Shown piece by piece: positions 1-64,000 of a stretch of DNA of 64,000 nt. The translations under genes were made by a program, and so were the position numbers. Location: contig CAWCTR010000030.1 of the NCBI GenBank assembly GCA_963798485.1, positions 64,001 to 128,000 on the forward strand, given 5' to 3'. Positions within the stretch are counted from its first letter, which is position 1. Each line of letters opens with the position of its first letter. This DNA comes from an uncultured delta proteobacterium (GTDB lineage: Bacteria > Desulfobacterota > Desulfomonilia > UBA1062). Under the pieces are notes generated by a model, which did not search any database, was not told the DNA's origin, and was given only the letters and a program-made list of their open reading frames with translations.

Positions 1-124
1 ACATCCATACGTACCTCCCACGATTATTGCATCACTCAATGCATTGTTCATGCTATCGGCAATTATTCTGGGAAAATGTAGAAAAAATTTAAATTTATGG
101 GGGAAGTTTCCTTCATACAGGCTG

Positions 125-955
125 TTACTCCTCGTGGAGTACGGTCTTGATGATGTAGCTGCCCGACTTTTCGTCCAGCTCCAGCTCCAGCAGGTGCCTG
201 TCCCGCGCCTCTTCCAGGAGGCGGCTGAAAGACCTGAAGCCGTAGTAACTCTCGTTGAAGCCGGGTTTTCTGCGTCTGAGCGCCTGTTTGATCATAGATC
301 CCCAGAGCTTGTCCTCCTCGCCGCGCTCATCGAACAGTGCCTCAACGGTCTCCACCACCAGTTCCAGGGCCTTGAGCTTCCTGTCCTCTTCGGCATTCTC
401 CTTCTGCTCGGGTTTGACCAGGGCCTCATGGGACGGTTTCGCCGGGGGTTTCCTCGCCTTGCGGCGCTTGGCCTCGCTCTCACGGACCAGGTCGTCATAG
501 AAGATGAACTCGTCGCAATTCGCTATAAGAAGCTCGGAAGAAGAGTTCTTCACCCCTACGCCGATGACGAGCTTGTTGTTTTCTCTCAGCTTGCTCACAA
601 GCGGAGAAAAATCAGAGTCACCGCTGATGATTACAAAGCAATCTACATGGGATTTGGTGTAACAGAGGTCCAGCGCATCCACGACCATGCGTATGTCCGC
701 CGAATTCTTGCCGGACTGCCTCAGGTGGGGGATCTCGATGAGCTCAAAGGATGCCTCGTGCATGACCGGCTTGTAGTCCTTGTAGCGCTCCCAGTCGCTG
801 TAGGCCTTTTTCACGATGATGTTTCCCTTGAGCAGCAATCGCTCAAGGATCTTCTTCACGTCGAACTGGGCATATTTGGCGTCTCGAACGCCGAGCGCGA
901 TATTCTCAAAATCACAGAACAATGCCATGTTCTGGGTCTTTTCCAGTACGGCCAT
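125..955 (-). CDS. NYN domain (LabA/DUF88, PIN-like) protein with C-terminal OST-HTH/LOTUS domain
   Basis: ALFCDFEN, GKNSADIRMVVD, ISGDSDFSPL motifs; C-terminal PGFNESYYGFRSFSRLL; AAGGAG RBS before ATG 955. Confidence 0.9.
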   Translation of the reverse strand: MAVLEKTQNMALFCDFENIALGVRDAKYAQFDVKKILERLLLKGNIIVKKAYSDWERYKDYKPVMHEASFELIEIPHLRQSGKNSADIRMVVDALDLCYTKSHVDCFVIISGDSDFSPLVSKLRENNKLVIGVGVKNSSSELLIANCDEFIFYDDLVRESEAKRRKARKPPAKPSHEALVKPEQKENAEEDRKLKALELVVETVEALFDERGEEDKLWGSMIKQALRRRKPGFNESYYGFRSFSRLLEEARDRHLLELELDEKSGSYIIKTVLHEE

Positions 956-1294
956 CAATCGCTCCTTATGGGCAAGTGTACCCTTACCATTGTTAAATCG
1001 TTCATTCCATTTCCCCTGTATCCGCCTTCATATCCGGTCATGACGCGGTATCGCTTCATTCATCCTTTCTTTCTGCAAATGTGTCAAGGTGATAAATCGG
1101 AGGGTGTTTGGATTCAAAAGATTTTATAATGACATGGCCCGGCAAATTGGATGAAGCTGTTCTCATGTATTCGAAAACCCGTACATGTGGGGGAAGGCAC
1201 TGACCTTAAACAATCCACACTCTGAGCCCATCGGGGGATGAGTGATGATTATGGTAAGAAATCCTCAGTCTGGGCTAATCGTGATGTATGGCAC

Positions 1295-1747
1295 CCATTA
1301 AAAGGCCCCTGTCAATAAAAACATAGTTCACCATCGCACTTTTTTTTGCAGGTCTAACGTATAGCCAGCTGGGATCATGCCAACGATTCCCTTTCTGCGC
1401 CCTGTTTTTCATTATGCTCAGGTGACAGATTACAATCTGCACCAGGCACCCATCGGGTTTTAGACTGCACAGCGAGAGGATGAACCTAGATGAGTAGCCC
1501 TCTCAACCCGTACGCCCCTAACAGCATCTGCTGTCCCAGAAAAATATCGGTTCCTTGCCATGTTCAATTGTAAGTGACACGACAATAGGCTCTTCCGGCC
1601 ACACCTTAAAGACTCATGGCAAAGGCAGATCTGAACCATCGGAATTACCTCCACTGGATTCTTGTTTATAAGAGAGGGGTAAACGGCGGAGCAACCACGA
1701 AAATGGTTCTTAGCCACCAAACGTCTGGTCTCGCCGTTTTCCCCTGC
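1295..1747 (-). ncRNA. Putative bridge RNA/seekRNA-encoding non-coding region of the IS (exact RNA ends unknown)
   Basis: Nested stems 1676-1688/1732-1744, 1553-1562/1615-1625, 1454-1459/1505-1510 enclosing 1474-1479/1499-1504, hairpin 1421-1443; ATGGGTG matches the donor end plus core. Confidence 0.7.
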
Positions 1748-2773
1748 TCAGCAAAAGAGCATCTCTTCCTTGAACTCAACGCCATCTCTGAGCATATAGT
1801 AGCAGGCCCTGGCAAGCTTGCTTGCTATGGTCTTGATTGCCACCATCCTGTGAGTTTTCGAAGCCTTCCTTTTGTAGTAGCCGGCAATCTTCGGGGACTG
1901 CCTTAGGGAGATAAACGCCGCTTCAATAAATGCCCAAGCCAGATACCGGTTCCCATTCTTTGCATTGCCTTTGCCCTTGCTCTTCCCGTTCGAAAACCTC
2001 CCGGTAGGAACACAACGGCAGTAAGAGGAGAAGTCTCCCACCCTTGCAAACCGCGAAATATCTCCCACTTCCAGCATGATCGTCATGGCAAGGATGTCAC
2101 CGATCCCAGGAACCATGTGCAGTTTCTCAAAAGCATCCCTCGTCTTCACTTCTCTCTTTACCGTCTTCTCGATATTCCTGATGTTCTTCCCGAGAAAGGC
2201 TATGGTTTCAAGGCTCGTTGTACCAAGGAGAACTAAGTGCTCCTCCTTCAATATCCCTTTGATGTCTTCCGATTTAACCTTCCTCAGTGCATTCGCACTC
2301 ATGTGCACACCGGTGTTCCTCTCGATCATGGACTGCAGCGAGATGATATGGGCTGTTCTTTGCTTTACCAGGAATGATCTCTTCCTCAAGAGATCTCGAA
2401 CCGGTCGCTCTTCCCTGGGATAGATATATCCTTCAGGGAGAATGCCGAGAGACATCATCTGCGCAAGCCAGAAGGCATCATGTCGGTCATCCGCATACTT
2501 GAGCCCTTTGTACTGCTGTATCGCTGCAGGATTGGCAAGATGTACACAATCATACCCTGCCTCATTGAGCCCATCCACCAGCCAGTACCAGTTAAAGGTG
2601 CTTTCGACAGCTATCCCCCTGATCTCTTCACGGTAAGGGTTTAGGGTCCAAACGAGTTCTTCCAGGTTATTCTTTACACGCTTCTCGAAAACTCGCTTCA
2701 TTGTTCCCTTCTCGATCAGCCCTATGTACGTGTTCCCTGAATGGAGATCCAACCCGGCATACAGCTCACTCAT
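1748..2773 (-). CDS. IS110-family DEDD transposase/bridge recombinase
   Basis: GLDLH, AVEST, KYADDRHDA (DEDD RuvC-like); VPGIG HhH; PTGRFSNGK catalytic Ser region; GNRYL; GGAGGAGG RBS. Confidence 0.95.
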   Translation of the reverse strand: MSELYAGLDLHSGNTYIGLIEKGTMKRVFEKRVKNNLEELVWTLNPYREEIRGIAVESTFNWYWLVDGLNEAGYDCVHLANPAAIQQYKGLKYADDRHDAFWLAQMMSLGILPEGYIYPREERPVRDLLRKRSFLVKQRTAHIISLQSMIERNTGVHMSANALRKVKSEDIKGILKEEHLVLLGTTSLETIAFLGKNIRNIEKTVKREVKTRDAFEKLHMVPGIGDILAMTIMLEVGDISRFARVGDFSSYCRCVPTGRFSNGKSKGKGNAKNGNRYLAWAFIEAAFISLRQSPKIAGYYKRKASKTHRMVAIKTIASKLARACYYMLRDGVEFKEEMLFC

Positions 2774-2915
2774 GACACACCTCCTCCTGAGTTATTGTCT
2801 GTATTATAGCCGTGCGATCTTGGCGAAAGTGCCTTTTAGATGATTATCACGTGATCTTCAGTCATGGATAACCAAACATTACCATAAGGATCATCAGAGG
2901 ATGTTACCATGAGGG

Positions 2916-5237
2916 TTAATGATTCTCCAATAAACTATCAAAGTATTCGGTATTCCTCAAGTTGTCCAGATCATGGTCTTTTTTCAGCAGATCCCAGTCA
3001 CTGAAACCTTTCTTTATAGCCTTATCCAGAAAATTTCTCGACTCTTTCAATCCATTCCGTCTGGAGTATATACATGCTAAATTATAATAGACCCCTGGGT
3101 TTTCAGGGGTTATGTTTAGTTCTTTCATCAAATAATCAATGCATCTATCGTATTGCCCCTTCATTGAATAATATACAGCCAAAGAGCTAAGTATCTTCAG
3201 ATCATGTGGATTGTATCTCAAGACATCTTCGAGCTTTGATATGGACGCATCAATCTTTGTCATCTGGGCCATTGCGAAAGCAAGGTTTCTTTGTGCAATG
3301 GTAAGGTCGGGTTTTATTTTCAGGGCCTCATTGTACTGCTTGACTGCCTCACCAACCTGATTAATTCCCATCAAGGAATAGCCGAGATTGTTGTGCACCA
3401 TAGCATGATCTCTATCATCAATGTCATTGCCCAAGAAATAATGCAGTAATGGATTCATCTGGCCTATCTTTAGACCGTCTGTGTAGACTTGAATTGCATC
3501 ATATGAGTTTCCTTGGGCGAGAAGGGTATTGCCGACATTGAGTTTTGCATTAATTGCTAATCTTACCTGCTGGGGACAAAGGGGATTTGGGTTCATTGCC
3601 TTAACATAATTTTTCGCAACTTCAAGATCACCAACCGATAAGGCAAACTTTGTGATGGTATCGGCCTGATATATGCCGACCTTATATACCGATTCTGCAA
3701 TGGTACGTGTATAATGAGATAAATCGGCCCTATTTGATAGAAAGATACATGCTGAAGGCCCATAGTAAACAGGCCTCCAATCTGGTGATGTAATGAAATA
3801 TTGGAATATTGGTTTTTTATAGGAGAGACACCATAGATCACATTTATTTTTATTTAAAAAAAGTTCAATATGTGTTTTATCCTGACTCCATTCGAATTCT
3901 ATGTATTCGGAATACCATCTCCTATAGGGGAAGTATCGTGCGTCAATAAATACTTTTTTTGAGGGCCATAATGACCAAAGTAAATAGGAGCCACAATAGT
4001 AATCATTGCCCATGAGCAGATCTGGAAAATTGGTTCGTATATAATTTGCTTCTGATACTGGGCTAATATAATCAGGGTTCAACCCAAAACCTGGTACGCA
4101 GAAAGATTCATATTGTGCTCTTACAACAATAAATAGCAAAAGAATCAAAGTAATACCATGGAGAACAAATTTCAGTGGCTTTTTAATCGATACTTCTGAA
4201 TCATCTTGAGAAATCTTTTTTATTAAATAAGTAGATGAAAATACGAAAATAACAGCCCAAAAATATGTTGCCCTCAAGTATTTAATGTAGATGATCAGGA
4301 ATAATGCATTTACCAACAGCAGTGCCCAATCAGTTCTATTTCGTCTTAATTGAGCAATCATGAGAATAATGAGTATTCCTAAAGAAACAATCATGTAATC
4401 TATGAAATGAGAATAGTATGCTACAGGGGAAAAGATAGAGAAATATTCAGATACATTTATCATGTGCCCTTTAAATTCTTCAGGATTAATAACAAGATTA
4501 TTTACTAACTGTATCGGGTATCTCCACCCATATGGTGTTATAAGAACAGCAAGACCACTTAATATTATCGATATGAATAAGTGTTTTCTGTCTTGGGGAT
4601 TGAGCTTTTCAGATGAACCGGTAGCTAAGTTGATTACTTCTCCAACAAGAACCAGTCCAAGAAATACTATCCCGAAAATAAACCCGCCATGAGAGTTTAC
4701 CCATAATAACATAAGTAGTGGGAAGAGATAGAAGAGATACCAGTTTTTATCGGGACGGGTCTTGATTCTGAACCATGTCCATACCATAATTGTCATCAAT
4801 AAAAATGAGAAAAGTTCGGCTTTTATACGAAGCCCCCCACGAGACATGAGTAAACCAGTCAGGCATATGAGAAACATCACTGGAAAGAAGCCAGAGTGAT
4901 ATTTTTTAGGATATGAAAAAACAAGCAAAATGAATACCATGATGAACAGATACCTGAGAGCATAAAGCATTTGCAGGCCTCCTGCCTTAAAAAGCAAATA
5001 AAAGAAGATCTCGGGTATCCAAGCACAATAGATCTGGGTATTGTCTGTGGGTGTCCAACTGAAGATAGAATGATCAGGTATTAATGTATGGTTTGCCAAA
5101 AAATATCGACCATAAGCGAGGTGAAACCAGATATCTCCATCATTTATAGGTTCAGCATATTTAAGAGCTATTGTGGCAAGCACTACAATAGCAAGAAAAA
5201 CAAGAAATAATAGGGTACTAAAACGATATCTTCTCAT
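2916..5237 (-). CDS. Polytopic membrane protein (GT-C-like, DxWxHL motif) with C-terminal TPR repeats
   Basis: About 10+ hydrophobic segments, DGDIWFHLAYGR and LWVNSHGGF motifs, TPR repeats (HNNLGYSL, YYNLACIYS); AT-rich; ATG 5237 chosen as start. Confidence 0.65.
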   Translation of the reverse strand: MRRYRFSTLLFLVFLAIVVLATIALKYAEPINDGDIWFHLAYGRYFLANHTLIPDHSIFSWTPTDNTQIYCAWIPEIFFYLLFKAGGLQMLYALRYLFIMVFILLVFSYPKKYHSGFFPVMFLICLTGLLMSRGGLRIKAELFSFLLMTIMVWTWFRIKTRPDKNWYLFYLFPLLMLLWVNSHGGFIFGIVFLGLVLVGEVINLATGSSEKLNPQDRKHLFISIILSGLAVLITPYGWRYPIQLVNNLVINPEEFKGHMINVSEYFSIFSPVAYYSHFIDYMIVSLGILIILMIAQLRRNRTDWALLLVNALFLIIYIKYLRATYFWAVIFVFSSTYLIKKISQDDSEVSIKKPLKFVLHGITLILLLFIVVRAQYESFCVPGFGLNPDYISPVSEANYIRTNFPDLLMGNDYYCGSYLLWSLWPSKKVFIDARYFPYRRWYSEYIEFEWSQDKTHIELFLNKNKCDLWCLSYKKPIFQYFITSPDWRPVYYGPSACIFLSNRADLSHYTRTIAESVYKVGIYQADTITKFALSVGDLEVAKNYVKAMNPNPLCPQQVRLAINAKLNVGNTLLAQGNSYDAIQVYTDGLKIGQMNPLLHYFLGNDIDDRDHAMVHNNLGYSLMGINQVGEAVKQYNEALKIKPDLTIAQRNLAFAMAQMTKIDASISKLEDVLRYNPHDLKILSSLAVYYSMKGQYDRCIDYLMKELNITPENPGVYYNLACIYSRRNGLKESRNFLDKAIKKGFSDWDLLKKDHDLDNLRNTEYFDSLLENH

Positions 5238-5566
5238 CTTCAGCTTATAAAATAATATTGGAATATTAATGAGATATACTATTGATCCATTTTGTACAAT
5301 ATCGAATATTATGAAGTAGTGTAAAAACAATGTGACATATATTTAATGTCCCTTATTTTCTGGGTCTTTCTTTTATCTCAGCCCATATGACAGAACCGTT
5401 GATTCCTATGATAAATCGGCGCTTTCCAAAGACCCTAAAACCAATGATCTAGGTTTGAAACATATGAAGATTATCACTGCATGCCAGGGAAATAAGGGCT
5501 CAGGTCTTGCTTTTTGCCTAGGGGGAAGTTAGCGAATAACCACATAAGCTGACAACATGAGCTCAC

Positions 5567-6880
5567 CTATGATGGATCGACTATCCGTCCCATGAAAAGG
5601 ATCGAGTTGCTGATTCGATCACGAATGAAAAAGAGAAACGGTCGATCTATTGTTAAGGAAACTTGTACTGTCGGCGCTGATGTAGTACCCACGGTGACCC
5701 CTGTTGCAGCAGCAGCTTCGGTACCGGTTTCATCCACCTTGAGAAATGCCTTATGGTGTACATCATTAATAAAGAGGCTTGTAGGGTCGGTAATCCCTGA
5801 GAAGTCAGCTTTATCGGTAAATGCCGTCAGCATGCCCATAGTGGATAATATTTGTTTCAGACTGATCGAATCTCCGTCATAATTGAACTTCGGCATTGTG
5901 ATATCGACTTCTTCAGTATTTAAGTCCTCTATGATTGTGAGCCATTGTGAAAGACTGAACGCATTTTCAAAGCTCGTGAATTTCCCTGAGTCCGCAACGA
6001 TGATGACCATGGAAGCATTCCCGCCGTCATATGGCAGCTCAACAGCTTGGTAGCCATCACCGTGGCTATAGGGAATGTTCTCTGTCTGTGACATCATGGG
6101 CACATTTACCTGCACGTTATCCGCTCGAGTGAACATCCTACTTTGGGTAGCATTCGGATCAAAAGTACTGGCCCAAGCCGCCTTGAAATAAATGGCATTG
6201 ACCAAGACCAAACGAGTGTAACTATCGATAGAGCCTTGGGGAAGCAGGTTCTGGATTCTCCCATTTGTTTCATCATCGACCCACTTATTGATAACATTTT
6301 GGGAATCCTCTGGGGAATCTATGAAATCCAGTAGGTTCAACCCTGCTCCATAATCGACGGCCAGGATATCCAGAAAGTTTGAGAGGATCGAAAATCCATC
6401 CTGAGCCCATAGTGAATTGGCTACATTCAACTGGAATTGAGTATTAGCATTCTTCGCCCCCTTGCCAAGGTTTGCCAGGGAAAGATCCAGAGCGTCAAAT
6501 GCAGGGTGCAGGCGTCCATTCGGCAAGGTGAAATGCATGGTTCCCGCAATCTCGGATGCTGTTTCTCCTTCGGCCCCGGCATAGGTCATGGCAAGAGCCA
6601 GACTTATGCTGTATGGAGAGAAAAAGATGTTCCCGTTCAGTCCCTCCATCAGATTCTGATATAATTCGATAGCAAACGCACTGTTGTCATCCACTAATTC
6701 GGCTATGTCGCCTTGATCAACCGTCGGTGACAGGTTTCGTGCAAAGGCGGATTTGGCTTGTTTTTGCGTTTGCTCAGGCTTTATCGAATTGTTCCCTCCT
6801 CCTTCACAACAGGTAAGAAGAATATTTAATGAGAAAACAAGAATAAACAGGACTATCCTTATACACCTGATCTTATCCAT
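5567..6880 (-). CDS. Secreted/lipoprotein serpin (serine protease inhibitor)
   Basis: NIFFSPYSI, LVLVNAIYFKAAW, hinge ETGTEAAAAT, DRPFLFFIRD; signal peptide ending LLTCC. Confidence 0.95.
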   Translation of the reverse strand: MDKIRCIRIVLFILVFSLNILLTCCEGGGNNSIKPEQTQKQAKSAFARNLSPTVDQGDIAELVDDNSAFAIELYQNLMEGLNGNIFFSPYSISLALAMTYAGAEGETASEIAGTMHFTLPNGRLHPAFDALDLSLANLGKGAKNANTQFQLNVANSLWAQDGFSILSNFLDILAVDYGAGLNLLDFIDSPEDSQNVINKWVDDETNGRIQNLLPQGSIDSYTRLVLVNAIYFKAAWASTFDPNATQSRMFTRADNVQVNVPMMSQTENIPYSHGDGYQAVELPYDGGNASMVIIVADSGKFTSFENAFSLSQWLTIIEDLNTEEVDITMPKFNYDGDSISLKQILSTMGMLTAFTDKADFSGITDPTSLFINDVHHKAFLKVDETGTEAAAATGVTVGTTSAPTVQVSLTIDRPFLFFIRDRISNSILFMGRIVDPS

Positions 6881-6903
6881 AGATTGACTCCCTTAATAAT
6901 ATG

Positions 6904-6918
6904 GCAATGTGAATGCCA
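6904..6918 (-). promoter_or_regulatory. Putative sigma-54 promoter of serpin gene
   Basis: TGGCATTCACATTGC (-24/-12 consensus TGGCACGnnnnTTGC) ~24 nt upstream of ATG. Confidence 0.55.
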
Positions 6919-7069
6919 TTGATCGAGTCATATTATATCAAGCGGTTATATCGTTAGACTTGATAGTATCTTATCACGGATCACCACGCAACGCTATCTT
7001 CTCTCACTACCGGCCGCTGCCTCTTCTTGACAAAGCAAGCCGTATGAAATAGTAGCATGATCTACTGTT

Positions 7070-7618
7070 ATGGATAAGGTAAAGGGTATTTATGACATAA
7101 AGCTCATCCCCGATACCATCGGGGAGGCGGGCATCGAGAAGGACTTCCGGGTGGAGCCCGGGGTCATGGCGGAGATCCTCGCAGATAAGGACCTCCAGGT
7201 GAATGAGCCCTTCCAGATCCATTATGAAGTATTCAGGCATCAAGAGAATATCCATGTAAGAGTGGATATCAAAGGCGTCCTCAGAACCACCTGCTCCCGC
7301 TGTCTTTGCCCCATGACACATATCGTAGACCTTCACCTGGACAGCGACTATATGCCTGCCCCTCCCGAGATGGAAGATGAGCACCTGGAGGCAGAGCGCG
7401 TCAGCGCGGATACGGGTTATTTCCGCAGGGAGATAAAGCTCGGCGAGTATATCATTTCAGAGCTTGTATTGTCTTTGCCCTTCATCTACAGCTGTTCCGA
7501 GAGTTGCAAGGGCCTGTGTCGGCAGTGTGGTGCAAACCTCAATGAGCGCCCATGTGCCTGTATGCAAAGCACGGACCCCAGGTTGCAGGTATTATCACAG
7601 CTTAAGAATAAACCCTAA
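7070..7618 (+). CDS. yceD: YceD/DUF177 family protein
   Basis: CSRCL, CSESCKGLCRQCG and DPRL motifs; immediately upstream of rpmF. Confidence 0.9.
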   Translation: MDKVKGIYDIKLIPDTIGEAGIEKDFRVEPGVMAEILADKDLQVNEPFQIHYEVFRHQENIHVRVDIKGVLRTTCSRCLCPMTHIVDLHLDSDYMPAPPEMEDEHLEAERVSADTGYFRREIKLGEYIISELVLSLPFIYSCSESCKGLCRQCGANLNERPCACMQSTDPRLQVLSQLKNKP

Positions 7619-7634
7619 GAGATAGGAGTCAGCA

Positions 7635-7817
7635 ATGCCATTACCAAAGAGAAGACACTCGAGCACCAGGAGAGACAAGCGCAGGGCTAATGATGCCATA
7701 ACCCTTCCTGCAGCTTCCTTTTGCCCGAACTGCAATGAGCCGAAACCACCGCACAAGATCTGCCCAAGCTGCGGATACTACAAGGGCAGAGAGGTAATCA
7801 AGAACACCAAAGCTTAA
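7635..7817 (+). CDS. rpmF: 50S ribosomal protein L32
   Basis: MPLPKRRHSSTRRDKRR, CPNC/CPSCGYYKG zinc ribbon. Confidence 0.98.
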   Translation: MPLPKRRHSSTRRDKRRANDAITLPAASFCPNCNEPKPPHKICPSCGYYKGREVIKNTKA

Positions 7818-8672
7818 GTGATGCCATATTGCCTGATTTTCCCGGGTCAAGGGAGCCAGTTCCCCGGCATGTCCAAAGGGCTCACACTCGATGCGGCCGT
7901 TGATGGCGGCCTTCGTACGATTATGGACAATGGCCCGGACTATGTTCTGGATCAGACAGTAAATGCCCAGCCGGCAGTAGTATCCGTGAGTGTCGCCCTG
8001 TGGGAAAGATCGGGTTTGAAGGATCCTGCAGCGGTCATGGGCCACAGCCTGGGCGAATATAGCGCGCTTGTTGCCTCAGGCTCCTTGCAGGCAGGCAAGG
8101 CAATTGAGCTGGTAAAAAAAAGGGCCGTTTTCATGGAGGCCTCGCATCCGTTAGGAACAGGGGGTATGGCTGCAGTAATCGGTATGTCTGAATCTGAGGT
8201 TGAAGAGGTTATTGCCGGTATCAACGAACTCTGGATTGCCAACCTCAACGGCGCCTCCCAGGTGGTGATTTCCGGCAGCATCCGATCCATGAGAACTGCA
8301 ATACCGCTGCTCAAAGGTAAAGGAGCCAGGCGGGTGGTGCCGCTTAAGGTCTCTGTGGCATCACACTGCCCGTACATGGATAAGGCCCAGGAGGCCCTTA
8401 CAGATTATCTCAAGGGGATCACCATGAAGGGGCCGTCATGCCCGCTGATCTCCAATGTGAGCGCCCGGCCTGAGACCGACCCGAACCGACTCAAGACCCG
8501 ACTTGCACAGCAGCTGACAAGCCCGGTGCGGTTTGAAGAATCGGTACGGATCGCTGCCGGCATGGGTATTGATACCTTCATTGAGATTGGTCCGCGCTCC
8601 GTTCTTGCCCCCCTGGTCAAACGTATTGTACCCGGTGTAAAGATGGAGGTAATCACCAATGATGACTATTGA
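7818..8672 (+). CDS. fabD: Malonyl-CoA:ACP transacylase
   Basis: FPGQGSQ, GHSLGEY, VSVASH, EIGP motifs (start 7818 GTG or 7821 ATG). Confidence 0.95.
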   Translation: MMPYCLIFPGQGSQFPGMSKGLTLDAAVDGGLRTIMDNGPDYVLDQTVNAQPAVVSVSVALWERSGLKDPAAVMGHSLGEYSALVASGSLQAGKAIELVKKRAVFMEASHPLGTGGMAAVIGMSESEVEEVIAGINELWIANLNGASQVVISGSIRSMRTAIPLLKGKGARRVVPLKVSVASHCPYMDKAQEALTDYLKGITMKGPSCPLISNVSARPETDPNRLKTRLAQQLTSPVRFEESVRIAAGMGIDTFIEIGPRSVLAPLVKRIVPGVKMEVITNDDY

Positions 8673-9402
8673 TCTGAGCACCAAGGTGGCCCTGGTCACC
8701 GGTGCAAGCCGCGGCATTGGTGCGGCCACGGCGAGGTTGCTGGGCAGCGCAGGCGCCCACGTGATCGTCAATTATAAGAGCAGTTCAGCCCTGGCTCAAG
8801 AGGTGGTCGGCTCTATAGTATCTTCGGGCGGCTCGGCTGAGGCCATGTGTTTTGACGTGGCGGATGAGGCTGAGGTGGGCAGTCATTTTGCCGACATTAT
8901 TGCCCGCCATGCCAGGCTCGATTTTCTTGTGAACAACGCCGGTATCTCTAAGGATGCGCTCTTCCTGCGGGTCAAACCTGAAATGCTCAATGAAATGATA
9001 GACGTAAATCTTAAGGGTTCATTTTTCTGCACTTTTCACGCTGCGAGATATATGATAAAGCAAAGAAGTGGAAGGATCGTGACGGTCTCTTCCATAGTCG
9101 GACTAGGGGGGAACCCGGGACAGAGCGTGTATGCAATGACAAAGGCAGGGCTCATCGGCATGACCAAGAGCTTTGCCAAGGAGCTTGGCCCCCGAGGGGT
9201 ACGGGTGAATGCAATCGCGCCCGGGCTCGTGGACACCGAGATGACTTCGGGCATAGACAAGCAGGCCATCGCCAATGAGATACCGCTGCGCAAGACAGGC
9301 AGCCCGGAAGAGGTGGCAGGGGTAATCCTGTTTTTGTGTTCCGACCTGAGCGAGTACATTACCGGTCAGGTCATTGTCGTAGATGGTGGGCTTTATACGT
9401 GA
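8659..9402 (+). CDS. fabG: 3-oxoacyl-ACP reductase
   Basis: TGASRGIG, NNAG, YAMTK SDR motifs; fab context. Confidence 0.95.
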   Translation: MMTIDLSTKVALVTGASRGIGAATARLLGSAGAHVIVNYKSSSALAQEVVGSIVSSGGSAEAMCFDVADEAEVGSHFADIIARHARLDFLVNNAGISKDALFLRVKPEMLNEMIDVNLKGSFFCTFHAARYMIKQRSGRIVTVSSIVGLGGNPGQSVYAMTKAGLIGMTKSFAKELGPRGVRVNAIAPGLVDTEMTSGIDKQAIANEIPLRKTGSPEEVAGVILFLCSDLSEYITGQVIVVDGGLYT

Positions 9403-9446
9403 GAGTATTTTAAGGATGTAGAGAACCTTAAAGGAGGACTATATCG

Positions 9447-9680
9447 ATGGCTGATGTTCAGCAACGGATCATTCAACTGATCGCAGAGCAGTTGGAAAAG
9501 GACCCATCCGAGATCAAGCCGGAAATGTCTTTCGCAGACGATCTGGGGGCCGATTCCCTTGATCTGGTCGAGCTGATCATGACCGTGGAAGAGGAGTTCA
9601 ACTTAGAGATCCCGGATGAGGATGCGGAGAAGATGAAGTTCGTGAAGGACGCCATAGAATACGTTAAAGCCAAGATATGA
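9447..9680 (+). CDS. acpP: Acyl carrier protein
   Basis: [12 protein letters not shown]. Confidence 0.98.
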
Positions 9681-9688
9681 CGCCCTAG

Positions 9689-10918
<1,230 letters not shown>

Positions 10919-10921
10919 AGG

Positions 10922-11383
10922 GTGCGGGTAGCTGTTGCATGCGATCATGGCGGATTTACCTTGAAGCAGGCCGTAAGGGATGCCATTGCCGCATCAGGGG
11001 CCGAGGCCCAGGACCTCGGCACGGAAGGCACGGGGTCGGTGGACTATCCTGACTTTGCATATAAGGCGATAAAGCTGCTCCTTGAAAAGCAATGCGAGAG
11101 GGTCATCCTTATCTGCGGGACAGGCATAGGCATGTCCATCTTTGCAAACCGCATACCAGGCGTCAGGGGCGCCCTGTGCCATGAGAGCTACACTGCCCGT
11201 ATGTCCAGGCTCCATAACGACTCCAACTGTCTCATCCTAGGCGGGCGGGTTATCGGTCCGGGCCTCGCTCAAGAGATCATAGATGTATGGATGAAGACAC
11301 CTTTTGAGGGCGGCCGCCATGCAGCAAGGCTTGCCAAGATCGATGAGCTCTCGCAAGGCCTGAAAGACTTGAAGGATAAATAG
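10922..11383 (+). CDS. rpiB: Ribose-5-phosphate isomerase B
   Basis: DHGG, VDYPD, CGTGIG, FEGGRH. Confidence 0.95.
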
Positions 11384-11394
11384 GAGATAAAAGA

Positions 11395-12639
11395 ATGAAC
11401 ATGGAGAATGTTTTAAAGACCGATCCCGAGGTATATGATTCCATCATGGGTGAGCTGCAGAGGCAGCGCAACAAGCTTGAGCTCATCGCATCCGAGAACA
11501 TCGTGAGCAAGGCCGTGCTCGAGGCCCAGGGCTCTGTCATGACCAATAAATACGCGGAAGGATACCCCTCCAAGAGATATTACGGCGGGTGCGAATATGT
11601 GGATGTGGCTGAGGATCTCGCCATAGCCAGGGCCAAACAGCTCTTCGGTGCGGACCATGCCAATGTCCAGCCCCACTCGGGCTCCCAAGCCAACATGGCC
11701 GTTTATTTTTCCATACTGGAGCCCGGCGACACCTACCTCGGCATGAGCCTGCCCCATGGCGGCCACCTCTCCATGGGCTCTCCGGTCAACTTCTCAGGGA
11801 AGTTCTACAAGGTCATTGCCTATGGCGTGAGGCAGGACAACCACCGCATCGATTATGACCAGTTGAGGGATCTGGCAAAAAAGAACAAGCCCAAACTCAT
11901 CATAGCAGGGGCCAGCGCCTACCCTCGTATCATCGAATACAAGACATTCAAGGAGATTGCCGACGAGGTGGGCGCGTATTTCATGGTGGACATGGCCCAC
12001 ATCGCAGGGCTCATTGCCGCAGGGCTTCACCCGAGCCCGGTGCCGTATGCGGATTTCGTCACCACCACCACCCACAAGACGCTGCGCGGACCAAGGGGCG
12101 GTATGGTCCTTTGCAAGGAACAGCACGCCAAGACGCTCAACTCAAAGGTCTTCCCCGGCATGCAGGGGGGGCCGCTCATGCATGTAATAGCCGCCAAGGC
12201 CGTAGCCTTCAAGGAGGCGCTGGGCCCTGAATTCAAGGAATACCAGACCCGGATTGTCCGCAATGCAAAGGCCATGGCCGAAGAGCTCATCTCATTAGGT
12301 TTTATCCTTGTATCGGGCGGTACGGACAACCACCTCATGCTTGTCGACCTGACCAATAAGGATGTCACAGGCAAGGACGCCCAGGAGATGCTCGACCTTG
12401 CATGGATCACCGTGAACCGCAACACCATCCCCTTCGAGACCAAGAGCCCCTTCGTGACCTCGGGTATCCGCATCGGTACGCCTGCGCTCACCACCAGGGG
12501 CATGAAGGAAGACGAGATGCGCCAGGTGGCGCGCATGATCGCAAGGGTCATCGAGGCCAAGGGTGATGCGAGCGTGATCGAAAAGGTGAGGAACGAGGTT
12601 GACGAACTCACCAAGCGCTTTCCCATCTACGAAGGGTGA
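11395..12639 (+). CDS. glyA: Serine hydroxymethyltransferase
   Basis: [26 protein letters not shown]. Confidence 0.98.
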
Positions 12640-12645
12640 CCTGCC

Positions 12646-13107
12646 ATGCGATGCCCCAGGTGTTCCGGGCTTGAAGACAAGGTGCTGCAGTCCAGGATCA
12701 GCCAGGATGGCACCTCCATCAGGCGCAGGAGGGAGTGCATCACCTGCTCTTACCGCTATACCACCTATGAGCACATCGAGGAATTCATCCCGGTCGTGGT
12801 CAAGAAGGACGGCAGGCGTGAGCCCTTTGATGCGGCTAAGGTGATAACCGGTATCATGACTGCCTGCGAGAAGCGGCCGGTGAGCATGGAGGCCATCGAG
12901 ACCGTAAAGGATGCACTTATCCAGGATATCCAGTCCAAATGGGACAGGGAAGTGCCGGCATCCTACATAGGCGAGCGTATCATGGAGGCGCTGCACAAGC
13001 TTGATCCCGTGGCGTATGTCCGGTTTGCATCCGTGTACCGCGAGTTCAAGGATGTAAGCGAGTTCATGGACGAGATAAAGGGCTTGCGCCGGGCAAAGAA
13101 ACGGTAA
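12646..13107 (+). CDS. nrdR: Transcriptional repressor NrdR
   Basis: CPRC...RRRREC zinc ribbon, ATP-cone, VAYVRFASVY. Confidence 0.97.
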   Translation: MRCPRCSGLEDKVLQSRISQDGTSIRRRRECITCSYRYTTYEHIEEFIPVVVKKDGRREPFDAAKVITGIMTACEKRPVSMEAIETVKDALIQDIQSKWDREVPASYIGERIMEALHKLDPVAYVRFASVYREFKDVSEFMDEIKGLRRAKKR

Positions 13108-13124
13108 CTTCACTTTCTTCATAT

Positions 13125-14198
13125 ATGGAACAGGATATATTCTTCATGCACCAGGCCGTTGAGCTTGCCCGGCAGGCCATAGGCAGGACCGCCCCCAATC
13201 CCAGTGTCGGTGCGCTGGTCGTGAAGGACGGCCAAGTTGTAGGCAGGGGCTTCCATCCCAAGGCGGGCAAACCCCATGCCGAGGTCTACGCATTAGAAGA
13301 AGCGGGCAATAGCGCCCGGGGCGGGGCGCTCTATGTGACCTTGGAGCCCTGCAACCATTATGGAAAGACGCCGCCTTGCACAGGGGCTATCATAAAATCA
13401 GGCGTCTCCCGTGTCATAGTGGGGACCCTTGACCCGAACCCCATTGTAGCGGGTAAAGGGATAGAGCTGCTCAAGGATGCAGGTATCGTGGTGGATGTGG
13501 GGGTATGCGCGGAAGAATGCAAAGACCTCATCGCGTGGTATGCCTTTTGGCTCGTCAGCGGCCGGCCGTATATCATCCTGAAGGCCGCCATTACCCTGGA
13601 TGGTCGTGTCGCCACCGCAACAGGGGATTCCCGGTGGATCAGCTCGGAGGAATCCAGGCATCATGTGCATGAGCTGAGGAACCTTGTGGATGGACTCATT
13701 GTGGGCATCGGCACGGTGCTTAAGGACGACCCGCTGCTTACCTGCCGCATCGAGGGAGGCCGGGACCCCATGCGGATCATCCTGGACCCCCAATTCGATA
13801 TCCCGGATGGTGCGAAGTGCCTGGGCCATGGCTCACTCGTGTTTACCGCCAAACCGCCCTATGCCAGAGAGGAAATCAATGAGCAGGGCACGGAAACCGT
13901 GCAGATGGAGGCAGACCCTTCCGGCCTGCTCCCCTGGGCATCCGTGCTTGAACATCTTGGCAAGATGGGCCTCCATTGTGTTATGGTGGAGGGCGGCAGC
14001 GGGGTTTACTCAAGTCTGCTCAGGAGCGGACTGGTGGACAAGCTGCTCTTCTTCATCGCACCCAAGATCCTTGGCGGGGGCTTGCCATTGGTAGATTGGG
14101 GCTCTCCTGAGCGGATTGCGGATTCCTTGAAGGTCGTGATATCAAAGGTTGACCTTCTGGGCGGGGATATCCTCGTGGAAGGTATACTGGGGGAGTAA
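13125..14198 (+). CDS. ribD: Riboflavin biosynthesis deaminase/reductase
   Basis: PNPSVG, HAE, LEPCNHYGKTPPC, VEGG. Confidence 0.96.
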   Translation: MEQDIFFMHQAVELARQAIGRTAPNPSVGALVVKDGQVVGRGFHPKAGKPHAEVYALEEAGNSARGGALYVTLEPCNHYGKTPPCTGAIIKSGVSRVIVGTLDPNPIVAGKGIELLKDAGIVVDVGVCAEECKDLIAWYAFWLVSGRPYIILKAAITLDGRVATATGDSRWISSEESRHHVHELRNLVDGLIVGIGTVLKDDPLLTCRIEGGRDPMRIILDPQFDIPDGAKCLGHGSLVFTAKPPYAREEINEQGTETVQMEADPSGLLPWASVLEHLGKMGLHCVMVEGGSGVYSSLLRSGLVDKLLFFIAPKILGGGLPLVDWGSPERIADSLKVVISKVDLLGGDILVEGILGE

Positions 14199-14199
14199 T

Positions 14200-14844
14200 A
14201 TGTTCACCGGGATCATCGAGTCGGTAGGGAAGATTCTGTCCAAGGAGACTCATGGGCAAGGGGTCGTGCTCAAGATAGATACGGGGCTTGATCTGTCAGG
14301 CGATGCTATTGGTGAGAGCGTTGCAGTGGACGGGGTGTGCCTTACCATTACAAAGATGCAAGGCAGTGTCTTTTATGCACATGCATCTGCCGAGACCATC
14401 ACGCGCTCCACCCTGGGGGATATCAGGCCCGGCGCCGGCGTGAATATCGAACGGGCCCTTACCCTCTCATCGCGGCTCGGGGGGCATATTGTCCTCGGCC
14501 ATGTGGATACCGTGGGCAAGATCCTCCAGAAGGACCTTGCAGGCGAGTCAATGCGGATCAAGGTGGGCTTCGATCGGACATATGCAAAGTATGTAATAGA
14601 GAAGGGGTCAGTTGCCATAGACGGCGTTTCGCTCACTATTAACGATGTATATAAGGATGCATTGATTGTGAACATCATAGAGCACACTGCCCAATCCACT
14701 TCCTTGACACCCAAATCCCCGGGTGATAGGGTGAACCTCGAATTTGACGTGCTGGGTAAGTATGTGGAAAGCCTGCTGATTAAGGGTACGGGCACCAGCC
14801 TGAAAGACCTTCTCACAGAGCAGGGTTTTCTCAAAAGGGAGTAG
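14200..14844 (+). CDS. ribE: Riboflavin synthase
   Basis: MFTGII N-terminus (true start 14200), GVCLT, GGHIVLGHVD. Confidence 0.96.
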   Translation: MFTGIIESVGKILSKETHGQGVVLKIDTGLDLSGDAIGESVAVDGVCLTITKMQGSVFYAHASAETITRSTLGDIRPGAGVNIERALTLSSRLGGHIVLGHVDTVGKILQKDLAGESMRIKVGFDRTYAKYVIEKGSVAIDGVSLTINDVYKDALIVNIIEHTAQSTSLTPKSPGDRVNLEFDVLGKYVESLLIKGTGTSLKDLLTEQGFLKRE

Positions 14845-14850
14845 ATTCAA

Positions 14851-16053
14851 ATGCCTACGTGTACCGTGGAAGAAGCCATCAAAGATCTGCTGCAGGGAAA
14901 GATGATCATCCTCGTGGATGACGAAGACCGGGAGAATGAGGGAGACCTCACCATGGCGGCCGAGTTTGTCACGGCGGACGCCATCAATTTCATGACAAAA
15001 TACGGACGTGGGCTGGTTTGCCTGGCCCTGGACTCTCACATCGCGGACAGGCTTGACCTGCAGCCCATGGTCAGGGACAACACGAGCAAATTCGGGACAG
15101 GATTCACTGTATCCATCGAGGCAAAAAAGGGTGTGACCACAGGCATTTCTGCCGCCGATAGGGCCGTGACCATCAGGACCGCCATTGCCCCGGATACCAA
15201 GGCACAAGACCTGGCAAGGCCGGGTCATATATTTCCCTTGCGGGCCAAGTCGGGCGGAACCCTTGTCCGCACCGGACAGACCGAGGGCTCGGTGGACCTG
15301 TGCAGGATGGCAGGGCTCAGGTCCGGCGCTGTCATCTGCGAGATCATGAACGATGACGGTTCCATGGCCCGCAGACCCCAGCTTGAGGAATTTGCGGCTA
15401 CACATGGTTTAAAGATTTGCACCATCGCCGATATCATCGCCTACCGCATCAGGAATGAGATCCTGGTGCGCGAGGTAGTCCGCGCCAAGCTCCCGACGGA
15501 ATTCGGCGTCTTCGAGCTTGTGGGGTTTGACAATGACATAGACGACAAGGAACATGTAGCCCTTGTCAAGGGGGATATAAACCCGGACGAGCCTGTGTTG
15601 GTCCGTGTGCACTCCGAGTGCCTCACCGGAGACATGTTTCATTCCGTGCGTTGCGACTGCGGCGACCAGCTCCACCGGGCCATGGAGATGATCGAGGAAG
15701 AAGGCAAGGGCGTCATCGTGTATATGCGGCAGGAAGGCCGCGGCATCGGTCTTATCAACAAGCTCAAGGCCTACCACCTGCAGGACAAGGGCAGGGACAC
15801 GGTGGAGGCCAACATAGAACTGGGTTTCGCCCCGGATTTGAGAGACTACGGCATCGGGGCGCAGATCCTCGTATACCTGGGTGTGCGCAAGATGAAACTC
15901 ATGACCAATAACCCCAAGAAGATCATCGGGCTCGAGGGCTATGGCCTTGAGATCGTCGAGCGGATTGCAATCGAGATCCCGCCCACGAAGGAAAACAAGA
16001 GGTATTTGAAGACCAAGAAGGATAAGATGGGACACATTCTGGAGGTGGTATAG
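14851..16053 (+). CDS. ribBA: Bifunctional DHBP synthase/GTP cyclohydrolase II
   Basis: [10 protein letters not shown]; [10 protein letters not shown]...RCDCG; QEGRGIG. Confidence 0.97.
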
Positions 16054-16518
<465 letters not shown>

Positions 16519-16526
16519 CATCATCC

Positions 16527-16943
16527 ATGAAGCAAAGGACCCGGGCGCGAGAGGTAGCCCTGCAGTATCTCTACCAGATCGATATCACCAGCAGCCATAC
16601 CGAAAAGACCCTTGCGGACTTCTTCAAACACTTTGTACAGGACAAGGACAAGGAACTCGTCCCCTACGCAAAGGAATTGGCTGAAGGGGTATGCGAGTAT
16701 CTGCCCCAGATCGATTCCCTCATTGAGAAGGCCTCACAGAATTGGAAGGTGAGCCGCATGTCCGCCACGGACCGGAACATCCTGCGTATCGCCGCCTATG
16801 AGATGGCGTATAGAAAAGACGTCCCCTACAAGGTGGCCATCAACGAGGCAATCGAGATAGCCAAGCGCTTCGGTTCGTCGCGCTTCCCCTCCTTTGCAAA
16901 CGGTGTGCTGGACAAGATATGGAACGAGATATCTGCCGAATAA
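16527..16943 (+). CDS. nusB: Transcription antitermination factor NusB
   Basis: RTRARE..LY, DRNILR, VAINEAIEIAK, FANGVLD. Confidence 0.95.
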   Translation: MKQRTRAREVALQYLYQIDITSSHTEKTLADFFKHFVQDKDKELVPYAKELAEGVCEYLPQIDSLIEKASQNWKVSRMSATDRNILRIAAYEMAYRKDVPYKVAINEAIEIAKRFGSSRFPSFANGVLDKIWNEISAE

Positions 16944-16958
16944 GACCTCTATCGGTAA

Positions 16959-17663
16959 CTACTTGATCAGCCCCTGGACCCGGGCGCGTTCTACAATGAT
17001 TCCTCGTTGCTTGCTGCCTGTAATATCGAGCGTGCCGGCCTGGACCAGGGTCAGATCTATCCGATCGAGCAGGGAATTCGTTATGCGAACCTCCTCCAGG
17101 ACAGCCCCGGCCAATGAAGTTTGAGTGAGGTTCGACTTGTTCAACGAGGTGCGCACGATATAGGAAAGCCCGAAATTTGCCTCCGTGAGGTCACATTCGT
17201 CAAGGGTGCAGTTTTCTATGAGGCAGAAGAGGAACTTTGCCTTCTGCAACCGGGCGCCTGTGAAATCAAGGTTCTTGAAGGTGGAGTGGATGAAGGTGGC
17301 CCCTGAAAGGTTTGTCTTACGAAGCTCTTTGTCTACGATGGTGACACGGATGAGATGGCTGTTCATAAGTGCCACCCTGCTTAGGGTGCAGGTGCTGAGG
17401 TCAGCATCCTGAATCGTCACCTCCGAAAGGTGGGCGCCCGAGAGGTTCGTGTTCTTGAAGATCGTATCTTCAAGCTTTGTCCTCTCCAGGTGAGACTCCT
17501 CCATGTTGGTATCGGTAAGGTTCGCCTTGCTCAAGTCCGAGCCCCTCAGATTGGCGCCACCCAGGTCGAGACCCGACAGGTCGAGCCCCTTGAGGTATTC
17601 TCCCTCAACGGGATAACCCATGGATATTTTCTCAAAGAGTTCGTCTCTGTCAAACATGTTCAT
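16959..17663 (-). CDS. Pentapeptide repeat protein
   Basis: Tandem A(N/D)Lxx repeats across the protein. Confidence 0.9.
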   Translation of the reverse strand: MNMFDRDELFEKISMGYPVEGEYLKGLDLSGLDLGGANLRGSDLSKANLTDTNMEESHLERTKLEDTIFKNTNLSGAHLSEVTIQDADLSTCTLSRVALMNSHLIRVTIVDKELRKTNLSGATFIHSTFKNLDFTGARLQKAKFLFCLIENCTLDECDLTEANFGLSYIVRTSLNKSNLTQTSLAGAVLEEVRITNSLLDRIDLTLVQAGTLDITGSKQRGIIVERARVQGLIK

Positions 17664-19087
17664 TAGCCTGACTCCAGGATCTTCTTAACCTCAGGGGCCA
17701 TGGTGAACTCGGCCTCTTTGATCTCTCCATCCTTCAGATAGAAATGCACACCGGATTTGGTGCCGGTGATTGTCATGCTTGTCATGCCGATGTTGATATC
17801 CGTCTGATCGTAGAGCGCACCCTCGATGTAGATGTTTCCCTGGTGGGTCTTGTGGATCTTTTCTACAATCTCGATGATTTTTGCATTCTGCTCTTTGAGT
17901 ATCCTACGAAGTGTCTCCATGCCGTCAAGGATCTTGTTATACAGGGCTTCCTGCTGCCGGCTCAGTTCGCTTGTGGCCTTCAATACCCTTAATTTCGCCA
18001 GGGAAGACTGGAATCTGATAAATTCCTGGGTCCTTTCAAGGACCTCCTCCTTCATCCGCTTCTGCTCACGGTGAAGGACCGGGCTGCGCCCGATACTGAC
18101 CACTGTCTTTTCATCGGCAGTCTCCTGGCCGACAGTGTGGCAGTAGACGCAGGTGTCGGAGGATACCTGGCTCGTTGTGATGAACCCGTTCGGGCTTTTA
18201 ATGATCAACGGACCAAGGGCAGAGACCAGGCTGTTACGGATATAGCCCTCAACCACAATCTCTTTGTCTGATATCACATGGGCATCCTGGATGAACTTGG
18301 CATGGATCATGCCTTTTGCGATTATCATGGCCTCTTCCTGGCCCATAATGCCGCCGGCTATTTTGATATTTCCTCCGGCCTCCAGTATTACCTTACCCAC
18401 CGTAGAGGCGATTACGATATCTTCCCCGGCGTGGATCTCATAGCCGTCACCAACCTCTCCCTGGACTACGACGGAACCGTTGAACCGGATGTTGCCTACA
18501 GACGCATCCACATCCTGAACCACATAGGATGGTTCCACATGCACGGCGTTTTCCAGCCACATCACCATTCCGTCAATGGCGGCAAATATCTGGTTCCTGT
18601 CGGCAGAGTAGGTCACGTTCTTTGCATCGGGAAGTTTCGCAGTTACACCCGGTTTACCAGGGATCTCCTTACCGTTCACCGTCATGCCGGGTGTACCGGT
18701 CTGTGGATTGACAAGTTCGCACAGGGGGTCACCCTTTTTCACGTTCTGGATAAGATGCAGGTCTTTCAGGTTCACCTTGCCGGAGGCGTCCTCTTTGATG
18801 ATAGCCTTTGTGCGGTTCGTGTCGAAGTGAAATTTGATAGAACCGTCTTTTCCCTGTTGAGGTTCCTGTCCCCTGGCAATGATGACCCACTGGTCTATGG
18901 TCTTATCCTTGACGATCTGATCGATCGCCTCGGGTATAAGGCCAAAGGTGATCCCCTCATTATTGATGGCCGCAACAAGGTCATCAACGGTGAGTCCGGA
19001 TACTTCCGTCCCTGTCGGGACGATCTTTATGGAAGCGATCAGGCCTCCCTCGGTGAGGTTGAATTCGACGGAATAATCCTTATCCAT
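17663..19087 (-). CDS. FapA/DUF342 family protein
   Basis: IARGQEPQQGKDG, VGNIRFNGSVVVQG, beta-helix-like repeats, coiled coil. Confidence 0.85.
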   Translation of the reverse strand: MDKDYSVEFNLTEGGLIASIKIVPTGTEVSGLTVDDLVAAINNEGITFGLIPEAIDQIVKDKTIDQWVIIARGQEPQQGKDGSIKFHFDTNRTKAIIKEDASGKVNLKDLHLIQNVKKGDPLCELVNPQTGTPGMTVNGKEIPGKPGVTAKLPDAKNVTYSADRNQIFAAIDGMVMWLENAVHVEPSYVVQDVDASVGNIRFNGSVVVQGEVGDGYEIHAGEDIVIASTVGKVILEAGGNIKIAGGIMGQEEAMIIAKGMIHAKFIQDAHVISDKEIVVEGYIRNSLVSALGPLIIKSPNGFITTSQVSSDTCVYCHTVGQETADEKTVVSIGRSPVLHREQKRMKEEVLERTQEFIRFQSSLAKLRVLKATSELSRQQEALYNKILDGMETLRRILKEQNAKIIEIVEKIHKTHQGNIYIEGALYDQTDINIGMTSMTITGTKSGVHFYLKDGEIKEAEFTMAPEVKKILESG

Positions 19088-19210
19088 TAATGATGAATTC
19101 GGCCTTTTATCCTTAAAACTTGAAAAATACAGTTCCTCTTTTTTCTTGACTGGCAGGCATGCGTCCCGTACTTGAAATGAGGGATATACACTGCAACGAT
19201 GAGGTGTAAG

Positions 19211-19870
19211 ATGAATGTCCGCGATATCGATGCCCTTGCCATCAAGGGGTTCCTTGATACAAAGGAGGGCAAGGCGCTTTATGGGCTCGCCCTTGGTGCA
19301 AGCTCACGGGGGCCTGTGCTCGAGATCGGGGGTTACTGCGGGAAATCGACCCTCTATCTGGGCCTTGCATGCAAGAAAAGGGGCGGCATCCTGTACTCAA
19401 TCGACCATCACAGAGGCTCAGAGGAGCAGCAGCCGGGCCAGGAGTTTTTTGACCCCGAGCTCTTCGACGGCAGCGAAGGGAAGATAGACACCTTCAGGTT
19501 CTTTCGCAAGGCCATCGAGATCTCAGGTCTGTCGGATACGGTGGTGCCCATGGTGACCACCTCGGCTGTGGCGGCGCGCATGTGGTCCACACCCCTTTCC
19601 ATGGTCTTTATCGATGGCTCTCACACCTATCCGGGGGCCTTCTCGGATTATGTCTCGTGGTCTCCCCTTCTGATGTGCGGTGGCATCCTGGCCATCCACG
19701 ATATCTTTGACGACCCGGCCGCCGGCGGCCAGGCGCCGCATTATATCTACAAACTTGCGCTGTCTTCAGGTTTGTATGAGGAACTGCCCATGGTCAAGAC
19801 CCTTGGGGTGCTGAAGAGGCGCGGCCATGCAGATATACCCAAGGAGCTCTTTTCAAAACGCGATTGGTAG
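19211..19870 (+). CDS. Class I SAM methyltransferase (Methyltransf_24), MeT1-like O-methyltransferase
   Basis: LEIGGYCGKST, IDHHRGSEEQQPG, FIDGSHTY, IHDIF; GAGGTG RBS. Confidence 0.8.
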   Translation: MNVRDIDALAIKGFLDTKEGKALYGLALGASSRGPVLEIGGYCGKSTLYLGLACKKRGGILYSIDHHRGSEEQQPGQEFFDPELFDGSEGKIDTFRFFRKAIEISGLSDTVVPMVTTSAVAARMWSTPLSMVFIDGSHTYPGAFSDYVSWSPLLMCGGILAIHDIFDDPAAGGQAPHYIYKLALSSGLYEELPMVKTLGVLKRRGHADIPKELFSKRDW

Positions 19871-21445
19871 GGTGTCCGTTTCCTTGTTGTGGGTCCAGTA
19901 ATAGCGGTATGATCCGCTCATGAGCTCGGCCTTGATATAGCCTGCGGCAAAGTAGCCCGTAAGCACCCTGGAGGTAAAAGACCTGTCCGTACCGGTCTTC
20001 TTTGCAACAATATCCGCCAGGAGCTCTATGGGGTGCGAGCCTTCCGCGTTCCTGCAGGGGCTTTCCTCGATAAGGTCTTCGGAGAGGATTCTATAGACGA
20101 GTTTCAGCTTGCGGTTGCCCTCAATAAGGAGATACTCGTGGTCGGTGCATATGCCGTCCTTATGGCGCTGTACCATCCCTTCCCAGACTTCATCGTTGCC
20201 CCTGTCATATTGTGCCACAAAGGCCGTCATCTCTTCAGGGCTCAATTGTGAAGTCTTCACTATAGGTGAGTTGGCATCGTAGCGGCTCCAGTCGTCGGTG
20301 AGTATCTCGATATCATAGTTTCCGAGCTCTTCACGGACCGTGGTGCCCGGGAAGGGCGAGAAGAAGTGGTAGCCATAGGCGATATCCAACTCAAGGGCGA
20401 AACGCTGTGTCTGCTGCAGGGTCTCCTTTGTCTCGCCGGGGAGTCCCACCATGAAGGAGGCGTGCGGGAGGATGTCGGCCTCTTTGCAGCATTGCACGGC
20501 CTTTCGGGCCTGCTCCAAGGTGATGCCCTTGCGGATCCTCTTGAGCATCTCAGGGTTGCCCGACTCAATGCCGAAGCTTATGCAATCGCAACCGACCTCC
20601 CGCATGGTCTTGAGTGTCTCCATGTCCACGGTGTTGACCCTGGCGAATGCGCTCCAGCCGAAGGTTACGCCCCTGCGCCTTATCTCGTCGCAGAGCTCTT
20701 TGACCCGGGCCTTGTCGACCGTGAACAGGTCATCGGCGACATTGATCCGGGTGAACCCCATGGCAAGGAGCTGCTCGATCTCATCCACCACCAGTTTGGG
20801 GTTTCTGAAGCGGCCCTTGAAGCCGACCATGCGCCTGCCAAGGCAGAAGATGCACCTGTTGGGACAGCCCCTGCTCGTAATGATGCTCACCGGGTATCCC
20901 AGTGCCTGATAGCGGGATATGGGCAGCAGATGCCTGGCAGGCATGGGTAGGCTGTCGAGGTCACCGATCAGCTCCCGGGTTTCGGTGATAACGATCTCCG
21001 TACCATCCCTGAAGGCGATGCCCTTGATACCATGCCATGCCTTTTTATCATCCAGGACCGCTATAAGCTCCATCAAGGTTTGCTCTCCTTCACCCTTGAC
21101 GATGAGGTCAAGCTCGGGGCAGGCCTTGAACGAACCCTGGATCTCAAAGGAGACATGAGGTCCGCCCATCATGGTGATGATCCCGGGGCGAAGCCTTTTG
21201 GCGTCCCTGATTATACGCTCGGCCTGGTGGTGATTCATGGTGACCGAGCTTGCTCCCACCACATCGGGCTTGAACGCCTCAAGTATCTTTGAAAGCTTTT
21301 CGGGTGAATACTTGCTTACAATAAAGTCGAAGATGCGCACGGTTGCGCCTGCTGCCTCGCAGGCCGCTGCTGCATAAGTAAGGCCTAAGGGCGGGGAGGG
21401 GGCCTCTTCCAATGGATAGGGTGTGCCGATGAGTGCGATTCTCAT
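19853..21445 (-). CDS. Cobalamin-binding radical SAM protein (class B methylase-like)
   Basis: N-terminal PPLGLTY/GGPHVS B12 domain; RGCPNRCIFC; GIESG; FMVGLPGET. Confidence 0.9.
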   Translation of the reverse strand: MRIALIGTPYPLEEAPSPPLGLTYAAAACEAAGATVRIFDFIVSKYSPEKLSKILEAFKPDVVGASSVTMNHHQAERIIRDAKRLRPGIITMMGGPHVSFEIQGSFKACPELDLIVKGEGEQTLMELIAVLDDKKAWHGIKGIAFRDGTEIVITETRELIGDLDSLPMPARHLLPISRYQALGYPVSIITSRGCPNRCIFCLGRRMVGFKGRFRNPKLVVDEIEQLLAMGFTRINVADDLFTVDKARVKELCDEIRRRGVTFGWSAFARVNTVDMETLKTMREVGCDCISFGIESGNPEMLKRIRKGITLEQARKAVQCCKEADILPHASFMVGLPGETKETLQQTQRFALELDIAYGYHFFSPFPGTTVREELGNYDIEILTDDWSRYDANSPIVKTSQLSPEEMTAFVAQYDRGNDEVWEGMVQRHKDGICTDHEYLLIEGNRKLKLVYRILSEDLIEESPCRNAEGSHPIELLADIVAKKTGTDRSFTSRVLTGYFAAGYIKAELMSGSYRYYWTHNKETDTLPIAF

Positions 21446-21454
21446 GGATGTCCT

Positions 21455-22177
21455 TTAGTTGTGTTTTCCCGGAAATAACAGGGACCTTACCCAGTGCAAA
21501 AGGGTATTGCCCTGGAGAAGGTCCTTGTCGATAATGACGAAGTCTTTGGCGAGCTTCTTGGGGTCTGCGTACCATTCGCCCCGAGCCCTCATGGGCTCTT
21601 TCGGGTCGAGCCTTTTTATTACCTTTGCCGGGTTGCCAGCGGCAATGACATTGGCAGGGATATCCCGTGTGACCACGGAGCCTGCGCCGATAATGCTGTT
21701 TTCGCCGATAGTTACCCCTTTGCAGACAATGGAGCTGTCGCCCAGCCAGACATTGTCGCCTATGACGATTCCGCCTGTGGCTCCGATATAGTCTGCGCGG
21801 TCGTAGATGCCGTGCCAGTCGGAGTCGGTGATGTAGACGTTGCTGGCCATCATGCAGCTGTCGCCCAAGGTGATGCCGGTGGCCGCACTCATCCGCACAC
21901 CGGGACAGATGAGGCTGTACTTGCCGATGCTGATGAACCCGTCACCTTTTTCCCTGCCCCATACGGTAAGCCGCACCCGGCGGTCCGGGGTGGAAATCAC
22001 GGTGGCGAAGTCGCCTATGTCGACGGGCCAGCCGAAGACCTGAACATACCACGGCTTCATGAAGGCGCAGCCCTTACCCAGGTGCTTGAACTGGGGCCTG
22101 AGGAAGTGTTCCACGTACCACTTGCGGAAATTGAGGTCGAGCCTCTTGAGGTAATATGGCCGGTAATCCTTTCGCAA
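21455..22177 (-). CDS. Left-handed beta-helix O-acyltransferase
   Basis: ITDSDWHG, IVIGDNVWLG, VTIGENSIIGAGSVVT, AAGNPAK; TTG start. Confidence 0.85.
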   Translation of the reverse strand: MRKDYRPYYLKRLDLNFRKWYVEHFLRPQFKHLGKGCAFMKPWYVQVFGWPVDIGDFATVISTPDRRVRLTVWGREKGDGFISIGKYSLICPGVRMSAATGITLGDSCMMASNVYITDSDWHGIYDRADYIGATGGIVIGDNVWLGDSSIVCKGVTIGENSIIGAGSVVTRDIPANVIAAGNPAKVIKRLDPKEPMRARGEWYADPKKLAKDFVIIDKDLLQGNTLLHWVRSLLFPGKHN

Positions 22178-22181
22178 GGTT

Positions 22182-23315
22182 CTATGCCCTCATGTCAAAA
22201 GCGTCCGAATAGAACGCCTTCTTGATGCTGAAGATGGGATGGTGCTTTTTGAGGAAGCGGTACATGTGGGATTTGGCGCCCTCTCCTGCGGCCCAGAAAG
22301 AGTGGTTAAAGAGCTGGGAGGCCGGTGTGATGTGGTAGATGGCGTCCGTGGCCATCATCACGGCCGAGTTTGTCCAGGTGAGCTTATCTTCAGGCCAGAT
22401 GACCATGTCCGGGAAGGTGAAGCCGCACCAGAATGTGCCGTTCGAGTGTTTCTTGTTTTTGATCCAGCTCAGGACCGCCCCGGCCTTTTCGAGCTCGCCC
22501 ATCGCGGCCAACGTCAGGATGAGCTCGGAGGTCTCGGCAACGGTCACCCACGGGTTGTCGGAAACACAGCGTGCGCCGAGCCCTTCCACCATGAACTTGT
22601 TCCAGGACTTGTCGATTCGCTTCTTTGCCTCGCCCCCGGTAACAGCGCCGCAGAGTACGGGATAAAACCAGTCCATGGAAAAGCGCGCCTTGGTACGGTC
22701 GAAGAGGTGGGGACGGTAGCGTAGCGCATCGCCCAATCTCTGCAGCGCCGATTGCCAAGCAGGCCTGCTCTCGCCTAAGAGCAGGGCGAGGACGAGCGCG
22801 CACTTGAGGCTCATGAAGATGGAGCTGCAGCCGGTGAGGAGCGCCGTCGGGTCTTTGATCCCCAGAAAGTTTCTGGCCCAGTAGATCTCGCCGCTAGGCG
22901 CCTGGAGGTCCACGGCATAATCGATCCCGGCACAGATCGTGGGCCAGATGTATTCGAGGAACGGTCTGTCCTGGGTGATGAGGTAGTGGTGGAACACACC
23001 CACTGCTATGTATGACGACATATTGGATTCTTTGGTAAGGTCTTCGGGTATGCCGTTTCTATAAGAGGAATGCCAGCTGCCGTCTTCGAGCTGAATGGAT
23101 GCAAGCCATTCAAAGGCCTTACGGGCCTCTTCGTAGTAGCCGCCGATGGTAAGCCCGATGGCTGCCTCCACATGGTCCCACGGGTCGGTCTTTCCCCCTT
23201 CATGCCAGGGGATCTCGCCTGTCGGCCTCTGCTCTTCGGCAATGGATGAGGCCAGGGTCTCGATATCGATGGGCAGTGCCGGCCTTGATAGGCAACGGGC
23301 AGGGTCATGTTCCAT
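22182..23315 (-). CDS. (alpha/alpha)-barrel 'prenyltransferase-repeat' protein, MmpH-like glycoside hydrolase candidate
   Basis: IPWHEGGKTDPWDHVEAA, QLEDGSW, FSMDWFYPVL, WVTVAETSE; context with GT4 and methyltransferases. Confidence 0.7.
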   Translation of the reverse strand: MEHDPARCLSRPALPIDIETLASSIAEEQRPTGEIPWHEGGKTDPWDHVEAAIGLTIGGYYEEARKAFEWLASIQLEDGSWHSSYRNGIPEDLTKESNMSSYIAVGVFHHYLITQDRPFLEYIWPTICAGIDYAVDLQAPSGEIYWARNFLGIKDPTALLTGCSSIFMSLKCALVLALLLGESRPAWQSALQRLGDALRYRPHLFDRTKARFSMDWFYPVLCGAVTGGEAKKRIDKSWNKFMVEGLGARCVSDNPWVTVAETSELILTLAAMGELEKAGAVLSWIKNKKHSNGTFWCGFTFPDMVIWPEDKLTWTNSAVMMATDAIYHITPASQLFNHSFWAAGEGAKSHMYRFLKKHHPIFSIKKAFYSDAFDMRA

Positions 23316-24030
23316 AGGAACCACCTTTCTTCAAATAGAGTACAATGCTCTTGGCAATGAGAGGATTCAAGAGCCTGTCCAAGACCCTTGTCAGCAGCGG
23401 CTTCTTCATGATGTCCCAGACAAGGAACTTGTGGTAGAGCTTCACGGGCAAGGCATTGTCATTTTTATGCCCCGCCATGCACTTGATCCACCAGTAGGGG
23501 CTGTGCAGGGCATGTGCCCAGCCCGCCTCAACGCATGTAGCCCCTGCTCTCTGTAAAAGGCCGATGAGCTCATTTTTGCGGTAGATCCTTATATGGCCGC
23601 CCTCTTCATGGTGATAGGCCTCCGAAAGGGCCCAGCATATACGCTCGGGCAGATACCTTGGTACGCTCACCACCAGGGATTTCCCGGGTTTGAGTACGCG
23701 GATGATCTCTTTCATTGCCTTTGTATGGTCGGGGATGTGTTCGAGGACCTCAGAGCAGATCACGATATCGAAGGAGGCGTCTGTGAACGGGAGCCTGGTG
23801 ACATCGCTCACCATAACAAGCGCCGCCCCGCCGCCGTCTTCGTGCTCGTGCCGCATGATCTTCGTGGTGTTGTGGGCCTTGAGCGCATCGTGTTTTTTCA
23901 GGTCGATCCCCACCACGCTCACCCCTTTGGCGCGGAAGGCCTCACTCAGGTGGCGTCCGCCTCCACAGCCCGCATCGAGGACCTTTGTCCCGGGCATGAG
24001 GTCGAGCTTATTGAAGTCAACGGTGAGCAA
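23305..24030 (-). CDS. Class I SAM methyltransferase (Methyltransf_11)
   Basis: TTG start (MLTVDFNKL) with GGGAGG RBS overlapping the GT stop; VLDAGCGGGRH, LPF..SEVLEHI, GGHIRIY, HALHSPYWW. Confidence 0.85.
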   Translation of the reverse strand: MLTVDFNKLDLMPGTKVLDAGCGGGRHLSEAFRAKGVSVVGIDLKKHDALKAHNTTKIMRHEHEDGGGAALVMVSDVTRLPFTDASFDIVICSEVLEHIPDHTKAMKEIIRVLKPGKSLVVSVPRYLPERICWALSEAYHHEEGGHIRIYRKNELIGLLQRAGATCVEAGWAHALHSPYWWIKCMAGHKNDNALPVKLYHKFLVWDIMKKPLLTRVLDRLLNPLIAKSIVLYLKKGGSYGT

Positions 24031-25312
24031 TGATAGCCTCCCGGTAGACCTCCACCACCTGCTTGGCGGTATTGAGCCAGGTAAAGTTCTTTCTTGCCCG
24101 GTCGTATCCGGCCTCGGCAAGGCGTGTGCGTTTGCCCGGGTCGTCCAGGAGATCAATGATGGCAGCCTCAAGGGCCTTGGCGTCGCCCGGAGGGACCAGC
24201 ACGCCTGCATTGCCTACCACCTCGGGCAAGGCGCCTCCAGTAGTGCTGATGACCGGCACCTTACAGGCCATGGCCTCACCGGCCGGCAGCCCGAAGCCCT
24301 CATAGATGGAGGGGACTACGGCCATGGTAGTCCTGGCATAGTACTGGGCGAACTCGGAGTCATCGATGCGGCCGGTGAAGGTGATGTAGTCGTGTGCATT
24401 GAGGCTCTTTACCAGCTTGTCGATGACGCCGTCCTTCTTTGGGGTTCCGATGACCGTGAGGTGCACGTCTCGCTTCTTTCTTATCATGGCTATGGCCTCG
24501 ATGAGAAAGCGCAGGCCCTTGAGCGGCGTGTCGGCGCTGTTGGTGACCATGATTTGGTTGTCGAGTCTTTTCACCCCGGCCAGGGTATGGAAGATGTCCG
24601 TATTGATGCCGTTGGCCACCACGCGGAACCGGTCATTGGGAATGGAGAATGCCCGGCTGATATCTGTTTTGGATGCCTCGGATACGGTAATGATATGGGA
24701 AAGTCTCCGGGAGACTCTTCCCTGCATGCTCAGGAAAGAATACCACCTGCGCACCTTCCATTTGCGCCAGAAGACCTTCTCTGATGCAATCTCCACATCG
24801 CGGTCCACGGTGATGGGGTGGTGGATAGTGGCGACAGTAGGGATGCCAAGGTTCTTGATTCCCAGTATGCCATAGGCCAGGCACTGGTTGTCATGCACGA
24901 CGTCGTAACGATGACGGTTTTCCCGCATGAAGTTGAAATAGCGCATGGAGTTCGTAAAGGGTTCCGGGAAACCGCCGCTGGAAACGCCGAGCCATTCGAG
25001 TATGTTGATGGGCGATCTCAGCTCTCTCAGGCTTGGGAGGCGGAAGAGGTCGTCAGGATTGTAGAGGTCGAGGCTCGGCAATGTATGGAGCGGGATATCC
25101 TCATCGATTATCGGATAGGGGGGGCCTGAGACGACCTCCACCATGTGGCCGAGATCTTTCAGCGCGCGGCTCAGCCTTTTGATGTACACCCCCTGACCGC
25201 CGCTGGTGGGTTTGCCGCGGTAGGTATAGAGGCAGATCCTCAGAGGCGTATCCTTGGTCCGCCGGCGTGTCCCTGGGGAGAAACCCTCTTGGGTTGCGGT
25301 TATCGATGACAT
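24017..25312 (-). CDS. GT4 family glycosyltransferase (ManT-like)
   Basis: SGGQGVY, SGPPYP, HDNQCL, TIHHPIT, YEGFGLPAGEAMAC (Ex7E). Confidence 0.85.
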   Translation of the reverse strand: MSSITATQEGFSPGTRRRTKDTPLRICLYTYRGKPTSGGQGVYIKRLSRALKDLGHMVEVVSGPPYPIIDEDIPLHTLPSLDLYNPDDLFRLPSLRELRSPINILEWLGVSSGGFPEPFTNSMRYFNFMRENRHRYDVVHDNQCLAYGILGIKNLGIPTVATIHHPITVDRDVEIASEKVFWRKWKVRRWYSFLSMQGRVSRRLSHIITVSEASKTDISRAFSIPNDRFRVVANGINTDIFHTLAGVKRLDNQIMVTNSADTPLKGLRFLIEAIAMIRKKRDVHLTVIGTPKKDGVIDKLVKSLNAHDYITFTGRIDDSEFAQYYARTTMAVVPSIYEGFGLPAGEAMACKVPVISTTGGALPEVVGNAGVLVPPGDAKALEAAIIDLLDDPGKRTRLAEAGYDRARKNFTWLNTAKQVVEVYREAIIAHR

Positions 25313-25512
25313 GGCACCAATACATCCTTTGGGAAAAAGTATGCCCGAACACACCTATGCATGCAATTCATGAGCAACACAGCATACTAGCAACTCTGCG
25401 CTGTCAAAGCAAGGAAATTTCTGATCATTGTCACCCATAGAAACAAGCCTTCCAGAGACGAGTGCCTCCATAGCTTAAGGGTTTTACTCCATCCGGCCGA
25501 TCAAGTGAACAT

Positions 25513-25719
25513 ATGGACATCTCTACATCGCTCCTCTTAGGCGTGTTGTTCGGATCAATCGGTATGGGTTATATCGTCTATGGCAAGAAACAACGCAAAG
25601 GCATGGCATTGTTTTCAGGGATCTCCCTGTGTATCTTTCCCTATTGTGTATCCAATATCTTTTTGTTTGTCCTTATCGGTCTGGTGCTCATGGCGTTGCC
25701 GTTCTTCATACGGTACTGA
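25513..25719 (+). CDS. Small membrane protein (3 TM)
   Basis: Hydrophobic 68 aa, GSIGMGYIVYGKKQ, FPY. Confidence 0.7.
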   Translation: MDISTSLLLGVLFGSIGMGYIVYGKKQRKGMALFSGISLCIFPYCVSNIFLFVLIGLVLMALPFFIRY

Positions 25720-25735
25720 GGTTCAGCTGCGATGT

Positions 25736-25859
25736 GTTGGGTTTCGTCCCTCAACCCAACCTACGTCTGAGGTTCAATTCAGTAAGGGGACAGTATAAGA
25801 TTTTCCTATGTAGGTTGGGTTGAGCAAAGCGAAACCCAACCTATAAAACCCAACCTATA
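25736..25859. repeat. Inverted pair of GTAG-type REP elements (REPIN) plus partial third copy
   Basis: GTTGGGTTTCGTCCCTCAACCCAACCTAC (25736-25764) inverted to GTAGGTTGGGTTGAGCAAAGCGAAACCCAAC (25810-25840); extra AAACCCAACCTATA. Confidence 0.8.
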
Positions 25860-25869
25860 TATTGCTGCC

Positions 25870-26109
25870 TTACCTACCGGTGAAGAACCGTTCAATGAGC
25901 ATCTGCCTGAGCTTGTCCACAACCTCAGGGCTTACGCAGCATGGCTGTTTGATTTTCTGAGAGAGTTCTATGGTGAGTGAGTAGGTCTTGAAGCAGATCT
26001 TGCATTTTTCACAGACCCCGAATTTGCTGTTCATCTCATCGATGATGTCCTGGGAGAGGGTGTTATCCAAGTAATCCTGGAATAAGGAGGAACAGACCAT
26101 GCATTTCAT
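25870..26109 (-). CDS. Soluble Cys-rich anti-sigma factor (zf-HC2-like)
   Basis: C..DYLDNTL..CxxC pattern; ATGA overlap with ECF sigma. Confidence 0.7.
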   Translation of the reverse strand: MKCMVCSSLFQDYLDNTLSQDIIDEMNSKFGVCEKCKICFKTYSLTIELSQKIKQPCCVSPEVVDKLRQMLIERFFTGR

Positions 26110-26717
26110 ATGCCTTCTCCTTCAGGTTGTGTATATTTCCTGAAATAGCCGGCCAGGACATCCCTCAGGATAAGCCGTCCCCGATGGAGCCTGGATTTGA
26201 CGGCAGGGACGCTCACGCCTAAGGACTGTGCGATCTCTTCGTTGGAGAACCCCTCCACATCTTTCATGATGACCACGGTCCTCATGGCCTCGGGCAGCGA
26301 GTCGATGGAGCCCTGGAGGATGGTCCTGCTTTCCTCGGACAGGAGAATATCGTCCGGCAGGGTCGACCAGTCGTACTCGTAATCCTGAGACGGCTCCTGG
26401 TCGATCTCCTCGATGGTGGTCTGCTCGGTAAACTTCTTCTCTTTTCGAAGGAACCCGTATGAGGCATTTGTGGCTACACGGTAGAGCCAGGTGGAAAAGT
26501 ATGCGTCATTGGTCAGCGTATTGATCTTGGCGATAACGGTGAGGAAGACCTCCTGCATGATCTCTTCGGCTGCAGAGGCATCACGGGTGAGATGGTATGC
26601 GAGATTATACACCTTGTTCGAATATCTCCTCACTATCTCCTCCATGGCGGCTGCATTGCCATGCTTGATGTCCTTCACCAAGATTGCATCAGAAATTATT
26701 CCCTTTTTCTTACCCAT
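26106..26717 (-). CDS. ECF sigma factor
   Basis: AEEIMQEVF, FSTWLYRVATN, EEIAQSLGVSVPAVKSRLHRGR. Confidence 0.93.
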   Translation of the reverse strand: MGKKKGIISDAILVKDIKHGNAAAMEEIVRRYSNKVYNLAYHLTRDASAAEEIMQEVFLTVIAKINTLTNDAYFSTWLYRVATNASYGFLRKEKKFTEQTTIEEIDQEPSQDYEYDWSTLPDDILLSEESRTILQGSIDSLPEAMRTVVIMKDVEGFSNEEIAQSLGVSVPAVKSRLHRGRLILRDVLAGYFRKYTQPEGEGI

Positions 26718-26730
26718 TTAGATACCTGCT

Positions 26731-28206
26731 TTATCCTGATGGATTCAAATCATTCCATGTGAGAATGAGATTGCGCGCAGCACTTACCTCATCCACGCGC
26801 GTTACGGGCATGCCGCGGGGGCCTTCTTGCAAGGTTCCCGGCGAGTTTGCCGCCCTTATGGCCACGGATTCCATGGCCTGGGCAAACCTTTTCAATTCGC
26901 TCAAAGGCTCACTCTCGGTCGGCTCTATCATGATTGCCCCCGGCACCACCAGCGGAAAGTAAACAGTGGGCGGGTGGAAGCCGTATTCCATGAGCGCCTT
27001 GGCCATGTCGATGGTGGTGGCGCCATATGATTTCTGTTTCTTGTCGGAAAGTACGAACTCGTGCATCGTAGGCGTTGTATAGGGCAGATCAAATATCGCC
27101 TTGAGCCTGCTTTTAAGGTAGTTGGCATTCAGGCATGCCCTTATGGATGCCTCCTTGAGGCCTGAGGCGCCAAGGCTCAGGCAAAAGACATAGGCCTTGA
27201 GAAGGACCGAGGTATTCCCCATGCTTGAGTGGACCATTCCGATGCTTTCAGGGTTATCGGCCTGCAGGCCCAGTTTCCCTGAAGTATCGCGCACGATAGA
27301 GGGTATGGGAAGGAAGCCGGCCAGCTCTTCCTTCACCAGCACAGGGCCGCTCCCGGGGCCTCCCCCGCCGTGGGGGGCGCCGAAGGTCTTGTGAAGGTTT
27401 ATGTGCATGCAGTCCACACCGACATCACCCGGCCTGACTATCCCCATGATGGCGTTCAGGTTCGCCCCGTCCATGTAGAGGTACGATCCGTTCTCGTGAA
27501 GGAGTCGGGCTATCTCCATGATCTCTTTTTCAAATATCCCTAAGGTGTTGGGGTTGGTGATCATGAGGGCCGCAATGTCATCCGTCAGGAGGCCCTTGAG
27601 GTCGAAGGCCCGCAGAAAGCCGTCAGGGCCTGATGCGATGTTCACGGTCTCGAACCCGGCGATGGTGCAGGATGCAGGGTTGGTGCCGTGGGCCGTATCC
27701 GGGATGAGCACCTTGGTGCGCTTAGAGCCCTTCTTCTTTATGGCCTCCTTGATGACAAGCATGCCGGTAAGCTCGCCGTGGGCGCCTGCGGCGGGCCATA
27801 AACAACAATCATCCATGCCGCAGATGTCTTCAAGGATGCGTTTCAGCCCATATAACCATTCAAGCACACCCTCGGTTGCCGCCTTGTCTGCCGGATGGAT
27901 GGCCGCGATGGCCCGCGCGATCTCCTCGCTTATTTTCGGGTTGTATTTCATGGTGCACGAGCCCAGGGGATACATGCCCTGGTCGATTCCGAAGTTGAGC
28001 CGTGAGAGCCTGGTAAAGTGGCGCACCGTCTCCACCTCCGAGACCTCGGGCAACCCGGGCAGTTCAGGGTTTACATGGATATCCTTGCATAATGAGCCGT
28101 CAAAGGGCCGAGGGGTTGCCAGGCCGTTCCTGCCTTGGCCCGAGAGTTCTGCAAGCAGGGGCTCTGGGATGACTGGGAAGCTTGTCACAGCAGGTGTGTC
28201 AGGCAT
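26731..28206 (-). CDS. gcvPB: Glycine dehydrogenase subunit 2
   Basis: YPLGSCTMKYNP, AHGTNPAS, LHKTFGAPHGGGGPG. Confidence 0.95.
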   Translation of the reverse strand: MPDTPAVTSFPVIPEPLLAELSGQGRNGLATPRPFDGSLCKDIHVNPELPGLPEVSEVETVRHFTRLSRLNFGIDQGMYPLGSCTMKYNPKISEEIARAIAAIHPADKAATEGVLEWLYGLKRILEDICGMDDCCLWPAAGAHGELTGMLVIKEAIKKKGSKRTKVLIPDTAHGTNPASCTIAGFETVNIASGPDGFLRAFDLKGLLTDDIAALMITNPNTLGIFEKEIMEIARLLHENGSYLYMDGANLNAIMGIVRPGDVGVDCMHINLHKTFGAPHGGGGPGSGPVLVKEELAGFLPIPSIVRDTSGKLGLQADNPESIGMVHSSMGNTSVLLKAYVFCLSLGASGLKEASIRACLNANYLKSRLKAIFDLPYTTPTMHEFVLSDKKQKSYGATTIDMAKALMEYGFHPPTVYFPLVVPGAIMIEPTESEPLSELKRFAQAMESVAIRAANSPGTLQEGPRGMPVTRVDEVSAARNLILTWNDLNPSG

Positions 28207-29486
28207 CTGATATCCTCATCCGTGTTCATCTCGGTCATGGTCATGAGCACCCCGTCTTCAATCTCCGGATAGTGAGGTGCCAAGGGGATGCCATAGGCAA
28301 TGCCCTTTTCCTCTAGTTTCATGCGGGCGCCCCTGTCAATGCGGACCACGAATTCGTTGAACACGGCTGATGGGAAGACAGGGCTTATCCCTTTTTCCTG
28401 TAATGCCGCCATCAGGGTGCGCGCCCCTGCGGCGCACTGCATGGCCACCTCGCGCAGACCCCTGGGCCCGAGAGCGCTCAGATAAACCGCGGCTCGTAAT
28501 GTGCACAGACCCTCGTTGGTGCATATGTTCGAAGTGGCCTTTTCCCTACGGATATGCTGCTCGCGTGTGGAGAGCGTCAGGCAGAAGGCGCGTTTGCCTG
28601 AGAGGTCTTTCGTAAGACCTACGATCCTGCCCGGTATGCGCCGGATATGCTCTCTCTTGGTGCAGAAGAACCCCAGTAACGGCCCTCCTGCATTTGCCGG
28701 GTTGCCCAATGACTGGGCCTCGCCCACCACCACGTCGCACCCAAAGGAGCCGGGCGGCTTAAGCGCCCCGAAAGAGAGGGCCTCGCCTACTACTATGCCC
28801 CAGAATCCTGCCTTGGCTGCGATGTGTGAGATGCTCTCCAGGTCCTCGATGATGCCGAAATAGTTCGGCTGCTGGATGAAGAACGCGGTATTGCCGTCTA
28901 AAAGGTCTTCCAGCGCCTTTGTGCTTATCTTTCCCGTCACAGGGTCAAAGGGCGCCTCCACGAGGGTAACGGCAGGGTTATTTTTGAAATAAGTCTGCAC
29001 TACGCCCAGGTAGGCAGGGTTCGTGGCGCGGGAGATAACGACCCTCTCAACCCCCTTTGCCCGCGTAGCCATGATGGCCGCCTCTGCCAGGGCAGTTGCG
29101 CCGTCGTACATGGAGGCGTTCGATGCATCCATACCGGTCAGCGTCGCCATCATGCTCTGGAATTCGAAGGTGGCCTGCAGCGTTCCCTGGCTGATCTCCG
29201 GTTGGTAGGGGGTATAGGAGGTGAGGAATTCCTGCCGTGAGGCCACCATGTCCACAACAGCAGGGATGAAGTGCCGATAGATCCCGCCACCCAGGAAGGC
29301 GGCCCCTTGCGCCGGCACCTGGAAGCGCCTGCGGAGAGCAAGCTCATCAAGGGGGCCTTCCACCTTGAGCGGTGCCTTGCATCGGGCCTCTTCCGGGATG
29401 CCCGTGAAGAGCTGTTCAACATCATCGATACCTATCGCATCGAGGAGCTCTTTGAGGTCATGGCCGCTTGTGGGGAGAAAGGGCAT
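28185..29486 (-). CDS. gcvPA: Glycine dehydrogenase subunit 1
   Basis: YTPYQPEISQG, NASMYDGA, TREQHIRREKATSNICT. Confidence 0.95.
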   Translation of the reverse strand: MPFLPTSGHDLKELLDAIGIDDVEQLFTGIPEEARCKAPLKVEGPLDELALRRRFQVPAQGAAFLGGGIYRHFIPAVVDMVASRQEFLTSYTPYQPEISQGTLQATFEFQSMMATLTGMDASNASMYDGATALAEAAIMATRAKGVERVVISRATNPAYLGVVQTYFKNNPAVTLVEAPFDPVTGKISTKALEDLLDGNTAFFIQQPNYFGIIEDLESISHIAAKAGFWGIVVGEALSFGALKPPGSFGCDVVVGEAQSLGNPANAGGPLLGFFCTKREHIRRIPGRIVGLTKDLSGKRAFCLTLSTREQHIRREKATSNICTNEGLCTLRAAVYLSALGPRGLREVAMQCAAGARTLMAALQEKGISPVFPSAVFNEFVVRIDRGARMKLEEKGIAYGIPLAPHYPEIEDGVLMTMTEMNTDEDIRCLTHLL

Positions 29487-29876
29487 CTACTTGGCTTCTT
29501 TCGCAAGATAGTCCCGGTAGGCGTCCGTATCCATGAGGCTGCCGAGCCCACCGGTTTCAGGGGAGGCAATGACGACCATCCATCCCCTGCCATAGCAGTC
29601 CTGGTTGACGAGTTCAGGGCTCGTCTCCAGTTCGGCGTTTACCTCGGTTATTGTACCTTACATCGGCGAGTAGACCTCGGAAACCGCCTTGACCGACTCC
29701 ACCGTACCGATGGAATCGCCCTTTTTCACCGTGCTGCCCACGGGCTTGAGGTCTACAAACACAATGTCCCCAAGCTCATGCTGGGCATAGTCCGTGATAC
29801 CCAGGCGCACCGAGCCGTTTTCCGTCTTTGCCCACTCATGTTCTTTCGTATAGCGCAAACCATCCGGAATATTCAT
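29487..29876 (-). pseudogene. gcvH: Glycine cleavage H protein with in-frame TAA at codon 73 (nonsense mutation or sequence error)
   Basis: HEW, GITDYAQ, lipoyl VESVKA; YSPM-TAA(29658-29660)-GTITEVN...NQDCYGRGW continues in frame to TAG 29487. Confidence 0.9.
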
Positions 29877-29902
29877 CTTATGCCCTCACAAAAAATAAAA
29901 AT

Positions 29903-30982
29903 TCACGCCTTGAGAACCCCGCTCACAAAAGGAGGCCTTTTTATGCGCGCCTTCAGGTTCCTGTCCCTCACCTCGATGAAGACCTCGTCGCCCTCTTTAA
30001 CGGCCGTATCTATGTAGCCGAGCGCTATGCCCGAGCCTGAAACCGGGGAGATGCTCCCTGATGTGACAATACCCACCTCGTTGCCAGCCTTGATGCACCT
30101 ACAGCCCTCGCGCGGGATGCCCCTATCCAGTACTATAAGGCCTGTAAGCCTTCTTGTGAAGCCCTTTTGCTGCTGATCAAGAAGGGCCTGCCTGCCGATG
30201 AAGTCAGCCTTCTTCAGGTCCACGGCAAAGCCCAGCCCCGCTTCAAGCGGGGTTGTGTCCTCGGTGATGTCGTTGCCGTGAAGGGGATAGCCCATTTCGA
30301 GCCTCAGCGTGTCGCGTGCACCCAGCCCACACGGGACAGCGCCAGCGTTTATGAACGACTGCCAGAGGACAGGGGCTTTTTCAGGAGAAAGGAAGATCTC
30401 CACCCCGCCTGCACCGGTGTAGCCGGTGAGTGAGATAATGAGCCGGCCATAGTCTTTGGTGTCCTGCACGACAAAGGTATGAAAAGGGAGACCCTCGATA
30501 TTGAATGCAAGGCAGGTCGTAAGGATTTGACCCGAGGCCGGGCCCTGGAGCGCAATCATGGCATAGCCCTCGCTAACGTCTTCGATGATGGCGCCGCAGG
30601 TGTTCTGCTTGAGCATCCAGCCATAATCCTTATCCTTGTTCGCGGAATTGACGCAGAGCAGGTAGCGTTTTCCTGGCTCCATGCAGTAGCTGAACAGGTC
30701 GTCTATGATGCCGCCCTTTTCGTTCAGAAAGAAGGTGTACAGGGCCTGCCCCTTTTTCATGGAGGCGATGTCCCTGGTGAGGAGGTGGTCGAGATAACGT
30801 ACGGCCATGTCTCCTTTCACCTCGATCTCGCCCATATGGCTCACGTCGAAAAGGCCTGCATGCCTCCTGGTGGCCATGTGCTCTTCCTTGATGCCGGTAT
30901 ACCAGACAGGCATTTCCCAGCCATGGAAATCCACCATCTTGGCCTTAAGATTTTCATGCTCATGATGGAGCGGGGTCTTCAT
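29903..30982 (-). CDS. gcvT: Aminomethyltransferase
   Basis: KTPL, FDVSHMG, TGYTG, GLGARDTLRLEMG; start 30982 with GAGG RBS. Confidence 0.95.
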   Translation of the reverse strand: MKTPLHHEHENLKAKMVDFHGWEMPVWYTGIKEEHMATRRHAGLFDVSHMGEIEVKGDMAVRYLDHLLTRDIASMKKGQALYTFFLNEKGGIIDDLFSYCMEPGKRYLLCVNSANKDKDYGWMLKQNTCGAIIEDVSEGYAMIALQGPASGQILTTCLAFNIEGLPFHTFVVQDTKDYGRLIISLTGYTGAGGVEIFLSPEKAPVLWQSFINAGAVPCGLGARDTLRLEMGYPLHGNDITEDTTPLEAGLGFAVDLKKADFIGRQALLDQQQKGFTRRLTGLIVLDRGIPREGCRCIKAGNEVGIVTSGSISPVSGSGIALGYIDTAVKEGDEVFIEVRDRNLKARIKRPPFVSGVLKA

Positions 30983-31081
30983 GGAAACCTCTTCATTCAT
31001 ATCATCAACGAAAACCGGTGAATGCCTCATCTTTAGCATGCACGAACGAGACATGCAACAGGCGAGCATAGCATAGCTGAA

Positions 31082-31223
31082 AGACCTTTGTATAACCTAC
31101 CCATCGGTCATTGCGAGGAGCCGAAGGCGACGTGGCAATCTCATAAAACTCGAACTGTGCCAAGATGCAGGTATTGCTTCGCTTCGCTCGCAATGACTGA
31201 CATAGGGTTATGCAATAGCCTCT
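31082..31223. repeat. GTCATTGCGAG...CTCGCAATGAC palindromic element inside imperfect terminal inverted repeats (MITE-like)
   Basis: Perfect 11-bp IR 31107-31117/31187-31197; outer TTGTATAACC / GGTTATGCAA. Confidence 0.7.
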
Positions 31224-31233
31224 AAAGAGTATA

Positions 31234-31360
31234 ATTCCAATTCTCAATCAAAGCGCTATCTTTGTCGGCTTCGTTATCGGCTCCTCGACGTACGATTAAA
31301 GTACGCCTGCGTCGCCTCTTCCTTGCCACCTCGATATCATCTTTGATTTAGAAAGGGAAT
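31234..31360. mobile_element. 127-bp MITE/palindromic element (RPE1-like core)
   Basis: TIRs ATTCCAATTCTCAATCAAAG / CTTTGATTTAGAAAGGGAAT (17/20); core CTCCTCGACGTAC..GTACGCCTGCG. Confidence 0.7.
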
Positions 31361-31464
31361 AAGACATGTTGATTACCCGAATCCTTGACGAACGACGTAG
31401 TCTGCAGTGTCAGTCGGGGTTAAATCTTTAACCCGGATTTTGCTTTTGGGAGCCAGGGAAAATC

Positions 31465-31536
31465 TGTAGGAGCGGCTTCAGCCGCGATTTGTGCGGAGAA
31501 TACATGAATTTTATCGCGGCTAAAGCCGCTCCTACA
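31465..31536. repeat. REPIN of two inverted GTAG REPs
   Basis: TGTAGGAGCGGCTTCAGCCGCGAT / ATCGCGGCTAAAGCCGCTCCTACA. Confidence 0.85.
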
Positions 31537-31544
31537 TCTCGCTC

Positions 31545-33734
31545 CTAAAGAACCTTTATCTGATCTGAGATCCAGGCCTTTGCTTCCTCGTTCAGGAACT
31601 GCCAGAGACCGAGATTCTTGAGGGTGTCCACGGTGGGTATACCGGTTTCTGTCCAGCCCCGCTCGCGATAATATTCCCTGATGAGCTCGGTTAACTGGTC
31701 TTTCCGGTACTTCATCAGGGTTTCCCGCTTTTCAGCTGTGGCCATTTTCCGGATCTCATCCAAAGGTTTTTTCATGATCCCGCTGAGCTCGGAATCGTTA
31801 TAGTCATTTTCAGCCTCGTACAGGTTATCATCGGTAGGCCCGATTGCCCGGTCCGGTATCCAGTCGTGTTTACCGATATCAATGCCGAAGATCATGGCAT
31901 TCATGACCCTCTGGAGATTGATGTCCCTGTCCGTCTGCTCAAAGATCTCCTGCCAGGTCATGTTTGTCCCGAGCATGGCGTTATAAAAATCCGCGTAGAT
32001 CTCCTGCGTGGCAGGGTTGATGTAGATATCGGTGTTCTTCATCTTCTCCGAATCGGGATTGAAGACATCCACCCAGGGGAGCTTGCACAGACCCAGATTG
32101 TCATTACCCAGCCTGACCCTTGGATACGCTACCAACGCCCTGGCCTTATCCTGGAAGGAAGGGAAGGCTCCCAGGAGGTCCGCTTTGATGAGCCATGCCG
32201 CTGCATGATGCGCCCCGATATCGCTGGCCGCAGCGTAGGAGCCCTGCATTGACAAAGACCGGTGGGTCCGGTACAGCGAGAAGGGAAGCCCCTTAGACTG
32301 CATGGCAAACCGCCCGAGCTCTTTTTTCACACCGTTCTTACCGGTTCGTCTGGTATAGGTGTCACTGACCCAGTCGATGAGCTCACGCATACCCTTGCCG
32401 GCCACGCTGGCCAATTCCGTTTTTCGGCGAGGGATCTCATGGAGGAATCGCAGGGCGGCTTGTGAATCACCCCAGTTCAATGTAATCCCGCCGGTATCTT
32501 CCTTGGTCAGATATCCCCGCTGGAAGCATTCCATGAGGAATGCTATGATGACGGCAGTAGTGATCGTATCTATCCCATAGTCATCGCAGTACCAGTTGGC
32601 TTCCATGATGAACTCGGCATTCCACATACCCAGGTTGGAACCGAATCCTGCGGCGGTTTCATACTCGGGCCCGTCCACCCACACCTTCCGGCCCTTTTTA
32701 TCTCCGGAGGTCAATCTCACCCAGCCGCCTTTTGTGCATTGGAGATTGCAGCCGGGGAAGCACCCGTCATTGCCTCTGTGCTCGAACAGGTGCTCTTCAT
32801 AGTATTTACCGCAGATATTTCCTGCCTGCGGATCTGACCCAAGCTGGTAATTCTTTACGGGCAGAGATTGGTAGGTATCCTTGTTCATGAAGGAGATCAG
32901 ACCGGCAGAGCCTTTGCGACCCATCCTCAAAGAGGTGGGATCAACTTCCTTGATGACCTTATGGAGTTTTGCCCCGGAGTGTTTGACCTTTTCCCAGTCA
33001 TGTGCCCCGTAGGGGTTTTCACCATGCGGATAGGAAGCAAGGATGATGATAGACCTGATTCCCTTATGCATCATAACCGTGCCGAGGCCTGTCCTTCCTG
33101 CCTGCTTTGTCCGGAAGATCCCTTTCGTCCCGTCAACAGGCTTGGTGGGGTCGAAATAGTGGCTGTTGATGCATCCGTAGGTGGTATTGGCCGCACCGAT
33201 GCCGGTCGTGACGAAAACGATGTTCTTCTTGTCATACCCCTTGCTTGTGAACTGCTCGACTATCTCGTGTTCCAGGTCGAAGACTTGGTCGATAACAGGC
33301 GCATTCATTATACTCACTTCCTGATTGAAGCCGTCGATGACAATCATGATGTTGTGAGCGGACCTTCCCGTGATCTCCAGGGCATCGAATCCGGCATACT
33401 TGAGATAGGCGCCGAAATGGCCCCCGAAGTTGGAGACACCGGGGATACCGGTGATCGGCGAGAGGGAAACGGCCATGCACTTGCTCGTGCCGGGGAACTG
33501 GGGAACGCCTCCCAGCGGCCCCGGAGAAAGGATAAGGGGGGTTTGGGGATCATAGGCGCTCATTCCGGGGGCTGTTTTCTTGTGCAACAGATAAAGACCC
33601 AGGCCACGACCTCCGATAAAATAATCTCTCACCTTCGGGTCGAGTTCAGGCGCCTCAATCGACCCTGTCCCTAGATCCAGGGTGAGGATGCGGTTTACAT
33701 ACCCACGATTAAGCTGCACGTTCACATACTTCAT
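31545..33734 (-). CDS. Aldehyde:ferredoxin oxidoreductase family tungstoenzyme (divergent)
   Basis: FIGGRGLG, SPITG..SNFGG, AGRTGLG, CFPGCNLQC, DGPEYET, CDDYGIDT, YYRERGW. Confidence 0.88.
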   Translation of the reverse strand: MKYVNVQLNRGYVNRILTLDLGTGSIEAPELDPKVRDYFIGGRGLGLYLLHKKTAPGMSAYDPQTPLILSPGPLGGVPQFPGTSKCMAVSLSPITGIPGVSNFGGHFGAYLKYAGFDALEITGRSAHNIMIVIDGFNQEVSIMNAPVIDQVFDLEHEIVEQFTSKGYDKKNIVFVTTGIGAANTTYGCINSHYFDPTKPVDGTKGIFRTKQAGRTGLGTVMMHKGIRSIIILASYPHGENPYGAHDWEKVKHSGAKLHKVIKEVDPTSLRMGRKGSAGLISFMNKDTYQSLPVKNYQLGSDPQAGNICGKYYEEHLFEHRGNDGCFPGCNLQCTKGGWVRLTSGDKKGRKVWVDGPEYETAAGFGSNLGMWNAEFIMEANWYCDDYGIDTITTAVIIAFLMECFQRGYLTKEDTGGITLNWGDSQAALRFLHEIPRRKTELASVAGKGMRELIDWVSDTYTRRTGKNGVKKELGRFAMQSKGLPFSLYRTHRSLSMQGSYAAASDIGAHHAAAWLIKADLLGAFPSFQDKARALVAYPRVRLGNDNLGLCKLPWVDVFNPDSEKMKNTDIYINPATQEIYADFYNAMLGTNMTWQEIFEQTDRDINLQRVMNAMIFGIDIGKHDWIPDRAIGPTDDNLYEAENDYNDSELSGIMKKPLDEIRKMATAEKRETLMKYRKDQLTELIREYYRERGWTETGIPTVDTLKNLGLWQFLNEEAKAWISDQIKVL

Positions 33735-33908
33735 TGCATATTCCTTTCTCAGGCCGCCTTATGATGTACGGGCACACATAGATTGTATCGTAATCATTGG
33801 CTGTTTTCAAACAGAGGTAAGATAAGACAAAGGGGTTTTCCTGTCAATGAGTTATCTTTCCTGGAGTTTCCCGAGTTTTATCACTCAGTAGTCGATAACC
33901 ATTTGTAT

Positions 33909-34091
33909 TTAGCTCCCTGTATTTTTCAGGGTTGTTAAGTCAAAGGTTGTATCACCTTTGAGGTTGAATACACCTGGGCCTGTGTCGGCCTTTATTCCTG
34001 CAGGGTATCCAACGGTTTGTGCCAGGATGACTTTTTGATGAGCGTGGAGTTTCATAGCATCAGCAAGGGCTTCCCTGTCAATCAGACCCCT
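33909..34091 (-). pseudogene. C-terminal remnant of SagB/ThcOx-type nitroreductase
   Basis: Frame reads RGLIDREALADAMKLHAHQKVILAQTVGYP...; in-frame TGA immediately upstream and no N-terminal part. Confidence 0.55.
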
Positions 34092-34209
34092 TCATGGCCG
34101 AACTGCAATAGATCAGCGATTTTTATCTTTTAGCCATGGTGGTTTCATGTTAATTTTTTTCAATGAAAAAATCAGAGCGTATGAACACCCTTGAGGGGCA
34201 GTCGCAACC

Positions 34210-36177
34210 ATGAAAAAGATAAAGAGCCTGTTGATCGCCAATCGCGGAGAAATAGCCTGCAGGGTGATAAAGACATGCCGGAAACTGGGGATTGCAACCG
34301 TTGCCGTTTATTCACAGATCGATAAGGGCAGCGTGTTCATGAACATGGCGGACGAGGCAGTCTGTCTGGGCGAGGCAGGGATCGGGGCCTACCTTGACCA
34401 GGACAGGATAATCCAGGCGGCCAACCTGACCGGTGCGGATGCAATACATCCGGGATACGGGCTTCTCTCGGAGAATCCCGAATTCGCTTCACGCTGCCAC
34501 GCAGAGGGCATAACGTTCATCGGGCCTTCTCCTGAATCCATCAGGGTGATGGGCTCCAAGATCGCAGCCCGTGAGCTCTGCGAGAAGATAGGCGTCCCCG
34601 TTATCCCGGGGTTCAAGGTGGGCGGAGAATCCATGGAAGAACTCGCCAAAAAGGCTTTAGATATAGGATATCCGCTCCTCATCAAGGCATCACAGGGGGG
34701 CGGCGGCATCGGCATCTACCGGGTGGATGATCCTTCCCTCCTGGAAGGCTCGCTGCCGGCTGCACGAAAGAAGTCCATGGCCGTCTACGGCAGCGACAGC
34801 CTGCTCATTGAGAAATACCTGAGCTCTGTACGACATATTGAATTCCAGGTCCTGGGTGACCTGCACGGAAAGGTGATCCACTGCCTTGAGCGGGAGTGCT
34901 CGGTCCAGCGCAGGCATCAGAAGCTTATCGAGGAATCCCCGTCTCCTGCCATGACGGAGCCCTTGAGGAAGAAGATGGGGAAGGCGGCCATCGCCATTGC
35001 AAAGGCCGTGAACTATACGAATGCCGGCACCGTGGAATTCGTGCTGGGTGATGACGGGGCGTTCTTCTTCCTGGAGATGAACACCAGGCTTCAGGTGGAG
35101 CACCCGGTGACCGAGGCCGTAACCGGGCTGGACCTGGTGGAGATGCAGATAGCCATTGCCGAGGGCGAGCCGCTGCCCGTGACCCAGGCGGATGTCTCCA
35201 TAAAAGGCCATGCCATCGAATGCCGGGTCTACGCCGAAGACCCGGATAATGACTTTGTCCCTTCCGCAGGGGACCTGCTTTTGTGGAGGGCTGCCCATGG
35301 TGCCCGGACCGACAGCGGTGTTGCCACCTCTTCTCGGATAACCATTGATTTCGACCCCCTCCTGGCAAAGGTGATCGCGCATGCCGATTCCCGCGCGAAT
35401 GCCATGAGGCGGATGAACAGGGCATTGAAGGAGACCACTGCACTGGGCGTGGCCACCAACATCGATTTCCTGTCGCGTCTTGTGACGGACGAGGCATTCA
35501 CAAATGGCCGGATCAAGACAGACTTTTTCGACAAGGACTCTCCTGTGATGGACAGACCCTCACTGAGAGAGGAAGAGTCGAGGGTGCTCGTCATGGCCGC
35601 CATTGTGGCCCGGTTCAACGATCACGAGGAAGGCCTCCGGGAGCTGGGGTGGCAGGGGGGCTACCACAGGATGAAATATGCAGGTTTTCTGCTGCATGGA
35701 GTTCAGTATCCGGCGAACTATAGAAAAAAGGACGGGAACAACTTTACAATCATCATACAGAAAGACACCTATGACGTCTGTGTGGCCGGGAAGGACACGG
35801 ATTCCATGTCCCTCATCGTCAACAACAGGCAGCTCAGGTTCTCCTATGCCCTTGACCAGGAGACGGTGTTCCTCCATTCCATGAACGTGGGGCACCATCA
35901 GCTCACCTATCTGTCGCGGTTCCATTCAATGGAATTCCGGCACCACAAAAAGGGGGCCCGCGAGGCGCCTATGGACGGCAAGGTAGCACTGGTATTGGTG
36001 CAACCAGGCCAGACCATAAAGAAAGGCCAGGACCTCATCATCATCGAGTCCATGAAGATGGAAAACATCATCGCCGCCCACGAGCAGGGCGTGGTGAAGG
36101 AGATCTTTGTGAAGCAGGGTGATTTTGTTAAGATGGGGTCCATACTCATAGAAATTGATACGGAGAATAACCCATGA
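34210..36177 (+). CDS. Acyl-CoA carboxylase alpha subunit (biotin carboxylase + BCCP)
   Basis: LIANRGEIA, HPGYG, ERECSVQRRHQK, EMNTRLQVEHPVTE, ESMKM biotin site. Confidence 0.93.
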   Translation: MKKIKSLLIANRGEIACRVIKTCRKLGIATVAVYSQIDKGSVFMNMADEAVCLGEAGIGAYLDQDRIIQAANLTGADAIHPGYGLLSENPEFASRCHAEGITFIGPSPESIRVMGSKIAARELCEKIGVPVIPGFKVGGESMEELAKKALDIGYPLLIKASQGGGGIGIYRVDDPSLLEGSLPAARKKSMAVYGSDSLLIEKYLSSVRHIEFQVLGDLHGKVIHCLERECSVQRRHQKLIEESPSPAMTEPLRKKMGKAAIAIAKAVNYTNAGTVEFVLGDDGAFFFLEMNTRLQVEHPVTEAVTGLDLVEMQIAIAEGEPLPVTQADVSIKGHAIECRVYAEDPDNDFVPSAGDLLLWRAAHGARTDSGVATSSRITIDFDPLLAKVIAHADSRANAMRRMNRALKETTALGVATNIDFLSRLVTDEAFTNGRIKTDFFDKDSPVMDRPSLREEESRVLVMAAIVARFNDHEEGLRELGWQGGYHRMKYAGFLLHGVQYPANYRKKDGNNFTIIIQKDTYDVCVAGKDTDSMSLIVNNRQLRFSYALDQETVFLHSMNVGHHQLTYLSRFHSMEFRHHKKGAREAPMDGKVALVLVQPGQTIKKGQDLIIIESMKMENIIAAHEQGVVKEIFVKQGDFVKMGSILIEIDTENNP

Positions 36178-37724
36178 GTGAAACTCTCGATCCATATAAG
36201 ATAGCCGAACTTGCTTCCCGCATCGAAAAGAACAAGGCGCTTGGGAGTGAAAAGAAGGTAAGCAAACAGCACGACAAGGGAAGGCTTACTGTGCGCGAGC
36301 GGATCGAGGCGCTCCTCGATAAGGGATCATTTGACGAGTATGGTGTGCTCTGCCACAGCGATCTTCCCGAGGCCGTTTCAAAGACACCGGCTGACGGCAA
36401 GGTATGCGGGTTCGGCCGGATAGACAACCGCACCGTATACGTTTCAGGCGACGACGTCACGGTCATGTCCGGTGCAGGCGGGCGCATAGGGGTCATCAAG
36501 GCGCTCAAGAACCTGCACTACGCTGCAACCAAGGGCTTCCCCTGTATACATCTCGGTGACGGAGGCGGGGCACGCATCCCCGACACCATGGGGGCGACAG
36601 GCATCATGAAGGCCATGGAGATCGTGGATGCCCACAACCGCGAGGTGCCGTTCATCGTATCCATTATGGGCGAATGCTATGGCGGCCCCACCTGGGAGGC
36701 ATCCATCTCGGATGTGGTCATACAGGTGAAAGGCGCCATCATGGCGGTCACATCGCCCCGTATCATCGAGGTGGCCACCGGCGAAATCTCGACAGCCGAG
36801 GAACTCGGCGGCTGGGAGATCCATGCGCGCACCACCGGCCAGGTGGACCTGTTCGCCGAGAATGAAGAGGAGTGCCTCTGGCTGATACGCCGCCTGCTCG
36901 GTTTTCTGCCGGGTAATGCGCGCGAACTTCCGCCAAATAAGCCATGCGACGACCCCTCAGGGGTAAAGATCGAATCCATCTTCGAGGCGGTCCCGGAAGA
37001 CCCCAAGACCCTCTATGATATCCACAACGCCCTGGACCTCATCTTCGATTCCGACAGCATCCTGGAGCTCAAGCCCTATTACGACGGCAGCCTGGTCACG
37101 TGCTTTGCCCGCCTGGACGGATACAGTGTGGGCGTACTCGCCAACAACCCTTTGGTGACCGCGGGCGCCATGGGGCCGGGGGCCTGCGACAAGGCCATCG
37201 CCTTCATCTGTCTGTGCGACTCGTTCAACATCCCCATGATCTTCATTCACGACACGCCGGGTTTTCTCGTGGGCAGGGATGCAGAAGCCGGGAAGATGCC
37301 CTTGAAGATCATGTCCATGATAAAGGCGCTCCAGCTCACCACTGTACCCGTGGTGAGCCTCATCACCCGCAAGTCCTACGGCATGGCGCACCACAACATG
37401 GCGGGCGGCAAGCTCTCGGATTCCATCATCGCCTGGCCCACTGCAGACATCTCGTTCATGTCGGCCGATGTCGCCATCAATGCCGCCTTCGGCCAGAACT
37501 TTTCTGACAGCCCGGGGGCGGCAGATATGAGAACGGCATTCATGAAGGAGATGATCCGCAGGGCCGAGCCCTGGGAGGCAGCCGGGCTGAACCTCATCGA
37601 TAAGGTCATAGACCCCCGCGACACCAGGACCGAGCTGATAAAGGCCCTTGCCCTTGCCCGCGGCAGCAGCGGAGAGCGGGGCATGAGCAGGCGTTTGCTG
37701 GCCTCCTGGCCGAAGATGGTGTGA
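36174..37724 (+). CDS. Acyl-CoA carboxylase carboxyltransferase subunit
   Basis: GRLTVRERI, DGGGARI, AEELGG, DTPGFLVG, IDPRDTR; ATGA overlap. Confidence 0.9.
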   Translation: MSETLDPYKIAELASRIEKNKALGSEKKVSKQHDKGRLTVRERIEALLDKGSFDEYGVLCHSDLPEAVSKTPADGKVCGFGRIDNRTVYVSGDDVTVMSGAGGRIGVIKALKNLHYAATKGFPCIHLGDGGGARIPDTMGATGIMKAMEIVDAHNREVPFIVSIMGECYGGPTWEASISDVVIQVKGAIMAVTSPRIIEVATGEISTAEELGGWEIHARTTGQVDLFAENEEECLWLIRRLLGFLPGNARELPPNKPCDDPSGVKIESIFEAVPEDPKTLYDIHNALDLIFDSDSILELKPYYDGSLVTCFARLDGYSVGVLANNPLVTAGAMGPGACDKAIAFICLCDSFNIPMIFIHDTPGFLVGRDAEAGKMPLKIMSMIKALQLTTVPVVSLITRKSYGMAHHNMAGGKLSDSIIAWPTADISFMSADVAINAAFGQNFSDSPGAADMRTAFMKEMIRRAEPWEAAGLNLIDKVIDPRDTRTELIKALALARGSSGERGMSRRLLASWPKMV

Positions 37725-37781
37725 CAAATCAAAATCAGCCCCAGCCTTGTATTGGGGGTTCACTTCATATCTTATGGCAAC

Positions 37782-38720
37782 CTATTGCTGAGGAGTCGCT
37801 CCGGCCTCTCCACCCTTTTTTGTTTCAGCAGTTTTGAAGTACGTATCAATATTATCTAGGAGGACCTTTGCCTTTCTCCTGGCTATTTCGTTCAAAAAGG
37901 TCTTGTCAGCGTAGGTGTTTGCCGGCGTTTCAAGGATTGTCGCCAGGGTCTTCTTAAACAGCTCCCTGTCCTGGATCTGGCAGGCGTAATACCTGGCATA
38001 CATGACATGGAAAGCAAAAATACTGTTGCCTGAGTAGGTAAAGGCCTTGTCAAACTCCTCCCGGGCCTTTTCAGGGTCACCACCATCGGCTTTGGGCCGG
38101 TTTGCATATAGTGCCCCCAGCAATGCATGCACGCTGCCGTTGTTATACGAATCATCGAGTGAATTGATAAACTCCAACATGGCCTCCATCTTGGGTATGT
38201 CTGTGCGGGCCTCTGGCGTATCAAGGTTGAGGTTGATCCAGCCGGCCCAGTTCATTGCAGTCCAGTAGAGGGCCTGGATATTTTTCTTGTCGAAGGTGGC
38301 AGGCAGTGCCTGTTTGAATGCCAAGATAGAAGTTTCATAGGTAATGGCGTGTTTGAAGATCCTGTAACGTTTGAGTTCATCCAGGGTATAATCTCTTCCC
38401 TTAAGGTAATTGAGACTTGCCTCCTTCTTATCGGTGTCCTCCGCGAAGCAGAAGGCATACCCGTAATATGCCCCGGATAACCTGTATAATAATGACTCCT
38501 CAGATTCAGGCCCGATAAGACCGTCCATATATTGGAGGTATGGGGGCATGGCGGTGCCGAACATGTCCACATCAGGGTTCGTATTGGCAGTAGTATAAAT
38601 ATCCTCCAAAAAAGATCCCGTGGGCGGCTCAACCGCAGCCTTGTGTGCACAGCCGGACAGGAACAGGGTGCTTGTCAGGATAAGGAGCCATCCGGCAATC
38701 CGAAATGAGCGTATGGCCAT
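37782..38720 (-). CDS. TatT-like (TRAP transporter T-component) TPR lipoprotein
   Basis: Lipobox LSGC; YWTAMNW, GGDPEKAREEFDKA, YARYYA, NEIARRKA. Confidence 0.7.
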   Translation of the reverse strand: MAIRSFRIAGWLLILTSTLFLSGCAHKAAVEPPTGSFLEDIYTTANTNPDVDMFGTAMPPYLQYMDGLIGPESEESLLYRLSGAYYGYAFCFAEDTDKKEASLNYLKGRDYTLDELKRYRIFKHAITYETSILAFKQALPATFDKKNIQALYWTAMNWAGWINLNLDTPEARTDIPKMEAMLEFINSLDDSYNNGSVHALLGALYANRPKADGGDPEKAREEFDKAFTYSGNSIFAFHVMYARYYACQIQDRELFKKTLATILETPANTYADKTFLNEIARRKAKVLLDNIDTYFKTAETKKGGEAGATPQQ

Positions 38721-38907
38721 ATAAACCTCCATTGAATTGCTAAGGGTACATTCCCCTATGCCACCCGCAAGAAAGTCTCTCGCTTCCAGGAGAAGCATCT
38801 TTATATCTTATCACCCCACGAAATACTTTGCAATGAAAAGGCCTTGGAATACTGTTTTTATTATAGCGATTATCCGATAGGTAATTTATCAATTCGAGGG
38901 AATAAAC

Positions 38908-41839
38908 ATGATACATGAAGAAACAATCAGGAAGATACTCGACAGTATCGGTGATGGGTATTATGAAATGGATCTTGCAGGAAACCTGACTTCCTTTAAT
39001 AAATGGCTCCCCATAATTTCCGGATATAGTGATGAAGAGATAATGAATATGGATTTCCGGAAATACATGGATGCCGAGGATGCCAAAAAGGTCTTTCATG
39101 TATATCAGAATGTCTTTCTAACCGGCCGGCAGGTTAATGCGGTGACATGGGCCTTGATCAAGAAGAATGGATCGCAAGCCCAGGCGGAGGCGTCGGTCTC
39201 GCTTATAAAGGACGAGTCTGATAAACCAATAGGGTTTCGCGGTATTGTCAGGGACGTAACAGAGAGGAAAAAGACAGAAGAGGCCTTGAAGGCAAGTGAG
39301 GAAAGGTACCGCGCCCTTGCCGAGAATATGCAGGATGTCATCTGGATTATCAAGGATATGAATTTCAGTTATGTCAGCCCTGCTGTTGAAAGACAATGGG
39401 GATATTGTATTGAAGATATCCTCGGCAAACCTGTGGAAAATTTCCTGGACACTCAATCATGCCTCACGCTGAATAACATTGTGAATGATGTAGTTCTTTC
39501 AGAAGGTGAAAATAAGGCGATCCTCGAAATGCCCCTTGAGCTTGAGGTCATATGCAAGGATGGCTCTAAGATTTGGACAGAGGCTTCAATCAATGTACTC
39601 TTTGATCCTTCAGGTAAATTGGCAGGCTTCCAGGGGTTATCGAGGGATATTACACTCAGGAAGATGGTTGAGGGTGCGCTGGAGGAAAATTTTAATCTCC
39701 TCCAGAAACTGATCGACTCCATACCCAACCCCATATTCTATACCGACACCCAAGGGAGGCTGAACGGATGCAACCTGGCATACGAAGTGGTCTGCGGGGA
39801 GGCAAAGGTTGATATTGTCGGAAGCCCTTTCTCCGCGGTATCCCCCAAAGAGCTGCTTGCACTCTATAATAAAGAGTCTTCCGGGTTGTCAGGGGAGCAT
39901 GACAGCATACAGGAATACCTATCAGGCATGGAATATGCCGATGGGTCCAGGCACGATATCATACTGAGCATTACCACCTTTACCGACGCCGAGGGGAAGA
40001 AGGCCGGAACGGTAGGTGTACTGTTCGACATCACCGATCAGAAGCGTCAAGAACAGAAGATCCAGCAGGCGCTTGATGAATCGGAGAAAAGTCAGGCTGA
40101 GATATCCGCATTGCTGAATGCCTCACATATTGTCCTGGAGAAACAGGATTTTGAAGAATCATCACATGGTATCTTCGATAACTGCAAGACCCTGATCGGG
40201 GCATCCGCAGGGTATGTTTCTATCTTTGGAGAAGATACCGGCCAAGAGGAGATAATATATACGGATCTGGCCGTTGTTAATGGCAGTGCCCTGACATGCC
40301 TCGGCATGAAAGAGGAACTGAGAGATATTGTCTCGGTGAAGGGGAAAACCATATTCATCAATAAGATTTCATGTAAAGAAAATGATATCCCTTTTGAACC
40401 ACAGCCCTACAACGTTCTTGTTTCGCCGCTCAAGGGAGAGGGGGGACCACAGGGCCTTATCGTCCTGGTGAACAAGCCAGGGGGGTTCAATAAGGACGAT
40501 GCGCGGTTGGCCAAGGCCTTCGGCGAGTTTGCATCCATTTCACTGCTCAACAGCCGTACCCTGAGGTCCCTTGAGACCAGCGAGAAACGGTTCCGCTCGG
40601 TCGCCCAGACAGCCAATGACGCATTTATTACTTACGACACCGATTCAAGGATTATTCTGTGGAACAAGAGTGCGGAAAGGATGTTCGGTCATGCAACACA
40701 TGATGCATTAGGAAGAGACATAACTATCATAATCCCTGAGAGATTAAGGGATGCGTACAAGAGAGAAGTGAATAACATTATGAATGCCGCGCATAAGACC
40801 CAGACGAAAGATCCGCAGATGATAGGGAGAGCTTTCCAGATGACGGGATTGAAGAGTGACAAAAAAGAATTTCCCATCGAGATCTCGGTCTCCTCCTGGG
40901 AAGCAGAAGGGAAAAGCTTCTTCACTGCTATTATAAGAGATATCGCAGAAAGAAAACTGCTTGAAGATTCACTCAGGAAAGAGACGGATGATTTAAAAAG
41001 CGCTAGGGAGGAGTTGGAGAAGGCATATAAGGAACTCCAGACCACACAGTCACGTATCCTCCAGCAGGAAAAGATGGCCTCCATCGGACAGCTGGCCGCC
41101 GGGATGGCGCATGAAATCAATAATCCTATGGGATTTATCTCCAGCAATCTTTCAACCTTGGGCAAGTATGCCGGTAAAATTCATGACTATCTTTCAACCC
41201 AATCCGAGTTGCTTCAACGTGTTAAGAACAGTGAAGTCGTTGAACAACTTAATGGGAAGCGAAAGTCCCTGAAGATAGATTTCATCGTTGAAGATATCAA
41301 GGAATTGGTTAGGGAATCGCAGGACGGCGCTGAAAGGGTCAAGAAGATCGTGCAGGATTTAAAGAGCTTCTCACGGGTTGATCAGGAGGTACACAAGCCT
41401 GCCGATATCAATGAATGCATAGAGAGCACTCTGAATATCGTGTGGAATGAGTTGAAATACAAGGCAACTATACAAAAAGAATATGGAGAGATACCCTTAA
41501 CCAAATGCTATCCACAACAGATAAACCAGGTATTCATGAACCTCTTTGTCAATGCCGCACAGGCCATTGAGAAGCAAGGGGTGATAACGGTCAGGACATG
41601 GAGCCGGGACAATTCAATCTTTGCCTCTATCTCCGATACGGGCTGCGGTATGAAGTCCAGAGACCGTAAACCGCATCTTTGAGCCTTTCTTTACAACCAA
41701 GGATGTAGGCAAGGGCACCGGCCTTGGCCTGAGTATAACCTATGACATCATAAAAAAGCATGAAGGTGAGATAACCGTACAAAGCGAGCTCGGCAAAGGG
41801 ACCACATTTACCATACGAATTCCTGTTGTAGAAGAATAA
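38908..41839 (+). pseudogene. Multi-PAS/GAF sensor histidine kinase with +1 frameshift in HATPase domain
   Basis: EKMASIGQLAAGMAHEINNP H-box; after DTGCGM an extra A (41653-41654); alternate frame reads [10 protein letters not shown]...GTGLGL...GTTFTIRIP to TAA 41839. Confidence 0.88.
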
Positions 41840-41917
41840 GGGGCTTGGCAGGAAAGTCGCGGGATAATTTGTTTGAATGTTGCATTTTTAAATCCTCTAT
41901 TTTATATGAGACCCCTT

Positions 41918-43417
41918 TTAATCATTGAATAGATAATCGTACCAGAACTTCTTGGAACGGTCGATGTTCAGGTCTACATGGATGTGCTTGATCTGGGTGA
42001 ACTCCAGCAGACCGTGGGGACCCAGCTCCCTGCCGACCCCGGACTGCTTGAACCCACCGAAAGGTGCAAGGGGGTTGAGCAGGTGGTAGTCATTGATCCA
42101 CACCGTGCCTGTCCGGATCTGCTTGGCCACTTCGATGGCCCAGGGAATGTCCTTGGAGAATACTGCTCCCCCAAGCCCGAAGATGCTGTCATTGGCCATG
42201 GCAATGGCATCTCCGATACTTTTATACTTTATTACCGAAAGCACCGGGCCGAAGATCTCTTCGCGGGCAATGGTCATATCGTTGCTCACCTCTTCGAATA
42301 CGGTGGGTTCAACATAATATCCCTTGGTGAGGTGTCCGGGCTGTTTCCCGCCGATAGAGCATTTAGCCCCTTCTTTCTTGCCTGTCTCAATATAGCGCAG
42401 GACCGTCTTGTGTTGTGCCTTTGAGATCACCGGCCCAATGGTTGTCTCAGGGTCCATGGGGTCGCCGAGTTTTATATGGGTTACCCTCTCCTTCACCCGT
42501 TCCATGAATTCGTCGTAGATCGATTCAGGGACAAAGCACCTGGTCCCGGATTCACAGACCTGCCCCACATGGAAGAAGGTACCGAATAGGGCACCGTCAA
42601 CGGCCAGGGTGAGGTCGGCATCCTCCAAGATAATGGTGGGGCTCTTGCCTCCCAGCTCCAAAGTCACCTTCTTAATGGTGTCTGCGGCCAGCTTCATCAC
42701 CTGTCGGCCTGTCTCCGTGGAGCCGGTCAGGGCAACCTTGTCTACCTTCGGGTTTGTGCACAGCTCTTCACCGATGACCGAACCGGGGCCGGTAATAAGG
42801 TTAAAAACACCCGCAGGGATATCACACTCACCAAATATTTTTGCCAGTTCTAGGGCGGACAGAGGTGTGTCGGAAGCCGGTTTCAGTATGAGACTGTTAC
42901 CCATGACGAGTGACGGTGCGGTTTTCCAGACTGCCATGAGCAGGGGGAAGTTCCAGGGGATGATGCCTGCGCACACACCGATGGGCTCCCGGTGGACAAA
43001 GTTCCATGACGTGTAGGGCAGGTCAATCCATGGGAGAGGTTCGTAGGTCGGGATGCGCTCACCAAGCTCAACAAGGGTGCGGAAATGATCGATGCTGAAT
43101 GGCAGGTCCATCAGTGTGGCCTTGCGGATTGTGGCTCCCGAGTCCATGCTCTCAATCGTGGCGATCTCGGTCTGCCGCTCTACCAGCTTATCCACTACCT
43201 TCATGAGTCTGCAGGCGCGCTCCTTTACTGGCATCCTGCTCCACACCCCGGAGTCAAAGGACTTGCGTGCCGCCTCTATGGCCCTTTTCGCATCGTTCCT
43301 GGTACCCACCGGTACAAGGGCTATGGGCTCCTCGGTGGCCGGGTTGTACGTGGGTCTGGTCTCGCCGGTCTCTGCATCAACAAACGCCCCGTCAATGAAC
43401 AGCTTGTATTTCTCCAT
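41918..43417 (-). CDS. NAD(P)-dependent aldehyde dehydrogenase
   Basis: PWNFP, TGSTETG, LELGGKS, GQVC, EEIFGPV, PFGGFKQSG. Confidence 0.95.
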   Translation of the reverse strand: MEKYKLFIDGAFVDAETGETRPTYNPATEEPIALVPVGTRNDAKRAIEAARKSFDSGVWSRMPVKERACRLMKVVDKLVERQTEIATIESMDSGATIRKATLMDLPFSIDHFRTLVELGERIPTYEPLPWIDLPYTSWNFVHREPIGVCAGIIPWNFPLLMAVWKTAPSLVMGNSLILKPASDTPLSALELAKIFGECDIPAGVFNLITGPGSVIGEELCTNPKVDKVALTGSTETGRQVMKLAADTIKKVTLELGGKSPTIILEDADLTLAVDGALFGTFFHVGQVCESGTRCFVPESIYDEFMERVKERVTHIKLGDPMDPETTIGPVISKAQHKTVLRYIETGKKEGAKCSIGGKQPGHLTKGYYVEPTVFEEVSNDMTIAREEIFGPVLSVIKYKSIGDAIAMANDSIFGLGGAVFSKDIPWAIEVAKQIRTGTVWINDYHLLNPLAPFGGFKQSGVGRELGPHGLLEFTQIKHIHVDLNIDRSKKFWYDYLFND

Positions 43418-43589
43418 ACACCCCTCCTTATCAGATGAATCAGCCGGGCCAAGAAAATCGAAATGTTATATTATGCACTAACGAGCATACTAAAATAATA
43501 ACGAATCCGGTTCAATCGGGGGTGATATGAAAATGATGTCGTGCCTGCTCGTATGGATCTGTAGCAAAATCTATTACTGCTTGTACTTA

Positions 43590-43619
43590 TTGACATAATA
43601 AACTGATTAGGCTTAAGCT
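43590..43619 (+). promoter_or_regulatory. Putative sigma-70 promoter of fdhA
   Basis: TTGACA-N18-TAAGCT about 76 nt upstream of the start. Confidence 0.45.
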
Positions 43620-43695
43620 TATTGTGTAATTCATTGAATACTGAGGCGGACATACCCTTCCCCGGCATCGCAATACACATATTGAGGAGCGATTG

Positions 43696-46386
43696 ATGGA
43701 TGGTACTGTGTTGACATTGAATGGAAAGCAGGTTGAATTCAAACAGGGACAGACGATCCTCGACGTTGCTACTGACAATGGTATTAAAATTCCAACGCTG
43801 TGCTATCTGAAGGGCTGTACGCCCACCGGTGCGTGCCGGGTGTGCCTGGTGGAGGTCGCAGGGGCCAGGTCACTGGTGGCCTCGTGTTCCACCCCGGCCG
43901 AGAAGGGCATGCTTATTGAGACCGACTCACAGCGTGTTCATCACTCGCGCAAGCTCAACATCGAGTTCCTGCTGGCAAGCGGCAAGCACAACTGCCTCAC
44001 CTGCGAGAGCTCGGGTGACTGCACCCTCCAGGAAATGGCATATCGTTATGGCATCGAGACGCTCCGATTCGAGAGCACTCCCCAGCCTTATGAAACAGAA
44101 GATGTGAACCCCTTCATCATCCGTGACTTCAAGAAGTGCATCCTGTGCGGACGCTGTGTGCAGGCCTGCCAGGACGTCCAGGTAAACCAGGCCATCTCGT
44201 TCGGCAACCGCGGGCCTCATGCCAAGATCATTGCAGGCACGGACACGCGCTATGACCTGAGCGACTGCGTGTTCTGCGGGCAGTGCGTGCAGGCATGCCC
44301 GGTGGGCGCCCTCATCGAGAAGAAGTCGAAGTTTCTTGGCCGCATCTGGGATGTGCGAAAGGTCCGCACCACCTGTCCCTACTGCGGGGTAGGGTGCCAG
44401 CAGTTGTTGCATGTTAAAGCCGGGAAGATCGTCAAGGTCACGGCCCCGGACGACGCTTTGCCCAACAAGGGCAGGCTCTGTGTCAAGGGCCGGTTCGGGT
44501 ATGACTTCATCTACTCTGAAGACCGCCTCAAAACGCCGCTCATCAAGGAGAACGGAACGTTTAGGGATGCGTCATGGGACGAGGCCCTCAACTTGGTAGT
44601 TAGGAAATTTAAAGAGATCAAGGAAAAGCACGGTCCTGACGCCATAGCCGGCGTCAGCTGCGCCAGGAGCCTGAACGAAGACTCCTACCAGATGCAGAAG
44701 CTCTTCCGCGCAGTGATCGGCACCAACAACATCGATCACTGCGCGCGAACGTGACACGCCCCCACGGTCGCCGGTCTGGCGATCGCATTCGGTTCAGGCG
44801 CAATGACGAACTCCTTCGGCGAGTTCGAGAACGCCAAGATGTTCCTGGTCATCGGGTCCAACATGACCGAGGCCCATCCCGTGGCAGCCACCTTCCTCAA
44901 GAACGCGGTCATGAAGGGGGCCGAGCTCATCTTGGTGGACCCGAGAAAGCATAAACTCGCTGATTTCGCCGGCATGCATGTCCCCATAAAAGTGGGCAGC
45001 GATATCGCCTTCCTGAACGGTCTCATGTACGTCCTCATCACCGAGGACCTCTATGACAAGGAATTTGTAGAGGCACGCTGCAAGGGGTTTGACGAGCTTA
45101 AGGCCATGGTCATGAACTACCCGCCGGAAAAGGCCGCCGAAATAGCAGGGGTGAGCGCCGACATGATCCGGCTGGCGGCCCGGAGACTGGCATCGGTGAA
45201 GCCGGTCATGTGCTGCTACACACTGGGTATCACCGAGCATACCTGTGGAAGAAATAATGTTCTCTCAGTTGCCAACCTCCAGATGCTGCTGGGAAACCTG
45301 GGCATGGAGGGCGGCGGTGTGAACCCTCTGAGAGGACAGAACAACGTGCAGGGCGCCTGTGACATGGGGGCCTTGCCCAATGTGTTCCCCGGCTATCAGC
45401 AGGTAGGCAACGCGGAAGCCCGGGCCAAGTTCGAAAAGGCCTGGGGCGTCACCGGCCTGCCCGACAAGCCGGGCCTTATGATCCCCCAGATGATGGATGG
45501 CCTCAAGGATGGCAAGATCAAGGGCTTATGGATCTTCGGCGAAAACCTGGCGAATACCGAACCGGATATCGCCAAGGTCGAACATGAGCTCGCCTCTGCC
45601 GAGTTTCTCGTGTGCAACGACATCTTCCCCACCGAGACCACCCGGTTCGCCCACGTCGTGTTCCCGGCAGCGGCCTGGAGCGAGGACGACGGCACCTTCA
45701 CCAGCTCTGAGCGCCGTATCAGCAGGGTGCGCAAGGTGAGCGAGCCCCCGGGAGAGGCCAGGCCGAACTGGTGGATCTTCAAGGAGATCGCAAAGAGGAT
45801 GGGTCATGAGTGGCAATCGAACAGCGGCCCCGAGCTCTGGGACAACGAGGTCTCGGTCCTGGCACCCGCCTTTGGCGGGGTGAAATATCGCCGCATCGAG
45901 AACGACGGCCTCCAGTGGCCGTGCCCCAACGAGGAGCACCCCGGAACTGCAGTTCTCCATAGGGGAGGTGTGTTCGCGAGCGGCCTGGGCCAGCTTACGC
46001 CCGTGGAATGGACCCCGCCCGCCGAGGTAGCGGACAGCGAGTATCCCTTTGTGTTGTCCACGGGCCGCAGGCTCTACCACTACCATACCCGTACCCAGAC
46101 CGGCCGCACCGGCCTGGACTGGTTGCTGGGCGAGGAGACCGCGGACATATCTCTTGAAGACGCCCGGAACCTGGGCATCAGCCATGGCGAGACGATTCGG
46201 GTACGGTCCCGCAGGGGAGAGGTCAAAGTGAAGGCCAAGGTCACCAAGCAGGTACCCAGGGGCATGGTCTGGATGTCCTTCCACTTCAGGGACGGCAATG
46301 CCAACTGGCTTACCAACCCGGCCTTTGACCCGAACACGCTGACCGCCGAGTACAAGGCCTGCGCAGTGGCCATCGAGAAGATCTGA
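43696..46386 (+). CDS. fdhA: Selenocysteine formate dehydrogenase alpha subunit with NuoG-like N-terminal Fe-S domains (~896 aa)
   Basis: Two track ORFs are one frame joined at TGA 44752-44754 (CART-U-HAPTVAGL); 2Fe-2S/4Fe-4S motifs, CPYCGVGC, LRGQNNVQG, molydopterin-binding C-terminus. Confidence 0.95.
44765..44785 (+). promoter_or_regulatory. Bacterial SECIS hairpin
   Basis: CGGTCGCC-GGTCT-GGCGATCG starting 10 nt after UGA; resembles the E. coli fdhF SECIS layout. Confidence 0.85.
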
Positions 46387-46394
46387 TGCCTGAA

Positions 46395-46420
46395 GCGTTG
46401 GGGATGATCTTCCCCAACGC
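46395..46420 (+). terminator. Hairpin after fdhA (terminator or stabiliser)
   Basis: GCGTTGGGGA-TGATCT-TCCCCAACGC perfect 10-bp stem; weak U-tract. Confidence 0.5.
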
Positions 46421-46517
46421 CATTCTCTTAGAGGAAATCCTCGAAAATAGTGGTATAAGGAAACCGTTGCGATTATAAATTCCCTGTGAACTCATAACGA
46501 TTACATGCGGCAGATAA

Positions 46518-46535
46518 TATGTTAAATTTAACATA
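46518..46535. promoter_or_regulatory. Perfect 18-bp palindrome, putative ModE-type operator
   Basis: TATGTTAAATTTAACATA 20 nt upstream of modA. Confidence 0.55.
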
Positions 46536-46555
46536 AATCAAATAAGAGGACATTC

Positions 46556-47302
46556 ATGATGAAGATCCGGTCAATCATCTTTGTATTCTGCATTATTATT
46601 ACTTTTGCATTTACCGCCTCAGCCCAGGACAAGATAACGGTCGCGGTTGCAGCGAATTTTATCGAGCCGTTCAAGGAGATAGCCGTACTATTCGAGACGA
46701 ATACCCATATTCAGGCTGAGCCGACATTCTCTTCAACCGGCAAGCTCTTTGCGCAGATCAGTGAGGGTGCACCTTATGATGTATTCCTCTCTGCGGATGA
46801 AAAACGCCCCGGTGAGCTTTTCCAGAAGGGGCTCTCCGGGAAGCCCTTTGTTTATGCAAAGGGTGAGGTCGTGCTGTGGACCGCACGGAAAGACCTTTGT
46901 GATGCAGGTGATTGGAAAGTTATACTCGTGAGATCCGATGTAAAAAAGATCGCAATAGCGAACACCGAGACAGCGCCCTATGGTACTGCATCCATGAAGG
47001 CCTTGAAGGATGCCGGTTTGTGGGACAGCCTGCAGGGGAAATTCGTCTTTCCCCAGGACATTGCCCAGGCCTTTCAGTATGCCTCTACCGGAAGTGTGGA
47101 TGCCGGGTTCTGCGCCCTTTCCTCGGCCCTTTCGCAGCAGGGCAAGGCTGGGTGTTACCTCGTGGTGAAGGAAGCGCCTGTTGTTGTTCAGGCCGCATGC
47201 GTGCTGGGCAGGACAGGACAGAAAGCGGCTGCCGAGAAGTTTGCTGCATTCCTCCTCTCTGCTGAGGCGGACCATGTGAAAAAGAAATACGGGTACAAGT
47301 AG
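46556..47302 (+). CDS. modA: Molybdate ABC transporter binding protein
   Basis: Signal peptide, VAVAAN, SSTGKL, APYDVFLSAD, APYG. Confidence 0.93.
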   Translation: MMKIRSIIFVFCIIITFAFTASAQDKITVAVAANFIEPFKEIAVLFETNTHIQAEPTFSSTGKLFAQISEGAPYDVFLSADEKRPGELFQKGLSGKPFVYAKGEVVLWTARKDLCDAGDWKVILVRSDVKKIAIANTETAPYGTASMKALKDAGLWDSLQGKFVFPQDIAQAFQYASTGSVDAGFCALSSALSQQGKAGCYLVVKEAPVVVQAACVLGRTGQKAAAEKFAAFLLSAEADHVKKKYGYK

Positions 47303-47304
47303 GA

Positions 47305-47970
47305 ATGGACCTCGTCGCATTATATCTCTCCATCAAACTTGCCGTGGTGAGCACGATCGTGTTGATCATCATCGCGGCCCCACTGTCTTACGCCCTTGTG
47401 TACTCACGAATTCCCGGAAAGACCCTTCTCGATGCGCTCATCAACCTTCCCATCGTGCTCCCGCCCACAGTGCTTGGTTTCTACCTTCTCATAGTCATGA
47501 GCCCGAAAGGCAGCATGGGCCATGTCTGGGAGTCGGTCTTCGGGTTTTCACTCCTGTTCACGTTCACCGGGATCGTCATTGCATCGATCATCTACAGCCT
47601 GCCCTTTGCCGTTGCACCCATGAAAGCGGCCTTCGCCAGGATTGAGCCACGCCTTGTGGAAAACGCACAGGTGCTCGGGCTTTCCCCTGCCATGATCTTC
47701 TTCAGGGTGATCCTCCCAAACTCTTTGGCCGGGATTGCAGCCTCAGCCATCCTTGTCTTTTTGCATACCATAGGCGAGTTCGGGGTGATCCTCATGGTGG
47801 GAGGCAGCATCCCGGGCAAGACCAAGGTTGCATCCATCGCCATCTATGAGGCCGTAGAGGCATTGCGGTATCAGGATGCCTGGTTGATGTCCATCATGCT
47901 TGTCCCTGTGTGTTTTGTGTTTCTACTCCTGGTGAACCGGCTCACACCCGAGGTGCATCATGGGGCTTGA
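47305..47970 (+). CDS. modB: Molybdate ABC permease
   Basis: LPIVLPPTVLGFYLL, GEFGVILMVGGSIPG. Confidence 0.95.
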   Translation: MDLVALYLSIKLAVVSTIVLIIIAAPLSYALVYSRIPGKTLLDALINLPIVLPPTVLGFYLLIVMSPKGSMGHVWESVFGFSLLFTFTGIVIASIIYSLPFAVAPMKAAFARIEPRLVENAQVLGLSPAMIFFRVILPNSLAGIAASAILVFLHTIGEFGVILMVGGSIPGKTKVASIAIYEAVEALRYQDAWLMSIMLVPVCFVFLLLVNRLTPEVHHGA

Positions 47971-48712
47971 TGTACGGATAAAAAAGAGGCTCAAGGACTT
48001 TGAGCTCAACGTAGCGTTCTCCTGCATGGACGGGCGGCTGCTCGCCATAGTAGGCCCCTCGGGCGCAGGCAAAACCACCATCATACGCATGCTGGCCGGT
48101 CTCCAGAAACCGGACCAGGGCCTCATCACCTGTAAAGAAGAGATATGGGCCAGCACGAGAGACAAGATCCATGTGCCTGCCAGGAAGAGGGGGATCGGGT
48201 ATGTATTTCAGGAATTCACCCTGTTTCCTCATATGAATGTCTATAAGAACGTGGCCTTTGCGACAAAGGACTCTAAGGCCGTGGAAGAGTTCATGCGGCT
48301 TTTCGATATCTGGCACATCAGGGACAGCAAGCCGCACAAGATCTCAGGAGGGGAACGCCAGCGATGCGCCATATGCCAGGCCCTGGCCCGTTCACCAAGG
48401 GTATTGCTTTTGGATGAGCCGTTTTCAGCCCTTGATGCGCTGACCCGAAGGAAACTCCGTGAAATGGTGAAGGACTTGAAGCACGAGTTGAACATCCCCA
48501 TCATTCATGTGACCCATGACATAAGGGAGGCACTCTTCCTGGCAGATGACATCCTGCCTGTGGTACAGGGCAGGGTGGAAGGCAAATGGCTGCTGCAGTT
48601 CATGCTCATGTCCAGAGAGGTCGGCCGGTGTCTTGCCTATGACAACAGTGCCGGAAAGAATGAAGAAGAGGAAATCGAACTATCCATTGCTACGAAGGAG
48701 TCCATGCGATGA
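47960..48712 (+). CDS. modC: Molybdate ABC ATPase (no TOBE domain)
   Basis: GPSGAGKT, SGGERQR, LLLDEPF, VTHD. Confidence 0.9.
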   Translation: MGLDVRIKKRLKDFELNVAFSCMDGRLLAIVGPSGAGKTTIIRMLAGLQKPDQGLITCKEEIWASTRDKIHVPARKRGIGYVFQEFTLFPHMNVYKNVAFATKDSKAVEEFMRLFDIWHIRDSKPHKISGGERQRCAICQALARSPRVLLLDEPFSALDALTRRKLREMVKDLKHELNIPIIHVTHDIREALFLADDILPVVQGRVEGKWLLQFMLMSREVGRCLAYDNSAGKNEEEEIELSIATKESMR

Positions 48713-49350
48713 ATATCGGACCGTATTCCATTGAAGACTACATGCACCTGGTCAAATCATTTCACGGCAACATTGCGCCCGGTCTCATCATCGGCGGGTT
48801 CATGGTGGACCTTGCCATGAAAAATCTCCCGGATGGGGTCCTGTTCGATGCCATCAGCGAGACCCAGACCTGCCTTCCGGATGCCATCCAGCTGCTGACG
48901 CCCTGTACTATCGGAAACGGCTGGCTCAAGGTCATGGACTTCGGCCGTTATGCCCTGTGCCTTTTTGACAAGTATCAAGGCAATGGAGTCAGGGTGTTTC
49001 TTGACCCTGAAAAGCTGGAGAATTGGCAGGAGATCAAGACCTGGTTCTTCAAGCTCAAGCCCAAAAAGGATCAGGACCCGATCATCCTCAGGGACCGGAT
49101 CATCGATGCAGGCCCGGACATCCTCACTGTTCAACATGTCACGGTGGACAATGCTTTTCTCGGCAAGAAGGGCAAGGGCGCTATCGCCGCATGCCCCTCG
49201 TGTGGAGAGGCATACCCTTCAAAAGACGGTGCTGTCTGCCTTGCCTGCCAGGGGGGAAGCCCATATACACGCGAATCCCAGGGCGAGACACATGGGACCA
49301 AACCTGACCTCAAGGTAATACCATCTACCTCTGGTTCGACAAAGGGGTGA
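48709..49350 (+). CDS. FmdE-family protein with C-terminal zinc ribbon
   Basis: FHGNIAPG, CLPDAIQLLTPCTIGNG, CPSCGEAYP..CLAC. Confidence 0.85.
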   Translation: MNIGPYSIEDYMHLVKSFHGNIAPGLIIGGFMVDLAMKNLPDGVLFDAISETQTCLPDAIQLLTPCTIGNGWLKVMDFGRYALCLFDKYQGNGVRVFLDPEKLENWQEIKTWFFKLKPKKDQDPIILRDRIIDAGPDILTVQHVTVDNAFLGKKGKGAIAACPSCGEAYPSKDGAVCLACQGGSPYTRESQGETHGTKPDLKVIPSTSGSTKG

Positions 49351-49473
49351 ACCATCACAGGGTACTGATCATTCGTGGGGGGCATGCGGTTCGCCTAACT
49401 GAAAAAAATACTAGTCATGGGATGACCTATGAGGTTATACTAGTCTCAGATCACATGTCATCAGAGAGGGGCC

Positions 49474-49884
49474 ATGACGGAGCCGGTGAGAGTCGTAGCG
49501 CATTTTATCGATGACATAGTCGTGAAGGGTTACACCTCTGATTTCAACCCCAGCCACCCGTTTTTCCATATCCATCAGGCGATTCCGGGATCGCAGCCTG
49601 ATGGACCCCTTCGGATGGAACTCAAAGAGATCAAGGCGGTTTTCTTTGTGAAGACCCTTGAAGGGAACAGGGAATACCAGGAGAGAAAGGAGTTCATAGA
49701 AGGTGATCGGATTCTGGGCCGGATGGTGGAGGTTACCTTCATCGATGGTGAGACGATCAGGGGATATACGGTTGATTATAATCCCAAGCAGCAGGGGTAT
49801 TTTTTAATACCGGTAGACCCTAACAGCAATAATATCCAGATCTTCGTGGTCTCATATGCGGTCAGCGGCATCCGTTTCCTGTAA
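49474..49884 (+). CDS. Conserved hypothetical protein with duplicated small beta domain (DUF6982-like)
   Basis: KGYTSDF, IKAVFFVK, VEVTFIDGE, PVDPNSNN. Confidence 0.65.
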   Translation: MTEPVRVVAHFIDDIVVKGYTSDFNPSHPFFHIHQAIPGSQPDGPLRMELKEIKAVFFVKTLEGNREYQERKEFIEGDRILGRMVEVTFIDGETIRGYTVDYNPKQQGYFLIPVDPNSNNIQIFVVSYAVSGIRFL

Positions 49885-49922
49885 ATGAATGGTAACCTGG
49901 CTGGCCTCATGCGCTAAGGGAC

Positions 49923-50525
49923 ATGGCTATGCCGGCATTCTTCGACTCTACGATGTACACCTGGTTGATACTGCCCACTCTCATCTTTTTTGCCCGCATC
50001 ATGGACGTAAGCCTTGATACGGTCCGCATTATTTTCATCAACAGGCATCTCAAACACTATGCCACCATCATCGGCTTTTTTGAGGTGTTGATCTGGCTCA
50101 TGGCCATCCGCCAGATCTTCGAACACCTGAGTAACCCTTTCTGTATGATCGCCTATGCCGCCGGTTTTGCCACAGGTAACTACGTAGGCATTCTCATTGA
50201 GAACAGGCTGTCCATCGGAAAGGTGATCATCCGCATCATCACCAGGATGGAGGCCGACGAATTCATTACCTTCCTCAGGTCTGCAGGGTATGGGCTCACC
50301 ATCATCGATGCCGAGGGAGTGACAGGGCCGGTGAAGGTCATTATGTCCATTGTGGAGCGCAGCAACATCGAGCACATTGTTGAAATGATCAAACAGCACA
50401 ACCCCCAGGCCTTCTATTCGGTGGAGGACGTGCGTTTTGTCAGCGAGGCCGTTACGCCCTACCGTCTCCCCGGCCCGCGCAGGTGGGAGCGTTTTGTCTC
50501 CCGGATGCGCAAGCGAGAGGAATAA
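49923..50525 (+). CDS. UPF0316/DUF2179 membrane protein
   Basis: ARIMDVSLDTVR, GFFEVLIW, YAAGFATGNYVG, PII-like C-terminus. Confidence 0.85.
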   Translation: MAMPAFFDSTMYTWLILPTLIFFARIMDVSLDTVRIIFINRHLKHYATIIGFFEVLIWLMAIRQIFEHLSNPFCMIAYAAGFATGNYVGILIENRLSIGKVIIRIITRMEADEFITFLRSAGYGLTIIDAEGVTGPVKVIMSIVERSNIEHIVEMIKQHNPQAFYSVEDVRFVSEAVTPYRLPGPRRWERFVSRMRKREE

Positions 50526-50587
50526 GGGTTCATCTTAAGTATGGTAAAGAATGGCACTGAACTTGGATACATTGGGGAGGGAACTGA

Positions 50588-51541
50588 TTGAGGACCACAT
50601 CACTTCCAGGGCAAGCAGGAATTTCGAGGCTGAACCTTTTCCTGGCACTTTCCCGTACGCCCCATTTGTTATTGGATCTGGCAGCCCCTGGTTTGGCGGC
50701 ATTGCTTTGTTTGGGTGCCTTTCCCTCTGCCAGGGTGCTTGTCCTTGGGCTGATCACCGCCTTCTCTGGTTATACGGCCGTGTATGCCCTGAACGATATC
50801 ATTGATTACCGCTTTGATAAGGAACTCATTGGCTCAAGCACAGCCCATGAATCGAAACCGGACCTGGACAGCGTACTAGTACGCCATCCCATTGCGCAGG
50901 GGATGTTGAGTTACAAGGAAGCCTTGTTTTGGACCTCTGCCTGGGCGGTCCCGGCGCTGGCAGGGGCCTTTCTCCTCAACCCCATATGCCTTGCCATTTT
51001 CCTCGGTGCCGCTGTGTTTGAAGTCATCTACTGTTGTCTCCTGAAGATCACCCACCTCCGCAGTATCATCAGCGGAATAGTCAAAACCTCAGGGCCCATC
51101 GCAGCGGTTTTCGCGGTAAACCCACAACCTACCATGCCATTCTTGATGACACTCTTTCTCTGGCTCTTCTTCTGGGAGATCGGGGGGCAGAATGTCCCGA
51201 ACGATCTGTCCGATCTGGATACCGATCAGCAGATAAGGGCCCGGACAATCCCTGTGCGCTTCGGTGCACAGAGGTCTATCCTGATCATATGCTTCTCACT
51301 GGTCATTGCCGTTGCCATGAGTATGGCCATGTTCTGGGTAGTGCCAAACCATATAAGACCTCTCTATCTCTTGGGTGCGATATTTTCAGGATTGTATTTT
51401 CTCCTGTTACCTGCTTACCATCTGGTTAAGACCAGGGGGGCAGAGGAGGCCTCCCGGCTGTTTAACCGGTGCAGTTACTATCCTTTGTCCATGCTCATGA
51501 TAACAGTGTTGAGCTTGGCGGCTATTCGAATAATTGTATAA
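50588..51541 (+). CDS. UbiA-superfamily prenyltransferase
   Basis: Asp-rich NDIIDYRFD and NDLSDLDTD, RHP, ~8 TM; TTG start with GGAGG. Confidence 0.88.
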   Translation: MRTTSLPGQAGISRLNLFLALSRTPHLLLDLAAPGLAALLCLGAFPSARVLVLGLITAFSGYTAVYALNDIIDYRFDKELIGSSTAHESKPDLDSVLVRHPIAQGMLSYKEALFWTSAWAVPALAGAFLLNPICLAIFLGAAVFEVIYCCLLKITHLRSIISGIVKTSGPIAAVFAVNPQPTMPFLMTLFLWLFFWEIGGQNVPNDLSDLDTDQQIRARTIPVRFGAQRSILIICFSLVIAVAMSMAMFWVVPNHIRPLYLLGAIFSGLYFLLLPAYHLVKTRGAEEASRLFNRCSYYPLSMLMITVLSLAAIRIIV

Positions 51542-51575
51542 TGGGTTAGATGGTACCCTATCAAGAAAGGACGAT

Positions 51576-52292
51576 ATGAAAGAATTCGACCCGGAATCTC
51601 TGGCAGAATTCAACGGCAAAGACGGTAAGCCCGTGTATGTGGCCCACAAGGGCAAGGTGTTCGACCTAAGCGAGAGCAGACTATGGAAGACCGGGCTCCA
51701 CATGAAGCGTCACCCCGCAGGGCAAGATCTCACCATCGATATCTGGGCGGCACCACATGGACCTGAGGTCCTGGACAAATATCCTCAAGTAGGCACCTTG
51801 AAAAAACAAGCCACTGGTGGCCAGTTGCCCAATCCATTGGAAATGATGATGGATCGGTTTCCCTTTCTGCGCCGTCATCCGCACCCCATGCTGGTGCACT
51901 TCCCCATTGTATTCATGATCGCCCCTGCGATCTTTTGCATCCTTTACCTTATCACCGATATGAAGTCTTTTGAGACCACGGCCTTTCACTGCCTGGGTGC
52001 AGGCATCCTTTTTTCCATTCCGGCCATCCTTACAGGCTTCTTCACCTGGTGGCTCAACTATCAGGCCAGATCCATGAGGCCCATCAGGATCAAGATATAC
52101 TTTTCCCTCTTCCTCTTTGCAGTCGCCCTCATTACCTTCTCCTGGCGGGCATTGTTCACGGATGTCCTCACCTCTTTGGACAAAGAGGGTATTGCATATT
52201 TTCTGCTGATCCTCTCGCTGGTCCCTCTGGTGGGGGTCATAGGCTGGTATGGCGCAAGCCTGACCTTTCCCCTTGAGAAAAAATCTCTGTGA
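51576..52292 (+). CDS. Cytochrome b5-like domain fused to DUF2231 membrane domain
   Basis: YVAHKGKVFDLS, WKTGLHMKRHPAGQDLT, APHG; HPHPMLVHFP + 4 TM. Confidence 0.85.
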   Translation: MKEFDPESLAEFNGKDGKPVYVAHKGKVFDLSESRLWKTGLHMKRHPAGQDLTIDIWAAPHGPEVLDKYPQVGTLKKQATGGQLPNPLEMMMDRFPFLRRHPHPMLVHFPIVFMIAPAIFCILYLITDMKSFETTAFHCLGAGILFSIPAILTGFFTWWLNYQARSMRPIRIKIYFSLFLFAVALITFSWRALFTDVLTSLDKEGIAYFLLILSLVPLVGVIGWYGASLTFPLEKKSL

Positions 52293-52299
52293 AGTATCC

Positions 52300-52893
52300 C
52301 TATCGTTTGATTGCAAGTCCGAAGATCTCCAGCTTTTTGATCTCTACACATTTTCCAAGCTCCAGTCCGGCCATACACAAGCCTTGCTTCAAGTCCCGGC
52401 TGCAGAACCGGTTCTCGGTCGGATGGAGGAGGATATGCCTGGTGAGGATGTTCTGGTAAAGCGTCGGGTAGAGCTCTTCGAAGAAGTAGACACCGCCGGG
52501 CTTCAAAACCCTGACGATCTCTGAAAGTGCACCTTGCCAGTCAGGGATATGATGGAGGACCCCGAAGCCGAAAACTGCATCCATAATCCCGGCTTGATAG
52601 GGCAGTTGGTTCACATCGCCTACATAAAAGGAGACACCGGATCTCTTCTCTGGGGAAAGGTAGTTGAAGGCCTTCTGAATCATCCGGATATCGAGGTCCA
52701 TGGCATGCAGCATTGCGGGCTTGAACATGGTCTTGATAAGAAAGGAGCCTGCCCCCCTGCCGCATCCTATTTCCAGGACAGCAGCATCGGGCTTCTGCCC
52801 AAGGCCCTTTTTCAGCAATGCGATCTCCAGGCGCTGCTGCAGAGGCCGGATAGGGTTATTGACCGCCATGCGTTCCGCCCAGTTCAGTTTCAT
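52300..52893 (-). CDS. Class I SAM methyltransferase
   Basis: VLEIGCGRG, GVLHHIPDW, RVLKPGG. Confidence 0.85.
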   Translation of the reverse strand: MKLNWAERMAVNNPIRPLQQRLEIALLKKGLGQKPDAAVLEIGCGRGAGSFLIKTMFKPAMLHAMDLDIRMIQKAFNYLSPEKRSGVSFYVGDVNQLPYQAGIMDAVFGFGVLHHIPDWQGALSEIVRVLKPGGVYFFEELYPTLYQNILTRHILLHPTENRFCSRDLKQGLCMAGLELGKCVEIKKLEIFGLAIKR

Positions 52894-53636
52894 TGTTTGA
52901 CCCCGATATAGATAACCGCAATACCATTCGTGAGCCTTCGGTAGGTCACCCGGGAAAATCCGGTATCTCTCATTTTGGCTGCGAAATCATCAGGTGCAGG
53001 GAACTTTCGTATGGACTCGGGAAGATAGAGATATGCCTCGCTGTTTCCTGCCAGGAGTTTGCCTACCAAGGGCATGATGTGAAAAGAATAGAAATCATAG
53101 AGAAACCTGAACCAGGAAGAGGTGGGTATGGAGAACTCCAGGCACATCATCTTCCCACCCGGCTTGAGGACCCGGTACATCTCTTGAAGTCCTTTGTCCA
53201 TGTCTGTCAGGTTACGAACACCAAAGCCAACCATGGCTGCATCAAAAGAACCGTCAAGGAAAGACATGGACTCCGCATCCCCCTGGACATAGTTGATTCG
53301 TTCTGTCAGCGATGCCTTTGCCACCTTTTGCGTTGCCCATTCCATCATGGCGCGGTTGATGTCATAGAGGGTCACCCGTCCATGAGGACCAACCGCCTTT
53401 GCCGCCAGTATTGAAAGATCTCCTGTCCCCCCGCATACGTCGATTACCCGGTCTCCTGGTTTTAACCCCAAGACATTTACGGATAACCGTTTCCAGAGGT
53501 GGTGGAGTCCGAGACTGAGGATGGTATTCATGAAATCATACTTATTGGCTATGCTCGTGAAGTGTCTGAGGACATATCCGGCCTTGTCCTCACGGGGAAC
53601 CGCGGGTGAACCGGAATAGGCCTTCATTTTCTTCAT
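52890..53636 (-). CDS. ubiE: UbiE/MenG-family C-methyltransferase
   Basis: IANKYDFMN..SLGLHHLWK, DVCGGTGD, GFGVRN, YLYLPESIRKFP. Confidence 0.9.
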   Translation of the reverse strand: MKKMKAYSGSPAVPREDKAGYVLRHFTSIANKYDFMNTILSLGLHHLWKRLSVNVLGLKPGDRVIDVCGGTGDLSILAAKAVGPHGRVTLYDINRAMMEWATQKVAKASLTERINYVQGDAESMSFLDGSFDAAMVGFGVRNLTDMDKGLQEMYRVLKPGGKMMCLEFSIPTSSWFRFLYDFYSFHIMPLVGKLLAGNSEAYLYLPESIRKFPAPDDFAAKMRDTGFSRVTYRRLTNGIAVIYIGVKQ

Positions 53637-54523
53637 ATCTGATACCCGTCTCCCAGCATGGCCAAAAGGTCAAACCCAGCCTCTTGAAAGATGGGGAGGA
53701 GAAAGCTCAGGCTCTCTTGGCCGGCATGCACGGGCATGTTCGCATAGGTATAGAGTTCCAGGCTGATATCATCTTTATAGCCGCTTTTCAGGATGACATC
53801 GAGTACGTTGTGAAAACCAATGGCACCGAGGCCCGGGATAAGGTGGTAATGGCGGCGGTCATGGGCGATATCTTCAATATGGATATGCCCGATCCAGGGC
53901 AGAAGCTCTTGGAAGGCCTCGCATGGGTCTTCCCCTGCGCAGAAGAAATGCCCGATGTCGAAATTGAGCCCGAGAGAGGTTGATTGGGCTTCCTGAATGA
54001 ATTCCTTGAACTGCCGGGTATTTTCCAAAAGCAGGTCAGGCTCCGGTTCCACAAGGATCTTTACCTGAAGCTGTTCTGCCAAGGGCAAAACCTTTTCCAT
54101 ACTGTCATGGAAAAGGGCCAAGGCAACCTTACGGGACATGCCATTCAAAGGGCCTCCGGGGGGGACGGAGATATTGTCACACCCGAGATAAGACGCCAGC
54201 TTCAGGCATTCGAGGGTGTGTCGGATCCTGATCTCCCTACTCTCTTTCATGGGTTCTATCCAGGAGGGAAGGTAGGTATCACCCACTGCGAACAGGGTGA
54301 AGCTGTTCAGGTTGGTAATCCGAAGGCCCTTTTCATCAACCAGCTTTTTAAGCCGGATCAGGCCTTCCGGCCCCCAGTCCCGGGGGTAGAGGTGGGGGCG
54401 GTCTGCCATGACTTCAACCCCGCCGAAACCCAGCCCGGCGATCATGTCAATGGCATCGAACAATGGGTAATTAACAAAGGCGTTGGTGCTGTATCCGAGC
54501 TTCAATCGATTATCTCCCGGCAA
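53633..54523 (-). CDS. Sugar phosphate isomerase/epimerase-type metal TIM barrel
   Basis: LGYSTNAF, VEPEP, NFDIGH, HIHIED, HLIPGLG, SLELY. Confidence 0.85.
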   Translation of the reverse strand: MPGDNRLKLGYSTNAFVNYPLFDAIDMIAGLGFGGVEVMADRPHLYPRDWGPEGLIRLKKLVDEKGLRITNLNSFTLFAVGDTYLPSWIEPMKESREIRIRHTLECLKLASYLGCDNISVPPGGPLNGMSRKVALALFHDSMEKVLPLAEQLQVKILVEPEPDLLLENTRQFKEFIQEAQSTSLGLNFDIGHFFCAGEDPCEAFQELLPWIGHIHIEDIAHDRRHYHLIPGLGAIGFHNVLDVILKSGYKDDISLELYTYANMPVHAGQESLSFLLPIFQEAGFDLLAMLGDGYQI

Positions 54524-55647
54524 TCATTTTCCAGGTGATGGAGAGCAGAGAGTTGTTCCTGAAAGGTGACCGGGGGATTGGGGCCTGCGGGTTTCTTAAA
54601 ATAGAATCCCAGCTCCGGCACCAGACCAGGCCGTTTGGCCTTATGCACGGCAACCATCCACCATGCCAGGTCAATGATCATGGGCCCTGCCAATATAGAG
54701 TCACGGGCCTGCAGATTCAACCTGAGGCTCATGGGCATTCCGAACAGCCCGGTAAAGTCAATGACATCCCAGGCCTCTTTACAATCCCCACGGGGGGGAT
54801 AATAATCGATGACCACCTTATGGGAGGGCGCCCCATAGTGATGACCAACCCGGTATCCAAGAATATCTTCGAGCAGGTCGGTTTTATTGGCGATCTTGCC
54901 TGCCGCCTTATCGGGATCGGCAAGGTTCCTGCCGTCTTCATTACCAAGGATATTCAAACTGTACCATCCATCCACCTGCAGGCCGCGCGCCTTCAGCGCT
55001 GAGGCGAGCACCATCTTAAGATAGGTCTGGCCGGTCTTCCCGTCGCGGCCGCACAAGGGGACCCCGGCCTTTATTGCCTCCTGGGCGATCATTGGCAGCT
55101 CCAGGTAATTTGATGTGAAGTTCACGATTGGCGTGCCTGTAGATATGGCAGCAAGGACATAGGCCAGGTCAGGGAAGTCCCGGGCATCGGCCTGTGAATA
55201 GATTTCATCCAGTGATTGGAATTCCTGAAGGTCCATTACTCTGCTTGCCGGAAGCAGATTGACAAGGACAGGATGGGTATCCGGGAAGAGGCCTTTAAAA
55301 TCATGGATATCCCTTATTAAGTGCTCTACCTGTTTATGAAGAGGTAAATCATTGCCTGGTGCCTGCCGTATCGGGAATGTGCCGAGATGTTCCAGGCAGG
55401 GGAGATATTTCTCAGGGGGGAGAACACCATGGTATTCGATGGCCTGCTTAAGGGTTCGAGGGGCTACATCCCACCCGGCAAGCTCGAGGCCCGTCAGAGG
55501 GTCCAGGTCCTTGAACCAGTGGCCCGTGGTCAGCCAGGGCAGCACCTTTTCAGGGGCTTCCTTCATTACTGCAATGGCGGCGGCAACGGTAGAACCTGTC
55601 GCACCTGCGGCACCGGCAATAAGGAGAAGAGGCGGGTTCGAGTGCAA
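54502..55647 (-). CDS. myo-inositol-1-phosphate synthase family protein
   Basis: GAAGATG Rossmann, AGWDV, GRDGKTGQT, NILGNEDG, RGDCKEAW, RDSILAGP, FYFKKP. Confidence 0.88.
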   Translation of the reverse strand: MHSNPPLLLIAGAAGATGSTVAAAIAVMKEAPEKVLPWLTTGHWFKDLDPLTGLELAGWDVAPRTLKQAIEYHGVLPPEKYLPCLEHLGTFPIRQAPGNDLPLHKQVEHLIRDIHDFKGLFPDTHPVLVNLLPASRVMDLQEFQSLDEIYSQADARDFPDLAYVLAAISTGTPIVNFTSNYLELPMIAQEAIKAGVPLCGRDGKTGQTYLKMVLASALKARGLQVDGWYSLNILGNEDGRNLADPDKAAGKIANKTDLLEDILGYRVGHHYGAPSHKVVIDYYPPRGDCKEAWDVIDFTGLFGMPMSLRLNLQARDSILAGPMIIDLAWWMVAVHKAKRPGLVPELGFYFKKPAGPNPPVTFQEQLSALHHLENDCREIID

Positions 55648-55648
55648 G

Positions 55649-56629
55649 CTAGACCTTTCCCCGCATTATCCAGTAAACCATGCCGGTGTAGAACAAGATA
55701 ACGGGGAAGATCACGATCCCTGCCCCATAGAAGAGGAATCGAAGCGTCTGGACAGGGGCCGCTGCCGTTTCAATTGTAACGGTAAATGGAATCATATATG
55801 GCCAGAAGCCTGCCTCCAAGGCCAGGAATGCGGCAAAGAAGATAATAACCGCCATCCCGTAGGGGACCCAGTCCAGCCGTCTTTGTACCCCTGTCCACAG
55901 GCTGATGGAGGCAAGGGCTATAATCAGCGGGAATATCATAAGCCAGACATCTTCAAAAAAGCGGTCCCTGACACGCAGGTGGATTGCAAGGGTGTAGAGA
56001 AAGACGACGGCAAGAACCCCCAGGACCCCTGCGAGCAGCCACCCCACCCGGTCATAGGCCCATTCGCGTATGGGTCCCCCCGTCTTGAAGACAAGCCAGG
56101 CAGCACCCAGGAGCGTATAACCTATTACCAGACCCATGCCGCAGAACAAAGAAAACGGTGTCAGCCAGTCGAATGCGCCCCCTGCGTATTGTCCGTCAAC
56201 AACACTAAGCCCCTGGACCATCCTTCCGATGGCTATCCCTTGAACAAGGCTTACCATGAAGGAGCCGAGGAAGAATCCTCTGTACCAGAACCGTCTGTAG
56301 CGCCCTGCATGATAACGGAACTCAAATGCGACACCTCGGAATATCAACCCCATAAGCATGAGGGCCATGGGCAGGTAGAAGGCGGGGAGAAAGATTGCAT
56401 AGACCATGGGAAAGGCTGCAAAGAGGCCGGCCCCGATGAGGACGAGCCAGACTTCGTTCCCGTCCCAGAATGGGGCGATAGCGTTCATCATGGTATCCTT
56501 GAATCCCTCGTCCCTTGTGGTACCGGACAGGATGCCTACACCGAGGTCATAGCCGTCAAGGATGACATAAAAGAGCATGGCAAAGGCAATCAGAGAAGCC
56601 CAGAAGACAGGGAGCCAGGATGCACCCAT
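55649..56629 (-). CDS. cydB: Cytochrome bd quinol oxidase subunit II
   Basis: YVILDGYDLG, PFWDGNEVWLV, RGVAFEFR. Confidence 0.95.
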   Translation of the reverse strand: MGASWLPVFWASLIAFAMLFYVILDGYDLGVGILSGTTRDEGFKDTMMNAIAPFWDGNEVWLVLIGAGLFAAFPMVYAIFLPAFYLPMALMLMGLIFRGVAFEFRYHAGRYRRFWYRGFFLGSFMVSLVQGIAIGRMVQGLSVVDGQYAGGAFDWLTPFSLFCGMGLVIGYTLLGAAWLVFKTGGPIREWAYDRVGWLLAGVLGVLAVVFLYTLAIHLRVRDRFFEDVWLMIFPLIIALASISLWTGVQRRLDWVPYGMAVIIFFAAFLALEAGFWPYMIPFTVTIETAAAPVQTLRFLFYGAGIVIFPVILFYTGMVYWIMRGKV

Positions 56630-56634
56630 AAGTG

Positions 56635-58008
56635 TTACCCCTTTGCCTGAGTAGTAGTACCGGCTGTTCTTGCTTCAGCCGTAATCTTGGTTTCAGCATC
56701 AGACGGGCCTTGGCGAAGCAGGGCGTAGATATAGAAAGCGCCCGGGAAAAAGATCACGGAGTATACAATCGCATAGCCGATAAGGGTTGTGAGAACATTT
56801 GCCCCGCTCAGTGTCGGGGTCAGCGTGTCGGATGTCCTCAGAAGGCCGTATACCACCCAGGGCTGGCGGCCTATCTCTGTGGTGAACCAGCCGAGGATAA
56901 CGGCAAGGAAGCCTAGGGGGAAGGCAAGGCTCGCTGACCAGAGGTACCATCGTGTGGTCTCCAGCCGCCCGCGCAAACGAAGCCATAGACCGAACAGGCT
57001 GATGCCCAGCATCAGCATGCCGAGACCTACCATGATGCGGAAAGAAAAGAAGGGGATGAGGACAGGCGGCCAGGCATCTTTGGGGAAATCACTCAGACCG
57101 TGAACAGGTGCCGTCCAGCTGCCTGTTGCAAGCCAGCTCCCGATGTAAGGTGTCGTGATGGTGAAGAGGTTTCTCTGATTCTTTTCATCAGGGATTGCGA
57201 ACCATATCTGTGATCCCGGCTGTTCAGGGTGCCAGCGCGCCTCTACGGCAGCGAATTTTGCCGGCTGATAAGTATACATGTGTTTGCCGTTGATATCTCC
57301 TATAATGATCTGGACGATCATCAGCACCGCCGTGATCACCAGTCCCCAGTTCAGCATGACACGCGCCTCGGCGCGATGAACATCCCTGAGCACATACCAA
57401 GCCCCTGTGGATATAATGCACATGGCGGTGGTAAGGAATGTGGCCAGCAGCATGTGCAACCAGCGGGCCAGGAACACCGGCCCGAGGACGATCGCCGTCC
57501 AGTCGGTGGGGATGATCCTGCCGGCAATGATTTTATAACCCACCGGCACCTGCATCCAGCTGTTGTTGCACAGGATCCAGAAGGAAGACAAGACTGCGCC
57601 CATGGCCAGCATGCAGCATGAAAAGAAATAGAACCACGGTGCTGCTCGGTTGCGGCCGTAGAGTACGACACCCAGGAAGGTCGCCTCAAGCATGAATGCC
57701 GTGAAGGTCTCATACCCAAGCAAGGGTCCCATGACGGAACCCGCCTTTGACGACATCACGCTCCAGTTGGTGCCGAACTGGAATGCCATGACCATGCCGC
57801 TGACAACACCCATGGCGAACAGTATCGCAAAGATCTTCAACCAGAAATCAAAGAGCCTTTGGTAGAGAGAATTGCCGCTTGATAGATGCAGCCCTTCAAG
57901 CAGCGCCAGCCATATGGATAATCCGATGGTTATGGAAGGAAAGATTATATGAAAGGAGACAGTGAACGCGAATTGGATGCGGGAGAAGATCAACGGATCT
58001 AGATTCAC
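56635..58008 (-). CDS. cydA: Cytochrome bd quinol oxidase subunit I (short Q-loop)
   Basis: SFHIIF, FQFGTNW, WLHMLL, QPAKFAAVE, FRIMVG, TEIGRQPW. Confidence 0.96.
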   Translation of the reverse strand: MNLDPLIFSRIQFAFTVSFHIIFPSITIGLSIWLALLEGLHLSSGNSLYQRLFDFWLKIFAILFAMGVVSGMVMAFQFGTNWSVMSSKAGSVMGPLLGYETFTAFMLEATFLGVVLYGRNRAAPWFYFFSCCMLAMGAVLSSFWILCNNSWMQVPVGYKIIAGRIIPTDWTAIVLGPVFLARWLHMLLATFLTTAMCIISTGAWYVLRDVHRAEARVMLNWGLVITAVLMIVQIIIGDINGKHMYTYQPAKFAAVEARWHPEQPGSQIWFAIPDEKNQRNLFTITTPYIGSWLATGSWTAPVHGLSDFPKDAWPPVLIPFFSFRIMVGLGMLMLGISLFGLWLRLRGRLETTRWYLWSASLAFPLGFLAVILGWFTTEIGRQPWVVYGLLRTSDTLTPTLSGANVLTTLIGYAIVYSVIFFPGAFYIYALLRQGPSDAETKITAEARTAGTTTQAKG

Positions 58009-58114
58009 GATTCATGCCTCCATCCATCTCGTTAAAATCATACCTACTTTAAGTTATATATACGTTAAGGGAACAGGATTGAAAGTCAAGAAGAAAGAAC
58101 CCGGAAAGTGTTTT

Positions 58115-59506
58115 TCAGTCTTTGACGGAATCCAGCTTCACGCCCAAGTCATAGTATGCCGACATGCGGGACTGAAAGCTGTTTTTGAGCATGCCGTTCG
58201 TATCGAGATAATCGAAGATCAGGGCATCCTCCTTGCCTTCGGTCACGCGCAGGATGCGGCCGATGTACTGCTTGACCCTGCCGGTGAATTTGACAGGTGT
58301 GGCCAGGAAGATAGAGGAGAGCTGCTTGAGGTCGAATCCCTCACCTATGAGCTGGGCCGTTGCCACCAGGACCTTGGCCTGGTTGCAGTTGAGATCCTCA
58401 ACAATCCGGGCACGTTCCTTGACCTGCACCGAACCGGTGAGCAGGCATGCCTTTATACCGCGGTCGGTGATGGCCGTGAAGAGCTCTTTGCAGTGGGAGA
58501 CGCGGTCCGAGATGACAAGTGCAATTCCGCTTTCCGGGGTACAGGCCCGGGCCACTACGTCTTCCACGATGAACTTGTTCCTTTTCGCATCGTTCACCAG
58601 GGCCGAGATCATGTACTGGTATTCGTCCGCATCGAAGAAGTATGCACAATTGGTGTGGCGGATAATGAGCTTGGCCCTCATGATCTTGTCAAGGGCCTGG
58701 AGCTCATGGGAATTGATCTGGTGTACCCGGTCGCCCAGGTAGAAGTAGATGATCCTGGTGAGCTTGTCCCTTCGGTAGGGCGTGGCCGAAAGCCCCAGCA
58801 TGAAGGTGCTGTCGAATACGCTCACCGCTTCGGTAAAGGTGCGTGACGGTGTGTGGTGGCACTCATCCACCACAAGGTGACCGATTGCCGGCTTGACATC
58901 ATCGATCACCTTATAGAGCGAGTTGATAATGGCAATGGTGAGCTTGTCGCCGAGGCGGTTGTGCCCATCGCCGATAAGGCCGATGGAGTCTGAGGGGATA
59001 TCAAGAAATTCGCATGAGCGCTTGTGCCACTGGTACATGAGCTCCTTGGTGTGTACGATCACCAGGGCTCTCTGACGGCGCTGGGCAATAACGGCAAGGG
59101 CCATAACCGTCTTGCCTGCACCGGGTGGCGCCTCCAAAACCCCGAACCTCCTGCCCATGACATCTCTTACCGCTGAGACTTGGTAGGGGTGTAGCGCTAT
59201 TTTGAATGAAAAAGAAACTGGGGGCAATAAGCGGGTCTTGTCCACGATGGTATAGGCGACTTCCTTCAGCCTAAAGCGGAGCGTGTGGATGTAACCCCTG
59301 GGCATGATGAGCACACCGCTCTTTCTTTTGTAAAACCTGATGAATTCGGGTTGGAAGTTCCTCCTGCGGCTGCGGCTGTAGGTTTCCACCTGCTCCCACT
59401 TGGGATTGGGCAGGGTCAGATCGGCCTCTATGATCTGCACGGCCTGCTCGGGCAGGTCTGCCTCAAAGATTCTGATGGCATTATCCACATGGATCAAGAC
59501 ATTCAT
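58115..59506 (-). CDS. SF2 DEAD/DEAH-box (ResIII/XPB-like) helicase
   Basis: YQ, APPGAGKT, DECHH, SATP, EGFD, QYIGRILR. Confidence 0.9.
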   Translation of the reverse strand: MNVLIHVDNAIRIFEADLPEQAVQIIEADLTLPNPKWEQVETYSRSRRRNFQPEFIRFYKRKSGVLIMPRGYIHTLRFRLKEVAYTIVDKTRLLPPVSFSFKIALHPYQVSAVRDVMGRRFGVLEAPPGAGKTVMALAVIAQRRQRALVIVHTKELMYQWHKRSCEFLDIPSDSIGLIGDGHNRLGDKLTIAIINSLYKVIDDVKPAIGHLVVDECHHTPSRTFTEAVSVFDSTFMLGLSATPYRRDKLTRIIYFYLGDRVHQINSHELQALDKIMRAKLIIRHTNCAYFFDADEYQYMISALVNDAKRNKFIVEDVVARACTPESGIALVISDRVSHCKELFTAITDRGIKACLLTGSVQVKERARIVEDLNCNQAKVLVATAQLIGEGFDLKQLSSIFLATPVKFTGRVKQYIGRILRVTEGKEDALIFDYLDTNGMLKNSFQSRMSAYYDLGVKLDSVKD

Positions 59507-59516
59507 TTACCGGGCC

Positions 59517-60092
59517 TCATTCCAGGGCTTGTTTCAATTCATCGAGGAAATGCCTGGCCTCATCCCTGTCTAAAGAGATTTTAACCGTGCCCCCGCCTGG
59601 ATGGGCGAACTTGAGTGCGATACCTTCGTCCTCTTTATCAATCTTCCAGCGTGTATTTCCGGGCATTCCGACCGATGGCGCAAGCCAGTCGTCAGCTTGG
59701 AATTCAGCGATCTGGATAAGAACGCCAAAGGCATATCTCGGGTGGATGAAGAGTTCTTTCCATACAGAACCATAGTCATTGAATCCGAAGAAGGGGATAT
59801 TGTTTTTCGCAAGGGCCTCTTTTACCGTCTGGATGCTCTGCGTCTGCAGGGTTATGTGGTGTACTCCACCGGGTTTATCCTTCAGAAAGTTGTCCAGGAA
59901 ACTGCCACTGGCGGTAGGGGTGATAAGTTCGAGCCTGCTGAGGTCTCCCAGGGACAGGTTTTCCCAGTAGTACTTCATGTCAGGGTCCTTGCCGGATGAT
60001 CCGGTAACGGCCCCGAGGACCTCGGAAAAGAAGCTTAAAGCCTTGTCGTAATCCTTTACCGCAATGGCCACGTGATCAACACGAGATATCAT
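59517..60092 (-). CDS. VOC-family methylmalonyl-CoA epimerase-like protein with C-terminal extension
   Basis: DHVAIAV, LELITP, GGVHHI, FIHP..FGVLIQIAE. Confidence 0.75.
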   Translation of the reverse strand: MISRVDHVAIAVKDYDKALSFFSEVLGAVTGSSGKDPDMKYYWENLSLGDLSRLELITPTASGSFLDNFLKDKPGGVHHITLQTQSIQTVKEALAKNNIPFFGFNDYGSVWKELFIHPRYAFGVLIQIAEFQADDWLAPSVGMPGNTRWKIDKEDEGIALKFAHPGGGTVKISLDRDEARHFLDELKQALE

Positions 60093-60197
60093 GACATCCC
60101 CCCAAGAAAGATACTTTCGCTCGAGCCTAAGCGAAGCAGGGCTGCGGCGTCAAATGAAATTCATTTGGGTGGGAAGAAACAGGCCGGGGGAAACACT

Positions 60198-60228
60198 AAA
60201 AAGGGAGGCCTCGAAAGAGGCCCCCCTT
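60198..60228 (-). terminator. Rho-independent terminator of the small membrane protein operon
   Basis: AAGGGAGGCCTC-GAAA-GAGGCCCCCCTT with U-tract on the minus strand. Confidence 0.7.
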
Positions 60229-60267
60229 GGAGATCTACGTAAAAGCTCCTTGTAGGGGAAAGAGGTA

Positions 60268-60375
60268 CTACTTCACGCGGGATGTTTCAGGCTGCTTCAC
60301 GGTCACTTTGGCTGCAAAGCGGGCTGCTATGGCAATGAAAGAAACAGCGCCGATACCAATGAATATGAATGTCAT
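60268..60375 (-). CDS. 35-aa single-TM small protein (not in ORF track)
   Basis: MTFIFIGIGAVSFIAIAARFAAKVTVKQPETSRVK; ATGA overlap with upstream gene, AAGGAG RBS, followed by terminator. Confidence 0.6.
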   Translation of the reverse strand: MTFIFIGIGAVSFIAIAARFAAKVTVKQPETSRVK

Positions 60376-60611
60376 GATTCTTTTCTCCTTTCCACCAATA
60401 CCTCTTCGACAAAACCTTTAAACCCTAATACTATACCAATTATGAGCCCGAGCATCGTAAAATTTGGCGCCATGTGGGTGATCTGGTCCACATACATACC
60501 GGCATACAGGCCGAGGAATGTCATAATGACCAGCACGAAGCTGAGTGCGCTGATCCGGACGATTCTGCTTGTCAGCTTCCTCGATAACCTGTCTCTTACG
60601 AGCCGTTTCAC
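60372..60611 (-). CDS. AtpZ/AtpI-like (ATPase gene 1) small membrane protein
   Basis: Two TM, GLYAGMYVD..P.FTMLGLIIGI; AAGGAG RBS; GTG start. Confidence 0.7.
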   Translation of the reverse strand: MKRLVRDRLSRKLTSRIVRISALSFVLVIMTFLGLYAGMYVDQITHMAPNFTMLGLIIGIVLGFKGFVEEVLVERRKES

Positions 60612-60637
60612 GACATTTTCTCCTTCTTAAGCCTTTC

Positions 60638-60814
60638 CTAGAAGAGCTGGGCGATCATCTGTCTTACCGGACCGGAATTGACGCCCACGAGAGCAACGAT
60701 GAGCACGAATATGGCAGTTGCTTCCACCGGGGTAAGCCCTAATACGCGATAGGTGAACCTGATGCCGGTGCCGGTCATGAACATGCAACCAATTACGATC
60801 CAGAGTGTTATCAT
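60638..60814 (-). CDS. Small two-TM membrane protein
   Basis: MITLWIVIGCMFMTGTGIRFTYRVLGLTPVEATAIFVLIV...; AAGGAG RBS. Confidence 0.7.
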   Translation of the reverse strand: MITLWIVIGCMFMTGTGIRFTYRVLGLTPVEATAIFVLIVALVGVNSGPVRQMIAQLF

Positions 60815-60852
60815 TTCCATTCTCCTTTTTTGTTTCTCTGATGAATGAGAAG

Positions 60853-60985
60853 GCAATGTTCATGCCAGGGGATTCGAATTTATAACTAATTGAAATATGA
60901 AAGGTAATGCACTAGCTATGAAAGGGCTAAATGTCAGATTGACAAGCAGGCGTGTTTGCATATCAATTTTTGTGACAATTTGACA
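60853..60985 (-). promoter_or_regulatory. Sigma-54 promoter with two upstream activator-like sites
   Basis: TGGCATGAACATTGC (60867-60853); TGTCAGATTGACA 60932-60944 and TGACAATTTGACA 60973-60985. Confidence 0.7.
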
Positions 60986-61170
60986 AAAAGATTGAAAACC
61001 CTCTTGCCGGAATGACAATGTGGCAATGGACTTCAACAGCTGCACTATTTATTATGAAATAAAGATTATTCCCCGGATATCCGTTAAGAGATAATATTAA
61101 GCAAAGCAGGCAGGATCTTTCTAACAGGATCTTTCTAAATAGTTGCAAAAGTAAACATGGGGAGCAGCAT

Positions 61171-62730
61171 ATGTTCGATTTTTTAAGTAACCTGACTATC
61201 AAGATGAAGATGGTAGGCCTCGCAATCTGCGGGATCATTTCTTTTGTCTGTATCCTTTCCCTTGTCTATTATATTAATTTCGATTCTGAGTTGAAAAGGC
61301 TTGCGATGTCAGACCAGGAGATGAGGATTCGCATGTTCTGGCATCTCATGGAAGATAAAGGCCGGAACATCGATCTTGTGGATAATAAGCTCAAGATCGG
61401 GGCCTATGTCATCAATGATAATTATGAACTCCCGGATAAAATGAAAAAGCTGTGCGGAGGCACATCAGCCATATTCATGCACGATGAGAAGATCTCGACA
61501 AATGTCATGAACCCGGATGGAACACGAGCCACAGGCACAAAACTAAAAGGCCCTGCGCACGATGCAATTTTCAAGGATCAGAAACCGTATCGGGGGGAGG
61601 CAGATATCCTCGGAACACCCTACTTCACCGCCTATGACCCCATCAAGAACAGTAAGGGCGATATCATTGGCGTGCTTTATACAGGCGTGAAGAAGAGCGA
61701 GTACTACAAATCGTTCAATACACTCGTTACTCATATACTTATTTTGGCCCTCATCGTTACCGTTGGTACTGCGCTTTTGTGGTTCTGGCTTGTGAACGGT
61801 ATGATCACCAAGCCCATGAATTATGTCATCAGGCGCATCAAGGATATTGTCGAAGGGGAGGGCGACCTCACCAAGCGGATAGATACGAAAGGAAATGATG
61901 AAATCGGTAAACTGGGTCAGGGCATTAATGCCTTTTTATCGAATTTCGAGAATATCATCGCAAAGGTCAAGGAAACATCTTCTCAAGTAAACACTACTAC
62001 ACAAGAGGTTGCAGCCGGTTCCCAGGGATTATCACAGATTACCCAGGAACAGGCATCGGCCGTAGAACAGGTGGCTGCTACGATTGAGCAGATGACCTCC
62101 AGTATCAAACAGAATGCATCTCATGCAGAGAAGGGCCGCGACATGACAAGCAGTCTGGTGCAGCAGACTACCATCACACGCGAGTCAACCAAAGACCTTA
62201 TGAAGGCCATGGATGAGATCTCGATGTCATCCAAGAAAATCGGGGATATTATTGTAACCGTGAATGAGGTTGCCTTTCAGACCAATCTCCTGGCCTTGAA
62301 TGCCGCAGTAGAGGCGGCCCGGGCCGGTGAGCACGGAAAGGGATTTGCCGTTGTCGCCCAGGAGGTGAGGTCTCTGGCGCAGCGTTCAGCCGAGGCTGCC
62401 AAACAGATTAAAGAAATGATCCAGGATACCGTAAATAAAGTGAATGCCGGTGATGATATTGTGAAGAAAGCCGTTATTTCCCTGAAAGAGATCATCGGGC
62501 ATATCGATATGCTCTCTCAGACTATGGATGAGATCTCCTCGTCGTCAAATGAGCAGGCTATAGGCGTTGATGAGGTGAACAGGGCTATCAGCCAGATTGA
62601 TACAACCACCCAGCAAAATGCCTCGACCGTTGAAGAGCTAGCCGCCGCAACAGGTCTCCTCAGCACTGAAGCCGAAGTGCTTAACAAGACTGTTGCGCGT
62701 TTCAGGGTAACAAAGGACTTATCAGCGTAA
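61171..62730 (+). CDS. Methyl-accepting chemotaxis protein (Cache-HAMP-MA)
   Basis: Two [26 protein letters not shown] Cache domain; [27 protein letters not shown]. Confidence 0.95.
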
Positions 62731-63945
62731 TACCTGCATAATACGCTCAAGTGCTGATTCTACATTCTCATGGCTGTTGAATGCGCTGATGCGGATATAG
62801 CCCTGGCCGCACCTGCCGAATCCGGCACCGGGAGTGCATACGACACCGGCCTTGTTCAGGAGCATATCGAAGAATTCCCAGGAATCTAAGCCGGTCTTTA
62901 CCCAGATATAGGGGGAGTTTTTACCTCCGGTGCATGTGTACCCAAGAGATTGCATGCCTGCCCTGATACGGGAGGCATTCTTCATATAGTAGTGAATCAA
63001 CTCCTTTACCTGGATCTTGCCCGCATCTGAATAAATTGCCTCGGCAGCCTTTTGCACAGGGTAGGAGACACCGTTGAACTTGGTGGCCTGACGCCTGTTC
63101 CAGAAGGTATGAAGGAGGTGTTTATGGCCGGCGGCGTCATATGCCATGCAGTTTTTTGGCACCACCGTGAAGGCGCACCGGGTTCCGGTGAACCCGGCGG
63201 TCTTGGAAAAGCTCCTGAACTCGATGGAGACTTCCCTCGCGCCGTCTATTTCATAGATGGACCGGGGTAGACTCTCATCGTTTATGAAGGCCTCATAAGC
63301 GGCATCATAGAGGATAAGGGCCTTGTTCTGCCTGGCATAATCCACCCAGGACTTCAACTGGGCTTTTGTGATGGTTGCACCGGTAGGGTTGTTGGGAAAG
63401 CACAGGTAGATAAGGTCCGCCTTCTCGTCCGGGATCACGGGAACGAACCCGTTTCCTTCAGTGCTGTCGAGATAGACTATATTCTTGTATCTTCCGTCTG
63501 CCGGGTCGCCTGAACGGCCCGCCATGACATTGGTATCCAGGTAAACGGGATAGACAGGGTCGGGAATGGCGATGCGGATATCGGCTGAAAAGATCTCCTG
63601 GATGTTTGCCGTGTCGCTCTTTGCGCCGTCGCTGACGAATATCTCATCTGAGTGAATGTCTGCGCCACGGGCCTGATAATCAGACAGGGCGATCTTTTCC
63701 CTTAAGAATGCATAACCCTGCTCAGGGCCATAGCCCTTGAAGGTGCTGTCCAGGGCCATTTCATCTACTGCCTTGTGAAAGGCATCAATGCAGGCCTTGG
63801 GTAATGCCCGGGTGACATCGCCGATGCCAAGGCGAATGATATCTTTGGCGGGGTTAGCCTCCTGGAAGGCAGCCACGCGCTTGCTGATCTCGGAAAAAAG
63901 GTATGACGGCTTCAACTTTAAATAGTTCTCATTGATCCTGATCAT
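62722..63945 (-). CDS. dapL: LL-diaminopimelate aminotransferase
   Basis: [44 protein letters not shown]. Confidence 0.95.
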
Positions 63946-64000
63946 AAATACACCTTCATATTTTTCCGCATTATATATTCATAGATGGCGGTCCTAGAGC

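Follow-up and report, generated by a model that had tools for sequence, protein, structure and literature searches.

Downstream of an IS110-type recombinase gene in an uncultured delta proteobacterium lies a candidate RNA region of about 456 nt (~1294–1747, minus strand, of the window, by which we mean the whole 64,000-nt stretch of contig CAWCTR010000030.1 that was analyzed). The locus thereby raises the question of whether this region specifies a guide for the neighboring recombinase and, if so, which of its parts would read the target and which the element itself. Bridge and seek RNAs are under development as programmable recombinases and, to our knowledge, nearly all mechanistic knowledge of them comes from IS621 and its close kin. 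An initial annotation of the locus, made from the DNA letters, had described an unusually long guide RNA region with tentative guide strands, a GT- or GTG-type core, and extra RNA domains of unknown role, attached to a programmable recombinase. Using comparisons with other copies in the same genome and with relatives elsewhere, we arrive at a reading, to which we give a probability of about 85%, in which the element would specify a structured bridge RNA or seekRNA of ~330–430 nt, encoded on the same strand as the recombinase gene and guiding its product.

Family membership, ends, and core of the element

The product of the recombinase gene (Table 1) matches the Pfam models PF01548 (E = 8.7 × 10–10) and PF02371 (E = 7.7 × 10–16), and scores 186.7 bits with the NCBIfam model NF033542, 'IS110 family RNA-guided transposase', against a cut-off of 140, in keeping with the programmable recombinase proposed in the initial annotation. 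The text of Siddiquee et al. (2024; PMC11187229) gives 330–350 aa as the length of IS1111 transposases and 7–17 bp as that of their sub-terminal inverted repeats. In the present element, 8-bp sub-terminal inverted repeats (GCCTTTTA at 1299–1306, with its complement within 2831–2839) lie 5 and 8 nt inside the core and covary among relatives (e.g., CCTTCTA/TAGAAGG and CCTGCTA/TAGCAGG), and ~456 nt of non-coding DNA lie downstream of the recombinase gene versus ~75 nt upstream. Taken with the length of the protein and of the non-coding DNA that follows its gene, these repeats place it in the IS1111 group of the IS110 family, as that group is described in the text of Siddiquee et al. (PMC11187229).

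We fixed the ends of the element by a junction alignment of the copies in its own genome with 80 related loci from other genomes (the best 80 of ~570 relatives; individual loci are given below as L numbers). Its own genome has five full copies of ~1.56 kb and three end fragments, all with different flanks; three of the full copies are 99.8–100% alike, and the other two, which form a second subtype, are 87% alike. In gene sense, the left junction reads left target-TG-ATAATCAT-CTAAAAGGC... and the right junction ...GCCTTTTA-ATGGG-TG-right target. Most relatives have TG-ATAATCAT-(C/A)TAAAAGG at the left end, and the right-end motif is kept in 59 of the 86 sources. The five full copies occupy related sites of the form nnCG-TG...TG-CCA with no target duplication beyond the shared core, and empty sites in the same genome have a single (G)TG between GATnnC and CCA. 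From this single (G)TG and the junction alignment, it follows that TG is the core common to target and element. A core of GT or GTG, as first suggested, is not borne out: in the sites of this genome the additional G ends the left target, and most relatives have C or T in its place.

The target itself is the edge of an intergenic repeat of ~110–130 nt, which was recovered by a motif search and alignment. This repeat family is visible only by those means, a BLAST search with both flanks against the own genome having found no long repeat. Six copies of the target repeat searched against Rfam retrieved nothing but two sub-threshold Termite-leu matches. We also considered a target inside a small gene and rejected it: the ORFs in the W-H frame are short and broken in most copies, and the target is therefore treated as non-coding.

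Table 1. Features of the element and of its predicted guide RNA, with positions in the window; roles of RNA parts are predictions
Feature	Position	Strand	Sequence or extent	Basis
IS1111-type element, whole	1292–2849	–	1554 bp + 2 = 1556 bp	TG core copy at each junction counted
Recombinase gene	1748–2773	–	341 aa; DEDD/RuvC-like and Transposase_20 domains	ORF, Pfam, NCBIfam
Left target half, this copy	2850–2862		RNA sense ACUGAAGAUCACG	Junction alignment and parsing
Element left end (RNA sense)	2831–2849	–	Core TG 2848–2849; ATAATCAT 2840–2847; inverted repeat CUAAAAGGC 2831–2839	
Target loop 1 (TBL1)	1676–1744	–	Basal stem GGGG-AAACGGCG / CGCCGUUU-CCCC, internal loop, small distal hairpin	Covariation
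TBL1 5' strand, candidate right-target guide	1717–1725	–	RNA GACGUUUGG	Reverse complement of flank after core (CCA...)
TBL1 3' strand, candidate left-target guide	1694–1703	–	UUUUCG + core UG + GU	Flank covariation
Second target-type loop (TBL2)	1553–1625	–	Basal stem CCUU(U)GCCAUG / CAUGGCAAGG	Covariation
TBL2 5' strand	1599–1607	–	AAGGUGUGG	
TBL2 3' strand	1578–1585	–	UUGUCG-UG	
Putative donor-binding module, multi-loop	1445–1554	–	GGAACC, 5' strand, UGG, P3, P4, 3' strand	
Donor 5' strand, candidate right-donor guide	1539–1548	–	GAUAUUUUUC	Partial complementarity to left end
Hairpin P3	1520–1535	–		Both-sided pair changes
Hairpin P4	1461–1519	–	Long, variable	
Donor 3' strand	1445–1453	–	AUGGG-UG-CC	Equals element's last 5 bases + core + first 2 flank bases
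Hairpin P5	1421–1443	–	GGUGCAGAU-UGUA-AUCUGUCACC; directly 3' of donor strand	Compensatory changes
3' part of non-coding region	1316–1420	–	Motif GAAAAACAGGGCGC 1397–1410, then variable structured stretch	Motif kept among relatives
Element right end (RNA sense)	1292–1315	–	TTGACA 1310–1315; GCCUUUUA 1299–1306; AUGGG 1294–1298; TG 1292–1293	
Right target half, this copy	1283–1291		RNA sense CCAUACAUC	Junction alignment and parsing

Length and folding of the non-coding region, and a hint of its transcription

Among the relatives, a plausible stop codon was placed in 41 of 47 parsed loci, and there the 3' non-coding region spans 322–687 nt, a range that includes a few placements too far downstream, and 456 nt is a typical length for the clade. 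The description of the region as unusually long thus applies only in relation to the published RNAs, for which the respective texts give 177 nt in IS621 (PMC11208158, PMC13626964) and 82/154 nt in ISEc11 (PMC11187229), and not in relation to its own clade.

The minus-strand RNA of positions 1289–1760 has a folding energy of –161.1 kcal/mol; its shuffled versions average –145.85 (z = –2.71), and 3 of 100 fold as well or better. Since the fold of the single sequence is just mildly unusual, the case rests on the comparison with relatives. A search of window positions 900–3000 against Rfam returned no match at E ≤ 1. The sequencing-run search yielded one run (0.09 share of words). In metatranscriptome data, a single run contributed one 365-nt contig that is 96% identical to window positions 1351–1715, inside the non-coding region; such contigs carry no information on strand or ends, and DNA carry-over might account for this one. 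In the same run the recombinase gene is touched by just two stretches, of 45 nt (6 mismatches) and 38 nt (3 mismatches), in contigs otherwise unlike the window. This contig is a weak hint that the guide RNA is transcribed. Inside the linear element we found no sigma-70-like promoter, where 2.2 were expected.

A first target loop whose strands follow the insertion site

The first module of the region, target loop 1 (TBL1), begins 4 nt past the recombinase stop codon. In an alignment of 25 sequences, nine of the ten pairs of its basal helix are changed on both sides, with 98.4% of the cells paired; the covariation score of 0.515 was reached by none of 500 shuffles, and slid partner columns gave 0.09–0.16. 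A covariance model from homologues was among the checks put forward in the initial annotation; ours, built on TBL1 and named R1, recovers the module in 75 of the 86 sources (E ≤ 0.002), 25 of these 75 being rows on which it was trained. The same model detects two TBL1-type copies in each of L022 and L072, which would bring the target-type loops of these elements to three. An apparent absence of TBL1 from L030, L039, and L062 was considered and rejected, as a run-on ORF had shifted the stop codons: the loop is present in L030 and L039 by both R1 and direct reading, and in L062 by reading.

The 5' loop strand of TBL1 adjoins a small UGG...CCA hairpin and is reverse-complementary to the right target. 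This is the strand that had been singled out earlier (CCAAACGTC on the plus strand at 1717–1725, reverse complement GACGTTTGG) as a partial match to the flank GATGTATGG at 1283–1291; both strings stand where they were reported, and the relatives argue for a right-target guide. Across the clade, 114 of 161 right-target positions can pair with it, against a permuted mean of 76.2, with 0 of 5000 permutations reaching the observed value, and the sites of the two subtypes in this genome fit the same assignment (see below). For instance, the strand reads AAGGGGU in L065, where the right target is ACCCCTT; AGGUGC in L058 (GCACCT); AAGCGC in L035 (GCGCTT); GGGUU in L028 (AACCC); and GACGUUUGG in the window, where the right target is CCA(A/T)(A/T)C....

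The 3' strand of the loop has the sense of the left target. In relatives it consists of 4–6 nt of the left target followed by the core (106/138 matches versus 55.4 with permuted targets; 0/5000), as in AGGCC-UG, AAGUC-UG, AACU-UG, and CGGC-UG; in L030/L039 it reads AGCAC-CG, and the right junction there likewise has CG. The tetranucleotide CGTG that had been noted on the opposite side of the loop (CACG on the plus strand at 1696–1699) does lie within this strand, as part of left target, core, and two further nucleotides (1694–1703). Those two nucleotides are AU in most relatives, equal to the first bases of the donor (AT), and GU in the window. Taking both strands together, the TBL1 guides match the cognate flanks of 23 elements at 220 of 299 positions versus 131.8 for permuted flanks (0/5000), and those of 18 hand-picked representatives with different targets at 168 of 234 versus 91.0 (0/5000); two rows with a right flank shorter than 7 nt were dropped. 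The covariation of loops with targets over different insertions, which had been named among the checks on the guide assignments, is thus present. As the guide/flank permutation tests ignore relatedness, the independent weight of the result lies in the number of separate target classes and lineages rather than in the p-like counts.

A multi-loop module predicted to read the element's own ends

The string GGCACCCAT occurs on the plus strand at 1445–1453 and again at 1290–1298, across the junction of element and flank, as had been noticed before; the chance recurrence of a given 9-mer in ~450 nt on either strand is expected ~0.003 times (900/4^9). Its original reading as donor end, GTG core, and two flank bases holds for the donor end and the flank bases, but the core within it is TG. 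In RNA sense, this strand has the form AUGGG-UG-NN, and in 50 of 57 loci both N bases match the first two bases of the flank, across the dinucleotide classes AC, CC, GC, TC, and AA (0/10000 permutations); of the 86 sources from which this test started, 27 had no recognizable end motif and 2 had no such strand. The seven misses include a likely mis-set end (L069) and a partial copy at an odd site (L006). Variant strands were recovered by a blind search for the RNA 9-mer downstream: L085 has AUGGC-UG-AC, with element end and flank ATGGC-TG-AC; L087/88 have AUGUG-UG-GC, with ATGTG-CG-GC; and in L083 the NN is UU and the flank TT, a sixth dinucleotide class. As the terminal-base variants of L085 and L087/88 are matched in the RNA, the part that would read the element's end covaries too.

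The 5' strand of this module is GAAGAUUUUC in most relatives and GAUAUUUUUC in the window, and can pair with the core G followed by ATAATCAT: 7 of 9 positions pair in the main group, against 6 of 9 for the window (6–8 of 9–10 overall). The pairing of the main group, GAUUUUC with ATAATCAT, has its counterparts in GAUCUUC with ATGATCAT in L087/88 and (A/U)CGUUUC with ATACGCAT in L077 and L080/89, such that donor positions 3, 4, and 5 show compensatory changes in these lineages. Donor position 2 is mismatched in every lineage, and L012/13 and the L035 group show no compensating change. We consider this strand a probable, though weak, right-donor guide. A UGG follows each guide strand of the module, and the hairpins P3 and P4 stand in place of the small distal hairpin, making it a multi-loop.

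The left-donor strand, with its two target bases after the core, for which the covariation is strong, resembles a handshake guide, mirrored with respect to IS621, and would have a like role. On the target-loop side, the donor begins with AT throughout, and the AU after the core therefore shows no covariation with it; here a handshake role would be one of analogy.

The hairpin P5 differs between the window (CAGAU/AUCUG) and L004 (CGGAU/AUCCG) by a compensatory change, and is formed by other sequences in the same arrangement in relatives. Applied to the long 3' segment, RNAalifold (23 sequences, 404 columns) yielded no consensus of use other than P3. The conserved GAAAUAACGGGUGC was considered as a second donor guide and rejected, as the window group and several lineages are unrelated there. 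The U-run at 1539–1548 could form a helix with the A-run at 1405–1410, for which we found no true covariation. The RNA domains to which no role had at first been given can thus mostly be assigned, to TBL2 and to the donor module, with ~1316–1420 and P5 left over.

A second target-type loop and its possible roles

TBL2 lies ~50 nt downstream of TBL1 and is laid out alike: CC, a 5' strand, UGG-hairpin-CC, a 3' strand with UG, and UUGG. Nine of the twelve pairs of its basal stem are changed on both sides in 31 sequences, and the G-U pairs of this stem would be A-C on the opposite strand, which indicates that the RNA has the sense of the recombinase gene. R1 gives weak partial matches to TBL2 in four loci only (E = 0.03–0.08); with the model barely detecting it, it is their common layout and motifs, rather than any model score, that speak for the paralogy of the two loops.

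The TBL2 strands match the flanks at 197 of 351 positions versus 155.8 when targets are permuted (0/5000), and for the right-target strand alone the observed value was reached in 61 of 5000 permutations. Individual lineages show the strands following the target: AGGGAC occurs with a G-TCCC flank in L030/L039, GUGC with GCAC in L058, AAAGGGGU with ACCCCTTT in L040, and UGUGC with GCACA in L087. A role for TBL2 as a donor loop was rejected, as its strands track target changes and not donor variants. TBL2 appears, from these comparisons, to be a second, paralogous target-type loop that tracks its targets more loosely than TBL1. It may act as a guide, broadening the range of targets or serving the reaction in one direction, or it may be a scaffold with an inherited likeness to the target.

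The scaffold explanation, under which TBL2 arose from a duplicated target loop, now serves as a scaffold or protein-binding module, and leaves guiding to TBL1 and the donor module, is a strong contender whose odds fall a little short of even. It would account for the better fit of TBL1 to the cognate flanks in 18 of 22 elements (TBL2 is the better in 2, with 2 ties) and for the near constancy of the TBL2 3' strand (GAGAUC-UG) in many relatives whose left targets differ; likewise, in the window group, the TBL2 right-target strand fits the own-genome sites only after a 3-nt register shift, and the text of PMC11187229 reports that an 82-nt ISEc11 RNA with a single target-match pair is enough for transposition. 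Harder to reconcile with a mere scaffold are the excess of matches over permuted targets and the tracking of target switches in separate lineages (L030/L039, L058, and L087). Moreover, where TBL2 departs from the left target, it often has U in place of C, so that G-U pairing is still possible: the left-target fit rises from 91 to 114 of 162 once wobble is allowed.

We tentatively propose, as a possibility that could well prove wrong, that the clade has a multiplexed bridge RNA in which two independently evolving target loops (three in L022/L072) share one donor module, with mirror-image handshake guides setting the direction. Were this the case, one and the same element could serve several variants of a repeated target, or the loops could share the work, with one used for insertion and another for excision.

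Natural re-aiming within one genome

The two subtypes of the element in this genome differ at 54 positions in the non-coding region, and the densest cluster, seven differences at RNA positions 34–41, coincides with the TBL1 right-target guide. The window-type guide fits 7, 8, and 5 of 9 positions at its own three sites, and 3 and 3 at the two sites of the other subtype; conversely, the guide of the other subtype fits 7 and 8 of 9 at its own sites, and 4, 3, and 5 at the window-type sites. The left-target guide of the window, UUUUCG-UG, fits the occupied sites just at CG and UG (3/6 at its own site), and the commonest empty variant, GATTTCG-TG-CCA (8 copies), at 5/6. Going by their sequences, subtypes with a differing guide strand and correspondingly different sites are a natural re-aiming event.

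A model for RNA-guided insertion and its alternatives

These features can be combined into a model for the insertion reaction. The TBL1 5' strand would pair with the RNA-sense strand of the right target flank, and the TBL1 3' strand, with its sequence of left target, TG, and two nucleotides, would pair with the other strand. On the donor side, the 3' strand would present the last five bases of the element, TG, and the first two bases of the right target, and the 5' strand its partial complement to the first bases of the left end. The bases after the core, donor bases on the target-loop strand and target bases on the donor strand, would pair with recombined junctions only. The element would excise as a circle, the joined ends of which are predicted to form a promoter (TTGACA, 17 nt, and GATAAT, the latter composed of the core G and the left-end ATAAT) that would transcribe the recombinase gene together with the RNA; circle junction promoters are known for IS1111/IS110 elements according to the text of PMC11187229. 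A genomic site GATnnCG-TG-CCA would then be recombined, at its TG, with the circle junction AAUGGG-TG-AUAAUCAU by the RNA-protein complex. Production, processing, and binding of the RNA, like the order of strand exchange and the role of TBL2, are inferred.

The conserved blocks could instead act as DNA, that is, as recombinase-binding sites, a junction promoter, and sub-terminal repeats, with the AUGGGUG-like strings being repeats of the end inside the element, through which ends would be recognized. The right end, TTGACA, and the inverted repeats are indeed strongly conserved as DNA; at a distance of ~45 nt from the end there is another, third AUGG(G/U)G-like string, and in a mini-derivative of the element (L008) the internal break falls right beside it. 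A role as DNA would, however, leave unexplained the compensatory changes in the stems (9/10 and 9/12 pairs), the G-U pairs that are possible on one strand only, and the change of the loop strands with flanking target bases that lie outside the element, and we regard it as very improbable. In the case of ISEc11, according to the text of PMC11187229, an element without the non-coding region transposes again once that region is provided as RNA in trans. A small protein conserved as coding sequence is scarcely credible, for the 86-aa ORF (1460–1720, minus strand) and the 55-aa ORF on the same strand come from a mechanical listing, whereas the relatives differ by indels of many lengths and what is conserved are paired stems that change in a compensatory way.

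Relationship to known bridge RNA and seekRNA systems

A guide RNA at this locus would have much in common with the IS1111 seekRNAs of ISEc11, ISPa11, ISKpn4, and ISPst6, as presented in the text of Siddiquee et al. (2024; PMC11187229): it lies downstream of a gene for a DEDD transposase of ~340 aa, in an element with sub-terminal inverted repeats and with duplication limited to the shared core; of the two target matches, that to the top strand is 5' of that to the bottom strand, and they overlap at the insertion point; the target is a repeated intergenic element; and there is a circle junction promoter, which in our case is predicted. Those seekRNAs are given there as 82–96 nt, with long forms of 148–172 nt, and one target-match pair. 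The RNA described here, in contrast, is known from sequence alone, would measure ~330–430 nt, and has two target-type loops and a recognizable donor module, the bases of which covary with the element's termini and the first two bases of the target.

The likeness to IS621, as that system is described in the texts of Durrant et al. (2024; PMC11208160), Hiraizumi et al. (2024; PMC11208158), and an excision study (PMC13626964), lies in the strands of internal loops that read, or here would read, both target and donor strands, in a dinucleotide core common to target and donor, and in two core-adjoining bases that pair, or here would pair, only with the non-cognate partner after exchange. By the same texts, two recombinase dimers of IS621, one with the target loop and one with the donor loop, recombine at the core, and handshake guides favor exchange towards insertion and disfavor excision (PMC11208158, PMC13626964). 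The IS621 RNA, however, is described as 177 nt long, upstream of its gene, with one target loop and one simple donor loop. The strand order is the opposite there; the handshake bases are in the guides that bind the top strand in IS621 and in the strands with top-strand sense here; and the core is CT rather than TG.

For predicted bridge RNAs of the IS1111 group, the text and legends of Durrant et al. (2024; PMC11208160, Fig. 6 and Extended Data Fig. 10) place the RNA in the right end, as here, and state that in many IS1111 orthologues the donor-binding nucleotides are 'in a multi-loop structure', with which the module at 1445–1554 may be compared. A downstream IS1111 guide RNA with target matches (text of Siddiquee et al., 2024) and predicted multi-loop donor bases (text of Durrant et al., 2024) are thus already in print. 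The text of Durrant et al. (PMC11208160) mentions neither a duplicated target loop nor handshake covariation for the IS1111 group, either of which might appear in its figures or its Supplementary Table 5. More generally, figures and supplements of the key papers aside, we found in published text no second or third paralogous target loop on one RNA, and no handshake-type covariation in the IS1111 group. The locus genuinely belongs to a known system; for its multi-target-loop architecture, we came upon no description in print.

For an IS1111-type clade that occurs in many uncultured lineages, natural covariation thus provides a sequence-level map of four predicted guide strands, the core, and handshake-like positions. 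If confirmed at the bench, two or three target loops on one natural RNA suggest that a wider target range could be carried on a single scaffold, and the handshake principle would also hold, with the strands swapped, for the other half of the family. Two subtypes in the same genome that differ mainly in one guide strand would furthermore offer a natural case of re-aiming that is suited to a swap.

Insertion at the edge of an intergenic repeat

Inspection of both flanks of the IS1111-type element (window 1180-1291 and 2850-2960) showed its insertion target to be the edge of an intergenic repeat family of ~110-130 nt, of which the same genome holds further copies. A search with a loose motif gave 100 matches, and the longer repeat was seen in roughly two dozen of them. 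Searches with six repeat copies recovered no Rfam match, and the conserved frame of the repeat holds only short broken ORFs. In a relative's locus, L085, the target stands in tandem next to the insertion: an intact copy (CAAGACC-TG-ACCCCATATTCC) lies ~100 nt upstream of where the transposase starts, with the occupied half-site (CAAGACC-TG-element) directly after it. The element also neighbors, but has no relation to, a gene coding for an NYN-domain protein (PF01936, E-value 9e-35), in which an OST-HTH/LOTUS domain (PF12872) scores 23.6 bits, slightly below the 23.8-bit cut-off.

Features of the element, its remnants, its target, and its surroundings
Feature	Location	Description
Mini-derivative L007	G000:C10:122519-122608	right-end remnant of the element
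Mini-derivative L008	G000:C22:18512-18562	right-end remnant of the element
Partial copy L006	G000:C14:50152-50703	556 nt of non-coding end, 89% alike
L009	G000:C14:51176-51240	65 nt, 95% identical to window flank 2896-2960
Target repeat, further own-genome copies	e.g., L091-L096	layout …GATnnCG-TG-CCA-N8-GCTCTGA…TATGTTTCAAnCCAAGATCATCGGTTTT…
TBL1-type loops, L022	1487-1557 and 1662-1732	
TBL1-type loops, L072	2521-2591 and 2692-2762	
Third AUGG(G/U)G-like string	window ~1327-1338	CGAUGGUGAAC
NYN-domain protein gene	window 125-958, minus strand	277 aa

Reduced copies in the same genome

At two sites, L007 and L008, the element is reduced to the final ~51 or ~89 nt of its right end, with both target halves still present as flanks and the left target and its TG joined to a TG inside the non-coding region. 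These mini-derivatives appear to have arisen when the left junction recombined with an internal pseudo-site. The partial copy L006 has a flank unlike the usual target (AT... in place of CCA...), and the L009 stretch begins about 470 nt beyond it; together they may represent an internally deleted element copy in a paralogous site. Separately, the window and its relatives (UGAAUGGGGGA and similar in the latter) share a third AUGG(G/U)G-like string a short way in from the right end, ~45 nt from it; this string adjoins the break point of L008.

Core and target-loop variants in relatives

Four relatives' loci (L030, L039, L053, and L057) have a TG core at the left junction versus CG at the right, and L030 and L039 carry CG in the strand of target-binding loop 1 (TBL1) too. 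Either target polymorphism or strand exchange over a core with a mismatch could have left this junction difference. In two further relatives, L022 and L072, TBL1-type loops (63-71 bits each) are doubled in tandem ahead of the second-type loop and differ from each other in their left-target strands, an arrangement that would place three target-type loops on one putative RNA.

Follow-up and report, generated by a model that had tools for sequence, protein, structure and literature searches.

A conserved gene module with an INO1-like enzyme, fused to cytochrome bd genes in one genus, as a candidate source of a prenylated cyclitol-derived quinone

Cytochrome bd oxidase genes that run directly into genes for an inositol-synthase-like enzyme and two methyltransferases, and that face a prenyltransferase gene, raise the question of which product such a set could make. 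The locus lies in a 64,000-nucleotide stretch of DNA (the window) from an uncultured delta proteobacterium, an anaerobe related to sulfate reducers. The minus strand carries cydA (56635-58008; PF01654, 493.8 bits) and cydB (55649-56629; PF02322, 276.8 bits; TIGR00203, 135.2 against a cut-off of 117.3), encoding oxidase subunits I and II. They are followed by the genes for INO1L, an INO1-like protein of 381 aa (54502-55647; PF01658, 106.7 bits; PF07994, 56.8 bits), a metal-dependent xylose-isomerase-like TIM barrel protein, here TIM (53633-54523; PF01261, 129.6 bits), a UbiE-type quinol C-methyltransferase (52890-53636; PF01209, 261 bits; TIGR01934, 261.4 against a cut-off of 158) and MT2, a small class I SAM methyltransferase of 197 aa (52300-52893; PF08241, 71.1 bits). 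On the plus strand lie a divergent UbiA-superfamily prenyltransferase gene (50588-51541; PF01040, 107.7 bits) and a gene for b5-DUF2231, a cytochrome b5-like domain fused to a DUF2231 membrane domain (longest ORF 51534-52292, likely gene 51576..52292; PF09990, 62.7 bits; PF00173, 29.2 bits).

Reading the junctions from the sequence confirmed the tight packing of the six minus-strand genes that the original prediction had described. A 5-nt gap separates cydA from cydB (TAA-CACTT-ATG) and a 1-nt gap cydB from INO1L (TAG-C-TTG), whereas INO1L and TIM overlap by 22 nt if the first TTG is used. Orthologues of TIM begin at the TTG at 54505; if, as is probable, TIM starts there too, the overlap is of the TTGA type. 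Both the TIM/UbiE and the UbiE/MT2 junctions are ATGA overlaps. The convergence on the UbiA/b5-DUF2231 pair was likewise confirmed, with 7 nt between the stop codons of MT2 and b5-DUF2231. Orthologues of b5-DUF2231 begin at the ATG at 51576 and not at 51534, which probably leaves some 34 nt between the UbiA and b5-DUF2231 genes instead of an overlap. A scan for consensus promoters and terminators gave nothing meaningful, with 6 promoter-like sites inside the operon versus 6.3 expected.

The arrangement recurs in other families and is thus more than chance. We compared 22 INO1L loci, drawn from genus g1, families f26, f33, f73 and f93, genome G511 and two metagenome contigs, and found the order INO1L-TIM-UbiE-MT2 in 18 of them, spanning at least six Desulfobacterota families; of the four exceptions three have no UbiE gene and one lies on a cut contig. 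An orthologous UbiA gene is present in 12 of the 18 order-conserving loci, so that the neighbourhood conservation proposed as a check was indeed observed. The link to cydAB is narrow: cydAB adjoins the module only in loci of genus g1, and cydA on one metagenome contig (L056), indicating that the extension of a bd operon is a local arrangement and not the system itself. Judged by gene content and order, INO1L, TIM, UbiE, MT2, UbiA and b5-DUF2231 are a conserved, predicted biosynthetic module, which in genus g1 is fused downstream of cydAB into one predicted operon.

The nearest solved chains to INO1L are 7nwr and 1u1i, and INO1L retains the columns aligned to D225, D261, K274, K278, K306, D332 and K367 of 1u1i, which we take to be the catalytic set of myo-inositol-1-phosphate synthase (MIPS). 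INO1L orthologues were found in 12 of the 401 genomes of our phylum sample, and in 5/5 tested genomes INO1L is an additional copy beside a canonical synthase. By its sequence INO1L is a specialised MIPS paralogue, and it appears to have all that an inositol-phosphate synthase needs.

TIM is invariably paired with INO1L. Its invariant residues E159, D189, H215 and E256 are metal ligands, and the fold neighbours of its structure model (pLDDT 91.4) include Art22, UlaE, MJ1311, AsbF, IolI and IolE. TIM shares its fold and metal-ligand pattern with two members of the same superfamily, AsbF, an aromatising dehydratase, and the inosose enzyme IolE. AsbF is its second PDB sequence match and ranks 17th by fold; sequence identity to AsbF, IolE and the inosose isomerase IolI is 16-23%. 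By fold TIM is closest to epimerases and isomerases of keto-sugars rather than to dehydratases.

The best NCBIfam model for the UbiA protein is TIGR01475 (87.1 against a cut-off of 180.8), and no cut-off was reached with the MenA, MqnP and 4-hydroxybenzoate transferase (UbiA) models. Both Asp-rich motifs are invariant. Matches to models of the DGGGP-synthase type (PRK12882, 52.6 bits; PRK12884, 64.8 bits) stay far under their cut-offs. UbiA orthologues occur in 44/401 genomes of the sample, and among INO1L-bearing genomes in 8/12. A shorter core of UbiA, b5-DUF2231, MT2 and UbiE is more widespread than the INO1L module: INO1L orthologues are absent from 36 of the 44 UbiA-bearing genomes, and of 80 metagenome loci with UbiA only 2 show INO1L-TIM, though many of these contigs are short. 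The core can thus do without the cyclitol unit, and the ring cannot come from a cyclitol in every genome. A MIPS-family gene of any kind is about as frequent in the UbiA-positive, INO1L-negative genomes (28/36) as in the UbiA-negative background (56/80). At three loci (L009, L010, L022) INO1L-TIM is separate from the quinone genes. UbiA is present elsewhere in 3/3 genomes reached via such stand-alone loci, and in one of the two readable UbiA regions among these (G509) it sits with b5-DUF2231, MT2 and UbiE. One further genome (G265) has INO1L-TIM and no UbiA orthologue.

The UbiE protein is, from its model scores, a bona fide member of the quinol C-methyltransferase family; it reached 291.2 with the MpqE model (cut-off 335), and for all nine module-linked UbiE proteins the top-scoring models were MpqE and proteobacterial UbiE. 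A quick tree placed it in a 'type B' clade in which stand-alone UbiE proteins are nested, one of them (G259) encoded 1.3 kb from an MqnA/D gene, so the clade is not module-specific. The UbiE of the cluster is the sole UbiE match in this genome (G000), as are the module copies in G145, G220 and G263; since these three genomes have MqnA/D, their module UbiE probably methylates demethylmenaquinone, and the cluster UbiE, too, may simply serve menaquinone. MT2 exceeded no NCBIfam cut-off. Its orthologues immediately follow UbiE at module loci and are missing next to 17 of 20 stand-alone UbiE genes.

The absence of men/mqn ring genes noted for the locus extends to the genome (97.5% complete), where we found no MqnA/D, MenD or UbiD; a true MenA is encoded elsewhere in it. 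MenD is absent from 29/29 tested MqnA/D-negative genomes carrying UbiA or INO1L, but also from 72/80 MqnA/D-negative genomes with neither, so that genomes lacking MqnA/D as well as MenD are frequent in the phylum and this absence is not module-specific. MqnA/D occurs in 204 genomes of the sample and in only 17 of the 44 with a UbiA orthologue.

What, then, could the module make? We tentatively favour, with somewhat less than even confidence, an undescribed pathway to a prenylated, methylated membrane electron carrier of the benzoquinol/benzoquinone type with a cyclitol-derived ring, all chemical steps and the product being deduced from the genes. INO1L would cyclise a hexose-6-phosphate, and TIM would carry out a metal-dependent enolisation (isomerisation, dehydration or phosphate elimination) to an inosose or deoxy-inosose, which would lose water to give an aromatic tri- or tetrahydroxybenzene; acid dehydration of myo-inosose to 1,2,3,4-tetrahydroxybenzene is described in the accessible text of PMC11467972. 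UbiA would attach a polyprenyl chain, MT2 would O-methylate and UbiE C-methylate the ring, and b5-DUF2231 could be a haem-binding membrane redox partner or an oxidising step. The product would resemble demethoxyubiquinol or ubiquinol and need no chorismate, decarboxylase or O2-dependent hydroxylase. If correct, the pathway would let a respiratory quinone be made without oxygen, possibly by a new route. The original prediction knew of no description of such a pathway, and we found none of such a gene set in the literature searched. Its cyclitol-to-quinone or lipid reading is partly supported: it is favoured by the conserved order with its apparent translational coupling, the co-occurrence with UbiA, the paralogue status of INO1L, the failure to find MqnA/D, MenD or UbiD in the genome and the UbiA scores below the MenA, MqnP and 4-hydroxybenzoate transferase cut-offs; it is weakened by the local cydAB link, the presence of MenA, the shared UbiE clade and the dispensability of INO1L-TIM. 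The epimerase-like fold of TIM also counts against it, as does the retention by INO1L of all it needs to complete its normal reaction, since the inositol phosphate formed offers no carbonyl to the TIM enzyme; the module contains no dehydrogenase gene.

Known ubiquinone- and plastoquinone-type pathways start from chorismate-derived 4-hydroxybenzoate, according to the accessible text of 10.1101/2024.07.27.605408. Like the cluster, the Ubi, Plq and Mpq pathways (ubiquinone, plastoquinone, methyl-plastoquinone) pair a UbiA-superfamily prenyltransferase with a C-methyltransferase of the UbiE family and one more SAM methyltransferase. In contrast to them, neither genome nor locus yielded UbiC or UbiD, the cluster has no hydroxylase gene, its UbiA and UbiE proteins stay under the UbiA, MqnP and MpqE cut-offs, and an INO1-like cyclase and a TIM barrel take the place of the ring-supply genes. 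With the late menaquinone steps (MenA/MqnP and MenG/UbiE) it has the UbiE-family enzyme in common, the sole copy in several futalosine-pathway genomes, whereas the MenA model does not recognise its UbiA.

A division of the genes between two pathways in one operon is possible but doubtful. UbiE would then be the housekeeping demethylmenaquinone methyltransferase, acting on what MenA makes from scavenged or otherwise supplied DHNA, INO1L and TIM would yield an inositol isomer or other cyclitol as a solute or lipid head group, and UbiA, b5-DUF2231 and MT2 would make another prenylated product. The true MenA, the sole UbiE copies in four genomes and the UbiE clade with its stand-alone member beside an mqn gene fit this division, and so do the complete MIPS catalytic columns of INO1L, the resemblance of TIM to epimerases and isomerases including IolI, the three separate INO1L-TIM loci and the genome without UbiA. 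It is opposed by the order with overlapping stop and start codons in 18/22 loci of at least six families, by INO1L being extra to a canonical synthase in 5/5 genomes, by the strong enrichment of UbiA in INO1L genomes (8/12 versus 44/401) and by MT2, which tracks the module rather than UbiE as such.

We consider it unlikely that the product is a secondary metabolite similar to thallusin, i.e. a signal or protective meroterpenoid with a cyclitol-derived, possibly N-containing aromatic head, prenylated by UbiA and decorated by both methyltransferases. As far as the accessible text of 10.64898/2026.05.21.724671 goes, ebo genes make thallusin from deoxy-inosose, the UbiA-like EboC prenylates the cyclitol-derived aromatic ring, EboD is replaced by Ino1 and two isomerases/dehydratases (ino1-ino3) in Actinomycetota, and Desulfobacterota, too, have ebo core genes. 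The logic of sugar-phosphate cyclase, xylose-isomerase-like enzyme and UbiA-like prenyltransferase is the same, especially in the Actinomycetota form, and TIM matches EboE weakly. That match, however, is far below the cut-off (28.6 versus 250), the cluster contains no EboA, TatD-like (EboB) or EboF/phosphodiesterase gene, and EboD is dehydroquinate-synthase-like and not INO1-like, so we rejected identity with an ebo cluster; calling INO1, TIM barrel and UbiA the ebo core was imprecise, as only the Actinomycetota type is described with Ino1. The cluster also adds a quinol C-methyltransferase of bona fide family, a second methyltransferase and b5-DUF2231, and its neighbours are respiratory oxidases. 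Less probable still is a non-aromatic prenylated cyclitol lipid, with UbiA O-alkylating inositol phosphate as archaeal DGGGP synthases do glycerol phosphate: DGGGP-type models are among the better UbiA matches and INO1L appears able to supply inositol phosphate, but those scores are far under the cut-offs and the operon-conserved ring C-methyltransferase would be left without a role.

For the favoured quinone pathway, the product would be used by the neighbouring quinol oxidase, bd here and qNOR or others elsewhere. At L024 the neighbours are qNOR, a DUF2231-cytochrome c fusion, a START-like protein and an ABC1/UbiB-like kinase, and at L086 ABC1, the kinase at both loci being a further likeness to the Ubi, Plq and Mpq pathways. 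A P-type (copper) ATPase, cytochrome c and a DsbD-like protein (DsbD_2) adjoin L026, L028, L064 and L094. The b5-DUF2231 gene lies immediately 3' of UbiA in 28 of 80 metagenome loci, its product has invariant His residues at positions 42, 46, 61, 101, 103 and 108, and clusters of such fusions in the Atlas are commonest in Thermodesulfobacteriota.

Eight genes span positions 50588–58008 of the window, which covers positions 64001–128000 of contig C30 in a draft genome (G000) of 4.3 Mb, 32 contigs, 97.5% completeness and 7% contamination; the nearest named loci come from Desulfomonilia MAGs. The minus strand carries cydA, cydB and the genes for an INO1-like synthase of the myo-inositol-1-phosphate synthase (MIPS) family with 381 aa (INO1L), a xylose-isomerase-like TIM barrel (TIM), a UbiE-family methyltransferase and a small, second class-I methyltransferase (MT2), and the plus strand those for a UbiA-superfamily prenyltransferase and a cytochrome-b5-like/DUF2231 membrane protein (b5-DUF2231). 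CydA and CydB, encoded side by side with 5 nt between their genes, passed the test for a CydAB cytochrome bd (PF01654, 493.8 bits; PF02322, 276.8 bits). Reading the sequence again reproduced the operon junctions of the original prediction, i.e. 5 nt, 1 nt, a short overlap and two ATGA overlaps, with the convergent stops 7 nt apart. One difference concerns b5-DUF2231, whose orthologues start at 51576; its gene and that of UbiA probably do not overlap. In the following, the six genes other than cydAB are termed the module, and UbiA, b5-DUF2231, MT2 and UbiE its shorter core.

The sequence of INO1L clearly predicts a MIPS fold. It passes both Pfam families (PF01658, 106.7 vs a cut-off of 27; PF07994, 56.8 vs 25), its nearest solved chains are 7nwr (E 3e-41) and 1u1i from A. 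fulgidus (E 2e-34), and in the alignment it is identical to 1u1i at columns D225, D261, K274, K278, K306, D332 and K367, which we take to be the catalytic Asp and Lys residues. The curated mycobacterial INO1 equivalog is missed (TIGR03450, 32.7 vs a cut-off of 638). MIPS-family genes are common, being present in 56 of 80 random UbiA-lacking genomes of the phylum, and an enrichment in UbiA genomes was not seen (any MIPS in 28/36). All five INO1L genomes tested from other families encode a second, higher-scoring canonical MIPS copy elsewhere, and INO1L is therefore a specialised MIPS paralogue in those five genomes; in G000, G104, G105, G106 and G109, all of the window's genus, the INO1L query gave one match only (E <= 1e-20).

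The structural model of TIM (pLDDT 91.4) has as fold neighbours the isomerase Art22, UlaE, the MJ1311 protein, tagatose/psicose 3-epimerases, AsbF, IolI and IolE, with the 3-dehydroshikimate dehydratase AsbF at rank 17, and the best PDB sequence matches are MJ1311 and AsbF. Since the four usual metal ligands E159, D189, H215 and E256 as well as the long loop NSFTLFAVGDTYLPSWIEP are all invariant among 16 orthologues, TIM is predicted to use metal-assisted enolisation on a carbonyl sugar or cyclitol, with which an epimerase, an isomerase and a dehydratase would all be compatible. A literature search on Art22 gave only unrelated papers among the matches listed.

The window UbiA passes PF01040 (107.7 vs 34.2), and its NDxxDxxxD motif and a second Asp-rich stretch are invariant among eight orthologues. 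It reaches no equivalog cut-off, the top model being 'ubiA_other' (87 vs 181), and fails the MenA, MqnP and 4-hydroxybenzoate models (MqnP, 42 vs 375; TIGR01474, 37.3 vs 275; PRK06080, 23.8 vs 264); no EboC model was among its NCBIfam matches up to E 10. The MenA model picks the true MenA on contig C16 (224.5 bits), amid unrelated genes, leaving the window UbiA unmatched, and a PDB sequence search with the UbiA profile yielded marginal matches only (best E 0.0038). Relatives of MT2 were not informative.

b5-DUF2231 has six invariant His residues, of which three belong to the b5-like domain (with an HxAG motif) and the other three to the beginning of the membrane domain. The protein atlas places it in clusters of fusion proteins, mostly from Thermodesulfobacteriota, and returned its own fusion family only; no literature on the function of DUF2231 was found. 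Another DUF2231 protein, in which a cbb3-type cytochrome c domain takes the place of b5, is encoded upstream of the module in L024 (5689–6411) and L025 (8305–9021), in L024 next to a qNOR-like NorB. As both types of fusion are seen, DUF2231 appears to be a membrane module joined to varied soluble haem domains.

To follow the neighbourhood we compiled 22 INO1L loci from a scan of the genome collection with INO1L, searches in the class (122 genomes) and the phylum (401 genomes) and regions fetched around the matches, two of the loci coming from a metagenome scan. Their sources are genus g1 of the window's family, families f26, f33, f73 and f93, genome G511 and two metagenome contigs. TIM follows INO1L in every locus long enough. 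In 18 of the 22 loci TIM is followed by a UbiE on its own strand, with no gene in between in 15 of them; in the other three a further methyltransferase gene (L028), a single additional gene (L122) or an IS110 insertion (L064) intervenes. The latter is an IS110-family transposase gene at 12835–13770 in one metagenome copy of the module. INO1L-TIM stands alone in L009, L010 and L022, the contig of L023 ends 84 nt past TIM, and an orthologous UbiA is present in 12 of the 22 loci. Because close relatives are included (seven loci of g1, three of genus g64 and two of g161), the independent lineages number fewer than 18. The arrangement INO1L-TIM-UbiE-MT2 recurs outside the window's genus, in several families, and the neighbourhood check proposed in the original prediction was thus positive. 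Its view of the module as an extension of a cytochrome bd operon did not survive, since cydAB adjoins the module only in the window and in five g1 loci (L005, L006, L007, L011, L021); on metagenome contig L056 cydA comes after UbiA, b5-DUF2231 and a radical-SAM gene. Other flanks contain a qNOR-type NorB, the DUF2231-cytochrome c fusion, a START-like protein and an ABC1/UbiB-like kinase (L024, family f33), an ABC1 kinase (L086), or a heavy-metal P-type ATPase, cytochrome c and DsbD_2 (L026, L028, L064, L094). Respiratory oxidases with their accessories, rather than cytochrome bd itself, are what the flanks have in common. In genus g64 the region upstream of INO1L is syntenic: a few kb away lie a BKACE gene and a gene for a type I phosphodiesterase/nucleotide pyrophosphatase, whose Pfam family includes the EboF-like enzymes (L027, 4543–5916; counterparts in L029 and L031).

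The shorter core is more widespread than INO1L-TIM. Scanning metagenomes with eight aligned UbiAs of the module gave 80 loci of 48–74% identity; counted by tblastn, b5-DUF2231 directly follows UbiA in 28 of them, and UbiE is near UbiA in 17, MT2 in 15 and INO1L-TIM in 2, all of these being lower bounds because many contigs are only a few kb long. Among the 401 phylum genomes a UbiA orthologue (E <= 1e-60) occurs in 44, INO1L (E <= 1e-90) in 12 and MqnA/D of the futalosine pathway (PF02621) in 204. UbiA is present in 8 of the 12 INO1L genomes; as to the remaining four, the G282 locus begins at a contig edge, the UbiA of G351 is partial, at a contig end, b5-DUF2231 occurs without UbiA in G286, and G265 has neither. 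All three genomes reached via loci with INO1L-TIM alone or cut by a contig end carry UbiA elsewhere: in G509 it lies with b5-DUF2231, MT2 and UbiE 180 kb away from INO1L, and in G511 the cut contig runs on into a complete module. With the core occurring without INO1L-TIM in 36 of the 44 UbiA genomes, these counts make INO1L-TIM an add-on that is nearly confined to genomes with the core, the core itself being mostly without it. Contig C26 of G000 (8 kb; L020, 365–2922) bears a truncated UbiA-family gene adjoining a radical-SAM gene and a methyltransferase gene, perhaps a further cluster of prenyl-quinone type, perhaps contamination (7% in this genome).

The window UbiE passes TIGR01934 (261.4 vs 158.35), and its top model is MpqE, the methyltransferase of methyl-plastoquinone synthesis (NF052510), at a score below cut-off (291.2 vs 335). 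This MpqE-first ranking holds in 9/9 module-linked UbiEs, whereas six comparison UbiEs from module-free genomes or second copies are 36–41% identical and rank the models differently; five module-free congeners have a lower-scoring UbiE (196–205 bits). The subtype as proof of a benzoquinone was weakened by a wider search, which found the same clade as stand-alone genes. UbiE at E <= 1e-70 is present in 72 of the 401 phylum genomes, and 17 of 20 such UbiEs from UbiA-lacking genomes stand without MT2; in G259 a stand-alone UbiE lies 1.3 kb from an MqnA/D gene. In a quick maximum-likelihood tree the stand-alone UbiEs nest among the module-linked ones in a 'type B' clade (50 rows, SH-aLRT 99), and INO1L linkage amounts to 2 to 6 changes on it. 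Given these stand-alone members, and as G000, G145, G220 and G263 have no UbiE other than that of the module, the latter probably also serves menaquinone where menaquinone is made. The complete genome G378 has two type-B UbiE copies near its UbiA orthologue (C1:2849701–2874182), one directly behind UbiA but on the other strand, the second 23 kb off.

The absence of men/mqn ring genes from the window extends to the genome: G000, at 97.5% completeness, has no match to MqnA/D, and for MenD of the classical menaquinone pathway (TIGR00173) the best score is 43.5 vs a cut-off of 244. The UbiD decarboxylase family (PF01977), on which the search for a ubiquinone-type pathway was based, is likewise without a match in G000, and the genome does carry MenA and an ABC1 kinase. 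MenD was detected in none of the 29 MqnA/D-negative genomes with UbiA or INO1L and in 8 of 80 without either, the search covering 80 of 166 such genomes; MenD is thus absent from 101 of the 109 MqnA/D-negative Desulfobacterota genomes tested, several of which still have UbiE. Extrapolation to the whole sample puts the share of Desulfobacterota genomes lacking both MqnA/D and MenD at about 4 in 10, compared with 27 of the 44 UbiA genomes, and the quinone supply of the phylum is therefore far from understood. The lack of both ring pathways, being common in the phylum, gives no specific support for the module and was rejected as its hallmark, since 72 of the 80 module-free MqnA/D-negative genomes also lack MenD. 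A role of the module as replacement of the futalosine pathway was rejected as well, with MqnA/D in 5 of 12 INO1L and 17 of 44 UbiA genomes. A preprint on quinone distribution reports that one Desulfobacterota class has a ubiA-X/T/U/V ubiquinone pathway and that some genomes have neither menaquinone pathway; the part consulted mentions neither inositol nor the module's gene set.

On sequence criteria the module is not an ebo cluster (EboA–EboF, thallusin), because TIM fails the EboE model (NF035939, 28.6 vs a cut-off of 250), EboD belongs to another enzyme family than INO1L, and EboA, EboB and EboF are absent from the cluster, as had already been noted from the sequence. The Pfam search found none of the families of EboA, EboB (TatD-like), EboD (DHQS-like) and EboF (phosphatase) at 49474–60092 or in the rest of the window. 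According to the thallusin preprint, the ebo cluster converts a deoxy-inosose to a hydroxylated aromatic ring, which is farnesylated by the UbiA-like EboC, and the Actinomycetota form uses Ino1 and two isomerases/dehydratases instead of EboD (10.64898/2026.05.21.724671). Nor is the module a known ubiquinone, plastoquinone or methyl-plastoquinone pathway: the window cluster has no hydroxylase gene, UbiD was not found in G000, and the scores of the window UbiA and the MpqE score of UbiE lie below the cut-offs. The methyl-plastoquinone pathway is described as beginning at 4-hydroxybenzoate (10.1101/2024.07.27.605408). The module is neither the Men nor the Mqn pathway, and by analogy it would be most like a hybrid, in which quinone tailoring by UbiA, UbiE and one more methyltransferase is combined with an ebo-type ring supply. 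Our literature searches found no prior description of such a gene cluster, in agreement with the original prediction, and none of MIPS together with menaquinone biosynthesis and UbiA; for tetrahydroxybenzene or inosose with quinone and prenyltransferase they returned chemistry only, and for Desulfomonile tiedjei quinoids nothing relevant. A conserved module that couples a specialised MIPS paralogue to quinone-type tailoring genes appears to be new.

From the observed anatomy, conservation, co-occurrence and family memberships of the module and the paralogue status of INO1L we tentatively propose, at slightly less than an even chance, that the module makes a prenylated, methylated benzoquinol-type carrier with a cyclitol-derived ring. 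INO1L would cyclise a hexose-6-phosphate, TIM would convert the product to an inosose or deoxy-inosose that aromatises, UbiA would attach the prenyl chain to the ring, and MT2 and UbiE would methylate it to a methoxy-methyl-polyprenyl-benzoquinol, with b5-DUF2231 as putative haem redox partner. A trihydroxybenzene route would end in the very substrate on which UbiE acts in the E. coli pathway. The proposed ring chemistry has precedent in the ebo/EboC route and in the conversion of myo-inosose by acid to 1,2,3,4-tetrahydroxybenzene, reported in PMC11467972. Against the pathway, INO1L looks, from its residues, able to complete the normal reduction, so that no carbonyl would be left for TIM; the module contains no dehydrogenase gene; and the core works without INO1L-TIM in most genomes.

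The cyclitol-derived quinone or lipid reading is partly supported: what stands of it is the conserved INO1L-TIM-UbiE-MT2 set with UbiA, and what weakens it is the limited link to cydAB and a UbiE clade that is not specific to the module. The main rival explanation, in which UbiE is a housekeeping enzyme and INO1L-TIM serves some other function, is in line with this UbiE clade but has the conserved gene set against it, and we regard it as possible but rather unlikely. The benzoquinol-type carrier in its most far-reaching form would be a chorismate- and O2-independent route to a higher-potential, demethoxyubiquinone/ubiquinone-like benzoquinone that serves strict anaerobes as a dedicated carrier for oxidases detoxifying O2 and NO, all its ring oxygens coming from hexose phosphate via INO1L and an aromatising TIM, and a new class of respiratory-quinone biosynthesis; this we consider doubtful. 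To our knowledge, every known respiratory quinone pathway draws its ring from chorismate, and benzoquinone pathways need hydroxylation steps too. The pathways covered by the literature consulted likewise take their ring from chorismate. If true, a pre-oxygenated, sugar-derived ring would account for a benzoquinone in some anaerobes without a chorismate ring or hydroxylation steps, and it would matter for quinone history and the current debate on when high-potential quinones arose. On a cautious reading, too, there is a six-gene module not described before, which includes a specialised MIPS paralogue as well as a DUF2231 haem protein.

Elsewhere in the window, the formate dehydrogenase alpha subunit (43693–46386, plus strand) is read as two ORFs in the same frame, split by a TGA at 44752–44754 within the motif HCARTUHAP, a typical selenocysteine site. 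Directly downstream (46556–49350, plus strand) follow a molybdate/tungstate-type ABC transporter (SBP_bac_11, permease, ATPase) and an FmdE-family gene. Unrelated to the module are an IS110-family transposase (1748–2773), a bacterial serpin (5567–6880) and a B12-binding radical-SAM enzyme adjoining a methyltransferase (19199–21445).
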